Assembly (NCBI RefSeq): GCF_000015805.1
Contig: NC_009073.1
Location: forward strand, 600,001 to 632,000
Direction of reading: 5' to 3'
Length of the DNA: 32,000 bases
Source: Pyrobaculum calidifontis JCM 11548
GTDB lineage: Archaea > Thermoproteota > Thermoprotei > Thermoproteales > Thermoproteaceae
In this document: piece after piece, positions 1 to 32,000 of the stretch
Layout: every line of letters starts with the position of its first letter
How positions within the stretch are numbered: position 1 is the first letter of the stretch
The notes under the pieces: generated by a model
Database searches by the model: none
What the model was told of the DNA's origin: nothing
What the model saw: the letters and a program-made list of their open reading frames with translations, nothing else
Made by a program: the position numbers and the translations under genes

Positions 1-1281
1 GAGCAGATAGGCAAGTTGATAACGCAACTCGCAAACCTCGGCATAGACGCCGACCGGTATGACAGAGTGAGAGACTTCTCGAAGCAGGTGCCGATTGTCC
101 CCACGAGCGCGGTCACCGGCGAGGGGGTGGCCGACCTGCTCCTGGTGCTTGCTGGGGTTAGCCAGCGGTTTATACCGCGGGAGAAGCTCCAAGTCAGAGA
201 CGGCCCCGCGCGCGGCGTCGTGATGGAGGTGAAGGAGGAGAGGGGCCTCGGGGTCGTGGCCGACGTCATTTTGTACGACGGCAAGCTGAGGAAGGGCGAC
301 GTGATAGTCACGGCGGGGCTAGACGGGTCTCGGCAGGCCAAGGTGAGGATGCTCATAATGCCGAAGTCGCTGGAGGAGATGCGGGACCCCGAGGACAAGT
401 TCATGGCTGTGCAAGAGGTGGAGGCGGCGGCGGGCGTGAGGGTAGTGGCGGAGGGGCTTGAGGGCGTGGTGGCGGGCGCCCCGCTTCTAGCCGTGTGGGA
501 CCCAAAGGACCTCCCCGAGGCGCTTAAGAGCGTGGGGGAGGAGATAGCGGAGATCAAAATAGAGTCGGACAAGGAGGGCGTAATCGTTAGAGCAGACACC
601 TTCGGCACTCTGGAGAGCATAATACTCTTCTTAAGACAGCAGGGAGTCCCCGTCAGAAAGGCGGACGTGGGGCCGCCTACGCACAAGGACGTGGTGGAGG
701 CGGTGCTGAGCAGGAGGAAGAACCCCGCCTACGGAGCAATCCTGGCCTTCAACGTGAAAGTGCCCCCGGAGGTGGAGACCGAGGCCCAGTCCTCTGGAGT
801 GAAGATAATACGCGGGGAAATCCTCTACCGCATATTCGACGAGTACGTCAAGTGGTCTACCGAGGTGAAGACGAAGACCGTTGAGCAAGTGCTCTCCCAG
901 CTCACCCGCCCCGCGAAAATCCAAATACTCCCCGGCTACGTGTTTAGGAGGAGCGACCCGGCCATAGTGGGCGTGAAAGTGTTGGCCGGAACGCTCAAGC
1001 CCGGCGTCACCTTGGCCAAAGACGGCAGAGAAGTGGGCAAGGTAATGCAGATACAGCGCCAGGGCAAACCCGTCGCAGAGGCTGTGGCAGGCGACGAGGT
1101 GGCCATATCTATACAGGGAGACGTCATAGTGGGCCGTCAGATAAAGGAGGGAGACGTGCTCTACGTCTATATCCCAGACGAGCAGGCCAGACAGTGGCTA
1201 TTCCGCTACAAGCAGTACCTCAGAAAAGACGAGGTAGAGGCCTTAGAGGAGTACCTGAAGACAAGAAAGAAGTCAGCATAA
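1..1281 (+). CDS. infB: Translation initiation factor aIF5B (IF2-type), C-terminal ~425 aa; the 5' end lies outside the window
   Basis: Frame 1 is open from base 1, so track ORF 16..1281 is only the first in-frame Met. The sequence after the GTPase domain is typical of aIF5B domains II-IV: [78 protein letters not shown]. Confidence 0.85.
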
Positions 1282-1641
1282 ATACTCTTTAACAAATCTG
1301 CCGAGCTGTTGGTCGCAGTTGGCGACGAGATATACAACACCCTCCCTCGATTGTTTTCTCGACAGTGCCGCCGCAATCTTGGGAACCATGGGGTCAACCC
1401 TCCTATGCCCGTGGGCAACTGCCACTATAAGCCCAAAGCCCTGGTAGTCAACAAGAGAGCCCCTCCTAATTGTTTCCACAGTGGCCACCAGCTGGTCTAT
1501 GTCGCGTTTTCTTACGTCCTCAGCCTCTTCTACGACCATTAAAGCTCGCCATCCAACGAGTAAATAATCGGCGCGCTGCTGACCGCCCATTACCAGCAAC
1601 TCGTCTAAGTCGATTCTTTCGGGCCTGCACGTGTCGCTCAT
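1273..1641 (-). CDS. Hypothetical 122-aa protein, second gene of the ATPase operon; possible minimal TOPRIM-like fold (speculative)
   Basis: The ATG at 1641 directly abuts the ATPase stop (TGA 1644-1642, giving TGAATG), so the two genes are co-transcribed or coupled. I recognise no family. The strand/helix alternation is ALMVVEE (E38/E39) - helix - GLIVAVAHG - helix - VVYLVANCD(110)QQ. This places an acidic residue at the end of strand 1 and an Asp about 70 aa later, as in TOPRIM, but there is no intact DxD. The 3' end overlaps the infB stop by 9 nt (convergent). Confidence 0.5.
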
Positions 1642-3027
1642 TCAGCTAGAGAGTATCCTCGCCCTCTCCTCGGCGAGCTCCACGGCGACGCTTGCGAACT
1701 CATCCTCTGAGAATCCCTCCGGCCCAACATCGAGCTTTTCCACAACCGCTCTGTCCCCCTCCGCCTTGACGAGGTACGCGGCCACCGACTCGGGGCGCAA
1801 CACCTCATCCTCGGCGAATCCCAAGGCCCTCGCCCTCTCGGGGGACCGCGAAAGCGCTATGAGGTCGTTCAGCCTATAGAGCATGTAGTCGCTGTGCGTC
1901 GTCAAAACCACGTGCTTACCCCTATTAACTGCCTTCGCGATAAGCCGTGCCAATGCCCCCTGGGCCCGCGGGTGTAAATGAGCCTCAGGCTCCTCTATTA
2001 TTACCACGTGTGGCGGCCCTCTTGAAGAAAGCGCAATGGCTACCGTTAAAACCTCCCTTATTCCAGACGGCGCCTGTGGAAGCCTCAGCCGCTTGCCGCT
2101 CCAAGTCTTGATGTGTATAGTGTACACTCCCTCCTCGATTACAGGCTCAACAGAACATCCCATTTCTAAAAGCAGAGGCTTAACAGCGGCTAAGTCAATA
2201 CTTTCCTTAGCTACCCATTCAGCTAATGCATAATATAGTTCAACGTATTGCTTATCAGGGTATGTTATAGCTATCGGGATATACGGCCTTAGAAGGGTCC
2301 GGGATATTCCAGCGCGACTATCAGGCAAAAGCGCAGAAAAGAGCTCAAGAAAGGGAAAAAGTCCGACGGGAAGGGGTAAGGGGATAAGGTGTTTGAACGG
2401 TCCACCGAGAGTTAACATTATATAAACGCTTACAAACGTGTATAGTAATTCTATAATACTAAATCTGCTTGTTCTTGTTAGTGGAACACTTATTGTAAAG
2501 CGACTTTTATCATAACTAATCGTTACTTCTCTTTGCGAAGTTTTGATCTCGCTTATAAATTCATCAATAGATGGTCCTTTTATAGAAACATCTACATTTT
2601 TTCCATTGATAGTAGTTTCTATCGAAGTCCTCTCCCCCTTAAGCGTTATTGTTGCGTGGTTTGCTCCCTCTCTAACTAATTCGTCTAGATCGAATGTGAA
2701 GACTTTCTTAAGTGCCTCCTCTACGCTTGGTGCAAGAGCTTTGGGCAATACATAGATTGCTATGTTCATAAGTTCCATAAGCTCTTCTTTAAAGTCGTCA
2801 CCACGCTTAGCTTTCTCAATTACAGCTTCCAGCGCCTTGTTGCCCCCAGCATCAACGATAGCTTTTTCAAGTCTTGTTGGACGTGGGATAGCCAGGGTCA
2901 GCGCCCATATGAGATATGCCAACATGGACTTCCCCACGCTGTTTCTACCAATGAAGACAGTCAAGGGCTTGAGCTCTACCTCAGCCTCCCCGAAGGGTCC
3001 AAAGTCTTTTACAACAAGCCTTACCAC
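1642..3027 (-). CDS. ABC/SMC-like AAA ATPase (AAA_15/AAA_21 class 'predicted ATPase'), 461 aa
   Basis: GTG start at 3027 with an AAATTATTTTA TATA-like box about 25 nt upstream (within 3047-3061). Motifs: Walker A GRNSVGKS (aa 27-34), signature-like PSGIREV, Walker B/D-loop VVIIEEPEAHLHP, H-loop LTTHSD. A long insertion separates the A and B motifs. The central part of the gene is much more AT-rich than its ends. Confidence 0.85.
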   Translation of the reverse strand: MVRLVVKDFGPFGEAEVELKPLTVFIGRNSVGKSMLAYLIWALTLAIPRPTRLEKAIVDAGGNKALEAVIEKAKRGDDFKEELMELMNIAIYVLPKALAPSVEEALKKVFTFDLDELVREGANHATITLKGERTSIETTINGKNVDVSIKGPSIDEFISEIKTSQREVTISYDKSRFTISVPLTRTSRFSIIELLYTFVSVYIMLTLGGPFKHLIPLPLPVGLFPFLELFSALLPDSRAGISRTLLRPYIPIAITYPDKQYVELYYALAEWVAKESIDLAAVKPLLLEMGCSVEPVIEEGVYTIHIKTWSGKRLRLPQAPSGIREVLTVAIALSSRGPPHVVIIEEPEAHLHPRAQGALARLIAKAVNRGKHVVLTTHSDYMLYRLNDLIALSRSPERARALGFAEDEVLRPESVAAYLVKAEGDRAVVEKLDVGPEGFSEDEFASVAVELAEERARILSS

Positions 3028-3112
3028 AATGCATTGTTTGCCAGAACGTAAAATAATTTACTAAACGGCGACACCGGGGACGAGCAAGCTTCGATGGAGA
3101 ATAGGAGGGGTA

Positions 3113-3197
3113 TGCGGGGGGTGGGATTTGAACCCACGTAGGCCTACGCCACAGGGTCTTGAGCCCTGCCCCTTTGGCCTGGCTCGGGCACCCCCGC
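3113..3197 (-). tRNA. tRNA-Leu (anticodon CAA), no intron seen, CCA not encoded
   Basis: Minus-strand read: GCGGGGG-TG-CCCGAGCCAGGCCAAAGGGG-CAGGG-CTCAAGA-CCCTG-TGGCGTAGGCCTACG-GTGGG-TTCAAAT-CCCAC-CCCCCGC-A. It has a 7-bp acceptor stem, a 5-bp anticodon stem with loop CTCAAGA, the long variable arm typical of Leu, and a T-arm GTGGG/CCCAC with a TTCAAAT loop. Confidence 0.95.
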
Positions 3198-3218
3198 CGA
3201 TAGTGAATACACACGGGG

Positions 3219-3224
3219 TTTTAA
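3219..3224 (-). promoter_or_regulatory. TATA-like box (TTAAAA on the minus strand) for tRNA-Leu
   Basis: The plus strand reads ggggttttaagc, and its reverse complement GCTTAAAAC lies 22-27 nt upstream of the tRNA 5' end at 3197. Confidence 0.4.
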
Positions 3225-3627
3225 GCTTTCTCGCCGTAGTGAGGCGCTGTTAGTTGGCGTCAGCCTGCGCATATAGACGTCTATGTTGTTGTAGCCTCTT
3301 TATGTGCTTCAGGCCGTTTCTGAGAATTATTGTGCCGTAACTTCATCTGGATAGGGCCATGGACGATGCGGAGATTATTAGGGCTATTGAGAATGCCATA
3401 TGAGGTTGACGGCCGCTATGAGCTCGCCGAGGCGGCGAGGCGCGCAGTGAGGCAGATACCGTGGATGCGTTGGCCGCGGCTTGGGGGCCCAAGTCTCTCG
3501 ACAAGGTGAGGGAGAAGCTTGAGAGCTGGGTTTTCTATCTCGCTGTGGTTGAGTCGATGCGCCATTTAGGGAGAGGGCGGCTGGGCGAGAGGTTGCAAAA
3601 GTTTTAACTTCACAATCCCTCTTTTCT

Positions 3628-4053
3628 GTGCTTAGGCTTCCGCCTAGGGTTAAGGTGTTGGAGGCGCTGGGGGCGTTAGCGGATGGGAGAGTTAAGAGGG
3701 TGGGGGAGGGGGTGTGTGAGGTGGTGTCGTCGGAGGGGGATAGGGTGTACCACGTGGCTGTGAGGGGGGTGTATGTGAGTAGTGATGACAATGGGACTGT
3801 GTATAGGGGGTATGTGGGGTATCCCATTATCGCCTGTCTCATGGCTGAGGGCAGACTGCCGATGGATTGGGAGCTGGCGGAGCGGCTCAGGGGCGTGCCG
3901 TGGAGGAAGTTGAACGAGTTGTACAAGAGGTATGACGAGGTGGTTAAACACGTCTACGCAGAGCGGCGTATTGACAGATCTAGGGCCGAGCGTTACATAT
4001 CTACGGTGTTGGAGCAGTTGGCCAAGATGGGCCTACGCCGTGAGGGTCCTTGA
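3628..4053 (+). CDS. Conserved-looking hypothetical protein, 141 aa
   Basis: GTG start at 3628 lies about 25 nt downstream of aaagttttaac (3598-3608). Codon usage is protein-like. The 3' end overlaps the probable queE GTG start by 14 nt, which suggests an operon. I recognise no motif. Confidence 0.6.
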   Translation: MLRLPPRVKVLEALGALADGRVKRVGEGVCEVVSSEGDRVYHVAVRGVYVSSDDNGTVYRGYVGYPIIACLMAEGRLPMDWELAERLRGVPWRKLNELYKRYDEVVKHVYAERRIDRSRAERYISTVLEQLAKMGLRREGP

Positions 4054-4690
4054 GATATTCGCCTCGTTGCAGGGGGAGGGCGTCAACTTGGGCAAGCCGG
4101 CAGTCTTCGTGAGGCTGGCCGGATGTCCCATTAGGTGCGTGTACTGCGACACGGAGTACTCTTGGGACTTCAACGGGGGCGTCGAGATGTCGCCGGGGGA
4201 GGCCGTGCGGCGCGCCGAGGAGCTGGGGGTGAGGGGCCACGTGGTGGTGACTGGGGGCGAGCCGCTTGTGTGGATGCGGAGGGGCCTCGAGGAGCTTGTC
4301 TGTGGGCTGAGGCGGCTTGGGGCGGTGGAGGTTGAGACCAGCGGAGTATACGCGCCTACGCCCGAGCTAGACGCATGTGCGGACTTCTACGACGTGTCTC
4401 CCAAGTTGTCTAACGCCGGGGTGAAGGCCCCCCTGAGCCCCTTCTACCCCAAGAGCCCCAAGGTGTGGTTTAAATTCGTAGTGGCGGACGTGGCCGACGT
4501 GGAGGAGGCCCTGGCCTACGTAAGGGAGAGGGGGATCCCCCTAGACAGAGTTATGCTAATGCCCATGTCGAAGACGCCGGAGGAGCACGCCGAGGTCCTC
4601 AGGAGGATCTGGGACGCGGCAGTGAGGGCAGGCCTTAGGGTAACCCCGAGGCTCCACATAGTGGCGTGGGGAAACGCGAGGGGCAAGTGA
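4040..4690 (+). CDS. queE: 7-carboxy-7-deazaguanine synthase QueE (radical SAM)
   Basis: N-terminus VRVLEIFASLQGEGVNLGKPAVFVRLAGCPIRCVYCDTEYSW carries the QueE LQGEG motif and the CxxxCxxC radical-SAM cluster. GTG 4040 is chosen because the track ORF start (3932) runs through the upstream gene in another frame. The C-terminus PRLHIVAWGNARGK is typical. Confidence 0.85.
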   Translation: MRVLEIFASLQGEGVNLGKPAVFVRLAGCPIRCVYCDTEYSWDFNGGVEMSPGEAVRRAEELGVRGHVVVTGGEPLVWMRRGLEELVCGLRRLGAVEVETSGVYAPTPELDACADFYDVSPKLSNAGVKAPLSPFYPKSPKVWFKFVVADVADVEEALAYVRERGIPLDRVMLMPMSKTPEEHAEVLRRIWDAAVRAGLRVTPRLHIVAWGNARGK

Positions 4691-5081
4691 GGCGGCTTAC
4701 GAAGCCTACTCCCCGCGGGGCCCCGCCCTTAGGCCGAATTGGTTCGCTGTTTTCTACGGCGAATTTCCGCCGAGTCGGCGGCGCCTTTAACTAAACGGCG
4801 CGCCGTGGTTAAAAGCGGGGATTCAAAGGCTGTACATAAATGTATTTAGATTGTTCAAATAGGCGCCGTTGTGCCTGCCCAGTGGTGGCAGTTGGGTCTG
4901 GAGAATGCGCGTGTTTCGGTAAACTCCACATCACTCCCACGCTGTCTACATCGTTTTTAAACTGTCGTCTGTCACGCGGTGATATGCACCCACGCTCTAA
5001 CTTGGGGGAATTGGCCAAATTTTACGTGGAGGGGGCGAGACTGACGGTAAAGCAAACGTCCCATTTCCTGGGAAACTCATC

Positions 5082-5154
5082 GGGGGAGGGGATGATGAGA
5101 GGGAACTAAGGGGACAGATGCCCGTTGACCTGCTCACTGACTCTCCCCTCCCCC
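5082..5154 (+). ncRNA. C/D-box-like k-turn RNA unit (left arm) closed by a 10-bp terminal stem
   Basis: GGGGGAGGGG (5082-5091) is followed by a C box ATGATGA (5092-5098) and 12 nt. Then come GGGA-CAG-ATGCCCG (degenerate D'/C' that can form a small GGG/CCC hairpin) and 12 nt TTGACCTGCTCA. A D box CTGA (5137-5140), CTCT and CCCCTCCCCC (5145-5154, a perfect complement of 5082-5091) complete the unit. A T-rich tract follows. Confidence 0.45.
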
Positions 5155-5720
5155 TCTTTCTAGTAAACTCTTTGTGGGTTTAGATAAACTTTTCTCCGCC
5201 GACCCGATACTCTACTATTCATGACTCTGAACTTTCATGAGTTGGTAGTCGCTCCTGGCGGCGGTTGTGTGCTGATTAAAGTTTCGGTAACCTCCTTTAG
5301 CCAGACGTTGCATAACTTCGGCGATAGACTGGCGAAAAGGTAGGAGGGTACATATATGGCGTAGTTAAAACGAGCGAGCTTGTTGCAGGCGCATATAGCC
5401 CAGGCATGCTGAACAAGAATCGGCTTAGAGATGCGCTCTACGTTGAGATACCCACCTTTATTGCCTATGAGCAACGCGAGAAGTCGGTAAAAGAGCTGTT
5501 GAACATACTGGCCGCCGCTATGTCATATACCCCCTGCCCCTTTTCGCTAGGTGCATCGCCGAAGTTGGGCAACTCTGGCCGGAGGAGGCCGCCGAGGCTA
5601 GAAATTGGCGCACAGCCGCCAGGGGCGACTGTCAACTCGTGAATGTTCAGAGTCATGAATAGTAGAATATCAGGTCGGCGGGAAAAATTTTTCTAAGCCT
5701 ACAAATAGTTTATATGGAGA

Positions 5721-5792
5721 GGGGGAGGGGAGTGTCAGCTAGCATGGGTTCGGGCAGGAGCCCTTGCCAATCCGCTCATCATTCCCTCCCCC
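5721..5792 (-). ncRNA. C/D-box-like k-turn RNA unit (right arm, mirror paralogue)
   Basis: Minus-strand read: GGGGGAGGGA (5792-5783), C box ATGATGA (5782-5776), 12 nt GCGGATTGGCAA, GGGC-TC-CTGCCCG, 12 nt AACCCATGCTAG, D box CTGA (5738-5735), CACT, CCCCTCCCCC (5730-5721). Boxes, spacing and terminal stem are conserved with the left copy, while both 12-nt guide-position segments differ. Confidence 0.45.
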
Positions 5793-6239
5793 AATGAATT
5801 TTCCCATGACGTATAAGAGCAACCACACTTGCCCACTTCCTCCTCTCTCCATGGAAAACTTGGCCAACTTCCTCGGCCTGAAACACAGATGTATACCACC
5901 ACGTGACAGACGTCGGTTTAAAAGCGAGTGTAGACAGTGTGGAAGCGAGGGGGGTCGCTGAATCTTATGTCTTCCTCAAGTTCAACTGTCACCAGTGGGC
6001 AGGGGCGGCTCCAGCTGTAGCGCGCCGTGTCAATTTGAATGATGTTCGTTTTTGTATCGCTCTTGAACCTCCGCTCTTAACCACGGCGCGCAGGCAAATT
6101 GAAGATACTGCCAATCGGCGGGATCCGCCGTGGGGAACGGCGAAGGTCTTCGGCTTAAAGGCGGGGTCCTTCGGTGAACCGGCTCTTAGAGTTTGATTAA
6201 AAGTGCAAAACTTATCAAGTCGCTCTTGTAATACGGTCT

Positions 6240-8600
6240 GTGAAGCTGCACGTGTGGCTCACCGTTGCCTCGGTAGTGCTCGGCGTGTTGCAGGTAGGTG
6301 CGCAGTACGTATGCGCCACTGCGGGCGAGCTTGGCGTTGCTGGGCGTAGCCCGCTGGTGCAGTTCATGGTGTGGGACGGCGGCTGGAAGCCCGTGGAGGC
6401 CTACGTGGAGGGCGTAGATGCCCTCTTTGTGCCAGCCCCCCTTGCCCGCGGCAACGAGGCGGCGATTTCGCTGGTCGCACAGAGGGGCGTCCTGCCCCCC
6501 GGCGTCTTGAAAAACGAGACCTTGATATGCTTCAAGCCGGGCAGTGGAATTCCCAAGTTGCCCCGGGACACGCCCCGTGGACTACTCGTCGTGTACAAGG
6601 CGGGGGGCGCGGAAGGCCACGTGCTAATCGTCGACGTAGCCGACGTAGACAGGCCAGCACAGCCGCTGGCTGCCGCCGCACTTCCCAAGAACTTCACCAA
6701 GGTCCAGGTGGTGGAGAGACAGTGGGTTGGGAGCCCCGCGGGCCGCGCCGTGGAGCTAGCCCAGGTGGGCGCCTTGCCCTCTCCCATCTCCTACGCGGCC
6801 TCGTTCAGCCTAAGAAGCTTCTTCGGCGCGCAACTGTCGCCCGGCGAATTGAGGTGTAGCTACTTTGACGTCCCCAGCGAGACCAGCTACGTGGCAGTCT
6901 ACTTTAGGCCGGGGACGGACCCAGGCACCTACTACTACGAGGTTAAGAGAAACGGGACACTGGCGTCAAGCGGAGTTATCTCCTACACTGGCGGCCCGTT
7001 TGGGACAGCTCTGTGGGCCAGCGAAACCGGCGGCAGAGCCACCTACCAGCTCTGCATCCAGAACAAAGACAACGTCACGCGGTCCGTCTCGGCGACGGTA
7101 TACCTCTACGTGAGAAACCAGCTAAACATCATCAGAGACGACGCGTATTATACCAACGTCATAGATGTCGACATGTCCACGTCTCAGCGGAGGAACTACC
7201 GCATGTCTAATACGTATTTGTACTTCCCCGGCTACGTGGACATAGACGCGGCGAGCGTCATACAGATCTACGTCTCAGCCCTCTTGAACCCAGAGGCTGT
7301 GCGCAAGGACTCCCAGGGCAGGTACTACATCGACGTGTACTGGGGACAGCTCTATATGGGCAGGCTGTATGGCATATCCACCGCCAGCGGCGTCAAGTTC
7401 GATGGAGTTTTAACAGTCCCAGCGTTCCTACACTGGATAATTACAAACACGCGGGGGTACGGCGGCACGATATCGATAGGCCCCTTCAACTACCCAGCCT
7501 ACCCAGTTAAGGGCAGTGCACGAGTAGATGTCTTTGTGGAGAGGCCCGTGGAGCTGGCCAACGCCAGCTCTGCCGTGTTGATCCATTATGCGACTGTAAG
7601 GCTCAGAGCTGACGCATCCTATCACGATGTAATGCCGTGGTCCAGCGGCTTCAAAGGCGTCTCTTTTAAGACTAGAGTGGAATTTGTATTCAGCGGCTCA
7701 GCTGGTCATAAACTTGTAGTATCAATAAATCCATACAAGTGGAATAATGTTGAAAATGATATAAGGTATAGAAGAATTACTATTAATATAACAGGTATAG
7801 ATTATTATGGTAACCCTGTGAAGTTTAGCGCTGGCGGCCAGTTCGACTTAAATGCTCAAAGTACCACAGGCCAGTTGGCGAGGCTGATTGAGTGGGCATC
7901 CATAATTCTGCAAGGTCTCGATCTAGGAAAGGCCGTCGTAGATTATCTTGCAAAGGCTCCCTCGTCGTTTCCCACCGTCTCCTTCATAACTATTGCACTA
8001 GACGCCTATGTCAATGCCATACAAGAAAAAGGCACTGTGCAGATTTCGCCAGATGGCACTATTATGAAGATCGGCGTATATACAGGGTATTTGTTCAACA
8101 TTCCACTTTACCTACTGTTTTTCTTGCGTTTTCCCGTGCCCGATCTGCTTCCGCCGTCTGTGATTTCATGGTTTTCTGCCTACTACTTGGCGCACGGCCG
8201 CCGCATTTTTCCGCCGGCCCTCTACCTTGCGGCGTTTGCCTCCTCTCTCTTAGATTCGTTGTATTTTGGCCCCCGCGTTGGATCGCTGGCCTCGCCTGTG
8301 GTGTTGCTGGCGGCGCTGGCTTTGGCCGTGCTTTACGCGGCTACTTTTGCGAGGGGCTTTGGGCAGAGGGTGGCCTCTGTGGTGCTCCTCGTATTAGCCG
8401 TGGCGGTGGGCCACGTCCTCGTGGTGGCGGCGGCTGTGGCGTGGCGAGCCCTGGCGCCTCCGCTGGGCTTTCTGCCCCTGCCCGAGCCCCTGGACCTCCC
8501 CCTCTATCTGTTGGCCTTCGCGGTGTTCTACCTCGTCCATTATAAAGGCCTGGGTTACCTACACAGGTGGTGTGAAAGCCGCAGGGTGAGAGGCGCCTAG
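6240..8600 (+). CDS. Large orphan membrane glycoprotein: N-terminal signal/anchor, ~600-aa extracellular region, C-terminal polytopic membrane domain
   Basis: GTG start. The N-terminus is hydrophobic (LHVWLTVASVVLGVLQVGA). There are many N-x-S/T sequons (NET, NFT, NGT, NVT, NAS, NIT). The last ~200 aa contain several hydrophobic helices (e.g. LASPVVLLAALALAVLYAATF, VASVVLLVLAVAVGHVLVVAAAVAW, LPLYLLAFAVFYLV). I recognise no family. Confidence 0.7.
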   Translation: MKLHVWLTVASVVLGVLQVGAQYVCATAGELGVAGRSPLVQFMVWDGGWKPVEAYVEGVDALFVPAPLARGNEAAISLVAQRGVLPPGVLKNETLICFKPGSGIPKLPRDTPRGLLVVYKAGGAEGHVLIVDVADVDRPAQPLAAAALPKNFTKVQVVERQWVGSPAGRAVELAQVGALPSPISYAASFSLRSFFGAQLSPGELRCSYFDVPSETSYVAVYFRPGTDPGTYYYEVKRNGTLASSGVISYTGGPFGTALWASETGGRATYQLCIQNKDNVTRSVSATVYLYVRNQLNIIRDDAYYTNVIDVDMSTSQRRNYRMSNTYLYFPGYVDIDAASVIQIYVSALLNPEAVRKDSQGRYYIDVYWGQLYMGRLYGISTASGVKFDGVLTVPAFLHWIITNTRGYGGTISIGPFNYPAYPVKGSARVDVFVERPVELANASSAVLIHYATVRLRADASYHDVMPWSSGFKGVSFKTRVEFVFSGSAGHKLVVSINPYKWNNVENDIRYRRITINITGIDYYGNPVKFSAGGQFDLNAQSTTGQLARLIEWASIILQGLDLGKAVVDYLAKAPSSFPTVSFITIALDAYVNAIQEKGTVQISPDGTIMKIGVYTGYLFNIPLYLLFFLRFPVPDLLPPSVISWFSAYYLAHGRRIFPPALYLAAFASSLLDSLYFGPRVGSLASPVVLLAALALAVLYAATFARGFGQRVASVVLLVLAVAVGHVLVVAAAVAWRALAPPLGFLPLPEPLDLPLYLLAFAVFYLVHYKGLGYLHRWCESRRVRGA

Positions 8601-8974
8601 GCGCACAGCGCTGGCCGCCTAAGACGGCGCCAGAGGAGGTCGCCATCTGCCGACATGTGCTACGTCTCTAGCCCAGCACGGCTGGGGCTTCTGCCCCGCC
8701 TACACGACACGTTGATTGAAAAACTGTATCGACGCAACGCCGCCGATCCGCCGACGCGTTTGCCTAAGCGTCTCAATTCCTTTACTTTAGTCACAAACTA
8801 GTGGGCTCTTGGACTGTGTCTAAGAACTGCGTCTCTGGTTGTCGATAGCGCTTCTTAGAGAGCCGCTGTTCATGGACGTGTCTGGCTAATGCGAGGTGCT
8901 TCTAGCCGCCCTGGCGTGTGGCCGATTCCAAGCCCCTCGGGGAGATAAAATATTTACCCCTCTCCTTCTCCTCC

Positions 8975-9109
8975 ATGGCTCGCACCAAGGCGGAGAGACT
9001 GCGCGACGCCATTGAGATGCTTGAGACGGCTGTGGAGGAGAGGGATTGTAGCCTCGTGGAGGATGCGCTAGAGGAGCTACGCGCGTTGCTTGAGGAGCTG
9101 GAGGAGTGA
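8975..9109 (+). CDS. Small acidic helical protein (44 aa), translationally coupled to the dipeptidase
   Basis: ATG 8975 lies 22-28 nt downstream of the TATA-like ataaaatattta (8945-8956). The sequence is MARTKAERLRDAIEMLETAVEERDCSLVEDALEELRALLEELEE. Its stop overlaps the next start (GTGATG). The track ORF start at 8918 precedes the TATA box. Confidence 0.45.
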   Translation: MARTKAERLRDAIEMLETAVEERDCSLVEDALEELRALLEELEE

Positions 9110-10029
9110 TGCTCGTCGACTTGCACGAGGATATTGCACACTATTTTCTCACCTCTCTCAACCCCCCTCCGTTTCACGAGGACGCGGAGGGAAGGCAGAG
9201 CGACTTGCCTAAGCTGAGGAGGGCGGGCGCCGATGTGGTAGTCGCCGCGGTGTTCCCCTTTGTCCACGTCTACGATAGGTGGGCCGCCGCGTCTCAAGTG
9301 GCGCTGGAGGGGGTGAAGGTGTACTACTCCCTCGCCGAGAGATACGGCGTGAGGATAGTGGAGCGCGCAAGCGACCTCTGGGCCCCCGCGCTTAAGTTCA
9401 TGCTGGCGCTGGAGGGCGCAGACGTGTTAAACGACGTTGGCGACCTCAAGCTGTTTTATAGGCTGGGCATACGCGTCTTGGGGATTACGTGGAATTTAGA
9501 CAACAAGTGGGGCCACTCTTGCTACGCCAAGCGTGACGGAGGCTTGACCGCCAGCGGCGAGGAGCTCGTCGCCGAGGCCGAGAGGCTGGGAGTGGTCATA
9601 GACCTCGCCCATGCCAGCCGCCGCACGGCTTTAGACGTCTTGGCCATGGCCAAGAGGCCTGTGATAATAAGCCACGCCAACGTAAAAGCCGTCCACGACC
9701 ACCCGCGCAACGTCGACGACGAGGTGTTAAAGGCCTTGGCGGACAACGGCGGGGTAATAGGCCTCACACTGATCCCCTCCACTATCTCCCCCTCCCCCTC
9801 TCTCAACCACTTGGTAAAGCACTTCAAGTACGTGAGGGAGAAGTTTGGGGTGGAGGTACTCGCCGTGGGGACAGACTTCCTTGGCATTTCCTCGGCGCCT
9901 CCTGGGCTGGAGACTGTGGACAAGGTAGCTGTTTTGGCCAAGGCGCTTGTGGAGGTCGGCTTTTCCAAAGAGGAGGTAGAGGCCGTGTTTTGGAGAAACG
10001 CGCTACAAGTCTTTAAGAGGGCCTTATAA
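9109..10029 (+). CDS. Membrane (renal-type) dipeptidase, peptidase family M19
   Basis: The N-terminal LVDLHEDIAHY matches the M19 metal-binding DxHxD motif. The sequence has a TIM-barrel-like pattern with LGITWN, VIDLAHAS, PVIISHANV and GTDF. The start could be ATG 9109 or GTG 9106. Confidence 0.75.
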   Translation: MLVDLHEDIAHYFLTSLNPPPFHEDAEGRQSDLPKLRRAGADVVVAAVFPFVHVYDRWAAASQVALEGVKVYYSLAERYGVRIVERASDLWAPALKFMLALEGADVLNDVGDLKLFYRLGIRVLGITWNLDNKWGHSCYAKRDGGLTASGEELVAEAERLGVVIDLAHASRRTALDVLAMAKRPVIISHANVKAVHDHPRNVDDEVLKALADNGGVIGLTLIPSTISPSPSLNHLVKHFKYVREKFGVEVLAVGTDFLGISSAPPGLETVDKVAVLAKALVEVGFSKEEVEAVFWRNALQVFKRAL

Positions 10030-10056
10030 CTTATAAGGTTGAAACGGCTTTGGTGC

Positions 10057-10455
10057 ATGGGTCTCGGCGATGTGCTCTTGGTCCTCCACGTTTTAGGCAT
10101 CGTCGGGTGGGCGGGCCTCACCACGGGGGCATATTTCGTGCTGAGGGAGTGGCGCCCCCGCGAAGTGCCTAAGTCCTATCAAAGGCTTGTCCACCTAGAG
10201 GCCGCGGCGGGCGCCTTGGTCTTCGCCACGGGGGTGGCCATGGCGGTGTACCTCTACGGCTTCCCCAAGTCCCCCCTGTGGATACACTGGGCTCTGGGGA
10301 TCGCGATAGTGGTGGGCCTGCTGGAGGTCTTCCACGTCTATGCCGTCCGTCGGTGGCCTCTTGAGCGATATGTGAGACTTGCGAACCGCCTAGTGCCCGT
10401 GTGGGCGGCTGTCTTAGTTTTAATGCTCTGGCTGATGGTGGCTAAGCCGTTTTAG
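10057..10455 (+). CDS. Small integral membrane protein (about 4 TM), unknown function
   Basis: ATG 10057 lies 25-30 nt downstream of a palindromic TATA element, ccttataacttataagg (10022-10038). There are four hydrophobic segments. The track start TTG 10039 lies inside the TATA element. Confidence 0.6.
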   Translation: MGLGDVLLVLHVLGIVGWAGLTTGAYFVLREWRPREVPKSYQRLVHLEAAAGALVFATGVAMAVYLYGFPKSPLWIHWALGIAIVVGLLEVFHVYAVRRWPLERYVRLANRLVPVWAAVLVLMLWLMVAKPF

Positions 10456-11453
10456 CCCCGCGCCACCTTTGCCCTGGCCTTTTTCAAGGCCAGTTCTACC
10501 TCCTCCGCGGAGGCCCCCAGCCAGTTGGCCTCCCTCAGCGCCTCGGGGGAAATTTCAATTGTGCCGTCTGGCCCCCTCTGCCCCCTCTTCTGTATCTCCC
10601 ACATAAGCCTGTACACCCTGTCCCGCTTCGCCTGCACGGCTAGAATGGCCTCCTCGAGGGACTGCCCCGCGAGGGTTCTCAGCACTATTTCTGCAACTTT
10701 GTTAATCCGGTCGGGCACCCCCACGGTGGACCCCCTGAGCTCTATGCGGCACCTCTTCTCTACGCCTATGAGCTCCGCCAGCCGCCTTGTGCCAGACTTC
10801 ACCACGTGTTCCTTGTCCACAATGCCGCCGATGATGAACTCTACATGGCTCCGGGCGACCTCCTCTGTGAATAGGCAGGGGCCCTCGGGGTCTAAAACCA
10901 CAGGCGACTGGAGAGGCGGCATGTCTTCCACAATGCGCATCTTGTGAACCATGCCCCTCGCGTGTAGCTCCAATAGCCTCACAAACTCCGCCGGGGCGTG
11001 GGTAATCCACAGATTGCCATCCCAGAGCACCCCCCTCACCACCCCCAGCGTTGCCAAGATCTGTTCCACAAGCTCGTGTTTTTCGCCAGGCGTGTGTTCG
11101 TCCCACAGAGAGAGGTCTATCACTATGCGCGGCGCCTCTGGCAGAGACACATCCACGTTGATCGGCTCGGCGCACTGCTTGGCAAGAGTCCACGGACACT
11201 CGGCGCCGCCGCCCGCGCGGAGAAGCTCCACGCCGCTCCACACCCCAAGGGGGGAGCCCCTGCACGGCGACTTGCACACGTGGTACTTCCCAATGGCCAC
11301 CCCCACTGCCACGCACTGCGCCAGCTCCCCCCTACACTTAAAGTGGCGTGGGATACAGAGGCAGGAAACGCCCTGTGAGGCCAGTGCGTCGAAGAAAATA
11401 CGCCAGAGGGGAGTCAAGTGGGGGTCGCGGGGGGAATCCGCGGCTAGACCCAC
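10452..11453 (-). CDS. trm10: Trm10-like SPOUT tRNA (m1R9) methyltransferase with a Cys-rich N-terminal extension
   Basis: IVIDLSLWDEHTPGEKHELVEQI and LRGSTVGVPDRINKVAEIVLRTLAG match what I remember of archaeal Trm10 (IIDLYHWDKHTQKEK ... VGVPDRINRILGIIL in the Thermococcus enzyme). IIGGIVDKE is also present. The start is set to GTG 11453 because the track start at 11573 overlaps the upstream metE-like gene by 130 nt, and there is no in-frame ATG before residue ~190. Confidence 0.7.
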   Translation of the reverse strand: MGLAADSPRDPHLTPLWRIFFDALASQGVSCLCIPRHFKCRGELAQCVAVGVAIGKYHVCKSPCRGSPLGVWSGVELLRAGGGAECPWTLAKQCAEPINVDVSLPEAPRIVIDLSLWDEHTPGEKHELVEQILATLGVVRGVLWDGNLWITHAPAEFVRLLELHARGMVHKMRIVEDMPPLQSPVVLDPEGPCLFTEEVARSHVEFIIGGIVDKEHVVKSGTRRLAELIGVEKRCRIELRGSTVGVPDRINKVAEIVLRTLAGQSLEEAILAVQAKRDRVYRLMWEIQKRGQRGPDGTIEISPEALREANWLGASAEEVELALKKARAKVARG

Positions 11454-12598
11454 CAGTACTTTTCCCTCAGCGCCTTGGCGGCCTTTACCATTACTTTGAG
11501 CTTCTCCAGCGCCACTGCCCTTGGGAAGGCCCTGTACATGCCTGGGGCGAAGCCACAGTCCGGATTTAGCCAAATCCGCGTGGGGTCTACGTACTTCGCG
11601 ACTCTCTCCACGTGGGCCACGACCTCTTCCACTGTTTCAACTCTCTTGGGGTCTCTCACGTCTATCGAGCCTAGACCTATCTCTTTGTCGCTTGGCAGTA
11701 TCTTGGCGAATTCCTCGGGGTTGCCCATCCTCGGGTGCTTGTACTCAACGACGTATTGCCGCACCTTAATGTCGAAGATCTGCGGCGCCAGCCTCTCATA
11801 GCCCACCACTGGGGAGTCCTCAGTGGGCCACCTGTCGAGGTGCATCCCCAGCCTCACCGACGTGCCGTAGCCCTGCACCACCTCGTTTACCAAGTCAACG
11901 GCGAGCTGGATCTCGTCTCTGAGGCCTCTGTACCGCTGTCCATAGAGCTCGGAGGCCACTTGCTTGTACCTATCCGGCTTGTCGGGCTCCGCCTCTATTA
12001 AGTCCCCCAACATTGGCTCGTCCAGCTGTATAAACGCCACGCCTTTGTCGATGAGGCGCGCGATCTCTCTCCGAAGCACCTTGGCGTAGGCCTCTGCGGC
12101 GTCTTCGGGCCGCGGGTAGTAAGGCGCAGAGATCTTGTGGTGCCAAGCCTCCCACATTATCAAGTAGGGGGACGGGAGGGTGACCTTGAGAGGCCTCGTG
12201 GCGACCTTCTTGGCGTACTCCACCTCGTCCACGGCTATGATGCTGTCCTCTATGTACCCCGCGATCACGGGTCTCCACAGGGTGAGAGGCGCCTTGTACT
12301 TCTTCATTATCTCCTTTGCGTTTGGATGTAGCTCCTCCACGCGGACGATCTTAAACCCCCTGAGCTTCTGTCCCACAAAGGCTACGAAGGAGGTCCTCCT
12401 CTGCTCCCCGTCGGTTATCACGTCTAGCCCAGCCTCCTCCTGGTCTCTAATGGCGAGCTTCACGGCGTCGTCTAGGTACTGGGAGAAGGTCTGCTGGTCT
12501 AACTGCCCCTTTTCAAATTTTTCAAACGCCTCGATTAGCCAGCTGGGCCTCGGCCACGACCCCACTACCGACGTTATAAACGCCCGTGGCAGAGACAT
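11444..12598 (-). CDS. Cobalamin-independent methionine synthase-like protein (MetE catalytic-domain family)
   Basis: The sequence MSLPRAFITSVVGSWPRPSWL ... DQEEAGLDVITDGEQRR ... IQLDEP ... NPDCGF is typical of the short archaeal MetE/Meth_synt_2 family. ATG 12598 lies 20-27 nt from the tttaaaaa box (12618-12625). The track start at 12679 is upstream of that box. Confidence 0.8.
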   Translation of the reverse strand: MSLPRAFITSVVGSWPRPSWLIEAFEKFEKGQLDQQTFSQYLDDAVKLAIRDQEEAGLDVITDGEQRRTSFVAFVGQKLRGFKIVRVEELHPNAKEIMKKYKAPLTLWRPVIAGYIEDSIIAVDEVEYAKKVATRPLKVTLPSPYLIMWEAWHHKISAPYYPRPEDAAEAYAKVLRREIARLIDKGVAFIQLDEPMLGDLIEAEPDKPDRYKQVASELYGQRYRGLRDEIQLAVDLVNEVVQGYGTSVRLGMHLDRWPTEDSPVVGYERLAPQIFDIKVRQYVVEYKHPRMGNPEEFAKILPSDKEIGLGSIDVRDPKRVETVEEVVAHVERVAKYVDPTRIWLNPDCGFAPGMYRAFPRAVALEKLKVMVKAAKALREKYWWV

Positions 12599-12709
12599 AG
12601 GGGCAAGTAAACCCCCCTTTAAAAACTCTACACGGCCTTCGCGCTCGCCCCCCGGCCGATTAGCCCACAGTCGTATCAATGTTAATATAGGGGAGATGAA
12701 GTAGCGTCT

Positions 12710-13918
12710 ATGTCTGTGGGTGGGAAAAGATTAGAAAACGTGTACCTAGTGGCATTTGCAAGAACGGCTTTTACAAGGTTCTCGCGGAAGGAGCCTCAGA
12801 AAGACGACTTCTGGGACCTAAGGCCGGAGGAGATAGCCGCAGTCCCTGTCAGGGCAATCCTCGAGAGGACTGGCGTAAAGCCCGAGGCGGTGGAGGACCT
12901 GCTTACCGGCACCGCGCTTCCGGTGGGCGAGCAGTGGCTCTACGGCGGCCGCCACGTCGTCTTTGCCGCAAAACTTCCCTACACAATACCTGCGGCCCAT
13001 ATAGATCGACAGTGCGCGAGTTCCATAACCACGGTGGCCATGGGCGCCATGGAGGTGGCCTCAGGCATGGCCGACGTGGTTATCGCCGGCGGAGTAGAGA
13101 AGATGTCTAAGACCCCCATGTATGAGAATCCCCACATCGAGATAAACCCCAAGTTTCTCACCGACGAGGAGTATGTCCACTTGTACAACCTCCACATTGG
13201 ATACGTCATGGGCCTGACCGCGGAGAGGCTCGCCGAGGTGTCTGGCATTAAGCGCGAGGAAATGGATGCCTGGTCTCTAAGGAGCCACAAGAGGGCTGCA
13301 GAGGCCTACGAAAAGGGGTACTTCAAGGAGGAGATAGTGCCAGTGGCCGTGGAGAAAGAGGGGCAGAAAAAGGTGGTTGACAGAGACCAGGCTGTTAGGC
13401 CGGACACCACTCTAGAGGCCTTGGCCAAGCTGCCGCCTGCCTTTAAGCCAGACGGCGTAATAACCGCCGGCAACTCCTCGCCGCTTAACTCGGGGGCGGC
13501 CTACGTAATGTTAGCCTCAGGCGAGGCTGTTAAGAAGTACGGCCTCCAACCCTTGGCAAAGGTGAGAGCAGTGGCCTTTGCCGGCGTTCCCCCAGAGGTT
13601 ATGGGCATGGGCCCCGTCCCCGCGTCTAGGAAGGCCCTTGAAAAGGCAGGCCTCACGGTGAAGCAGATAGGCAGGTGGGAGATCAATGAGGCCTTTGCCG
13701 TGGTGACTCTCTACGCGATAAAGGAGCTGGGCATAGACCCGGAGCTTGTGAACACAAGGGGCGGCGCCATCGCCATCGGCCACCCGCTGGGGGCAACTGG
13801 CGCAAGGATAATAGGGACGCTCGCGAGGCAGCTACAGCTCGACGGCGTGGACTACGGAGTGGCGACCCTCTGCGTAGGCGGAGGCCAAGGCGCCGCCGTT
13901 GTGCTAGAAAGAGTTTAA
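12710..13918 (+). CDS. Acetyl-CoA C-acetyltransferase (thiolase)
   Basis: Thiolase motifs are present: active-site Cys context DRQCASSITTV, NEAFA, GHPLGATGARI, CVGGGQGAAVVLE. The TATA-like ttaatata (12682-12689) lies 28 nt upstream of the ATG. Confidence 0.9.
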   Translation: MSVGGKRLENVYLVAFARTAFTRFSRKEPQKDDFWDLRPEEIAAVPVRAILERTGVKPEAVEDLLTGTALPVGEQWLYGGRHVVFAAKLPYTIPAAHIDRQCASSITTVAMGAMEVASGMADVVIAGGVEKMSKTPMYENPHIEINPKFLTDEEYVHLYNLHIGYVMGLTAERLAEVSGIKREEMDAWSLRSHKRAAEAYEKGYFKEEIVPVAVEKEGQKKVVDRDQAVRPDTTLEALAKLPPAFKPDGVITAGNSSPLNSGAAYVMLASGEAVKKYGLQPLAKVRAVAFAGVPPEVMGMGPVPASRKALEKAGLTVKQIGRWEINEAFAVVTLYAIKELGIDPELVNTRGGAIAIGHPLGATGARIIGTLARQLQLDGVDYGVATLCVGGGQGAAVVLERV

Positions 13919-13940
13919 AAACAACTTATTTCCTCCTCAT

Positions 13941-15344
13941 ATGCGTCTTTTGGCGGCGGTCCTACTGCTGGCAATAGCAGCTTTTTCCGTCACAATTGTA
14001 ACAAGGGCCGACCAAGCCTCAATTGACAGAGCGTTGCCAGTGCTACAGCGGTATTTCCCCGATGTGAAAATAGTACCGGCGGACCCCACCCAGTGGAGGG
14101 CCCTTATTGACCGAGGGGGCGTGGACTTCCTGTGGGCAGGCGCGCCGGTTTTATACGAGGTTTTACTGAAGGAGGGGCGGCTGGCGCCTATGCCCAATGT
14201 CCCCGAGCTACAAGCGTTGCCGGACAAGGTGGGCAACATACCGCTCAAGAGGGTGGTAAACGGTAGCGTGTACTACGTGGTATACGGCTTGTTGGGCTAC
14301 GTAATTGGCTACAACCAGGAGGCGCTCAAGAGGGCCGGCTTAGAGCCTGTGTGTAGCTGGAGCGGCTTCTCCTCTCCCAAGCTTGTCCAATACTACCTCC
14401 AGACAGGGAGCCGCCCCGTGGCCTTGGCGAAGCCCACTAAGTCTACCTCGACTGCGGCTATGATGCAGCTTGTGACAGAGATATACGGGTGGGAGGAGGG
14501 CTGGCGCTACCTAACGGCGATGGCGGCTGTGGCTAGGTTTGTGGACTCCAGCGGCGCCGTGCGCGACGCCGTGAAGCGAGGAGAGGCCCTCTTCGGCCCC
14601 ATGGTGGACTACTATGTCTTCATCGCGGGGCTGGGCTACTGTGTGCCAGAGGACGGCACAGACATACTGTTTGACCCAATTGCGGTCCCCAAGGGCGCCA
14701 ACATGACCGCGGCGGCTGTTTTGACAAGAGTCTTTCTCACAGACATTGAGAAGACTCTTGTAGATCGCTACATAATCCCCGGCAACCCCGCCGTGTTAGA
14801 CTCTCCAGATGTAAATCAGACAAAGGCGGCGGTGTTAAAGAGGCACCTAGAGTTGCTTAAGTCGAAGGTAAAGGCTGTGCCGCCTGAAAAGTCGGCTTCG
14901 TTCTACTACTCCTTCATCTACTACTACGAGGCCACCCTAGTTGACTTGCAAGACGTCTTAACAGACGTGTGGACGAAGGTGGTTAAGGCGTACCTCGCCG
15001 GCAACATCACGCGGCAGCAGTTCGAAGAGCTGTTGAGTCTCCTCGCCGCGCCGGTCAACTTCACAGACCCAGCCACGGGGGAGCGGCTCAAGTTTACATA
15101 CGACGTAGCGGTGAAGCTCAATGACAAGGTGGGGTCAGACCCCACTTACAGAGACCTAGTGTATCAAGCCTGGAGAGAAGCCGCCAGGGCCAAGTACAGA
15201 GAGGTAGAACGCCGGCTCGAGAGCTACCTCGCCTCCAAGCCCGCCGGCGGGGCCCCCTCGGCCGCCTTGCTCACGGCCGCCGCGGTCGGCGCCTTTGCAG
15301 TTGCAGTGGGGGCTTACCTACTAATGAGGCGGAGGGCGGGCTAG
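13941..15344 (+). CDS. Secreted periplasmic-binding-protein-like (ABC solute-binding family 1-like) protein with a C-terminal TM anchor
   Basis: N-terminal signal MRLLAAVLLLAIAAFSV. The PBP-like pattern is DVKIVPADPTQW...GGVDFLWAGAPVLYEVLLKEGRLAP and LLGYVIGYNQEALKRAGLEP. The C-terminal anchor is ALLTAAAVGAFAVAVGAYLLMRRRAG. No permease or ATPase gene is adjacent. Confidence 0.5.
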   Translation: MRLLAAVLLLAIAAFSVTIVTRADQASIDRALPVLQRYFPDVKIVPADPTQWRALIDRGGVDFLWAGAPVLYEVLLKEGRLAPMPNVPELQALPDKVGNIPLKRVVNGSVYYVVYGLLGYVIGYNQEALKRAGLEPVCSWSGFSSPKLVQYYLQTGSRPVALAKPTKSTSTAAMMQLVTEIYGWEEGWRYLTAMAAVARFVDSSGAVRDAVKRGEALFGPMVDYYVFIAGLGYCVPEDGTDILFDPIAVPKGANMTAAAVLTRVFLTDIEKTLVDRYIIPGNPAVLDSPDVNQTKAAVLKRHLELLKSKVKAVPPEKSASFYYSFIYYYEATLVDLQDVLTDVWTKVVKAYLAGNITRQQFEELLSLLAAPVNFTDPATGERLKFTYDVAVKLNDKVGSDPTYRDLVYQAWREAARAKYREVERRLESYLASKPAGGAPSAALLTAAAVGAFAVAVGAYLLMRRRAG

Positions 15345-15601
15345 ACACCCAGTAGGTCTAGCAGCCACTTCCACTGGCTGTAGGACTCCAACAGTTTTAA
15401 CCCCTCGGCCGAGATACAGAAAGTCCCCGCGTTTTCCCTCACTAGCCCCCTCGCCACGAGTGCCTCGAGGATTTTAACCATTCTGTCGTAGGCCAGGTTG
15501 GCCTCTGTGGCTATCCTAGTCGGCGGCTTACACTCAGCCTTGACTGTCTCGAGGATGTCTATCACAATCTCAAGCCTACTTCTCCTTCTTTTCCTGGCCA
15601 T
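15341..15601 (-). CDS. Small winged-helix DNA-binding protein (COG3432-like archaeal regulator)
   Basis: MARKRRRSRLEIVIDILETV...PTRIATEANLAYDRMVKILEALVARGLV is the typical N-terminal basic stretch plus wHTH of this family. It is the last gene of the FtsX operon and overlaps the upstream gene by 26 nt. Confidence 0.7.
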   Translation of the reverse strand: MARKRRRSRLEIVIDILETVKAECKPPTRIATEANLAYDRMVKILEALVARGLVRENAGTFCISAEGLKLLESYSQWKWLLDLLGV

Positions 15602-16121
15602 ATGCCAAGCCCAGCGCTAGGAAGAGCGCGGTGAGAGATCTAAACACCACGTCTTGGAAGGCGAAGAGCGGCGTCATAATAGACGCCGCGAAGAAGATAA
15701 AGGCGATGGAAATCCACGGGGCTACCCCCCTCTCCAAGCTCCTCAACAGTGTGACCACGGCGATGTACAGAGAGAGGGCCACGTTGACGGGTAGGAGGAA
15801 TAGGAGCAACGGCACTGCGGCGTAGAGGCTGGTGGGCGTCACGGCAATGGCCAAGGGGACGAGGGCGGCCAGCTGAAGCAGAAGTAAAACTGCGCGGAGG
15901 CCAGCCGCTTGATGGATCACAAATCTCCACGGGGCCTGGCCTGCGGCTAGCCTCAGGAGGAAATCTGCCACTGCCTCAACGGCGAGGGACACGGCGAGCA
16001 TCAGCATGCCGAAGGAGTACAGCGACAGCCTCCAGTCGGCCAAGCTCCTCCACGCCCTAAGAGTGAGGTAGCCTATGTACAACGCCAGCGCCACTATGAT
16101 TAAGTCTGGGATAAAGATCAT
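15576..16121 (-). CDS. Polytopic membrane protein (5-6 TM), unknown function
   Basis: It has an ATGA start/stop overlap with the FtsX permease gene (16118-16121). Hydrophobic helices run throughout and the tail is charged (GQEKKEK). Confidence 0.6.
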   Translation of the reverse strand: MIFIPDLIIVALALYIGYLTLRAWRSLADWRLSLYSFGMLMLAVSLAVEAVADFLLRLAAGQAPWRFVIHQAAGLRAVLLLLQLAALVPLAIAVTPTSLYAAVPLLLFLLPVNVALSLYIAVVTLLRSLERGVAPWISIAFIFFAASIMTPLFAFQDVVFRSLTALFLALGLAYGQEKKEK

Positions 16122-17341
16122 TCGTATTTCAACGCCTGCACTAAGTCGATCCTGCTTCCCCGCACTGCTGGCACCAAGGCGCCGAGGAGGTTGACTGCTA
16201 CCACCAACGCCGCCGTCCCGGCCAAAATCACTGGGTCTAAGACAAGCGAACTTATCTGGAATGCGCCTCCGCCGAAGCCCGGAGGCCCGCCTGGTGCCCC
16301 CCTCTGCCCTCCCCCGGCGCTTGTGGCCCCGTTGCCGAACAGCAGAGAGAGGCCGGCTTGAGACACTGGAATTAGCAGAATTGCGCCTATGGCCACGCCT
16401 ATTGCGGCTATTATGAGCGCCTCGCCGAGGAACATGAGGGTGATGTGCCTCCTCTTGAACCCCACAGCCCTCATGATGCCGATCTCCTTAGTCCTCTGCA
16501 CCACGTTTATGCTCATGGTGTCGTAAAGCCAAAGCGCGGTGATAACAGTGCTGACCCCAGCCAACATGCCCATGAAGAGTTGAAACGCTGTGAGGTAGGT
16601 ATTCACCGTCTGGAGTATTGCCTGGGGAGAAATCACGTCCACATTGGGGTAATTTGCCCTTATTTCATTGGCCACGGAGTCCACAAGCGACGGGTCTCTC
16701 GCCAGCACTATTACCACGTTGTAGCTAGTTATGCCCGTCAGCTGGCGGAATGTTGAGAGGTCCATAATAACGCCGCGGGACGTGTCGAAAAACCCCACGC
16801 TACCCGTGGCCAAGATCCCCGAGGCCGCAATTGTGGTAGACCTCCGCCCAACGCTTAAAGAAAGCGGAGACCCCACCAATACTCTTTGTTGCCCCGTGGA
16901 TCTGTCGAAGGCCACGTAGTAGCCCACCAAGGCGAAGTTGGAGCCGACGAACATAGTCCCGTCGTAGAGCGCGGTGGAGGGAAGCACGCGCTGGAGGTCG
17001 GCTGGGTTTACGCCGTAGACGGTGACGGGTATGGGGCTGTTGCTGCCGGGCACTCTCACGACTCCCCTGGTGGAGGCCAGAGGAACCACCGCGTCTACTC
17101 CCTGTATCCCCGCCAGGACCCCCACGTCGGCGTCGGTGAACTGGGAACCTGTGACAAACAGCGTGTTAGCGCCGAAGTTAGACGTGAAGAAGCGTGTGGT
17201 ATAGTCCTTGAACGTCTGGCCTGTCAAGAGGGCGTAGCTAAGCGCCGTGAAGGCTATGACTATTCCAACAATAGCGCCGATGGTTCTGCCCTTCCTCTCC
17301 CACAGCGCCTGCCACGCCAGCCTTAACATCTCTGCGTACAT
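16118..17341 (-). CDS. ABC-transporter permease, FtsX/MacB-type
   Basis: The N-terminus MLRLAWQALWERKGRTIGAIVGIVIAFTALSYAL forms TM1. A ~230-aa extracytoplasmic domain follows, then the FtsX motif region QRTKEIGIMRAVGFKRRHITLMFLGEALIIAAIGVAIG and a C-terminal TM. A TATA-like gataaaaattataa lies about 25 nt upstream. Confidence 0.85.
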   Translation of the reverse strand: MYAEMLRLAWQALWERKGRTIGAIVGIVIAFTALSYALLTGQTFKDYTTRFFTSNFGANTLFVTGSQFTDADVGVLAGIQGVDAVVPLASTRGVVRVPGSNSPIPVTVYGVNPADLQRVLPSTALYDGTMFVGSNFALVGYYVAFDRSTGQQRVLVGSPLSLSVGRRSTTIAASGILATGSVGFFDTSRGVIMDLSTFRQLTGITSYNVVIVLARDPSLVDSVANEIRANYPNVDVISPQAILQTVNTYLTAFQLFMGMLAGVSTVITALWLYDTMSINVVQRTKEIGIMRAVGFKRRHITLMFLGEALIIAAIGVAIGAILLIPVSQAGLSLLFGNGATSAGGGQRGAPGGPPGFGGGAFQISSLVLDPVILAGTAALVVAVNLLGALVPAVRGSRIDLVQALKYE

Positions 17342-17374
17342 GTGCGCCTCGTTGTTCCTAGATAAAAATTATAA

Positions 17375-17389
17375 CTCACCTCAGGTGAG
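17375..17389. promoter_or_regulatory. Perfect 7-1-7 palindrome CTCACCT-C-AGGTGAG between two divergent TATA boxes (candidate operator)
   Basis: It sits between gataaaaattataa (the TATA for the minus-strand FtsX operon) and gcttataataac (the TATA for the plus-strand surface protein gene at 17423). Confidence 0.5.
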
Positions 17390-17422
17390 CATAGCTTATA
17401 ATAACCCCTCAAAAGCCAGGGC

Positions 17423-19528
17423 ATGAAAAAGTGGTTAATACTCGCGGCACTTCTAGCGGCGCTGGCCTATTCCCAGGCCGTCGTATTTACGCCTAAGGTG
17501 GACTACCTATTCCTCGGAGCTCAGTGGGTACAGGTGCCGAAGTTTCCAGGCGATGTCGGAGTAATCTCGCTGTCCTTCTACCTGGCTGACCAATATGTCG
17601 ACGTGTCTATTAGCCTCAGCCCCCAGTGTCCCTATCTCACCGCACTTGGAAGCGCCCAGATGCCCACCGCGGGACCCGGAGTGGTCACTGCGACGCTGAA
17701 GGTCATGGCCACGGCGCTGAACGCCACCTGTCCCACAAACGTCTACCTAAAGGCCACCTACAAGGCGTCTGGCTCCACTCTCACAAACGGCATCGAGAAG
17801 CTTGAGTACGTCTCCGTGTACATACCGCCGTACCCCACGGCGCAGGTATACGCAGAAGGCGCCGCCTACGTGGGCCTGCCCTCCACTGTAAAGCTCGTTG
17901 TGGTGTCTCCCTACCTCTTGACGGGAGCTGTGTCTGTGCAAGGCCAGGGTGCGCGCGTCGTTGCGCCCACGGGCCCCGTAGTTGTTAACTCTACCAGGGC
18001 GGAGATACCCGCGACTCTTATCGCCGACTCCTACACGGCCGCCCTCGCAGTAGTCATCAACAGTAGAGACTGGCTGGGGAACCCCGTCACGTTGACGTAC
18101 ACAGTGCCCATCTCCGCCGCGCCGCCCCCGCCCGCCGTGGTGTCCATAAGCCCCACAATGCTCTCGGCGAATAAGTACAACGCGGTGAACATAACAGTGG
18201 CGTTGCCCATACGCGCCAACGGCACAGCCACGGCGACAGTGGCCGGAGGCATAATGCCGCAGTCCGCCGTGACCTTCCCCATAGTAAACGGCGTGGGGAA
18301 GGCCACCGTCTCCGTCTACCCCACGGCAAGCGTAGTGACGTTCAACGTGGTGGCCACCTACCAAGCGGCTGGGGTAGCCCGGACTGAGCAAGTCGCCGCC
18401 TCGGCGGCGGTGCAACAGACCTTCGGCGGCCTCTCAAGGCTACAGGTGGCGCCGAGCAAGCTGATAGCGGGCATAGCCAACAACGTGACGTTGGTGGTGC
18501 AGGCCCCCGGCCCCTTCAACGTCTCAGTGACTGTGACCGGCGCGGCGTCGGACAAGCCCTCCCCCTACTACTTCGGCGGAGTAGACAAGGCCACGGCTAA
18601 CCTCCTCTTAACCCCGCTTTCCACTCAGCCCGTCTCTCTCACAGTGTACGTCTACCACAGCGCCGGTGTCGACCAGTACGTGGTCAATCTGCCCGTGGTG
18701 TCCTCCAGCATTTTTACCGTCTTGCCCACCCCCAGCGTTGTTAAAAGCGGCGGCAATCGCACAGTCACTATTACGGTGATTAACAGCGGCGATGTGGCTA
18801 TACAAAAGGCAGTCGTGGCGGTGTCCCCCGCCTCGCCCTCCGTGGTGGCCTCCACTTACACGTACCAGTTGGGCAGACTCGCCCCCCTTGACAGCGCCCA
18901 GTTGCCCATCTCCTTCATTGTGCCAGCCACCTTCAGCGGCGCCATAGCCTTCACCTACACCATAACTTACACCACTGAGCTGGGCACAAGTGCCACAACT
19001 CAGGGCACCTTCTACATACAGGCGTTGCAGACGCCGGCGGTCAATATAACCACGGTAAATGTAGTCCCCGCGACCCCCGAGCCGCGCCGCACATTCTACG
19101 TATCTATAACCATAGTAAACAAGGGCTTCTCCCCAGTCTCCAACCTCCAGGTGGAGGCAAGGGCGCCTCCAGGCATTAGGCCCATAACCTCGCCCATATA
19201 CTTCGTCGGCATCTTAGACACGCAGCAGACCACAAACGTGCCCTTCAGCTTCAACGCCACAAGGCCCGGCACTTACGAGATAGACTTCACAATCTCTTAC
19301 ACAGACCAGTACGGCAACATTTACACAATACCCTACAAGGTGACGGTGACAGTCAGCAACTCCACCACGCGCTTCTTCCCAGGAGGCACCGCGCCGCCTG
19401 GCGCACGACAACAGCAACAACAGCAGAGCCTGCCCCTCGCCACAATAGCCGTTGCCATTGTCGCCGTTGTGGCCGTGGCCGCGGGCCTTGTGGTATACAG
19501 GAGACGGCATAGAAAGACGCAACAATAG
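17423..19528 (+). CDS. Secreted surface protein with CARDB/COG1361 (S-layer domain)-like repeats, poly-Q linker and C-terminal TM anchor
   Basis: Signal peptide MKKWLILAALLAALAYSQA. The protein is rich in beta-strand repeats. The segment NVVPATPEPRRTFYVSITIVNKGFSPVSNLQVEA...GTYEIDFTISYTDQYGN is CARDB-like. The C-terminus is ARQQQQQQSLPLATIAVAIVAVVAVAAGLVVYRRRHRK. Confidence 0.7.
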   Translation: MKKWLILAALLAALAYSQAVVFTPKVDYLFLGAQWVQVPKFPGDVGVISLSFYLADQYVDVSISLSPQCPYLTALGSAQMPTAGPGVVTATLKVMATALNATCPTNVYLKATYKASGSTLTNGIEKLEYVSVYIPPYPTAQVYAEGAAYVGLPSTVKLVVVSPYLLTGAVSVQGQGARVVAPTGPVVVNSTRAEIPATLIADSYTAALAVVINSRDWLGNPVTLTYTVPISAAPPPPAVVSISPTMLSANKYNAVNITVALPIRANGTATATVAGGIMPQSAVTFPIVNGVGKATVSVYPTASVVTFNVVATYQAAGVARTEQVAASAAVQQTFGGLSRLQVAPSKLIAGIANNVTLVVQAPGPFNVSVTVTGAASDKPSPYYFGGVDKATANLLLTPLSTQPVSLTVYVYHSAGVDQYVVNLPVVSSSIFTVLPTPSVVKSGGNRTVTITVINSGDVAIQKAVVAVSPASPSVVASTYTYQLGRLAPLDSAQLPISFIVPATFSGAIAFTYTITYTTELGTSATTQGTFYIQALQTPAVNITTVNVVPATPEPRRTFYVSITIVNKGFSPVSNLQVEARAPPGIRPITSPIYFVGILDTQQTTNVPFSFNATRPGTYEIDFTISYTDQYGNIYTIPYKVTVTVSNSTTRFFPGGTAPPGARQQQQQQSLPLATIAVAIVAVVAVAAGLVVYRRRHRKTQQ

Positions 19529-19646
19529 GCCGAAGCCCGTTAAATCTACGTTTTTGGCACAGAAAGAGGCGGATACTTGCCGGCCCGGCTGCCTCACGAC
19601 TCGGACTCGCCCTCGGCAGTCACTTCTCCTCGTGTGCAATTACTCC

Positions 19647-19669
19647 CCACTTAATAACTTTTTAAGTGG
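19647..19669. promoter_or_regulatory. Inverted repeat CCACTTAA-taacttt-TTAAGTGG embedding the TATA box of the yjbQ-family gene
   Basis: There are perfect 8-bp arms at 19647-19654 and 19662-19669. The AT-rich centre lies about 25 nt upstream of ATG 19685. Confidence 0.45.
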
Positions 19670-19684
19670 TGTCTAGTGGATGTC

Positions 19685-20095
19685 ATGAAGGTTCACGTGG
19701 AGGAGTTTACAGTGGCCACGAGGGCTAGGGAGGACATTGTAGTAGTGACTGAGCAAGTGGAGCGCGTTGTGGCGAGGAGCGGGGTGAAGAACGGCATTGT
19801 CCTCATATACCTCCCCCACGCCACTGCCATTGTCACCGCTAATGAGAACGAGCCGAGGCTGAGGGAGGACATTTTGAACAAGCTTAGGGCTCTGTTTCCG
19901 CGCGGTGCTGGATACCGCCACGACGAGATCGATGACAATGCCAACGCGCATCTCGCCAACCTCTTCACGGGGTTCCACCTGGTGATGCCCGTGGTGGGGG
20001 GCAGACTGAGGAGGGGCACGTGGCAGGAGGTTATGGTGATTGAGATGGATGGGCCGCGGACGAGGACCATCGTCGTGGTCGTGTTGGGGGAATGA
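19685..20095 (+). CDS. YjbQ/UPF0047 family protein (annotated in databases as secondary thiamine-phosphate synthase enzyme)
   Basis: MKVHVEEFTVATRAREDIVVVTEQV...GIVLIYLPHATAIVTANENEPRLREDI...YRHDEIDDNANAHL...GTWQEVMVIEMDGPRTR matches the family pattern H-T-[TS]-A...NE, N-[AG]-x-AH and GTWQ. ATG 19685 fits leaderless spacing, and GTG 19676 is an alternative. Confidence 0.8.
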   Translation: MKVHVEEFTVATRAREDIVVVTEQVERVVARSGVKNGIVLIYLPHATAIVTANENEPRLREDILNKLRALFPRGAGYRHDEIDDNANAHLANLFTGFHLVMPVVGGRLRRGTWQEVMVIEMDGPRTRTIVVVVLGE

Positions 20096-20169
20096 CAGGT
20101 GTGTTACAGGTTTATTGATATCATTCGAACTGGTGCGTGAGAGTCGGGGTTAAATTTTGCCGGGGGTAG

Positions 20170-20508
20170 ATGTTCATGAATCACCGTTTTAACGTGTCTG
20201 ACTTCCGCACCGTGTTAAAGACCGTCTATGCGGGCATGGCCAAGATAGTGGGCGAGGCGAGGGGGTCCTGCGTCTCTTTTACGCCTAGGAGAGTTCTGGA
20301 GTTCGGCGGCATAGACACCACAATGCCCATCGCCCTCACCTTGGTGAAACACATCTTGGAGAAGCTCGTGGAGGCCGGGCTCATGCAGAGAGACGACTCG
20401 CGGGCTAGGGTTAGGTACGTCTTGTGCAAAAACTCCCCCCTCTGGCAGAAGCTCAGGTCAGGCGACGACGACACACTGAAGATGTTGGAGGAGGTAACAG
20501 CCGAGTAG
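20170..20508 (+). CDS. Hypothetical protein, probable winged-helix DNA-binding fold
   Basis: The TATA-like ttaaatttt (20150-20158) lies upstream, with ATG at 20170 or 20176. The segment PIALTLVKHILEKLVEAGLMQRDDSRARVRYVL looks like a recognition helix plus wing. The antisense ORF 20226..20585 is Ser-rich and is rejected. Confidence 0.55.
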   Translation: MFMNHRFNVSDFRTVLKTVYAGMAKIVGEARGSCVSFTPRRVLEFGGIDTTMPIALTLVKHILEKLVEAGLMQRDDSRARVRYVLCKNSPLWQKLRSGDDDTLKMLEEVTAE

Positions 20509-20819
20509 CTGTTTACCTCTAACCGTTCCCTCTGTTTAAAGCCGTAGCATATTGTGCCTGCTGTAGGGATTTCCACCTCGCCCACGCCTTAAGCGTGTGG
20601 ACACACCGGCGCTGAGCTCAACGACACGAAGCCCTCGTTCATAGGACAGACAACCGGCGCAACGCTCCCCTAAGACTTGTGGGTAGTTGCCTTTGAGCGA
20701 GTTGTGCAGTTCTTATCCTTGCGCCGACGTCTCGTGGATTCGAGAGGGCGGTAGAGCTCGCTGTCTTTCTTGGCCTATTGTGGGCCAGGGGGGTTAAATA
20801 CTGGTGTTTCTCTTTTCTT

Positions 20820-21701
20820 GTGTCTGGCTTTGGGGGCCGCGGTGTAGATGAGAAGGGGTTTTTGAGGTGGCTCTTAGGGGAGCTGGGGGTGGAGGAAGAC
20901 GACGTGGCCTATGTCGATGGGCTCGTGGTTAAGGTCGACGGCGCCGCTGCCTCCACGTCGAGGCTTCCCTTTCAGACGTGGGCTGACTTTGGGTGGAGGA
21001 ACGTGGCGGCGGCTTACAGCGACGTGAGGGTGAAGTTCGCCGAGGCGCGCCTCCTCTTGGCCTCAGTGACGGCGCCGGACTTGGGAACCGCGGCTGAGGT
21101 GGTGCAGGGGGTGAGAGAGGCGTCGCAGTTCTTCTCCTTGGCCTACGTGGGTGGGGACCTCAACGAGGGCCGCGACGTGGTTGTAGACGTGGTCTTGGTG
21201 GGGTGGGCGCGGGCGCGTGTGGGGAGGGCGCCCCGCCCCGGCGACGTCCTTGTGACAATTCCTCAGTTCGGCTACACGTCTCTTGCGTATAGGTTTTGGC
21301 AGATGGGCGGCGCCGTCGTGGAGAGGGGGGTCGAAGCGCTTAAGAGGCCCAAGCCCCTCTGGCCCCTCCCCCCGGCGGAGTGTGTGACTGCAGCCATGGA
21401 CTCCTCCGACGGCCTTGGCGACGTCCTGTGGTCTATGGCGAGAGGCGTGGACATAGTGGTGAAGGAGCTCCCGGCTCCCCGCGAGGTGCTTGAGTTTGCG
21501 GCTGAGAGGGGTCTCGACGTGGGAGAGATAGTCTTCAACGGAGGTGAGGAGTTCCTCCCCGTCTTTGCTGTGAGGAGGGACTGCCCCGTGGAGTCGCCAT
21601 ATGTGTCCTTCGCCGAGGTGGTGCCTGGCGAGGGGCGGGTCTGGTGGAGAGGGGAAGAGCTCAAATGGAGGGGATGGGCATACTTCCGCGGGTGGGGGTG
21701 A
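20820..21701 (+). CDS. thiL: Thiamine-monophosphate kinase-like protein (ThiL / PurM-fold AIR-synthase-related)
   Basis: FLRWLLGELGVEEDDVAYVDGLVVKVDGAAAST...FGWRNVAAAYSDV...YVGGDLNEGRDVVVDVVLVGW follows the ThiL N-terminal pattern (DDxA, ttD, SDlaamG-like, GGD). GTG 20820 lies about 24 nt downstream of ggggttaaatac (TATA at 20794-20800). The track start TTG 20778 precedes the TATA box. Confidence 0.6.
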   Translation: MSGFGGRGVDEKGFLRWLLGELGVEEDDVAYVDGLVVKVDGAAASTSRLPFQTWADFGWRNVAAAYSDVRVKFAEARLLLASVTAPDLGTAAEVVQGVREASQFFSLAYVGGDLNEGRDVVVDVVLVGWARARVGRAPRPGDVLVTIPQFGYTSLAYRFWQMGGAVVERGVEALKRPKPLWPLPPAECVTAAMDSSDGLGDVLWSMARGVDIVVKELPAPREVLEFAAERGLDVGEIVFNGGEEFLPVFAVRRDCPVESPYVSFAEVVPGEGRVWWRGEELKWRGWAYFRGWG

Positions 21702-21747
21702 CTACAAAGTGCAAGTCTCCTCAATGTCACAACTGCGTAGCTGACAA

Positions 21748-22084
21748 CTAAAGAAATCTGCCTAATACGCGGTGTATTGCGTAGTAGATGCCCCAGAGCA
21801 GTGCGTTGAAGCCGCCGAATATGGCCGCCGCCGTCGCCAGATCGACGCCTTCGATTATCGTTTCGCCCCCCCGCGAATGACGCCAATAAGGCAATAGTCA
21901 GCAAGATGATGATCCACGCGGCGAAGCCTGCCAGGGCGGCTAGGTGGGATCCCCTCTCTCCAAGCGCGGCATCTGCTAGGACGCCTATCACGACGAAGAT
22001 TGCCGCCGTTAGTGCGTTGTTGAGTCCGCCGACGGCCAGCAACACTAGGGCAGGCACCAAGCTAGCCACAAGCCCGCGTATCAT
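21748..22084 (-). pseudogene. Small membrane protein gene interrupted by a frameshift at a 7-nt homopolymer (C7 on plus, 21866-21872)
   Basis: The frame from ATG 22084 encodes MIRGLVASLVPALVLLAVGGLNNALTAAIFVVIGVLADAAL...IIILLTIALLASFAGG. After the G7 run it becomes Arg/Gly-rich nonsense that runs antisense through thiL to 21272. With one G fewer, the reading continues as ETIIEGVDLATAAAIFGGFNALLWGIYYAIHRVLGRFL and stops at 21748, 46 nt clear of thiL. That segment repeats the N-terminal motif. Confidence 0.55.
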
Positions 22085-22300
22085 ATTACTTTTGTAGTTA
22101 GGCCTTAATATACATTGTGATTACATCAAGGTTGATTACATTTTGTGCTGTTAAAAGTGTGGCACATCTATTGGAACGCCACCGTCCAACCGCATTAGTA
22201 TCGGCCCAGTCCAGATGTGCATCGGGTGTATAGAATTGCCTTAGTATTGAAATCTGCGCGGTGTGAGGGCAGGGTTAAAAACTCCCTTTTACTGTTTTTT

Positions 22301-23302
22301 GTGTCTCTTCTGTCTCTTTACGCGAGGGGCCGGAGGAAGATTGCTGTGGCTCTGTTTTTCCTTTCTATGTTGGCCACTGGGGCCACGGCGGCGGCTCTCG
22401 TGATGTGGGGGGTCGGCGGGGCGCTTTACGGGCAGTTGGCGGAGTTGCTGGGGCCTGGCAGATACGTGGTGTTTGGGGGCAGCTTCTCAGACGCTGACCT
22501 GCTCGCCGCTGTGCAAGCGGTCTGCTCGCCTGGGGGCTACGGCGTGGTGTACCGGCCCGTCAAAGTGCGCTATGTGAACGGCAGCGTGGCCACATTTACC
22601 GCGGCCTTTGTCCCAAGGGGCTTGATGCGCGGCATTGAGGTGCTAGACGCCGTGGCGCTTAGGCACGTGGCCGCCGCAGGCGACGTCGTGGACGTGGAGG
22701 TTGGGGGCAGGTGGTACCAGGTGAGAATCGCCGAGGTCAGAGACTTTACAGTCTTTGTGCCAGGCCTAGCCGCAGACCTCTACCTCGACGCAGAGCTCCT
22801 GGGCCCGGCGAGGTACGACGTGTTGGTGGTGGAGAAGGGCAACTGCGGCGGGGCGCGGGAGCTCGAGGCGCTGTTTCCCCGCGCCCAAGTCTTTGACGCA
22901 GACCTAGTGCTGACGGGGGTCTGGTCTCAACTGCTTGCATACCTGGGGGCCACCGCGCTGGTGTCGGCCTCCAGCATAGCCACGGCCGCCTCGCTCACCT
23001 ACACAGCCGCGGCGCTGACCCTAGCCGCCTCGTACAAGGAGTTCGCCGTGTTGAGGCTCCTCGGCCTAAAGAGGAGAAGCCTCGTCGCCCTAATGGCTGC
23101 CCTCTTCTTGACCCCCTCCGCCGCTGGGGCACTCGTCGTCTTATTGGCCTCTCTCTCGGTGGAGGACGTGCTTGGGGTAAGCGTGAGGCTGTACACGGCG
23201 GCCTCGGCGGCCTTGGTCACAGCCGCGTCAGCCCTCTCCCTGGCGCCCACTCTAAGGAAGCTCTACTCCCTGACCCCCCTAGAGGCCATCCGGGCAGAGT
23301 AG
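22301..23302 (+). CDS. FtsX-like ABC-transporter permease (second copy, divergent)
   Basis: GTG 22301 lies about 24 nt downstream of agggttaaaaac (22275-22281). The N-terminal TM is IAVALFFLSMLATGATAAALVMWGV, followed by an extracytoplasmic domain. The C-terminal FtsX-type segment is KEFAVLRLLGLKRRSLVALMAALFLTPSAAGALVVLLASL plus two TMs. The track start at 22217 is upstream of the TATA box. Confidence 0.65.
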   Translation: MSLLSLYARGRRKIAVALFFLSMLATGATAAALVMWGVGGALYGQLAELLGPGRYVVFGGSFSDADLLAAVQAVCSPGGYGVVYRPVKVRYVNGSVATFTAAFVPRGLMRGIEVLDAVALRHVAAAGDVVDVEVGGRWYQVRIAEVRDFTVFVPGLAADLYLDAELLGPARYDVLVVEKGNCGGARELEALFPRAQVFDADLVLTGVWSQLLAYLGATALVSASSIATAASLTYTAAALTLAASYKEFAVLRLLGLKRRSLVALMAALFLTPSAAGALVVLLASLSVEDVLGVSVRLYTAASAALVTAASALSLAPTLRKLYSLTPLEAIRAE

Positions 23303-23356
23303 CGCCACTCGCCGAGCCGTCCCTGTGGCGGCGCGAGCTCACTGCCGCGTCCGTCC

Positions 23357-24058
23357 TTACTTGTCTATGTAGACGGCTTCGTACACATAGACGCTGGGTG
23401 CCGTGCTGTTTATTGTGAGCGTGGCGTAGTGCTCGGCTGTGAAGTCCACAGAGATGTAGCCGCTGGTGCACTTGAGCGGTGTCTTGTCTGTCAAGGTGTA
23501 GTAGCCCTTCAGCACGCCGGTGTACGTGCCGTTGCCCGTCAACACGCCTTCTACCACGCCAGTAAGCCTGGCGTTGTTGGGAACTAGTGGGCGTAGATGG
23601 TCGCTGACGCTTGCGGCGCTTAAGTCAAAGGAGGTGGACTTTATGCTGTTGACCGCGTCTATTAGGGCCGAGGGCCTCAGCCAGTCCACCTTCCCCTCGT
23701 AAGTCTTGTTCCTAAACCTCAGCGTGTAGTAAAACACGTCGCCTTGGAAGCCCCAGGTGGCGTTCAGCCTCTTCAACAGGCTGGCCTCCCTCACTCTCTC
23801 CACCGCGCCTTGAAAGAGTTTCCCCAATGACCGGTACGTCTCTATGTCTAGTCTCTTCACTGCCTCGGCGGCCTTGTCCTCAGCCGCTATGCAGAGACCA
23901 CGGTTGAGCTCCGCCGTAAGCGATGTCCACTGGTCGAGGGCGAATTTGGCCAGGCGGTACGCCTCAAGGGCGCCCTTGTACGCCGCTTCAAGCACGGCCA
24001 ATACGCCTGCTATGAAGAGCAACACCAATACGGCGACGGTGAAGAACAGCCACCACAC
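23357..24058 (-). CDS. N-terminally anchored extracellular protein, unknown function
   Basis: GTG start. The TM segment WWLFFTVAVLVLLFIAGVLAVL is followed by a helical segment and then a beta-rich C-terminal region with N-x-S/T sites. The gene is convergent with the second FtsX-like gene. Confidence 0.55.
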   Translation of the reverse strand: MWWLFFTVAVLVLLFIAGVLAVLEAAYKGALEAYRLAKFALDQWTSLTAELNRGLCIAAEDKAAEAVKRLDIETYRSLGKLFQGAVERVREASLLKRLNATWGFQGDVFYYTLRFRNKTYEGKVDWLRPSALIDAVNSIKSTSFDLSAASVSDHLRPLVPNNARLTGVVEGVLTGNGTYTGVLKGYYTLTDKTPLKCTSGYISVDFTAEHYATLTINSTAPSVYVYEAVYIDK

Positions 24059-24116
24059 ACATCTCGCCCTTTAAATCCACCTCCGCAACTTTTTAAAGTA
24101 GCGCGTCAAAGAGCTC

Positions 24117-24332
24117 GTGGATGAGGTGGTGGAGGCCTTTGAGGAGGCTAGGCGTCTGAGGAGGGAGCGGGCTGATTGGCAGTTCATAGAGTCGTTGCCG
24201 CCTAGGCTAAGAGCCGCCGTGAAGTTTTTCATAGAGACAGGCGACCTTAGGCTTGCGCAACTTCTCTCTGGCCTAGACTACGAGGACTTCAGAGAGCTTC
24301 TCCGGAGGGCCAGAGTGCCGGTATTGCTCTAG
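24117..24332 (+). CDS. UPF0175-like small protein (antitoxin-type HTH), apparently without a partner toxin
   Basis: GTG 24117 lies 26 nt downstream of ttttaaag (24091-24098). The C-terminal LAQLLSGLDYEDFRELLRRARVPV resembles the UPF0175 pattern (A-A-x-L-x-G-x-s-x-x-e-F-x-x-x-L-x-x-x-g-i-P). No PIN/DUF3368-like ORF follows. Confidence 0.45.
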   Translation: MDEVVEAFEEARRLRRERADWQFIESLPPRLRAAVKFFIETGDLRLAQLLSGLDYEDFRELLRRARVPVLL

Positions 24333-24458
24333 GTAAGCCCCAGCTTCAGGGGGCAATCTATCGTTGCCGTGGGAACCCATACGCTGCTCGCGAGCTCTAG
24401 GATATAATTATCATGGGCGCCGAAGCGTTCCTGGGCCTTTAGCATTAATTTCTGGCCC

Positions 24459-24977
24459 GTGTATTCGCCCTCTCGTTGGGCGGTCGTGGGGGTAAGGAAT
24501 TTATCGCCATATTGCATTCTACCTGTGCGTTGGACCGTCTTTGCCGCAGTGGGGTTTCTTCACGTGCCGTTGCTGTGGGATCACTTGTTGTGGTTTTACC
24601 CAGCGTTCTTTTCGCTCGACGCACTGGCGCCTATTGCGCTTGTCGCCGTCGGCGTAGACGCGCATATAGCCTTTTTAGCCACTTCTACGGCGCTTGTAGG
24701 CTTGTACGGCCTAACGTATGAGGCCCTGGGGATGTCACACCATGTGCGTAAGGTGGTGGAGCGCATAGCCCGCCTCCGCGGGGCAAAGCTGACGTGGGCG
24801 GGCTACCTCGCCGTTGTTTCATCGGCGATCGTCTTAGGCGCCTTGCCCACTGCGCTGGTAGTTCGCTTACTCGACTTAAGCTTCTGGAAGGCCACTGCGG
24901 TGTATGTGGTCATCGCCTCAGCCTTGGCGGGGGCCAGCGCCTACGGGACTGAGGCCTTAATGTGGCTTCTGCGTTAG
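24459..24977 (+). CDS. Integral membrane protein, unknown function (start uncertain: GTG 24459, 24486 or 24525)
   Basis: There are four or five hydrophobic helices (e.g. APIALVAVGVDAHIAFLATSTALVGLYGL, AGYLAVVSSAIVLGALPTALVV, AVYVVIASALAGASAY). The 3' end overlaps the rpiA stop by 4 nt (convergent). Confidence 0.5.
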   Translation: MYSPSRWAVVGVRNLSPYCILPVRWTVFAAVGFLHVPLLWDHLLWFYPAFFSLDALAPIALVAVGVDAHIAFLATSTALVGLYGLTYEALGMSHHVRKVVERIARLRGAKLTWAGYLAVVSSAIVLGALPTALVVRLLDLSFWKATAVYVVIASALAGASAYGTEALMWLLR

Positions 24978-25642
24978 AGCTCCTCTACTGTGCCCTTCTC
25001 GTCTGCGACTAGCACCACGGCGTCTTTCCGCTTGGAGAATATCCCTGTCTCTAGGACGCCGGGTATCTGCTTTAGCTCGTCCTCAACCCTCTCGTCGATG
25101 GGCCCCTCCGGTCTCCAGTCGACGATGTAGTTTCCGTTGTCTGTTACCACGGGCCCCAGCTTCCCCTCCCCAGTCCTCAGCGCGGTGGAGCCGCCGAATT
25201 TTTTCTCAATCTGCCTAGCCACGTGGCGCCACGCCCAGGGGAGGACCTCGACGGGCACGGGGTTGCGGGCTGGGATAAAGTCTACCACCTTGTGCCGCTC
25301 CACGAGCACTACGAACTTCTCAGCGGCGTAGTCCACCACCTTCTCCCTCAGCAGAGCCCCGCCCCTGCCCTTGAGCATGAGCTTCCCCCTCGTCACCTCG
25401 TCGGCGCCGTCTACCGCCAAGTCGATCTTATCCACAGCCCACATGGGCCTGAGCCTGTCCCCGAGGCCTACCTCGTAGGCGACTACCTCGCTGTCGGCAG
25501 AGGTGGCCACCAGCGTGAGGTCCAAGTGCCTCAGCGCGGCGAGGGCCTTTATGAACTCCCTCGCAGTGGTGCCAGAGCCTAAGCCAATTACCATGCCCCC
25601 CTTTACGTACCTAAGCGCGTGGGTAGCCAAGAGGTGTTTCAT
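24974..25642 (-). CDS. rpiA: Ribose-5-phosphate isomerase A
   Basis: Motifs present: GLGSGTTAREFIKAL, DLAVDGADEV, LKGRGGALLREK, TDNGNYIVD. Confidence 0.9.
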   Translation of the reverse strand: MKHLLATHALRYVKGGMVIGLGSGTTAREFIKALAALRHLDLTLVATSADSEVVAYEVGLGDRLRPMWAVDKIDLAVDGADEVTRGKLMLKGRGGALLREKVVDYAAEKFVVLVERHKVVDFIPARNPVPVEVLPWAWRHVARQIEKKFGGSTALRTGEGKLGPVVTDNGNYIVDWRPEGPIDERVEDELKQIPGVLETGIFSKRKDAVVLVADEKGTVEEL

Positions 25643-25654
25643 AGAAAAGGGGGA

Positions 25655-26038
25655 TTATGGGAACGCCTCTGCCGCCAAGAGAGCCCTCAACACGTCTCTA
25701 ATACTAATAACGCCGATTACTCTGCCGCCCTCTACCACGGGCATGTGCCTAATGTTGTTCTCTATCATCTTCACGGCGGCTGAGACCACAGCCTCATCCG
25801 GCGACGCCGTTATCACTTGCTTACGCGCCACTTGCCCCAGCGGCGTCTTTAAGTCCACCTCCTGCGCCAAAAATCTAACAATGTCTCTCTCTGTCACAAT
25901 GCCCGCTAGTCGCCCATCCCGCTCAAGCACCACCACGCTTCCCACATTGGCCGCGTACATCTTTGCAACAGCACATTCAACAGGCTCGTCGACATAGCAC
26001 GAGATGACGGTGTCTCGAACCAAATCTCTCACCTTCAT
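25655..26038 (-). CDS. CBS-domain pair protein
   Basis: Two CBS repeats are present (VISCYVDEPVECAVAKMYAANVGSVVVLERDGRLAGIVTERDIV and VITASPDEAVVSAAVKMIENNIRHMPVVEGGRVIGVISIRDVL). The palindromic TATA gtttaaaag (26058-26066) lies about 24 nt upstream. Confidence 0.85.
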   Translation of the reverse strand: MKVRDLVRDTVISCYVDEPVECAVAKMYAANVGSVVVLERDGRLAGIVTERDIVRFLAQEVDLKTPLGQVARKQVITASPDEAVVSAAVKMIENNIRHMPVVEGGRVIGVISIRDVLRALLAAEAFP

Positions 26039-26104
26039 TGTAACCGGTAAGGCACATGTTTAAAAGTGTTACTGAGTTTAACGAGTTTACTCAGCCCCTA
26101 CGAA

Positions 26105-27994
26105 ATGAATTTATTGAGTAGTCCACGGACTGGCGTGATACTACTTGAGATAGACGTGGAAAAGAGAGAGGTCGCCAAGAGGGAGATATCCGCCACCGGC
26201 CCCGTCGACGCGGCGTTGCAGTTGCACAGGGAAAGGGAGACGTGGCGCCTCGACCCCCTATCTCCACAGATCCCCGTGGTGTTCGGCCTCGGCCCCTTCG
26301 TCGGAGGGAGGCTGTACGGAGTCCACCGCCTAATCTTCGTCTTCAAAAGCCCCCAGAGCGGGACACTACACGTCTCCGCGCTGGGGGGAGCCGCCTACAA
26401 GGCCATGGGGATGGGCGCCCAGGCCGTGGCCATCGTCGGCAAGGCGGAGAGGCCAACGGCGGTTTTCATAGCCGGGGGACAAGTATCTTTTACAGAGGTA
26501 GAGGTGGGGAAAGACGCCTACTCCCTCATAAGGCGGCTATACGAGTCCAACAGAGAGTTCTTCGTGGCAAACGACGCCAGGGCGTTGGTAGTCGGCCCAG
26601 CGGCGTACACCACCTACAACGGCGCCATTGTGTCGGTGGACATAGAGGCCAAGAGCGGGGAGTTTAAGCTGGGCTCCGAGGACTTCGCGGCCAGGGGCGG
26701 GCCCGGCACCGCCCTCGCACAGGGGCACAACGTGGCGGCAGTGGTAGTGGGCGGGCCCCGGAGGCCCCTCCACGAGAAAGTCGCAGACGCAGAGGCCATA
26801 AACCAACTGTTTAAACAGAAGATGGGGAAGAGCTACGTCGAGGTTTTAAACGAGAAGACTGTGAAATACCGCTACGACCCCAAGATAGGCACAGGCGGCA
26901 CCTTCGGCGTCAATTACCCCCACTACCGCGACTTACTGCCCCTCTTCGGCTACAAGTCTATCTACATGCCGCGAGAGGAGCGGATAAAACACGCCGACAT
27001 TGTGCTAGAGCTGTTCTGGCGCCCCTTCCAGCGAGAAGTATTTGAAAAGGGGAAGAGCTGGTACAACTGCGGCGAGCCGTGCCCCGTGGTGTGCAAAAAG
27101 GTGTGGCGGGGCAAGAAGGTGGACTACGAGTCCTTCCACGCGGTGGGCCCCTTCATCGGGAACTACATATTCGAGGAGGCGGTGCCCCCCGTCGACAAGA
27201 TAGACCGCCTCGGCCTAGACGCCATAGAGATGGGACACGTCGTTGCGTGGCTCTTCGACGCCGTACACCACGGCTTACTCAAGCCGGAGGAAGTGGGGAT
27301 AGGAGAGAGGCCGGCCTTCGACCCCCTACAGTTTAGGCCAAAGGAGGACTCGAGGCTAAACGCCAAGCTAGCCGCCGAGCTCATAGACGGCCTCGTGGAA
27401 CACGCCACAGAGGTGCTGGCCCTAGTGGCCAAGCTTGGGATAAGGAGAGCCGCGCGGGAGCTGGAGAGGAGATACAAAGACAGAGTGAGAGAGACGGGGG
27501 TCAAGTTCAGAGACTTAGCAGTGTACGCGGCCTTTGGCACAGAGGGATACATGACGCCCAACTTCTACTGGGCCCCAGGCCTAGTGGCGCCCATGTACAT
27601 CCTAGGCCGCTACTGGTCCAATTACAACCCCACCTTCATGCCACCCGAGGACTTCGCAAAATCCTCCTACGAGAGGGCAGTCGCCGAGTTGTACATAGAC
27701 AACGCCGGCATCTGCCGCTTCCACAGAGGCTGGGCAGAGCCAGTCCTCTCAGACCTCTACAAGCTTATCGGCCTAACTCCGCCGAGCCCCGCCTTGTACA
27801 GAGAATTCGCCTACTACGCCAAATTAGCCGGCGCGGAGCCCATGCCCTGGGAGAGCAAGAGGGCCAGGGACCTAGTCTCAACGCTCGCTAAGGAGCTCGG
27901 CGCAAAAGACTGGCAGTTCACAGATTTTGACGACTACTACGAGTGGTGGACACGGTTTAAGGAACAGTTGGATCGACTTGTACTTTCAACATAA
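26105..27994 (+). CDS. Aldehyde:ferredoxin oxidoreductase family (tungstopterin AOR-type) enzyme, divergent member
   Basis: The N-terminal domain has GVILLEIDVEKREVAKREI...LDPLSPQIPVVFGLGPFVGG...SPQSG...GGAAYKAMGMGAQAVAIVGKAERP. The C-terminal domain has DRLGLDAIEMGHVVAW and AGICRFHRGW. ATG 26105 lies about 26 nt downstream of agtttaac (26076-26082). Confidence 0.8.
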   Translation: MNLLSSPRTGVILLEIDVEKREVAKREISATGPVDAALQLHRERETWRLDPLSPQIPVVFGLGPFVGGRLYGVHRLIFVFKSPQSGTLHVSALGGAAYKAMGMGAQAVAIVGKAERPTAVFIAGGQVSFTEVEVGKDAYSLIRRLYESNREFFVANDARALVVGPAAYTTYNGAIVSVDIEAKSGEFKLGSEDFAARGGPGTALAQGHNVAAVVVGGPRRPLHEKVADAEAINQLFKQKMGKSYVEVLNEKTVKYRYDPKIGTGGTFGVNYPHYRDLLPLFGYKSIYMPREERIKHADIVLELFWRPFQREVFEKGKSWYNCGEPCPVVCKKVWRGKKVDYESFHAVGPFIGNYIFEEAVPPVDKIDRLGLDAIEMGHVVAWLFDAVHHGLLKPEEVGIGERPAFDPLQFRPKEDSRLNAKLAAELIDGLVEHATEVLALVAKLGIRRAARELERRYKDRVRETGVKFRDLAVYAAFGTEGYMTPNFYWAPGLVAPMYILGRYWSNYNPTFMPPEDFAKSSYERAVAELYIDNAGICRFHRGWAEPVLSDLYKLIGLTPPSPALYREFAYYAKLAGAEPMPWESKRARDLVSTLAKELGAKDWQFTDFDDYYEWWTRFKEQLDRLVLST

Positions 27995-28018
27995 AACGTA
28001 TCATTTTTCCCCTCTAGC

Positions 28019-28041
28019 TTAAATAGTTAAGGTTAAATAGT
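28019..28041 (+). promoter_or_regulatory. Tandem duplicated TATA element TTAAATAGT (28019-28027 and 28033-28041) upstream of the oxidoreductase operon
   Basis: The sequence is gcTTAAATAGTtaaggTTAAATAGTgatg. The second copy starts 27 nt upstream of ATG 28060. Confidence 0.5.
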
Positions 28042-28059
28042 GATGAACACTCTTCCACT

Positions 28060-28584
28060 ATGCTGGAGATGCGTTTTCACGGCCGCGGCGGACAGGGCAT
28101 GGTAACAGCGGCGCAAGTGCTCGCCACGGCGGCCATACTCGAGGGCAAGTACGCACAAGCCTTCCCCGAGTTTGGCCCAGAGAGGCGTGGCGCCCCCGTA
28201 AAGGCCTATCTAAGGATCGCGGATACGCCTATATACGTAAGAGAGCCCATACTCCGCCCAGACGTAGTGGTGGTGGCAGACCAGTCGCTTTTTAAGGCCG
28301 AGAACCCCCTAGAGGGGGCGAAGGAGACCACAGTGCTAGTGGTAAATGGGGTCTACAAGGCCCCTGTAAAGACTTATTACGTGGACGCAACCTCTCTAGC
28401 AATGAAGATCTTGGGCAGGCCAATTGTGAACACCGCCCTAATCGGCGCCGTGGTCAAGGCCACCGGCGTAGTGTTGCTGGGATCTGTGGCCAAGGCCTTG
28501 GCAAAGTTCTTCTCTGGGAAGCTCTACGACCTAAACCTCAAACTCGTGGAAGCGGCATACCAAGAGACTAGAGAGGTGCCATGA
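28060..28584 (+). CDS. 2-oxoacid:ferredoxin oxidoreductase, gamma subunit (POR/VOR type)
   Basis: MRFHGRGGQGMVTAAQVLATAAILEGKYAQAFPEFGPERRGAPV is the canonical gamma-subunit N-terminus. It has a 4-nt overlap with the next gene. Confidence 0.9.
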   Translation: MLEMRFHGRGGQGMVTAAQVLATAAILEGKYAQAFPEFGPERRGAPVKAYLRIADTPIYVREPILRPDVVVVADQSLFKAENPLEGAKETTVLVVNGVYKAPVKTYYVDATSLAMKILGRPIVNTALIGAVVKATGVVLLGSVAKALAKFFSGKLYDLNLKLVEAAYQETREVP

Positions 28585-28892
28585 GTCTGCCAAAGGCGTC
28601 TCAACTCCCAATAGGGACTGCTATTACAGAGCCGGGCTCCACTAGGCGCAATTTGACAGCTGGCTGGAGGACCTTGAGGCCTGTGATACACGACGACAGG
28701 TGCATACGGTGCCAGCTCTGCTGGCTCTACTGCCCCGAGGGCACCATAGTCGAGGTAAAGGGCGTCTTCAAAGTGGGCAATAGGACCTACGACGTTAAGT
28801 ACGAGATCAATTACGACTACTGCAAGGGCTGTGGCATATGCGCAAACGAGTGTCCAACAAAGGCAATAGAGATGGTCCCGGAGACGCCATGA
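28581..28892 (+). CDS. 2-oxoacid:ferredoxin oxidoreductase, delta subunit (2x[4Fe-4S] ferredoxin-like)
   Basis: There are two cluster motifs, CIRCQLCWLYCP and CKGCGICANECP. It overlaps both the gamma and alpha genes. Confidence 0.9.
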   Translation: MSLPKASQLPIGTAITEPGSTRRNLTAGWRTLRPVIHDDRCIRCQLCWLYCPEGTIVEVKGVFKVGNRTYDVKYEINYDYCKGCGICANECPTKAIEMVPETP

Positions 28893-30070
28893 TGCAGGTA
28901 GAGAAGACCAAGCTCAGGGAGGCGCTGACCGGCAACTACGCGGCGGCGTACGCCGTCAAGGCGGTCGACGTGGACGTAATCGCCGTGTATCCCATTACGC
29001 CTCAGACCACCATCGTGGAGAAGCTGTCTGAGTTTGTGGCAAACGGCGAGTTGAACGCGGAGATTATACACGTGGAGTCTGAACACAGCGCACTTTCCGC
29101 CGTCGTGGGCGCCTCGGCGGCGGGGGCGAGAGTCTTCACGGCCACCTCTAGCCAGGGGCTGGAGCTGGCCCACGAGGTGTTGCACATAGCGAGTGGGCTT
29201 AGGTTGCCAATCGTCATGGCGGTGCCGGCTAGGGCCATCTCGGCGCCTATCAGCATCCACAACGACTACGGCGACGTGATGAACGCCCGCGACACGGGGT
29301 GGGTGATCTACATCGCCGCCACGGCGCAGGAGGTCTACGACACGATAATACAGGCGTATAGAGTGGCAGAGTCTGTCTTCCTCCCCGTCATGGTGGCATA
29401 CGACGGCTTCCTCATGAGCCATACGGTGGAGCCAGTTGAGCTAAACGACGAGGACGAGGTGAGGAAGTTCGTGCCGCGCGCCCTTAGGCCCTACACTCTA
29501 AACCCCAAGAGGCCTGTGACTCTAGGCGCGTTGGCCTCCCCAGACTGGTACTACGAGTTTAAGTACCAGCAAGTGGAGGCGATGCGGGAGGCGTACAAAG
29601 TGGCCAAGGACGTGGACGCCCAGTACAAGGCCAAGTTCGGCCGCGGCTACGGAGTCGTGGAGACGTACAGAATGGAAGACGCAGATTACGCAATAGTGGC
29701 CTACGGGGGGGCCGCCTACGGCAACGCCAGGGCGGCCGCAGATTTGGCGAGGGAGAGGGGCATAGCCGCCGGCGTAGTCCGCGTAAGGCTCTACCGCCCC
29801 TTCCCCACCGCGGACGTGCTGAGGGCCTTAAGCGGCGTGAAGGCGTTTGCAGTTGTGGACAGGGCGATTATGTTTGGGAGCCCCGCCGAGGGGCCTCTCT
29901 ACAAGGATATAGCCACGGCTATGTATATGCACGGCGTAGATAAGCCGGCTGTGAATATAATCCACGGCATAGGTCAAAGGGCTATGTATGTAGAAGACTT
30001 CTACAAGGTGTACACAATGTTGAGAGAGGGCCCCAAGAGGGAAGTGGTATTCATGGGGGTGAGGGTATGA
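28889..30070 (+). CDS. 2-oxoacid:ferredoxin oxidoreductase, alpha subunit
   Basis: ATG 28889 overlaps the delta stop (ATGA). The sequence LTGNYAAAYAVKAVDVDVIAVYPITPQTTIVEKL...EHSALSAVVGASAAGARVFTATSSQGL is typical of the alpha subunit. The track start at 28838 lies inside the delta gene. Confidence 0.9.
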   Translation: MMQVEKTKLREALTGNYAAAYAVKAVDVDVIAVYPITPQTTIVEKLSEFVANGELNAEIIHVESEHSALSAVVGASAAGARVFTATSSQGLELAHEVLHIASGLRLPIVMAVPARAISAPISIHNDYGDVMNARDTGWVIYIAATAQEVYDTIIQAYRVAESVFLPVMVAYDGFLMSHTVEPVELNDEDEVRKFVPRALRPYTLNPKRPVTLGALASPDWYYEFKYQQVEAMREAYKVAKDVDAQYKAKFGRGYGVVETYRMEDADYAIVAYGGAAYGNARAAADLARERGIAAGVVRVRLYRPFPTADVLRALSGVKAFAVVDRAIMFGSPAEGPLYKDIATAMYMHGVDKPAVNIIHGIGQRAMYVEDFYKVYTMLREGPKREVVFMGVRV

Positions 30071-31011
30071 AGGTCTACTTCAAGACGTTGAGGGACCTCC
30101 CCCGCGAGGAGCTCTTTGCGCCTGGCCACAGGATGTGCGCCGGGTGCGGCGCGGCCATCGCCATGAGGTGGATCACCAAGGCCATTGGCGCCAACGCAGT
30201 GATAGTCAACGCCACCGGTTGCGTGGAGGTGACAACGACGCCGTATCCAGAGACCGCGTGGCTACACCCCTACCTACACGTGGCCTTTGAAAACGCCGCC
30301 GCGGCGGCGTCCGGGGTGGAGACGGCTATAAAGGTGTTGAGCAAGAAGGGGTACTGGGACGCGGGCGATACCAAGGTGGTGGTAATAGCGGGCGACGGGG
30401 GCACGTACGACATCGGCCTTCAGTCGCTCAGCGGGATGTTGGAGAGGAGGCACGGCGTACTCTACATACTCTACGACAACGAGGCGTACATGAACACGGG
30501 CATCCAGAGGAGCGGCTCTACGCCGAAGTACGCCTGGACTACCACCACGCCTGTGGGCGCGGCGGTGAGGGGGAAGGTGCAGTGGAAGAAGGACATCATG
30601 GGAATAGTCATGGCGCACAGAGTGCCCTACGCCGCCACAGCCAGCATCTCACACATATTAGACCTAGTGAACAAGGTTAAAACGGCGCTGGAGTACACCG
30701 CCGAGGGGCCCACATTCCTCCACATCTTCGCCCCCTGCGTCCCCGGGTGGCGCTACCCAGAAAACAAGACGGTGGAGGTGGCCAGACTAGCCGTTGAGAC
30801 TGGATATTTCCCACTGTACGAGTGGGACCACGGAAAGCTGAGGCTCAACCCGCCCAGCAACACCCACCTCGACAAGTCGAAGAGAAAGCCGCTAAAGGAG
30901 TACCTCAGGCTACAGGGCCGCTTCGCCCACCTCACAGACGAGGAAATCGCAGAAATAGAGAAAGAACTCGACGCATACTGGGAATACCTCGGCAAATTGG
31001 CCCAGCTCTAA
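30067..31011 (+). CDS. 2-oxoacid:ferredoxin oxidoreductase, beta subunit (TPP-binding)
   Basis: The sequence GHRMCAGCGAAIAMR...ATGCVEV...VIAGDGGTYDIGLQSLSGMLERRHGVLYILYDNEAYMNTGIQRS contains the TPP and Fe-S motifs. Confidence 0.9.
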   Translation: MKVYFKTLRDLPREELFAPGHRMCAGCGAAIAMRWITKAIGANAVIVNATGCVEVTTTPYPETAWLHPYLHVAFENAAAAASGVETAIKVLSKKGYWDAGDTKVVVIAGDGGTYDIGLQSLSGMLERRHGVLYILYDNEAYMNTGIQRSGSTPKYAWTTTTPVGAAVRGKVQWKKDIMGIVMAHRVPYAATASISHILDLVNKVKTALEYTAEGPTFLHIFAPCVPGWRYPENKTVEVARLAVETGYFPLYEWDHGKLRLNPPSNTHLDKSKRKPLKEYLRLQGRFAHLTDEEIAEIEKELDAYWEYLGKLAQL

Positions 31012-31427
31012 CTAAAAGAGCCCAGAAATTCGCCGGCCCTTTTAGCCACGGCAGGGAACTTCCTAAGAAGTTCTCTGTCGTATGTGATAAGTATCCCATT
31101 AACTAACTCTGTCAGCGCTACATAAACTGCGTCGTATACCGTCACGTCGTATTCAAAAGCTAGTTCCACAGCCCTATTCAACACGTGTTCTACATCGACG
31201 ACTATTAGGCGAAGCATTTTCAAGGCCCCTAAGGCATCAAAAACGTCGTTCACAGTCAGTCCCTGGGTGTACCTCAAGGCGTTGGCCAACTCAACAAACA
31301 ACAGAGATGGGGCGTAGATGGAGACGCGCCTCTTCTTATATAGATCGACTATTTGCCGCATCTCGGGCGTTTCCTCCTCTTCTCTGAATAGCTTAACTAC
31401 CGCGCTCGCGTCTAGAACCAGCCTCAC
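31008..31427 (-). CDS. vapC: PIN-domain ribonuclease toxin (VapC family)
   Basis: GTG start. The N-terminus MRLVLDASAVVKLF carries the first acidic residue, followed by FVELANAL, VYDAVYVAL and ITYDRELL, giving the spacing of the PIN acidic quartet. It has a 4-nt GTGA overlap with the upstream small ORF. Confidence 0.8.
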   Translation of the reverse strand: MRLVLDASAVVKLFREEEETPEMRQIVDLYKKRRVSIYAPSLLFVELANALRYTQGLTVNDVFDALGALKMLRLIVVDVEHVLNRAVELAFEYDVTVYDAVYVALTELVNGILITYDRELLRKFPAVAKRAGEFLGSFS

Positions 31428-31516
31428 CAGCGCCTTACATCTCTAAACCTCCTCACCAGCTCGGCGGCGTCCTCCCTTGGCCTAGCCTTCTCGGCAATTC
31501 TCTCCATGACTTTCAA
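31424..31516 (-). CDS. Putative very short VapB-like antitoxin (27-30 aa; start unresolved, TTG 31516 or ATG 31507)
   Basis: The reading frame ...LKVMERIAEKARPREDAAELVRRFRDVRRW ends in TGA, overlapping the vapC GTG. A TATA-like AAATATTATAT lies at about 31575-31585 on the minus strand, and the first in-frame start codons after it are TTG 31516 and ATG 31507. The 189-aa track ORF extends far upstream through low-complexity AT-rich sequence and is not credible as a whole. Confidence 0.3.
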   Translation of the reverse strand: MKVMERIAEKARPREDAAELVRRFRDVRRW

Positions 31517-31844
31517 CGCCTCATCTATTTCCTCCTCCCACGATCTCTCTAATGTTCCTTCTCTTTCGCGCGCTGATATAATATTTAGATAGCCAACAAA
31601 ATTAACATGCGAATGAGGTATGGCGACGCTAATAGGATAAGTGATAACAATGATTGTAACGATAATGCCCTCCCTTGTCTTAGCTAATGCGTTTGGCTTT
31701 TCCACGTAAAAAAGCCACGTTGATGTTAATAACTTTTGCCCCCGCTGGCCACTTTTTAAAAATGCTCGACATATTCTTCGCATATTTTTCTGGTGTGAGC
31801 TGGTTTTAGGCGACGGCGTTAAAATATTGGCTCGTAGGGTGGTT

Positions 31845-32000
31845 ATGAACAAAACCATAATACTTACACTGGGGCTAGCGGCGTTGCTGTTCGCCGTAAA
31901 CACGGTGGTGATACCCCCAATGGCTAAGCTGGAGAACATAGCGTACAAGGTTGAGGAAACTGCGCTTAAGATCGACGGCGCTGGCGTTGTCACACTTGCC
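31845..32000 (+). CDS. Secreted/membrane protein, N-terminal 52 aa only (runs off the window)
   Basis: ATG 31845 lies 20-26 nt downstream of ttaaaatatt (31819-31828). The signal-like N-terminus is MNKTIILTLGLAALLFAVNTVVIPP. The frame is open to the window end. Confidence 0.45.
   Translation, partial: MNKTIILTLGLAALLFAVNTVVIPPMAKLENIAYKVEETALKIDGAGVVTLA

Follow-up and report, generated by a model that had tools for sequence, protein, structure and literature searches.

Organization of the locus

Two genes lie on the reverse strand near the start of the window (the whole stretch of 32,000 nucleotides that was analysed), between the aIF5B gene and a tRNA-Leu(CAA) gene. The features of the locus were as follows.

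16..1281, forward strand: aIF5B gene, convergent neighbour of the small ORF
1272..3107, reverse strand: whole accessory cassette, 1,836 bp, delimited by blastn of the window against contig L096
1273..1641, reverse strand: ORF of the small partner, 122 aa, abutting the ATPase ORF
1642..3027, reverse strand: ATPase ORF, 461 aa, GTG start
3028..3107, reverse strand: cassette-borne 5′ spacer with a putative promoter, from reading of the sequence, inside the indel
3113..3197, reverse strand: tRNA-Leu(CAA), by ARAGORN and Rfam tRNA (53 bits), outside the cassette and flanking it

The ATPase and small ORFs meet at a TGA/ATG junction with zero spacer, both in the same frame, and this pairing is kept in relatives, in agreement with the tight coupling proposed in the initial annotation. 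The stop of the small ORF overlaps the last codons of aIF5B by 9 nt, the identity of this neighbour being given by the GTP_EFTU/IF-2 domains found in full-length copies. On the other side, an 85-nt spacer separates the ATPase start from tRNA-Leu(CAA), with 5 nt between the 3′ end of the tRNA gene and the edge of the indel. Direct reading located an A/T-rich box (TTTAGTAAATTATTTTA) about 20–37 nt upstream of the GTG start, which may be an archaeal TATA/BRE promoter and would then give a leaderless or near-leaderless transcript. The AT-rich composition noted earlier for the core of the ATPase gene was also observed, with a GC content of 0.34–0.41 at 2250–2850, the middle of the gene, as compared with 0.58 over the whole window. 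Homologues with 29–45% identity lie behind the ATPase gene in Staphylothermus, Thermofilum and other Pyrobaculum, which shows that the small ORF is a genuine gene.

The locus had been proposed to be accessory, and comparison with the closely related contig L096, with 95–98% identity in the flanks, bore this out. By blastn, window positions 1–1271 corresponded to L096 6986–8256 (97.3%) and positions 3108–4688 to L096 8263–9865 (94.6%), while exactly the 1,836 bp at 1272–3107 were missing from L096, where 9 bp (ATAATTGGA) stand in their place. The tRNA-Leu(CAA) gene is kept at this empty site and adjoins the cassette in L089, L090 and L091, which carry it at the same site with 82–92% nucleotide identity, as do many metagenome contigs. 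Other Pyrobaculum-like contigs were also devoid of the cassette at the locus, and divergent copies in other Pyrobaculum occupied other, variable loci. No close relative was found on the viruses and plasmids searched.

Classical integration into the tRNA gene, as invoked in the initial annotation, found no backing: the cassette consists of two genes only, with no integrase, the 3′ 23-mer of the tRNA occurred as a single copy even when three mismatches were allowed, and no flanking direct repeats or att sites were found at the cassette junctions. The term 'defence island' likewise overstates what is one two-gene cassette, since the remainder of the window consists of metabolic genes and an island context is therefore absent here. 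These observations indicate that the segment is an accessory, strain-variable, self-contained single cassette, not an island.

The ATPase and its small partner

By its sequence, the 461-aa protein is classed as an OLD-family ABC ATPase of the AAA_15/AAA_21 class (Pfam matches at 1e-21 and 1.9e-18, respectively). All the motifs quoted beforehand for the two proteins were present in their translations. In the ATPase these comprise GRNSVGKS at 26–33 (Walker A, placed at G27–S34, with K33), PSGIREV at 320–326, which includes the signature PSGIRE at 320–325, VVIIEEPEAHLHP at 341–353, which includes the Walker B/D-loop EEPEAHLHP at 345–353 (E345/E346), and TTHSD at 376–380, in which H378 is the H-loop histidine; in the small protein they are MVVEE, IVAVAHG and LVANCDQQ. 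Residues of the Walker A, signature, Walker B and H-loop were invariant or nearly so in the comparisons with 14 and 50 homologues. The Q-loop position reads DSRAG and is occupied by an arginine (R238), likewise invariant or nearly so in these homologues, and an arginine at the corresponding position is essential in WonA (PMC12137116).

An insert at about aa 35–230 contains a six-stranded beta subdomain at 124–180, and a long coiled coil is absent. The AF2 model of the ATPase (pLDDT 88.1) matched Rad50, RecN and PtuA in Foldseek (E down to 9e-12), the best matches being the Rad50 and RecN heads, and its sequence relatives in the PDB were OLD (6p74 at 1.3e-12), GajA, PtuA and AriA. When PADLOC models were scored without curated cut-off, PD-T4-4_A (PDLC04033) was the best of 128 matches (1.8e-33, 114 bits), with NsnB, AriA and PDC-M47A (1.8e-23) among the others. 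Pfam, PADLOC, PDB sequence matches and Foldseek thus agree with the OLD/Septu/PARIS-like ABC assignment made from the sequence at the outset.

The Rad50 and RecN heads among the fold matches, together with the Hef/XPF nuclease domain found for the small protein (see below), would suit a housekeeping DNA-repair or chromosome-maintenance pair, composed of a Rad50/RecN/RecF-like ABC ATPase and a small structure-specific nuclease. We regard such a role as very improbable, as the ATPase has no long coiled coil and its sequence affinity is to the defence ATPases PD-T4-4_A, AriA, GajA and PtuA, while the cassette is missing at this locus from a close strain and from other Pyrobaculum-like contigs and its divergent copies in other Pyrobaculum lie at variable loci.

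The small protein was correctly placed in no curated family, since Pfam, PADLOC and NCBIfam gave no match. In PADLOC, the ATPase matched PD-T4-4_A as given above; the PD-T4-4_B and PDC-M47B models matched neither the window protein at E ≤ 1 nor any of the 77 family members at E ≤ 0.1. Of the two proteins it is the ATPase alone that a model recognizes, so that HMM-based defence finders that need both components would probably miss the pair.

The AF2 model of the small protein was confident (pLDDT 87.6, pTM 0.85). It reproduced the order guessed from the sequence, namely a strand with E38, a helix, a strand with H77, a helix and a strand, and revealed two extra N-terminal strands, bearing the invariant D25, that the guess had missed. 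Foldseek returned mostly REase-fold nucleases, including Hef/XPF, Bax1, Mus81, Can2, Hjc, McrC, Cap4 and Mrr-like proteins, all of them weak (E > 1e-3, TM 0.3–0.6) and interspersed with folds of no relation to these (e.g. STAS, Ras, Rpb5); the top match, also weak, was the Hef/XPF nuclease domain.

Many AAA_15/21 ATPases pair with TOPRIM domains. The 122-aa protein had been suspected to be a pared-down TOPRIM nuclease of the sort found in OLD, Gabija, PARIS or RloB, and its strand-helix-strand-helix-strand order, in which the first strand bears an acidic residue, would fit such a layout. We find this reading hardly tenable. The fold search on the AF2 model listed no TOPRIM protein among its top 50 matches, whether from the PDB or viral, and there is no DxD: D110, the 'strand-D' residue proposed as the key Asp, was variable in column counts, and it is the adjoining C109 that is invariant. 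Moreover, both the spacing of D...E and the position of the invariant D25, on an additional N-terminal strand, fit the REase-fold partners. A TOPRIM-effector system (OLD, Gabija, PARIS/AriB, RloB, DUF4276, DUF3226) was rejected for want of fold, DxD, Pfam or PADLOC support.

Alignment of the partner family, proteins of about 120 aa, yielded the signature AD...VEE[TA]...D...H...C. D25, E38, H77 and C109 were invariant in all 77 members, and E39 (69/77) and D47 (71/77) nearly so. Residue 40, the canonical lysine position, is Thr in 56, Ala in 11, Val in 7, Lys in 2 and Ser in 1 of the 77, with Ala in the window protein, so that the partner keeps D25 and E38 but departs from the complete D...(D/E)-x-K signature by replacement of the lysine. 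The partners of more distant related ATPases carry 'CD...IELKSG...CG', a D...ExK...C signature; among 46 of these, up to eight matched a single PDC-M47B model (best E 1.2e-7) and four matched PD-T4-4_B. Using hhalign, the 77-member archaeal family aligned with these ExK-type partners over 97 columns (89%, E 2.3e-6), pairing D25 with D, E38 with E, C109 with C and residue 40 with the K of ELK, and reversed and shuffled controls scored at most 11.4 as compared with 41.5 for the real alignment (shuffled E at least 0.3). The tie of the partner to PD-T4-4_B and PDC-M47B is thus a predicted one, at the profile-profile level only. The 122-aa protein is a putative REase-fold, PD-(D/E)xK-like protein, and we propose it as the effector.

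The partner family comprises about 106 clusters at 50% identity. In Staphylothermus, Pyrobaculum, Thermofilum and one further locus, the gene immediately behind that of the ATPase encodes a homologue of 119–132 aa, and the two genes abut or overlap in 15 of the loci, L089–L091 among them. All four of the distant representatives sampled lay directly after, and overlapped, an upstream gene, which encoded an AAA_15/21 ATPase in three and was cut by the contig end, and left without annotation, in the fourth. The truncated gene aside, members of the family adjoined an ATPase of this type at all loci examined. In a rough NJ tree, the ATPases with this partner type formed one clade. ATPase and small protein are therefore a conserved, tightly coupled pair, with the ATPase first. 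Among close alleles, dN/dS of the small gene was 0.36–0.82, fairly high although calculated from few substitutions, which could reflect relaxed constraint.

The neighbours of distant homologues included PaREP1, HEPN/MNT, PIN and MazE genes. The toxin-antitoxin genes among them (HEPN/MNT, PIN, MazE), the Pfam label of AAA_21 ('putative AbiEii toxin, type IV TA') and the compactness of a cassette with its own putative promoter are what would be expected of an addiction cassette, in which one protein is toxic, the other neutralises it and the genes persist selfishly with no antiviral role. We consider this improbable. The cassette is missing from a close relative, whether by loss or because it was never there, with no trace of damage, so any addiction would be weak at best, and in WonAB simple sequestration was excluded experimentally, the toxicity of WonB depending on the presence of active WonA (PMC12137116).

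Proposed mode of action

Our preferred explanation, held with moderate confidence, is that 1272–3107 is a cassette of an OLD-type ABC ATPase and a small REase-fold protein, of the kind that includes PD-T4-4 and WonAB, with an antiviral mechanism assigned by analogy. The profile-profile link, together with the PD-T4-4_A match, suggests that the pair is an archaeal branch of the OLD-ABC ATPase plus REase-fold nuclease systems, set apart from the bacterial ones because its partner has no canonical lysine. From the analogy we infer an antiviral defence role, as well as complex formation, nuclease activity, a trigger and a target.

In the scheme that we propose, the ATPase would be the sensor/activator and, as in WonAB, would dimerize via its ABC head, while its variable insert (a helical bundle plus the beta subdomain, about aa 35–230) would detect a cue derived from the virus. 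By binding and hydrolysing ATP, the ATPase would hold and then license the small partner, which would cut nucleic acid (RNA or DNA) and halt virus propagation, at a probable cost to the infected cell. Since the lysine is missing and the invariant D25, E38, H77 and C109, with E39 and D47, are found instead, the chemistry of the partner may differ from that of the bacterial systems. A more specific version, which we put forward only tentatively, is that the lysine-less partner is an active effector in which D25/E38 and E39/D47 bind metal and H77 and C109 replace the lysine or bind a second metal; at about 90 °C, it would make an ATPase-licensed cut in a cellular RNA, either tRNA or rRNA, with the swappable AT-rich beta-subdomain insert as the virus sensor.

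The same two-protein complex might instead contain a catalytically dead REase-fold adaptor, which binds nucleic acid or regulates the ATPase and exerts its effect, in defence or otherwise, via sequestration, ATPase-driven remodelling or recruitment of a host nuclease. Thr, Ala or Val at residue 40 in 74 of the 77 members would be in keeping with this, given that WonB K71A is dead (PMC12137116), and so would the inactive REase folds among the fold matches (e.g. ERCC1 central domain, FAAP24, EME1) and the fairly high dN/dS of the small gene. However, we think it unlikely, because the metal-binding positions D25 and E38, and H77 too, are invariant across 77 diverse members and E39 and D47 are nearly so, when dead domains usually lose their acidic residues. 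In addition, REase-fold enzymes in which the lysine is replaced or relocated exist, such as BamHI with its E-x-E.

In our view, little of the antiviral defence of hyperthermophilic Thermoproteota has been charted beyond CRISPR-Cas and a few other systems. If the preferred reading, an archaeal ATPase and REase-fold pair, is true, the PD-T4-4/WonAB kind reaches archaea, a compact family of about 120 aa missing from Pfam and PADLOC is defined, which offers a natural way to test if such effectors can do without the REase-fold lysine, and a clean with/without strain pair is at hand for experiments. On the more specific version, with the partner as an active effector, the pair would be the first ATPase-nuclease system of the abortive-infection type to be described in Thermoproteota; should the partner be inactive, the family would still be informative on the degeneration or repurposing of ATPase-nuclease systems.

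Comparison with known systems

The initial annotation had thought the pair possibly undescribed. The kind is already known (OLD-ABC ATPase plus novel REase, PD-T4-4, WonAB; PMC12137116), and what is new is the lysine-less archaeal partner family, which is unannotated in Pfam, PADLOC and the other databases searched. According to PMC12137116, the operon 'OLD-ABC ATPase + novel REase' goes back to Krishnan et al. 2020.

PD-T4-4 of E. coli ECOR58 (Vassallo et al. 2022, PMC9519451) likewise has two genes, an ATPase followed by a small protein, and is carried on accessory DNA, in its case an ICE-like element. PD-T4-4_A is the best PADLOC model of our ATPase, and hhalign links the partner family to a set with some PD-T4-4_B matches. 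PD-T4-4_B is a PD-(D/E)xK nuclease (PMC12137116; bioRxiv 10.1101/2025.07.10.664194), and PD-T4-4 is classed with PD-(D/E)xK nuclease plus P-loop NTPase systems and forms higher-order complexes (bioRxiv 10.1101/2025.07.10.664194). In contrast, the partner described here has no match to PD-T4-4_B models, is about 120 aa long rather than about 150–190 aa, and has neither the N-terminal Cys pair nor the ExK lysine; its host is a hyperthermophilic archaeon.

By its published description, WonAB of the Vibrio cholerae WASA-1 prophage (Adams et al. 2025, PMC12137116) shares with our pair an OLD-type ABC ATPase in which the Q-loop position is an arginine, the Walker B Glu is intact and the H-loop His is present, a gene for a small variant PD-(D/E)xK protein directly downstream, and an accessory, strain-specific occurrence. 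Defence by WonAB needs both genes and ATPase activity, WonB K71A is inactive, and the phenotype is abortive, with translation blocked (PMC12137116). The two differ in that WonB depends on K71, where the partner family has Thr or Ala, and in that WonAB is prophage-borne while the cassette carries no mobile-element genes.

PDC-M47, a PADLOC candidate system on which a literature search found nothing, resembles the pair in its ATPase (PDC-M47A, matched as given above), and up to 8 of the 46 ExK-type partners of related ATPases match one PDC-M47B model, whereas the window partner and all 77 family members do not.

OLD, Gabija GajA, PARIS AriAB and Septu PtuAB share with the pair the ABC-ATPase superfamily, by sequence and, for PtuA, also by fold. 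In all of them, and in the pair as proposed, the ATPase serves as the sensor and a nuclease as the effector. Their effectors, fused or separate, are TOPRIM in OLD, GajA and AriB and HNH in PtuB, whereas here the effector is predicted to be a separate, minimal REase-fold protein.

Gene pair between tRNA-Leu(CAA) and aIF5B

The ORF list and translation bore out the initial annotation's two abutting genes beside tRNA-Leu, together with all the motifs that it had quoted. The locus was composed as follows.

1642..3027 (-), ATPase ORF, 461 aa, GTG start (ORF list)
1273..1641 (-), small ORF, 122 aa (ORF list)
3113..3197 (-), tRNA-Leu(CAA), on which ARAGORN and Rfam agree
16..1281 (+), aIF5B, convergent, identified from the GTP_EFTU and IF-2 domains of full-length copies in related contigs

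Read directly from the sequence, the ATPase gene ended in AGC TGA and the small gene began at once with ATG AGC, with zero spacer. The ATPase start lay 85 nt downstream of tRNA-Leu(CAA) on the same strand, and the stop of the small ORF was overlapped by the final three codons of aIF5B. Within the cassette formed by the two genes (window 1272-3107, - strand), an A/T-rich, promoter-like box was read upstream of the GTG start, which may be the cassette's own promoter; the sigma-70 promoter/terminator scan is not meaningful for an archaeal host. The two ORFs share a reading frame with one TGA between them (window 1639-1644, and likewise in the related loci L089, L090 and L104-L109). A programmed read-through fusion was rejected as unlikely, as the frame relation was not kept in L091 and L003, which have overlapping starts.

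The cassette was variably present at this tRNA-Leu locus among relatives, being absent from the closely related contig L096 and present in L089-L091. The flanks aligned with L096 as follows.

Window 1-1271, L096 6986-8256, 97.3% identity
Window 3108-4688, L096 8263-9865, 94.6% identity
Window 8948-14340, L096 9866-15257, 98.1% identity

Window 1272-3107 (1,836 bp) was missing in L096, where the aIF5B stop was followed by TTGGA and then by the tRNA-Leu 3' end; in the window, the cassette contributes the aIF5B stop and the two codons before it. The cassette occupied the same site in L089, L091 and L090 (92, 87 and 82% nucleotide identity over its length, respectively) and in many metagenome contigs. 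Anchoring on aIF5B gave five metagenome loci. Three contigs with an 83%-identical aIF5B had no cassette, and their adjacent tRNA-Leu(CAA) was inverted relative to the window.

L092 8508-8595, inverted tRNA-Leu(CAA) next to aIF5B
L093 5567-5654, inverted tRNA-Leu(CAA) next to aIF5B
L095 2190-2277, inverted tRNA-Leu(CAA) next to aIF5B

By parsimony, this distribution suggests a long-standing presence of the cassette at the site within the species group, with loss in the L096 lineage; filled and empty alleles may instead have been swapped by homologous recombination of the flanks. The tRNA-type integration envisaged in the initial annotation was not supported: the ORF list gave no integrase in the cassette, and we found neither a second copy of the tRNA 3' end, with three mismatches allowed, nor a flanking direct repeat. 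A scan of IMG/VR with the family alignment returned no relative, and no close relative turned up on phages or plasmids, where tblastn of the ATPase gave partial matches only (at most 40% coverage, below 50% identity, bacterial phages and plasmids).

A 45%-identical version was located in other Pyrobaculum at an unrelated, PaREP1-rich locus, and the Thermofilum and Staphylothermus homologues lay among HEPN/MNT, PIN and MazE genes. Such neighbours count in favour of a reading of the pair as a toxin–antitoxin-like addiction cassette, which we consider improbable. The variable regions around distant homologues of the pair (L003-L006, L007, L001) were dense in PaREP1, ATPase_2, DUF2283, HEPN/MNT (HepT-like, NTP_transf_2), PIN and MazE genes.

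Several other features were observed in this part of the window. Between tRNA-Leu and the UCP014422/radical-SAM genes lay a decayed PadR-family regulator gene (about 3302-3604, +), intact in L089 (136 aa) and carrying stops and frameshifts in the window and L096. At 3628-4690 (+), a UCP014422-family gene (141 aa, named from related loci) overlapped a radical-SAM/Fer4_12 gene (252 aa), an order kept in L089, L090, L104 and L107. A second indel relative to L096 spanned window 4689-8947, about 4.26 kb here and none there (L096 9865 and 9866 being adjacent). It contained a nested imperfect palindrome of about 1.3 kb at 4785-6104, centred near 5440, whose seven arm pairs are 75-89% complementary. 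It also contained a 786-aa ORF (6240-8600, +) whose N-terminus resembles a signal peptide and whose C-terminal tail is hydrophobic; this ORF had no Pfam or PADLOC match and may encode a variable surface protein.

ATPase family, motifs and variable insert

The placement of the ATPase in the OLD/Gabija/PARIS/Septu class was supported. It matched AAA_15 (1e-21) and AAA_21 (1.9e-18) in Pfam, and among 128 PADLOC hits PD-T4-4_A ranked first (1.8e-33), followed by NsnB, AriA, PDC-M47A, HEC-01A and GajA. A profile search of PDB sequences placed the class-1 OLD nuclease 6p74 first (1.3e-12), then GajA, PtuA and AriA. There were more than 1,200 homologues, the named ones coming from Staphylothermus, Pyrobaculum, Thermofilum, Vulcanisaeta, Acidilobaceae and 'Thermoprotei archaeon'. 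The following motifs were invariant or nearly so when 14 and 50 sequences were aligned.

Walker A, GxNSVGKS, K33
Q-loop position, D236-S-R238-A-G, with Arg instead of Gln
Signature, P-S-G-x-R-E, 320-325
Walker B and D-loop, EEPEAHLHP, 345-353
H-loop, T-H378-S

The Arg at the Q-loop position is a deviation of the OLD family and is essential in WonA (R182A; PMC12137116).

The AF2 model (pLDDT 88.1, pTM 0.89) resembled the heads of Rad50, RecN and PtuA (E down to 9e-12); with two of these likenesses in mind, we weighed a housekeeping repair pair, a reading that we hold to be very improbable for a cassette of variable presence. Between Walker A and the Q-loop, the model contained an insert in which a helical bundle (33-117) is followed by a six-stranded beta subdomain (124-180) and then by more helices (188-230). 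The AT-rich core noted in the initial annotation was confirmed (GC 0.34-0.41 at window 2250-2850, against 0.58 for the whole window) and coincided with the helical and beta-subdomain insert. Nucleotides 150-600 of the gene had a GC content of 0.31-0.49 in the window and L089; in L090 and L091 the content was 0.53-0.58, apart from a single 150-nt block at 0.37-0.39. At the protein level, the two allele groups were 50-67% identical in the insert as compared with 80-100% at both ends, and such mosaic alleles suggest that recombination has replaced the insert. Such replacement would be expected in an arms race if the insert were the sensor. Among four close alleles, the ATPase had a dN/dS of 0.13-0.23 and the small gene one of 0.36-0.82; the higher values come from few substitutions and may stem from relaxed or diversifying selection, or be no more than noise.

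Family and predicted fold of the small protein

A word-based search with the small protein retrieved only seven close homologues. Inspection of gene neighbourhoods revealed that a 119-132-aa protein aligning with it directly follows 46%-identical ATPases in three genomes, those of Staphylothermus hellenicus, Pyrobaculum MAGs and Thermofilum pendens (BLASTP 7e-27 and 8e-13), with D25, E38, D47, H77 and C109 invariant. Searching 1.84 billion cluster representatives with a profile extended the family to 106 clusters at E <= 1e-3 (55 at E <= 1e-10), almost all of them stand-alone proteins of 100-150 aa. D25, E38, H77 and C109 were invariant in the 77-member alignment, and D47 was found in 71 members. 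Three of the four distant representatives sampled (P0184, P0223 and P0165) directly followed, and overlapped, an AAA_15/21 ATPase gene; the fourth, P0204, overlapped an unannotated upstream gene cut by the contig end. Homologues of the small protein do follow such ATPases, and, in line with the initial annotation, the protein could not be placed in a curated family: neither the single sequence nor the 77 members gave a consistent match in Pfam, NCBIfam or PADLOC. On a distant branch (L097 2425-3846 and L098 1217-2496), a second AAA_15/21-type ATPase gene came directly after the small gene, an arrangement that may represent tandem modules.

The AF2 model, built from a 24-sequence alignment (pLDDT 87.6, pTM 0.85), had strands at 8-11, 26-29 and 33-43, a helix at 45-60, a strand at 71-82, a helix at 85-100, a strand at 102-107 and a helix at 110-121. 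No Foldseek match reached E <= 1e-3. The leading matches in the PDB were weak (E 0.014-0.3, TM 0.3-0.46) and mostly restriction-endonuclease (REase)-fold nucleases, namely the nuclease domains of Hef/XPF and Can2, Bax1, Mus81-Eme, the ERCC1 central domain, the R.BspD6I small subunit, Hjc, FAAP24, McrC, Cap4 and Cdn1. The matches among viral models (BFVD) included a NERD protein and restriction endonucleases, some of them Mrr-type. The family profile gave only noise against PDB sequences (TPR-CHAT, E 0.025).

To this we added a scan of genome contigs with the ATPase alignment, which found at least 80 loci, mostly bacterial and some archaeal; among the loci listed, the ATPases were mostly distant bacterial ones, the close archaeal ones not being among them. 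The ORF directly downstream typically read 'C..GC ... CD(x)hhh ... hhELKSG ... QL..G ... CG', by its motifs a textbook D...ExK signature. Some of these ExK-type partners matched PADLOC models: 8 of 46 hit the most productive PDC-M47B model (lowest E 1.2e-7), and 4 of 46 hit PD-T4-4_B. When the 77-member archaeal family was compared with 22 of them, hhalign gave 89% probability (E 2.3e-6, 97 columns), with D25 falling on the Asp of CD, E38 on the Glu of ELK and C109 on the Cys of CG. The score was 41.5, against at most 11.4 (E >= 0.3) for reversed and eight column-shuffled controls. Because of the fold matches and this link to the ExK-type partners, we conclude that the small protein is, by prediction, a minimal and divergent representative of the REase-fold partner superfamily, and not a TOPRIM domain. 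The mini-TOPRIM layout proposed in the initial annotation was rejected on the fold matches, with no TOPRIM protein among the top 50 listed, and on the conserved residues, which contradict it; we give that identity almost no credence.

At the position aligned with the catalytic Lys, the 77 members had Thr (56), Ala (11), Val (7), Lys (2) or Ser (1), and E39 stood next to E38 in 69. This substitution counts in favour of a reading of the small protein as an inactive adaptor, and the invariant acidic residues count against it; we regard that reading as unlikely. In a rough NJ tree, ATPases with Lys-less partners formed one clade, apart from those with ExK partners, and the two genes have therefore diverged together.

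Comparison with characterised defence systems

The initial annotation's 'undescribed minimal system' stood in part. The kind is known, as 'OLD-ABC ATPase + novel REase' according to PMC12137116 and PMC12409358, and the ATPase half matches standard models, but the partner family is unannotated. What appears new, judged from sequence, is an archaeal (Thermoproteota) branch of this ATPase-nuclease kind and a partner family of about 120 aa, with signature AD...VEE[T/A]...D...H...C, in which the canonical Lys seems to have been lost and invariant His and Cys gained; a clean filled/empty strain pair is also new. The archaeal pair is plausible rather than startling, and offers a concrete, testable entry into the ATPase-nuclease defence of hyperthermophilic archaea.

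PD-T4-4 and WonAB are the closest characterised systems. PD-T4-4 came out of a functional selection and lies on an ICE-like element (PMC9519451); it is assigned to the systems that pair a PD-(D/E)xK nuclease and a P-loop NTPase, and it forms higher-order complexes (bioRxiv 10.1101/2025.07.10.664194). In WonAB, both genes are needed and suffice for defence, which is abolished by ATPase-motif mutations and by WonB K71A; WonB toxicity requires active WonA, and WonB is predicted to dock on WonA's dimerised C-terminal extensions. The infection is abortive and non-lytic, with a halt in translation and no degradation of genomic DNA, and the target is therefore suspected to be RNA (PMC12137116; PMC12409358). 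By analogy, we favour with moderate confidence that the Pyrobaculum cassette works as WonAB does: the ATPase would act as sensor and licensor of its partner, and the small REase-fold protein would be the effector. The predicted effector's chemistry may differ, because the canonical Lys is missing: WonB depends on K71, whereas the archaeal family mostly has Thr, Ala or Val at that position.

Follow-up and report, generated by a model that had tools for sequence, protein, structure and literature searches.

A diverged 1.5-kb palindrome downstream of queE in Pyrobaculum calidifontis JCM 11548 is probably the relic of two head-to-head mobile-element ends

Downstream of queE in Pyrobaculum calidifontis JCM 11548, a gap of about 1.5 kb reads as one long imperfect palindrome, which raises the question of whether it is a working locus of the chromosome or the remains of something else. 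The window analysed here is the whole stretch of 32,000 nucleotides (contig NC_009073.1, positions 600,001 to 632,000), and positions are those of the window unless a contig is named. An initial annotation had described the gap as an ancient, block-conserved palindrome free of genes and had offered three readings: (a) two paralogous structured-RNA loci transcribed convergently, (b) a protein-bound locus such as a replication origin, or (c) the fossil head-to-head junction of a hairpin/ITR-type linear replicon. We conclude that the palindrome probably consists of two decayed mobile-element end relics, standing head to head within a strain-specific insertion, and is neither an ancient RNA locus nor an origin.

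The giant inverted repeat itself is real. Global alignment of 4700-5440 with the reverse complement of 5441-6190 gave 513 matches, 173 mismatches and 119 gap columns; the arm-versus-arm score of 447 compares with 6.1 ± 3.1 (maximum 15) for 100 shuffles. The arms run collinearly, 4692 to ~5392 against the reverse complement of 5507-6193, at 75% identity; this is a diverged inverted repeat and no recent hairpin. A repeat search returned nine collinear inverted blocks (I1-I9), one of which spans 80 nt (5186-5265 and 5612-5691) and is 86% identical. Arm limits were set by an nhmmer family profile (4692 to ~5392, forward strand, and 6193 to 5507, reverse strand); these limits are slightly wider than the extent of 4721-6166 first proposed. 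The principal features of the gap are as follows:

Positions 4692 to 5392, forward strand: left arm, non-coding terminal/upstream region of the family, outer to inner (nhmmer profile, 699 bits; alignment A8; blastn matches to contigs L012, L018, L021 and L022).
Positions 5507 to 6193, reverse strand: right arm, second diverged family copy, outer to inner (nhmmer profile, 633 bits).
Positions 5394 to 5525, forward strand: pseudogene relic of an SF3-like ATPase/helicase, 44 codons (residues 322-365 of an 801-aa protein).

The block midpoints fall between 5438 and 5445, in agreement with the single axis near 5440 that had been postulated, but the arms are not joined there: a non-palindromic centre of about 150 nt (~5350-5507) lies between them. 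The small agag-atgcg-ctct palindrome at 5427-5439 exists, although it sits within the gene relic and not at an arm junction. Similarly, the gap contains no intact gene and its ORFs have no Pfam match, yet it is not quite devoid of genes, as the 44-codon relic testifies. Searches of the gap ORFs, and of the ORFs in the centre of the orthologous contig L004, against Pfam and PHROGs returned nothing significant. In tblastx of one arm against the other, no consistent frame emerged. The gap is non-coding, as first described, and is neither a CRISPR array nor an rRNA or tRNA locus. The G+C content is 0.50-0.53 in the palindrome region versus 0.6 in the flanks.

The closest relatives bear on the age of the structure. 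The segment concerned extends well beyond the palindrome:

Positions 4689 to 8947, no strand assigned: variable segment of 4.26 kb, present in the window and in contigs L004 and L007, lacking in sister contig L002 and P. oguniense.
Positions 6240 to 8600, forward strand: 786-aa ORF, an in-frame fusion of a gene for a 704-aa secreted beta-rich protein with a gene for a 186-aa multi-pass membrane protein.
Positions 8601 to 8947, no strand assigned: non-coding insertion tail up to the right junction (95% identical to L004 4812-5020).

In P. oguniense, queE is joined directly to the next gene; in L001 and L002, the order queE, 42-46-aa ORF, M19 peptidase gene is uninterrupted, and in none of L001, L002 and L003 does the palindrome occupy this interval. 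The empty site in L002, between 5646 and 5647, corresponds to window position 4688 joined to 8948, with clean junctions and flanks that are 91-95% identical. L004 carries the end of queE, both arms and the 704-aa gene, and L007 the right arm and the 704-aa gene. Because L002 and P. oguniense join queE straight to the next gene, 4689-8947 is a strain-variable insertion and not an old feature of the locus; an ancient conserved chromosomal locus is not supported. The functional interpretation had been made to depend on conservation of the blocks in orthologous loci; the closest of these lack the whole region. The divergence of the arms argues in the same direction: orthologous arms differ at p = 0.08-0.16 in addition to many indels, as against pS = 0.15-0.21 in the neighbouring gene, so that they diverge near-neutrally, at ~0.4-0.8 of the synonymous rate.

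At the two junctions, no clear target duplication or attachment-site repeat is visible, and the empty site in L002 contains no sequence like the arm end or the junction motif. This motif is short and self-complementary: GCCCCTCGGGGAG near the right junction (8930-8942) mirrors CTCCCCGCGGGGC near the left one (4708-4720). A tRNA-derived attachment site was considered and dropped, as ARAGORN detected no tRNA in the arms. Rfam searches at gathering and permissive thresholds yielded a tRNA-Leu elsewhere and only noise in the gap.

The 786-aa ORF beside the right arm has homologues (P0040 and P0041) that match 78% of its length at 90% and 83% identity. L004 and L007 have ~300 nt extra between window positions 8087 and 8088, and the ORF region shows a pN/pS of 0.3-0.4. 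A 33%-identical homologue occurs in an unrelated host context, without arms. The predicted model of the 704-aa protein (pLDDT 46) is too poor for use. The 704-aa/186-aa gene pair shares the insertion but has no apparent link to the element family described below, and the proposed events account for the 4.26-kb segment only in part.

Where, then, do the arms come from? Each belongs to a dispersed non-coding family of ~0.7 kb found in hot-spring Pyrobaculum metagenomes, with copies at unrelated loci (L012, L009, L018/L019, L021 and L022); L018 adjoins PaREP1 genes and L021 a cytochrome bd oxidase. In all these copies, the arm is located upstream of, and co-directional with, a gene for a protein of ~110 aa, which in L022 is followed by one for an 899-aa ATPase. 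The inner end of the left arm reaches into part of the region that lies 5′ of the ~110-aa gene in other copies. This small gene is real, as its period-3 substitutions, an indel of 9 nt and the 23 clusters of its protein indicate; its protein family was met only in hot-spring metagenomes, and the predicted model (pLDDT 59) found no meaningful PDB match.

The outermost part of the arms connects the family to a larger element:

Positions 4694 to 4826, forward strand: terminal segment T of the left arm (80% identical to L020 146-278).
Positions 6040 to 6169, reverse strand: terminal segment T of the right arm (75% identical to L020 301-170).

The similarity of the left T starts exactly at the insertion boundary in the window, and in L020, T starts exactly where a truncated mscS-like host gene (PF00924, E = 1.4e-5) stops. 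The motif GGRCCCCGCCYTTARGCCGAA occurs at 4718-4738 (forward strand) and 6149-6169 (reverse strand), where 0.03 chance matches are expected. The likeness of L020/L023 to the arms is limited to the outer ~135-155 nt, that is, to T; the other ~550 nt have no counterpart there and may not belong to an autonomous element. The L020/L023 element encodes an 801-aa SF3-like ATPase with a weak PF00910 match at Walker A, a family-B DNA polymerase (PolB; PF00136, E = 1.8e-7; Thermococcus PolB in PDB, E = 2e-15) and an Xer-like tyrosine integrase (PF00589, E = 7.8e-21). Since the L020 proteins have no match in the arm interior, the arms are not decayed copies of L020 genes. Of the element contig, JGI 3300005799 Ga0079638_100072 (20,187 nt), the analysis covered positions 7893-20187, and it recovered no complete element with a left and a right end.

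Both arms are shown to belong to a dispersed mobile-element family, and the arm end coincides with the element end. The earlier verdict that the palindrome is not an IS or MITE holds in a narrow sense (there is no transposase and no clear target duplication, the window has only two arm copies, and identity among family copies is 60-90%), but the arms are mobile-element DNA all the same, with an outer end that coincides with that of an integrase-carrying element. The family appears to be undescribed. Blastn of the palindrome found no match in a phage collection, and neither did tblastn with the 704-aa and 801-aa proteins as queries in phages and plasmids; searches of IMG/VR with three DNA patterns, two proteins and one protein profile also gave nothing. 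A scan of GTDB species representatives with CTCTGAACNTTCAYGAGTTG returned only three chance bacterial matches, a weak negative given that this block is itself not conserved in the more distant copies L018, L021 and L022.

The centre of the palindrome retains a trace of the element's coding part. In tblastn, the 44-codon relic is 52% identical over 44 aa to the L020/L023 protein (E = 3e-7 to 1e-8), and it also matches the 899-aa protein of L022 (E = 5e-8). The Walker-B-like FVADE/FIADE has become FIAYE in the window, with loss of the aspartate. L004 carries the same relic on the opposite strand (1446-1309). In the inner part, the left arm of the window is 0.90 identical to the right arm of L004, and the right arm of the window 0.77 to the left arm of L004. 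Relative to L004, whose orientation rests on a metagenome assembly, the window has its centre and inner arms inverted, from which it follows that the arms have recombined. Inversions bounded by inverted repeats have been documented in Pyrobaculum (PMC3558965).

The opposite orientations, together with a right arm that ends 47 nt 5′ of the start of a surface-type gene, could suggest an invertible recombination switch that controls, by phase variation, the adjacent gene for the 704-aa secreted protein. We regard this as extremely unlikely: the invertible part in the window is a pseudogene relic alone, the gene has its own TATA-like box, which lies in a 94%-conserved spacer and not in the arm, no recombinase is encoded nearby, and switching is not demonstrated by a single difference that is fixed between strains.

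Two element ends may have come to face each other by two insertions or by the duplication of one. In the outer part, the left arm of the window is 0.88 identical to the left arm of L004, 0.79 identical to L012 and no more than 0.69 identical to its own partner, while the right arm is 0.92 identical to the right arm of L004, 0.90 to L007 and 0.72 to L018. Over its entire length, the right arm is 84% identical to that of L004 (92% in the outer ~290 nt); it is 89% identical to that of L007. An indel of 16-25 nt divides left-type from right-type arms, and each type has counterparts elsewhere, L012 sharing one and L018 and L021 the other. Since a copy at another locus resembles the left arm more than the right arm does, the similarities favour two insertions rather than a duplication in situ. 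The latter, an inverted (fold-back) duplication of one integrated element end whose arms were once identical and then drifted to 69-75% with separate deletions, would account for both arms ending at one and the same terminus of the element (profile positions 3 and 6), for their collinearity over the whole length and for units that differ chiefly through internal deletions. It is nevertheless unlikely, given that the left arm is 0.79-0.86 identical to L012, which has different flanks, versus 0.61-0.69 to the right arm, that the diagnostic indel is common to other loci, and that the arms differ from each other about twice as much as orthologous arms do. No long inverted repeats were found in L018, L021 or L020, which makes the palindromic arrangement specific to the queE locus.

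The most conserved part of the arms is a hairpin, on which the structured-RNA reading largely turns:

Positions 5082 to 5157, forward strand: left conserved hairpin, GGGGGAGGGG-ATGATGA...CTGA-C.C-TCCCCTCCCCC, C/D-box-like (k-turn-like), the most conserved block in eight family copies.
Positions 5718 to 5804, reverse strand: right conserved hairpin, GGGGGAGGG(A)-ATGATGA...CTGA...CCCCTCCCCC (inverted blocks I4 and I5).

According to this reading, the arms would be two convergent paralogous genes, still functional, that encode either a long structured RNA or a shorter, k-turn/L7Ae-binding one (around 5082-5157 and 5718-5804). The RUGAUGA...CUGA pair, closed by a stem of 10-11 bp, is kept in seven of eight copies, with variable sequence between the two boxes; a TTTAAA box and a conserved block downstream of it lie ~130 nt upstream of the hairpin; and the folding z-score of the left arm is mildly negative (-2.4). 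When each arm was folded as a single sequence, on either strand, the z-scores lay between -1.0 and -2.5, which is not decisive. Against an RNA gene, no Rfam family was matched at gathering scores (the best sub-threshold matches reach 16-19 bits, E = 0.4-2.6; for the hairpin, sR36 with 16 bits versus a gathering score of 55, E = 0.42). RNAalifold alignments of the k-turn module and of block 5186-5345, with five to eight copies and on both strands, gave no meaningful covariation, within the limited power of so few sequences: no alignment has more than one sequence with a two-sided change, and that at just one predicted pair; elsewhere the stems either do not vary or are disrupted. One-sided stem changes produce A·C pairs on the k-turn strand and G·U pairs on the opposite one. 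As a box C/D sRNA, the hairpin fails on unconvincing C′/D′ boxes and on guide positions that vary, the would-be guide regions being the least conserved parts, as well as on its sR36 score. A sigma-70 promoter and terminator scan is uninformative for archaeal DNA. With arms that evolve close to the synonymous rate and a locus that is dispensable in the sister strain, we consider still-functional RNA genes quite improbable, and hypothesis (a) of the initial annotation loses its footing.

Some blocks, above all the GGGGGAGGGG...CCCCTCCCCC hairpin, nonetheless appear invariant in all copies, so that residual function in the window is possible. As a long shot, the ~0.7-kb arm could be a long structured RNA gene of the element family, with an L7Ae-type k-turn hairpin, whose two convergent copies have been kept because they are still active. 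If so, the arm RNA would serve element replication or copy-number control, or counter host defence, and the two chromosomal copies could act, e.g., as a decoy or immunity factor against incoming relatives of the element.

Short dyads are numerous in the arms (CTGCC-N7-GGCAG with a CCAGTGG core, TTGGCCAA, GGCGCGCC), and the CCAGTGG core may weakly resemble ORB dyads. Such dyads, the G+C content below that of the flanks and the place of the arm directly upstream of the element's replication genes in intact copies could point to a replication origin, either a chromosomal one with inverted ORB-like sites or a captured extrachromosomal one that still fires; according to work cited in PMC5333045, archaeal chromosomes are known to capture extrachromosomal origins. 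Both forms are very improbable. The absence of the region from the sister strain and P. oguniense precludes a conserved chromosomal origin, as hypothesis (b) would have it. There is no initiator gene, all that is left of the helicase is 44 codons in which the Walker B motif is mutated, the Orc1/Cdc6 family is absent among the 28 ORFs scanned with Pfam (gap, flanking and most large ORFs of the window), and neither a marked AT-rich unwinding element nor a sharp AT-rich dip is visible. The origin of the element itself may lie in the arm.

Hypothesis (c) comes closest in spirit of the three: two element ends do face each other, but the related element has a tyrosine integrase and a cellular-type PolB, and there is no evidence of a hairpin/ITR linear replicon. 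We also considered a protein-primed ITR replicon and dropped it, as the related PolB resembles the cellular, Thermococcus-type enzyme and not that of phi29.

The two head-to-head element ends can be put in a sequence of events. More intact copies run from the element end (T) through the arm and the ~110-aa gene to a large SF3-like ATPase/helicase; one relative has, further on, genes for a family-B DNA polymerase and a tyrosine integrase. In the lineage of the window, two such ends would have come to face each other on the downstream side of queE, most likely because two family members that had already diverged inserted there. Internal deletions would then have removed nearly everything between them, leaving the 44-codon helicase relic. 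As long inverted repeats, the arms then underwent homologous exchange, which flipped the centre and inner arms, and gene conversion would have patched them as well. The surviving blocks of 10-25 nt would be the parts under selection in the living element, and we infer that they were cis-acting sites in the stretch from the attachment end to the genes for replication, e.g., a control region or origin with its binding sites. The structure in the window most likely does nothing today.

A tempting false lead is thereby removed: a 1.5-kb "gene-free giant palindrome" that resembles an origin or a new RNA locus is revealed by comparison with sister strains as a strain-specific scar of mobile DNA. What merits follow-up is the element family rather than the palindrome itself: it combines a conserved, non-coding 0.7-kb leader, a ~110-aa protein, an SF3-like ATPase, a cellular-type PolB and an Xer-like integrase, and has no relatives in the virus and plasmid records or in IMG/VR as searched. 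The locus also offers a small, clean case of diverged inverted repeats driving inversion and gene conversion in Pyrobaculum genomes.

Among known systems, archaeal box C/D sRNAs and k-turn RNAs share with the hairpin the RUGAUGA and CUGA boxes, ~40 nt apart and joined by a terminal stem, a spacing that fits 12-nt guides; the hairpin differs in an unusually long terminal stem (10-11 bp), in lacking convincing C′/D′ boxes, in guide positions that are the most variable ones and in a motif far below the Rfam threshold that is embedded in mobile-element DNA. Archaeal oriC regions with inverted ORB elements likewise have inverted, dyad-containing sites around a centre of lower G+C, whereas the region in the window is not conserved in the sister strain, has no adjacent initiator gene and no defined AT-rich unwinding element, and is built of a repeat unit of 700 nt rather than 20-35 nt. 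MITE-like or solo-LTR-like relics also keep terminal non-coding parts, lose the internal genes and are dispersed over loci; here, the arms are ~0.7 kb and not tens of nt long, no target-site duplication is seen, and there is no sign that the palindrome itself was mobilised, other family copies being single arms.

Closer are the degraded integrated elements in the "dark-matter islands" of archaeal genomes, which hold cryptic integrated plasmids or proviruses (PMC4158269). The window differs from them in having no tRNA target, no clear attachment-site duplication and no integrase, in showing two facing copies of the same end instead of a left and a right end, and in the lack of detectable similarity to the deposited virus and plasmid records or IMG/VR contigs searched. 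What the two have in common is a presence that varies between strains, a boundary that is an element end and in a relative adjoins a disrupted host gene, a related element with a tyrosine integrase, a large SF3-like ATPase and a DNA polymerase, replication genes reduced to pseudogene fragments, and proteins that evolve fast and are unannotated. For the rearrangement of the centre, the GluDH and RAMP/paREP inversions of P. oguniense, which are flanked by long inverted duplications (PMC3558965), provide the parallel. There, 22-173 kb were inverted as opposed to ~0.3-0.9 kb in the window, where the arms are non-coding element DNA of only 70-75% identity and the two orientations occur in different strains and not in one population; in both cases, inverted duplications surround a segment that exists in two orientations, and ordinary homologous recombination accounts for the exchange.

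An imperfect palindrome fills the sequence from the queE stop (4690) to the next start (6240). When 4700-5440 was aligned globally to the reverse complement of 5441-6190, 513 positions matched and 173 did not, with 119 gap columns (75% identity); the arm-versus-arm alignment score was 447, as against 6.1 ± 3.1 for shuffled sequences (n = 100). A repeat search returned nine collinear inverted blocks with midpoints at 5438-5445, among them the examples of the initial annotation, whose long inverted repeat is thereby confirmed. The gap is also without an intact gene, as had been stated: none of its ORFs matched a family, tblastx of arm against arm gave no consistent reading frame, and neither Rfam nor ARAGORN found anything there. 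The arms do not meet at one axis, as had been thought; their inner limits are at ~5350-5392 and 5507, and ~150 nt of unique sequence lie in between. An nhmmer profile of the arm family detected exactly two copies in the window, 4692-5500 and 6193-5507, the former match extending beyond the arm into the unique centre.

We compared gene neighbourhoods around QueE homologues. Directly after queE, P. oguniense TE7 has a 42-aa ORF and then the M19 dipeptidase gene; a metagenomic sister contig (L002; flanks 91-95% identical to the window) has queE, a 44-aa ORF and the M19 dipeptidase gene. Since both keep this order and L002 5646|5647 maps to window 4688|8948 (BLASTN), window 4689-8947 is an insertion relative to sister strain and outgroup, containing the palindrome, a 786-aa ORF and a 350-nt tail. 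The locus, initially called ancient, is thus not old here. Absence from the sister strain also contradicts a chromosomal replication origin; an origin, whether chromosomal or element-derived, we consider very improbable. The features of the insertion and its right flank are:

4708-4720, self-complementary motif at the left boundary, CTCCCCGCGGGGC
6240-8600, 786-aa fused ORF
8930-8942, self-complementary motif at the right boundary, GCCCCTCGGGGAG
8975-9109, 44-codon ORF beginning MARTKAERLRDAIEMLE..., overlapping the M19 peptidase gene start

The last, a 42-46-aa ORF kept in all relatives, serves as the right-flank marker of the insertion site. The boundary motifs, which may represent a site of recombination or the hairpin of a terminator, sit a few nt inside each end of the 4.26-kb insertion; TTCCCGCGGGA is found at the equivalent place in the integrated element described below (L023).

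The neighbouring ATPase locus is:

1273-3027, minus strand, 461-aa AAA_15 ATPase and 122-aa partner, adjoining tRNA-Leu (3113-3197)

The ATPase has PD-T4-4_A, a defence protein in PADLOC, as a match (E = 1.8e-33); no match was obtained for its 122-aa partner. In L002 this position is taken by a B12-binding radical-SAM gene together with PadR; locus L003 has a similar pair of ATPase and small gene between a 46-aa ORF and the M19 peptidase gene.

Two other contigs bear the insertion. L004, a metagenome assembly, covers the queE 3′ end (95% identity) and both arms, together with two genes, of 704 and 186 aa; L007 includes the right arm and the latter two genes. Relative to L004 (3995-4298) and L007, the window has a 304-nt deletion at 8087|8088, which fuses in frame the genes for a 704-aa secreted, beta-rich protein and a 186-aa multi-pass membrane protein, so that the 786-aa ORF is a strain-specific chimera. 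A homologous pair (33% identity) occurs in an ordinary host context, arms absent; structure prediction of the 704-aa protein was too poor for use. Pyrobaculum-specific expansions of a [quoted passage not shown] are listed in a review (PMC4158269), and their possible correspondence to this gene pair is a lead only. The L004 centre is ~600 nt longer than that of the window, and the extra stretch holds a small gene no longer present in the window.

Five arms were aligned in one orientation and identities were taken region by region. The outer halves group by position (W_left, the window's left arm, versus L004_left 0.88; W_right versus L004_right 0.92 and versus L007_right 0.90), the innermost parts are swapped (W_left versus L004_right 0.90; W_right versus L004_left 0.77), and the conserved frame of the unique centre is reversed (window 5394-5525, plus strand; L004 1446-1309, minus strand). 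This combination shows that the centre and inner arms were inverted in one lineage through recombination between the arms, with the crossover around their most similar stretch, near 5080-5200. Patches of variants common to both arms of one contig reveal gene conversion between them. Pyrobaculum genomes are known to contain inversions with inverted repeats at their ends (PMC3558965).

A metagenome scan with a block invariant in all arms uncovered further arm copies in L009 and L012; the GTDB scan was negative, but its query block is absent from distant arm copies, so this is weak. Both loci keep the extra L004 centre; substitutions there fall at third positions and an indel measures 9 nt, so that it encodes a real protein of ~110 aa:

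L004 909-1250, ~110-aa gene (homologues P0046-P0068)

Its homologues constitute 23 protein clusters, all metagenomic, with hot-spring metagenomes as the only source. The family motifs (YKVISVPKSAV...VVIVAG.PQ.GN..IAIEARRW) recall a pattern seen in AbrB/SpoVT-type DNA binders; the structural model is poor (pLDDT 59), with no fold match. At the other loci, a single arm stands upstream of, and co-directional with, the ~110-aa gene:

L018/L019, arm copy flanked by PaREP1 genes
L021, arm copy adjoining cytochrome bd oxidase
L022, arm, ~110-aa gene, 899-aa protein (an ATPase homologue, 862-3561), in this order

These copies bear on how the palindrome arose. Left-type arms (W_left, L004_left) are closer to that of L012, which has different flanks (identity 0.76-0.86), than to right-type arms (0.61-0.72). 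A 16-25-nt indel splits the types and recurs elsewhere, L012 sharing one side, L018 and L021 the other. These two observations favour two separate insertions, by family members that had diverged beforehand, over fold-back duplication in place, which we regard as unlikely.

The kind of element involved is indicated by a 20-kb JGI contig (L020/L023), where an mscS-like gene carries an inserted element. Of the arm, L020 has the outermost part, with 80% identity between window 4694-4826 and L020 146-278. The similarity of this ~135-nt terminal segment, T, starts exactly at the window's insertion boundary and, in L020, exactly where the minus-strand mscS-like gene (PF00924, E = 1.4e-5) is truncated. 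The element comprises:

L023 1-12295, integrated element (JGI 3300005799 Ga0079638_100072)
Zn-finger protein
downstream of T, homologue of the ~110-aa gene
downstream of T, 801-aa ATPase (Walker A; weak match to SF3 helicases)
downstream of T, 313-aa protein
downstream of T, 766-aa family-B polymerase (PF00136, E = 1.8e-7)
downstream of T, 188-aa Xer-like tyrosine integrase (PF00589, E = 7.8e-21)

The centre frame of the window (5394-5525) is a 44-residue relic of the 801-aa ATPase, with 52% identity over residues 322-365 (E = 3e-7 when the whole window was searched, 1e-8 for the gap); in the relic, Walker-B-like FVADE/FIADE has become FIAYE. A further match of the relic is to the L022 protein (E = 5e-8), which has a weak C-terminal match to PBP2, PolB1-binding protein 2 (PF22511, E = 1.2e-4, below cutoff), a hint that the element helicase may recruit a PolB.

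Each palindrome unit is an element end facing inward: one with T, arm and then the ~110-aa gene, lost in the window, the other with T, arm, an internal deletion and then the helicase relic. We conclude that the palindrome, a real feature with an ordinary explanation, is what remains of two mobile-element ends within an insertion specific to the strain, and that inverted-repeat recombination has since reshaped it.

Orthologous arms differ at p = 0.08-0.16, with numerous indels, and the adjacent gene at pS = 0.15-0.21 and pN = 0.05-0.08; arms evolving at ~0.4-0.8 of the synonymous rate would be under weak constraint at most. The blocks conserved family-wide point to selection in the living element:

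box GTTAAAAGCGGGGGTTCAA, within T
CTGTCTACA...TTTAAAC..CGTCTG
hairpin GGGGGAGGGG-ATGATGA...CTGA...CCCCTCCCCC
ACTTCGGCGAT

The 22-nt identical block noted initially is absent as a conserved block in more distant copies. The hairpin (window 5083-5157 and 5718-5791) has C/D-like boxes on the outer-to-inner strand, and convergently transcribed structured RNAs had been proposed. This is not supported and seems improbable: the Rfam score of 16 bits falls short of the threshold, 55; variability within the hairpin is highest in the would-be guides; and covariation is confined to two alignments, each with a single sequence at a single predicted pair. One-sided changes in the 10-11-bp G/C stem, small in number, mostly allow a G·U pair when read on the inner-to-outer strand (6 G·U against 2 A·C) and mostly give A·C on the strand with the C/D-like boxes (2 G·U, 5 A·C). 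The evidence for the hairpin as an RNA is poor. The arm was probably the element's cis-acting control or origin region, between attachment end and replication operon, the window's copies presumably being inert today.

Neither arms nor element proteins matched anything in the phage collection, the plasmid collection or IMG/VR contigs; the family is apparently undescribed, known from incomplete copies, and is a more interesting lead than the palindrome. The best solved relatives of its polymerase are Thermococcus PolB (E = 2e-15). The fossil head-to-head replicon junction of the initial annotation holds in geometry and fails in kind: the related element is of the integrase type, has a PolB of cellular type, and is not a hairpin or ITR replicon.

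Follow-up and report, generated by a model that had tools for sequence, protein, structure and literature searches.

Mirror-image C/D-box-like units in a palindrome within a Pyrobaculum insertion: probable copies of a repeated, mobile-element-linked sRNA-like element

In archaeal guide ribonucleoproteins, efficient methylation needs juxtaposed C/D and C'/D' motifs. Plasmid antisense (countertranscript) RNAs of the ColE1 RNAI and R1 CopA class control copy number and incompatibility. Closest in architecture to the locus considered here are the MITE-like sRNA elements of Pyrobaculum calidifontis, namely sR131, sR133, sR137, sR139, sR141 and ten further copies, which were described in this one species by Lui et al. 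(2018, NAR 46:5678, PMC6009581), who proposed that certain C/D sRNA genes of Pyrobaculum multiply in the manner of transposable elements. The window, that is, the whole 32,000-nucleotide stretch of DNA analysed here, holds two units facing one another on opposite strands, each probably one copy of a repeated element that resembles C/D-box sRNAs, is of this MITE-like kind and is linked to a mobile element.

Anatomy and predicted fold of the two units

The two units share one layout, and the base positions that the initial annotation had assigned to them proved correct throughout on direct reading of the sequence, as did the C-to-D spacings, 38 nt (left) and 37 nt (right). Their parts are as follows.

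5082..5154, + strand: left C/D-box-like unit, 73 nt (direct reading of the sequence, pattern match, family covariance model)
5082-5091, +: left 5' clamp, GGGGGAGGGG
5092-5098, +: left box C, ATGATGA
5099-5110, +: left first 12-nt segment (D' position), GAGGGAACTAAG
5111-5124, +: left GC hairpin, GGGACAGATGCCCG
5125-5136, +: left second 12-nt segment (D guide), TTGACCTGCTCA
5137-5140, +: left box D, CTGA
5141-5144, +: left 4-nt spacer, CTCT
5145-5154, +: left 3' clamp, C-rich strand, CCCCTCCCCC
5721..5792, - strand: right C/D-box-like unit, 72 nt (direct reading, pattern match, family covariance model)
5792-5783, -: right 5' clamp, GGGGGAGGGA
5782-5776, -: right box C, ATGATGA
5775-5764, -: right first 12-nt segment, GCGGATTGGCAA
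5763-5751, -: right hairpin, GGGCTCCTGCCCG
5750-5739, -: right second 12-nt segment (D guide), AACCCATGCTAG
5738-5735, -: right box D, CTGA
5734-5731, -: right 4-nt spacer, CACT
5730-5721, -: right 3' clamp, C-rich strand, CCCCTCCCCC

Across both strands of the 32 kb, the pattern [AG]TGATGA-N28-48-CTGA occurs only at the two units, and GGGGGAGGGRATGATGA, searched with up to 3 mismatches, gives two exact matches (again the two units) and one match with three mismatches (expected 0.19). The family covariance model scores the left unit at 88.4 bits (E=5e-17) and the right at 81.3 bits (E=1.8e-15). Rfam, in turn, returns nothing at gathering score, its matches being at chance level only (miRNA hairpins, and sR36 as the best match, which scores 16 bits where 55 bits are required). 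Left and right units agree at 16/17 and 17/18 positions of their box-plus-clamp parts, and at 4/12 and 5/12 positions of their 12-nt segments. The replacement of the C'/D' k-loop by a hairpin, suspected from the outset, is confirmed: the hairpin has a 4-bp GC core in both units, GGGC-UCCU-GCCC in the right and GGG(A)C-AGAU-GCCC in the left, and that of the right unit is devoid of any GA.

An RNA made from either unit would be ~72 nt long, with box C (AUGAUGA) and box D (CUGA) forming a k-turn closed by a 9-10-bp G/C stem, and with the 4-bp GC hairpin standing between two 12-nt single strands at the site of the canonical C'/D' k-loop. The terminal stem can be drawn in two registers. When the 5' G-run is paired with CUCU and CCCCU right after CUGA, a 9-bp stem with a 3-nt bulge results that is compatible with a k-turn; over 9 copies, pairing in this register stands at 96%, with a single compensated change, values that are reached by 115 of 500 shuffles, the covariation being statistically non-significant because the clamp hardly varies. 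The alternative register, a 10-bp clamp that is not k-turn compatible, is equally well (perfectly) paired. Further, the clamp is self-symmetric, and consequently both strands fold, which appears as antisense matches to the covariance model. The suggestion that the units might be k-turn elements of a larger RNA found no support, RNAalifold applied to leader plus unit recovering the module only. L7Ae would be expected at the single k-turn of such an RNA, and Nop5-fibrillarin could join on one side, so that the RNA would be at best a half-functional guide. Scans for bacterial promoters and terminators were uninformative at this locus, the host being an archaeon.

A palindrome of repeated units within a 4.26-kb insertion

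The pair of units arises from two copies of a ~0.6-0.7-kb repeated unit that stand head to head in an insertion, the features of which are these.

4689..8947: insertion, 4.26 kb, with the QueE stop codon on one side and the 44-aa ORF/peptidase M19 genes on the other
4703-6184: imperfect palindrome, 1.5 kb, holding both units
4703..5400, +: left palindrome arm, one copy of the repeated unit (inverted repeats I1-I9)
4954-4962: TATA-like box of the left arm, TTTTTAAAC
5180-5188: TTAGATAAA box of the left arm
5394..5525, +: pseudogene fragment of ~44 aa at the palindrome centre, corresponding to residues ~360-404 of an 800-900-aa Walker-A protein
5480..6184, -: right palindrome arm, second copy of the repeated unit, inverted
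about 5684-5696: downstream A/T box of the right arm
5917-5923: TATA-like box of the right arm
6240..8600, +: membrane ORFan of 786 aa, adjoining the right arm within the insertion

Apart from the palindrome and the 786-aa ORF, the insertion comprises 350 bp of non-coding DNA. Its boundaries are defined by related contigs (given here by L numbers): window positions 3408-4688 correspond to L005 9347-10646 and positions 8948-10053 to L005 10647-11744, and the two flanks are thus adjacent in L005; L006 has this junction without interruption, and L001 has the two genes ~150 bp from each other. The insertion that carries the units is consequently absent from the closest related contigs (L001, L005 and L006) and is strain-specific. 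What is polymorphic is the 4.26-kb block and not the 73-nt unit, and neither a single unit nor the block has convincing terminal inverted repeats or a target-site duplication; the clamp is itself an inverted repeat, but the flanks around it (ACTCAT... / ...TCTT) are conserved between copies. The 786-aa ORFan fuses two genes, one of ~705 aa and one of ~190 aa, which L007, L008 and L010 carry as distinct genes, and it has no Pfam, PHROG or NCBIfam match.

Within the left arm, outer conserved blocks are followed by the TATA-like box, a ~95-nt leader, the module and the TTAGATAAA box, and every copy of the module is followed, 25-35 nt downstream, by a conserved A/T box. Aligned with each other, the two arms are identical in 80% of columns. 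The repeated unit is single in L013, L015, L016, L017, L103, L106 and L107; a second arm is not seen in other contigs, and the palindromic arrangement is unique to the window locus. A protein-coding reading of the arms was rejected, the mirror ORFs at 5235-5474 (-) and 5406-5642 (+) being alike only through the DNA repeat; likewise the MTLNFHEL ORF was dismissed as a gene, its start not being conserved in other copies, and an extension of the palindrome into the flanking genes was also rejected.

In relatives, the usual place of the repeated unit is 110-460 nt upstream of a ~114-aa ORFan, which is followed by the 800-900-aa Walker-A protein; a unit precedes the 114-aa gene in L007, L013, L017, L103, L104, L106 and L107, and in L105 (JGI contig Ga0079638_100072) and L107 the Walker-A protein and a faint PolB match follow. 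Given the Walker-A and putative PolB genes together in one relative, the cluster resembles the replication module of a plasmid or virus, and from domain matches that are weak (E about 0.003-0.02), taken with context, it looks like part of a mobile element. A viral origin was considered and set aside, since there were no PHROG matches and no IMG/VR match to the module or the Walker-A protein. A separate TATA box stands 26 nt ahead of the ATG of the 114-aa gene, which places the module outside the leader of that gene. The 113-aa neighbour protein was considered as an L7Ae-like k-turn binder and showed no Pfam or PDB sequence match (AlphaFold pLDDT 58.7).

The fragment at the palindrome centre matches the 899-aa protein of L107 by BLASTP (54% identity, E=1e-9) and by tblastn (E=1e-6), and its presence identifies the locus as the rearranged remnant of a mobile element. 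The conserved peptide at this centre has accumulated four non-synonymous changes and one synonymous change, and it was rejected as a functional gene in favor of a pseudogene fragment. Whatever genes lay between the two unit copies of the window have been deleted or reduced to this 44-aa fragment. Further, the centre of the palindrome is inverted between the window and L007, the arms having recombined to turn it round in the related strain.

Conservation across the copies and the competing readings

Related Pyrobaculum-type metagenome contigs yielded 14 copies of the unit, whereas 185,579 reference genomes yielded none; two scans with exact patterns built from the family, over one genome per GTDB species, gave 0 matches and 85 chance matches, the latter nearly all bacterial and none in Thermoproteales. 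In one assembly at least three copies lie on contigs of similar high coverage (165-190x), and the window has two. Conservation among the copies is sharply partitioned. Box D is kept in 14/14 and box C in 13/14 copies, the exception being the ATGGTGA of L106, and both spacers are exactly 12 nt in each of the 13 Pyrobaculum copies; mean pairwise identity is 0.91 and 0.90 in the box-plus-clamp parts, 0.80 in the hairpin, 0.50 and 0.53 in the 12-nt segments, and 0.38 and 0.60 in the flanks. What had been noted for two units alone, that boxes, 12-nt spacings and closing stem are conserved while guide positions vary, is thus seen throughout the family. The initial annotation had also staked its call on orthologous loci, and in L007 both ATGATGA and CTGA are retained. 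This pattern fits the logic of an RNA and supports the identification of the units as candidate C/D-box-like RNA modules.

The description of the four 12-nt segments as unrelated is correct for the low identity between left and right, but among the 14 family copies the segments fall into a few themes that are fast-diverging and reshuffled. Between the left unit and L013, flanks are 88% identical and the scaffold agrees at 47/49 positions, but the 12-nt segments agree at only 11/24, which indicates replacement of the cassettes; likewise, one D' cassette is found with differing D cassettes in different copies. The cassettes are probably reshuffled by exchange between family copies, given that the scaffold pieces are near-identical among them. 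One relative, L014, is a canonical C/D sRNA (50.7 bits) with the same clamp, a related D guide and its D'/C' boxes kept (UUGA...UGAUAU), and it alone among the relatives has such internal boxes.

With this anatomy, the units might act as methylation-guide sRNAs, assembling with L7Ae, Nop5 and fibrillarin and directing 2'-O-methylation of host tRNA or rRNA through one or both of their 12-nt segments, although this is unlikely. Taken as a class, the D guides pair more with tRNA, at the D-loop (GCCTGGTT) or the T-arm (GTGGGTT), than they do with random genomic DNA: at least 8 contiguous pairs including N+5 are made by 14 of 23 guides, where the mean for random sets is 7.1 and a count of 14 is reached by only 5 of the 400 random genomic sets, a signal that is weak because only 4 tRNA sequences, from two distinct tRNA genes, were used as targets and the guides tested are not independent. 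Within this set, the D guide of the canonical L014 makes 11 contiguous pairs with the D-loop, a length attained in 0/400 random genomic sets, and the D guide of the right unit makes 8 pairs (one of them G-U) with the T-arm of the window's tRNA-Leu(CAA), with C48 at N+5; some MITE-like sRNAs also have tRNA targets (Lui et al., 2018, PMC6009581). The left-unit guides, however, have no signal among the 4 tRNA sequences, and the family is not found by the pattern scans of the GTDB reference genomes. Comparison with the orthologous L007 also weighs against guides in service, since the segments agree at 4-6/12 in three of four cases and at 10/12 for the right-arm D guide, a lack of conservation that argues against conserved rRNA targets, and the units lack the C'/D' k-loop altogether. 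Nor do the guides point inward, there being no match of at least 11/12 beyond chance in the window or related loci. Of the claim that these are paralogous methylation guides, the C/D-box-like modules stand; ordinary housekeeping guides they are not, being part of mobile-element debris and without a C'/D' k-loop.

A regulatory RNA of the mobile element is a further and rather improbable reading, in which a sense/antisense hairpin pair would govern replication-gene expression or incompatibility, or an L7Ae k-turn switch would operate, with the variable loops as specificity determinants under diversifying selection. Such a role would suit the constant position of the unit upstream of the 114-aa/Walker-A cluster and an AT-rich stretch, the folding of both strands through the self-symmetric clamp, and a replacement of loops that outpaces the divergence of flanks; the downstream A/T box, read on the opposite strand, would start a transcript at the 3' edge of the module, and antisense reads amount to 39% at the P. 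calidifontis MITE-like loci (PMC6009581). It leaves unexplained the exact C and D boxes and the exact 12-nt spacers, and sits poorly with a module outside the 114-aa gene's leader and with L011 and L014, where the module is present without upstream arm or gene cluster. A role at the level of DNA, with the 1.5-kb palindrome as a replication origin, recombination site or protein-binding array and the boxes incidental, is very improbable: the palindrome is large with many conserved blocks, adjoins replication-type genes in intact relatives, and has arms that have demonstrably recombined to give the inversion, but no other locus shares the arrangement, the conservation of the module follows RNA logic (boxes, complementary strands, fixed spacers), and no origin-recognition or initiator gene is present in the insertion. 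The reading of each unit as a copy of a repeated, mobile-element-linked C/D-box sRNA-like element is the one judged probable. Beyond it lies a bolder and decidedly doubtful possibility, namely that a plasmid- or virus-like Pyrobaculum element carries its own C/D-type guide RNA with rapidly exchanged 12-nt cassettes, acting through host L7Ae/Nop5/fibrillarin on tRNAs (D-loop or T-arm) or as an incompatibility or copy-control determinant between competing elements. If so, an archaeal mobile element would for the first time be seen to use a programmable C/D-type RNA, and there would be a vehicle for the spread of C/D sRNA genes; if the RNAs are inert, the locus is mere mobile-element debris. The question that arises is whether the methylation machinery of the host is put to use by mobile elements.

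Relation to known small RNAs

With canonical archaeal C/D sRNAs the units share box C (RUGAUGA), box D (CUGA), 12-nt guide spacers, a length of ~70 nt and, in one of the two possible pairing registers, a terminal stem compatible with a k-turn. They differ in having no C'/D' k-loop, an unusually long GC terminal stem (9-10 bp), guides that are not conserved between orthologous loci, and a mobile-element context. With the ColE1 RNAI/R1 CopA class they have in common a stable stem with variable loops, rapid loop diversification among related elements, and a position upstream of the replication-type genes of a mobile element, but the module lies outside the leader of the downstream gene.

The closest likeness is to the MITE-like sRNAs (PMC6009581). 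Compared by description, both have near-consensus C and D boxes with degenerate D'/C', and in both these boxes are bordered by imperfect inverted repeats that are themselves conserved; both are multicopy with modest guide similarity between copies, lie in unstable regions for which relatives have no aligning counterpart, and, as far as the tRNA comparison shows for the units, carry guides that are orphan or match non-conserved tRNA sites. This likeness is one of architecture, the pattern scans over one genome per GTDB species having matched no Thermoproteales. Further, the P. calidifontis MITE-like loci are known to be expressed, whereas transcription of the present units is predicted; in the units a defined 4-bp GC hairpin, which is conserved, takes the place of D'/C', the 1.5-kb palindrome is made of two copies, and the module sits inside a ~0.6-kb unit tied to the 114-aa/Walker-A cluster, a link of which PMC6009581 reports none. 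The window locus and its relatives thus represent a second family with the same architecture as the elements of Lui et al., apparently distinct in sequence by the pattern scans. The earlier family had no vehicle; this one has a physical link to a plasmid- or virus-like cluster, with guide cassettes exchanged between copies, and if the link holds it offers a specific, testable way in which archaeal methylation-guide RNAs could arise, spread and change their guides.

Architecture and fold of the two units

Each palindrome arm holds one unit, whose parts, read 5' to 3' on its own strand, are clamp strand, box C, D' segment, hairpin, D guide, box D, a 4-nt spacer and the returning clamp strand:

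5082-5154, plus strand, left unit: GGGGGAGGGG, ATGATGA, GAGGGAACTAAG, GGGACAGATGCCCG, TTGACCTGCTCA, CTGA, CTCT, CCCCTCCCCC
5792-5721, minus strand, right unit: GGGGGAGGGA, ATGATGA, GCGGATTGGCAA, GGGCTCCTGCCCG, AACCCATGCTAG, CTGA, CACT, CCCCTCCCCC

A direct read of the window agrees exactly with this description, first made in the initial annotation, and likewise bears out the plain hairpin proposed there in place of a C'/D' k-loop, the central element being a 4-bp GC hairpin with a tetraloop and no k-loop. Neither strand of the window has any further C-box-to-D-box candidate, and the clamp plus C-box motif gives two exact matches and one with three mismatches in the 32 kb against 0.19 expected. 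Rfam holds no family for them: its best C/D match, sR36, scores 16 bits where the gathering score is 55.

Two pairing registers are open to the G-rich and C-rich strands of the unit, each about 97% paired across nine copies. The register initially recognized, of 10 bp with 2 unpaired nt next to box C and 4 next to box D, is not k-turn geometry. In the other, the G-run pairs with CUCU+CCCCU immediately 3' of CUGA to form a 9-bp stem that leaves a 3-nt bulge (G/A-A-U) ahead of the box C GA, and this is canonical k-turn geometry. Within the k-turn register, the 4 nt 3' of box D differ between copies only in ways that preserve pairing (C or U opposite G), apart from two single mismatches, and in the right unit of L007, an orthologous ENA contig, loss of an A from box C is matched by CCUU with an A-U pair retained. 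Shuffle controls for the pairing of the registers were not significant. The further suggestion that the units are parts of a larger RNA was not upheld, as RNAalifold over leader plus unit found no structure beyond the unit itself.

Two additional complementarities deserve mention. The ~95-nt leader 5' of each unit contains a G-rich block (GGAGRGRGG; window 5025-5036 and 5847-5860, also in the related loci L013 and L015-L017) that is complementary to the C-rich tail 3' of the unit, e.g., ATGGAGAG/CTCTCCAT in the right arm; this could be an alternative pairing or a low-complexity coincidence. In right-arm-type copies, one 12-nt segment is partly complementary to the other (GGCUUGG/CCAAGCU in L015, 2075-2147; also in the L016, L017, and L103 units, though not in all copies), and such units could consequently fold into a near-continuous rod.

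A repeat family with shuffled 12-nt cassettes

The clamp and box pattern had no match in 185,579 species-representative genomes or in IMG/VR viral contigs, and in metagenomes it occurs at seven loci, all in two ENA assemblies. A second, hairpin-based scan that dispensed with the clamp returned only chance matches, nearly all in bacterial genomes; a covariance model, later loci included, gave 14 unit copies. Given that L015 and L016 carry a single ~0.5-0.7-kb arm, set among ordinary genes such as tetrapyrrole methylase and TiaS, the palindrome amounts to a repeated unit present twice. One assembly has three copies on contigs of like coverage (165-190x), two of these contigs ending at or near the repeat. 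On the AT-rich contig L014, which comes from the same sample series, there is a canonical-looking C/D sRNA (5050-5123, minus strand; D' UUGA, C' UGAUAU). Because it combines D'/C' boxes with the clamp of the window units (GGGGGAGGGG/CCCCTCCCC) and a D guide related to the right-arm-type guides, the family plausibly descends from a canonical guide.

Mean pairwise identity among the 11 copies compared
Clamp + box C: 0.91
First 12-nt segment: 0.50
Central hairpin: 0.80
Second 12-nt segment: 0.53
Box D + clamp: 0.90
60 nt upstream of unit: 0.38
60 nt downstream of unit: 0.60

By these figures the 12-nt segments vary, family-wide, roughly as freely as the flanks do. Between closely related copies they have diverged much further than the flanks: the left unit and L013 share 88% identity in the flanks and 47/49 scaffold positions, but only 11/24 positions of the two 12-nt segments. 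One D' cassette recurs with differing D cassettes, and AGGCTTGG is a D' cassette in L015 and a D cassette in L007. The conserved scaffold of the initial annotation stands (0.90-0.91); its description of the four segments as unrelated needs qualifying, the 12-nt segments of the family being quickly diverging, reshuffled versions of a small set of themes. Modular replacement of guides of this kind was described by Lui et al. for the evolution of Pyrobaculum sRNAs (PMC6009581).

Neither the window nor the Pyrobaculum loci compared with it contain an rRNA, and in some 156 kb of related DNA the guides matched no better than chance. Against four tRNA sequences from two distinct genes, pairing of D guides with the D-loop (GCCTGGTT) or T-arm (GTGGGTT) exceeds their pairing with random genomic segments; D' guides show no such excess. 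At least 8 contiguous pairs including N+5 are formed by 14 of 23 guides (random-set mean 7.1; at least 14 in 5 of 400 sets), and the L014 D guide forms 11 contiguous pairs with the D-loop, matched by none of 400 random sets. The proposed check of the window's own guides against tRNA was divided: the right unit D guide forms 8 pairs (one G-U) with tRNA-Leu(CAA) at 3113-3197, placing N+5 at C48, and the left unit guides gave no pairing signal with the four sequences of the two genes. The tRNA pairing of D guides may be taken as a lead, not a result; a methylation-guide function is unproven for the units and unlikely for the left one.

Insertion, inversion, and a candidate parent element

The units sit in a 1.5-kb imperfect palindrome (arms about 4703-5400 and 5480-6184) whose arms share 80% column identity, conserved blocks alternating with diverged ones. 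Extension of the palindrome into the flanking genes was considered and rejected, as it ends short of them. The product of the upstream gene, QueE, shares 78% identity with its P. oguniense counterpart and 94-96% with proteins of JGI hot-spring contigs. In P. oguniense and the closest JGI contigs a 42-44-aa ORF and peptidase M19 directly follow QueE, the distance from QueE to M19 being about 150 bp in P. oguniense (L001). By BLAST, window 3408-4688 and 8948-10053 map to adjacent bases of the metagenome contig L005; 4689-8947 is therefore a 4.26-kb insertion, clean relative to the closest metagenome contigs (L005 and L006) and beginning exactly at the QueE stop codon. It comprises the palindrome, a 786-aa membrane ORFan (6240-8600), and 350 bp of non-coding DNA, and a possible 3-nt duplication at its junctions (TGA/TAA) is not significant.

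The ORFan (plus strand) is a fusion of ~705-aa and ~190-aa genes that are separate in L007, L008, and L010, and about 305 bp of L007 are absent from this region of the window. Homologues number only 6, all of them Pyrobaculum-type, and the family has a hydrophobic C-terminus and no domain matches. Elsewhere, window 1274-3110 is a second insertion relative to L005, with an AAA_15/AAA_21 (AbiEii-like) ATPase gene (1642-3027, minus strand) between IF-2 and tRNA-Leu(CAA); beyond this tRNA, the window lacks the B12-binding radical-SAM and PadR genes that L005 has. Region 1274-3110 may represent a tRNA-adjacent variable region of defence type.

L007 carries the insertion at the same position, and both its units retain the clamp, boxes, hairpin, and 12-nt spacings, so that the box conservation sought in an orthologous locus is present; the 12-nt segments match the window's at 5/12 and 4/12 (left arm) and 6/12 and 10/12 (right arm). 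Outer arm parts are collinear between the two loci, and inner parts plus centre are exchanged between arms, from which it follows that recombination within the arms inverted the central segment (window 5261-5538 versus L007 1295-1560; breakpoints inside the arms, near the RNA units). Given that no recombinase gene is present, the route was probably homologous recombination between inverted repeats. The L007 centre is ~670 bp longer than the window's and includes a 113-aa ORF belonging to a metagenome-only family of 23 proteins.

A unit lies 110-460 nt upstream of the gene of this family, on the same strand, in L007, L013, L017, L103, L104, L106, and L107. The gene, of ~114 aa, has a TATATATA box 26 nt ahead of its ATG and an AT-rich stretch farther upstream; it appears leaderless, and the AT-rich stretch could serve as the origin of the element. 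This ~100-nt stretch and the box lie between RNA unit and gene (L007 760-860; equivalents in L107, L103, and L013), a segment deleted from the window. In L107 an 899-aa protein gene comes after the 113-aa-family gene; its L105 homologue (49% identical, 801 aa) has a Walker A GxxGxGKS and weak SF3-helicase and AAA matches.

L105, 1-7295, contig end (JGI 3300005799 Ga0079638_100072): tight, same-strand cluster with ORFans of 113, 111, 160, 176, and 102 aa
L105, larger genes of the cluster: 801-aa Walker-A protein, 313-aa protein, 766-aa protein with a faint DNA_pol_B (PolB) match

The cluster proteins had no match in PHROGs, NCBIfam, or IMG/VR, and the cluster looks like an uncharacterised Pyrobaculum plasmid or virus. 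Window 4694-4826, in the outer arm, is 80% identical over ~130 bp to L105 146-278, near the contig end, and 5394-5525 (plus strand) encodes a 44-aa pseudogene fragment (LNKNRLRDAL...LLNILAAA) of the 800-900-aa Walker-A protein, of which L105 and L107 have intact copies. On the sequence, the gene cluster near the units, the shared arm sequence, and the central pseudogene argue that the window locus is a decayed, rearranged remnant of a plasmid- or virus-like element.

Relation to known sRNA-like elements

The reading of the units as paralogous guide sRNAs survives in part: they are C/D-like RNA modules, yet ones that belong to a mobile repeat family and lie in putative mobile-element debris. 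Unlike canonical methylation guides they have no C'/D' feature, and because this was looked for and found absent they are filed with the MITE-like sRNA elements instead. From P. calidifontis, Lui et al. (2018) reported 15 or more "MITE-like elements resembling sRNAs"; they found none in five other species (PMC6009581). Those elements have C and D boxes near consensus with highly degenerate D'/C', guides only modestly alike between copies, and conserved imperfect inverted repeats around the boxes; they are sited in unaligned, unstable regions, their guides are orphan or have non-conserved tRNA targets, and their antisense read fractions are high (PMC6009581). Every descriptive feature tested holds for the window units, a likeness of description; at the sequence level, neither pattern scan of species-representative genomes matched a Thermoproteales genome. 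The two accounts differ in that the window family is linked to a replication-type gene cluster, a link that the paper does not report (PMC6009581).
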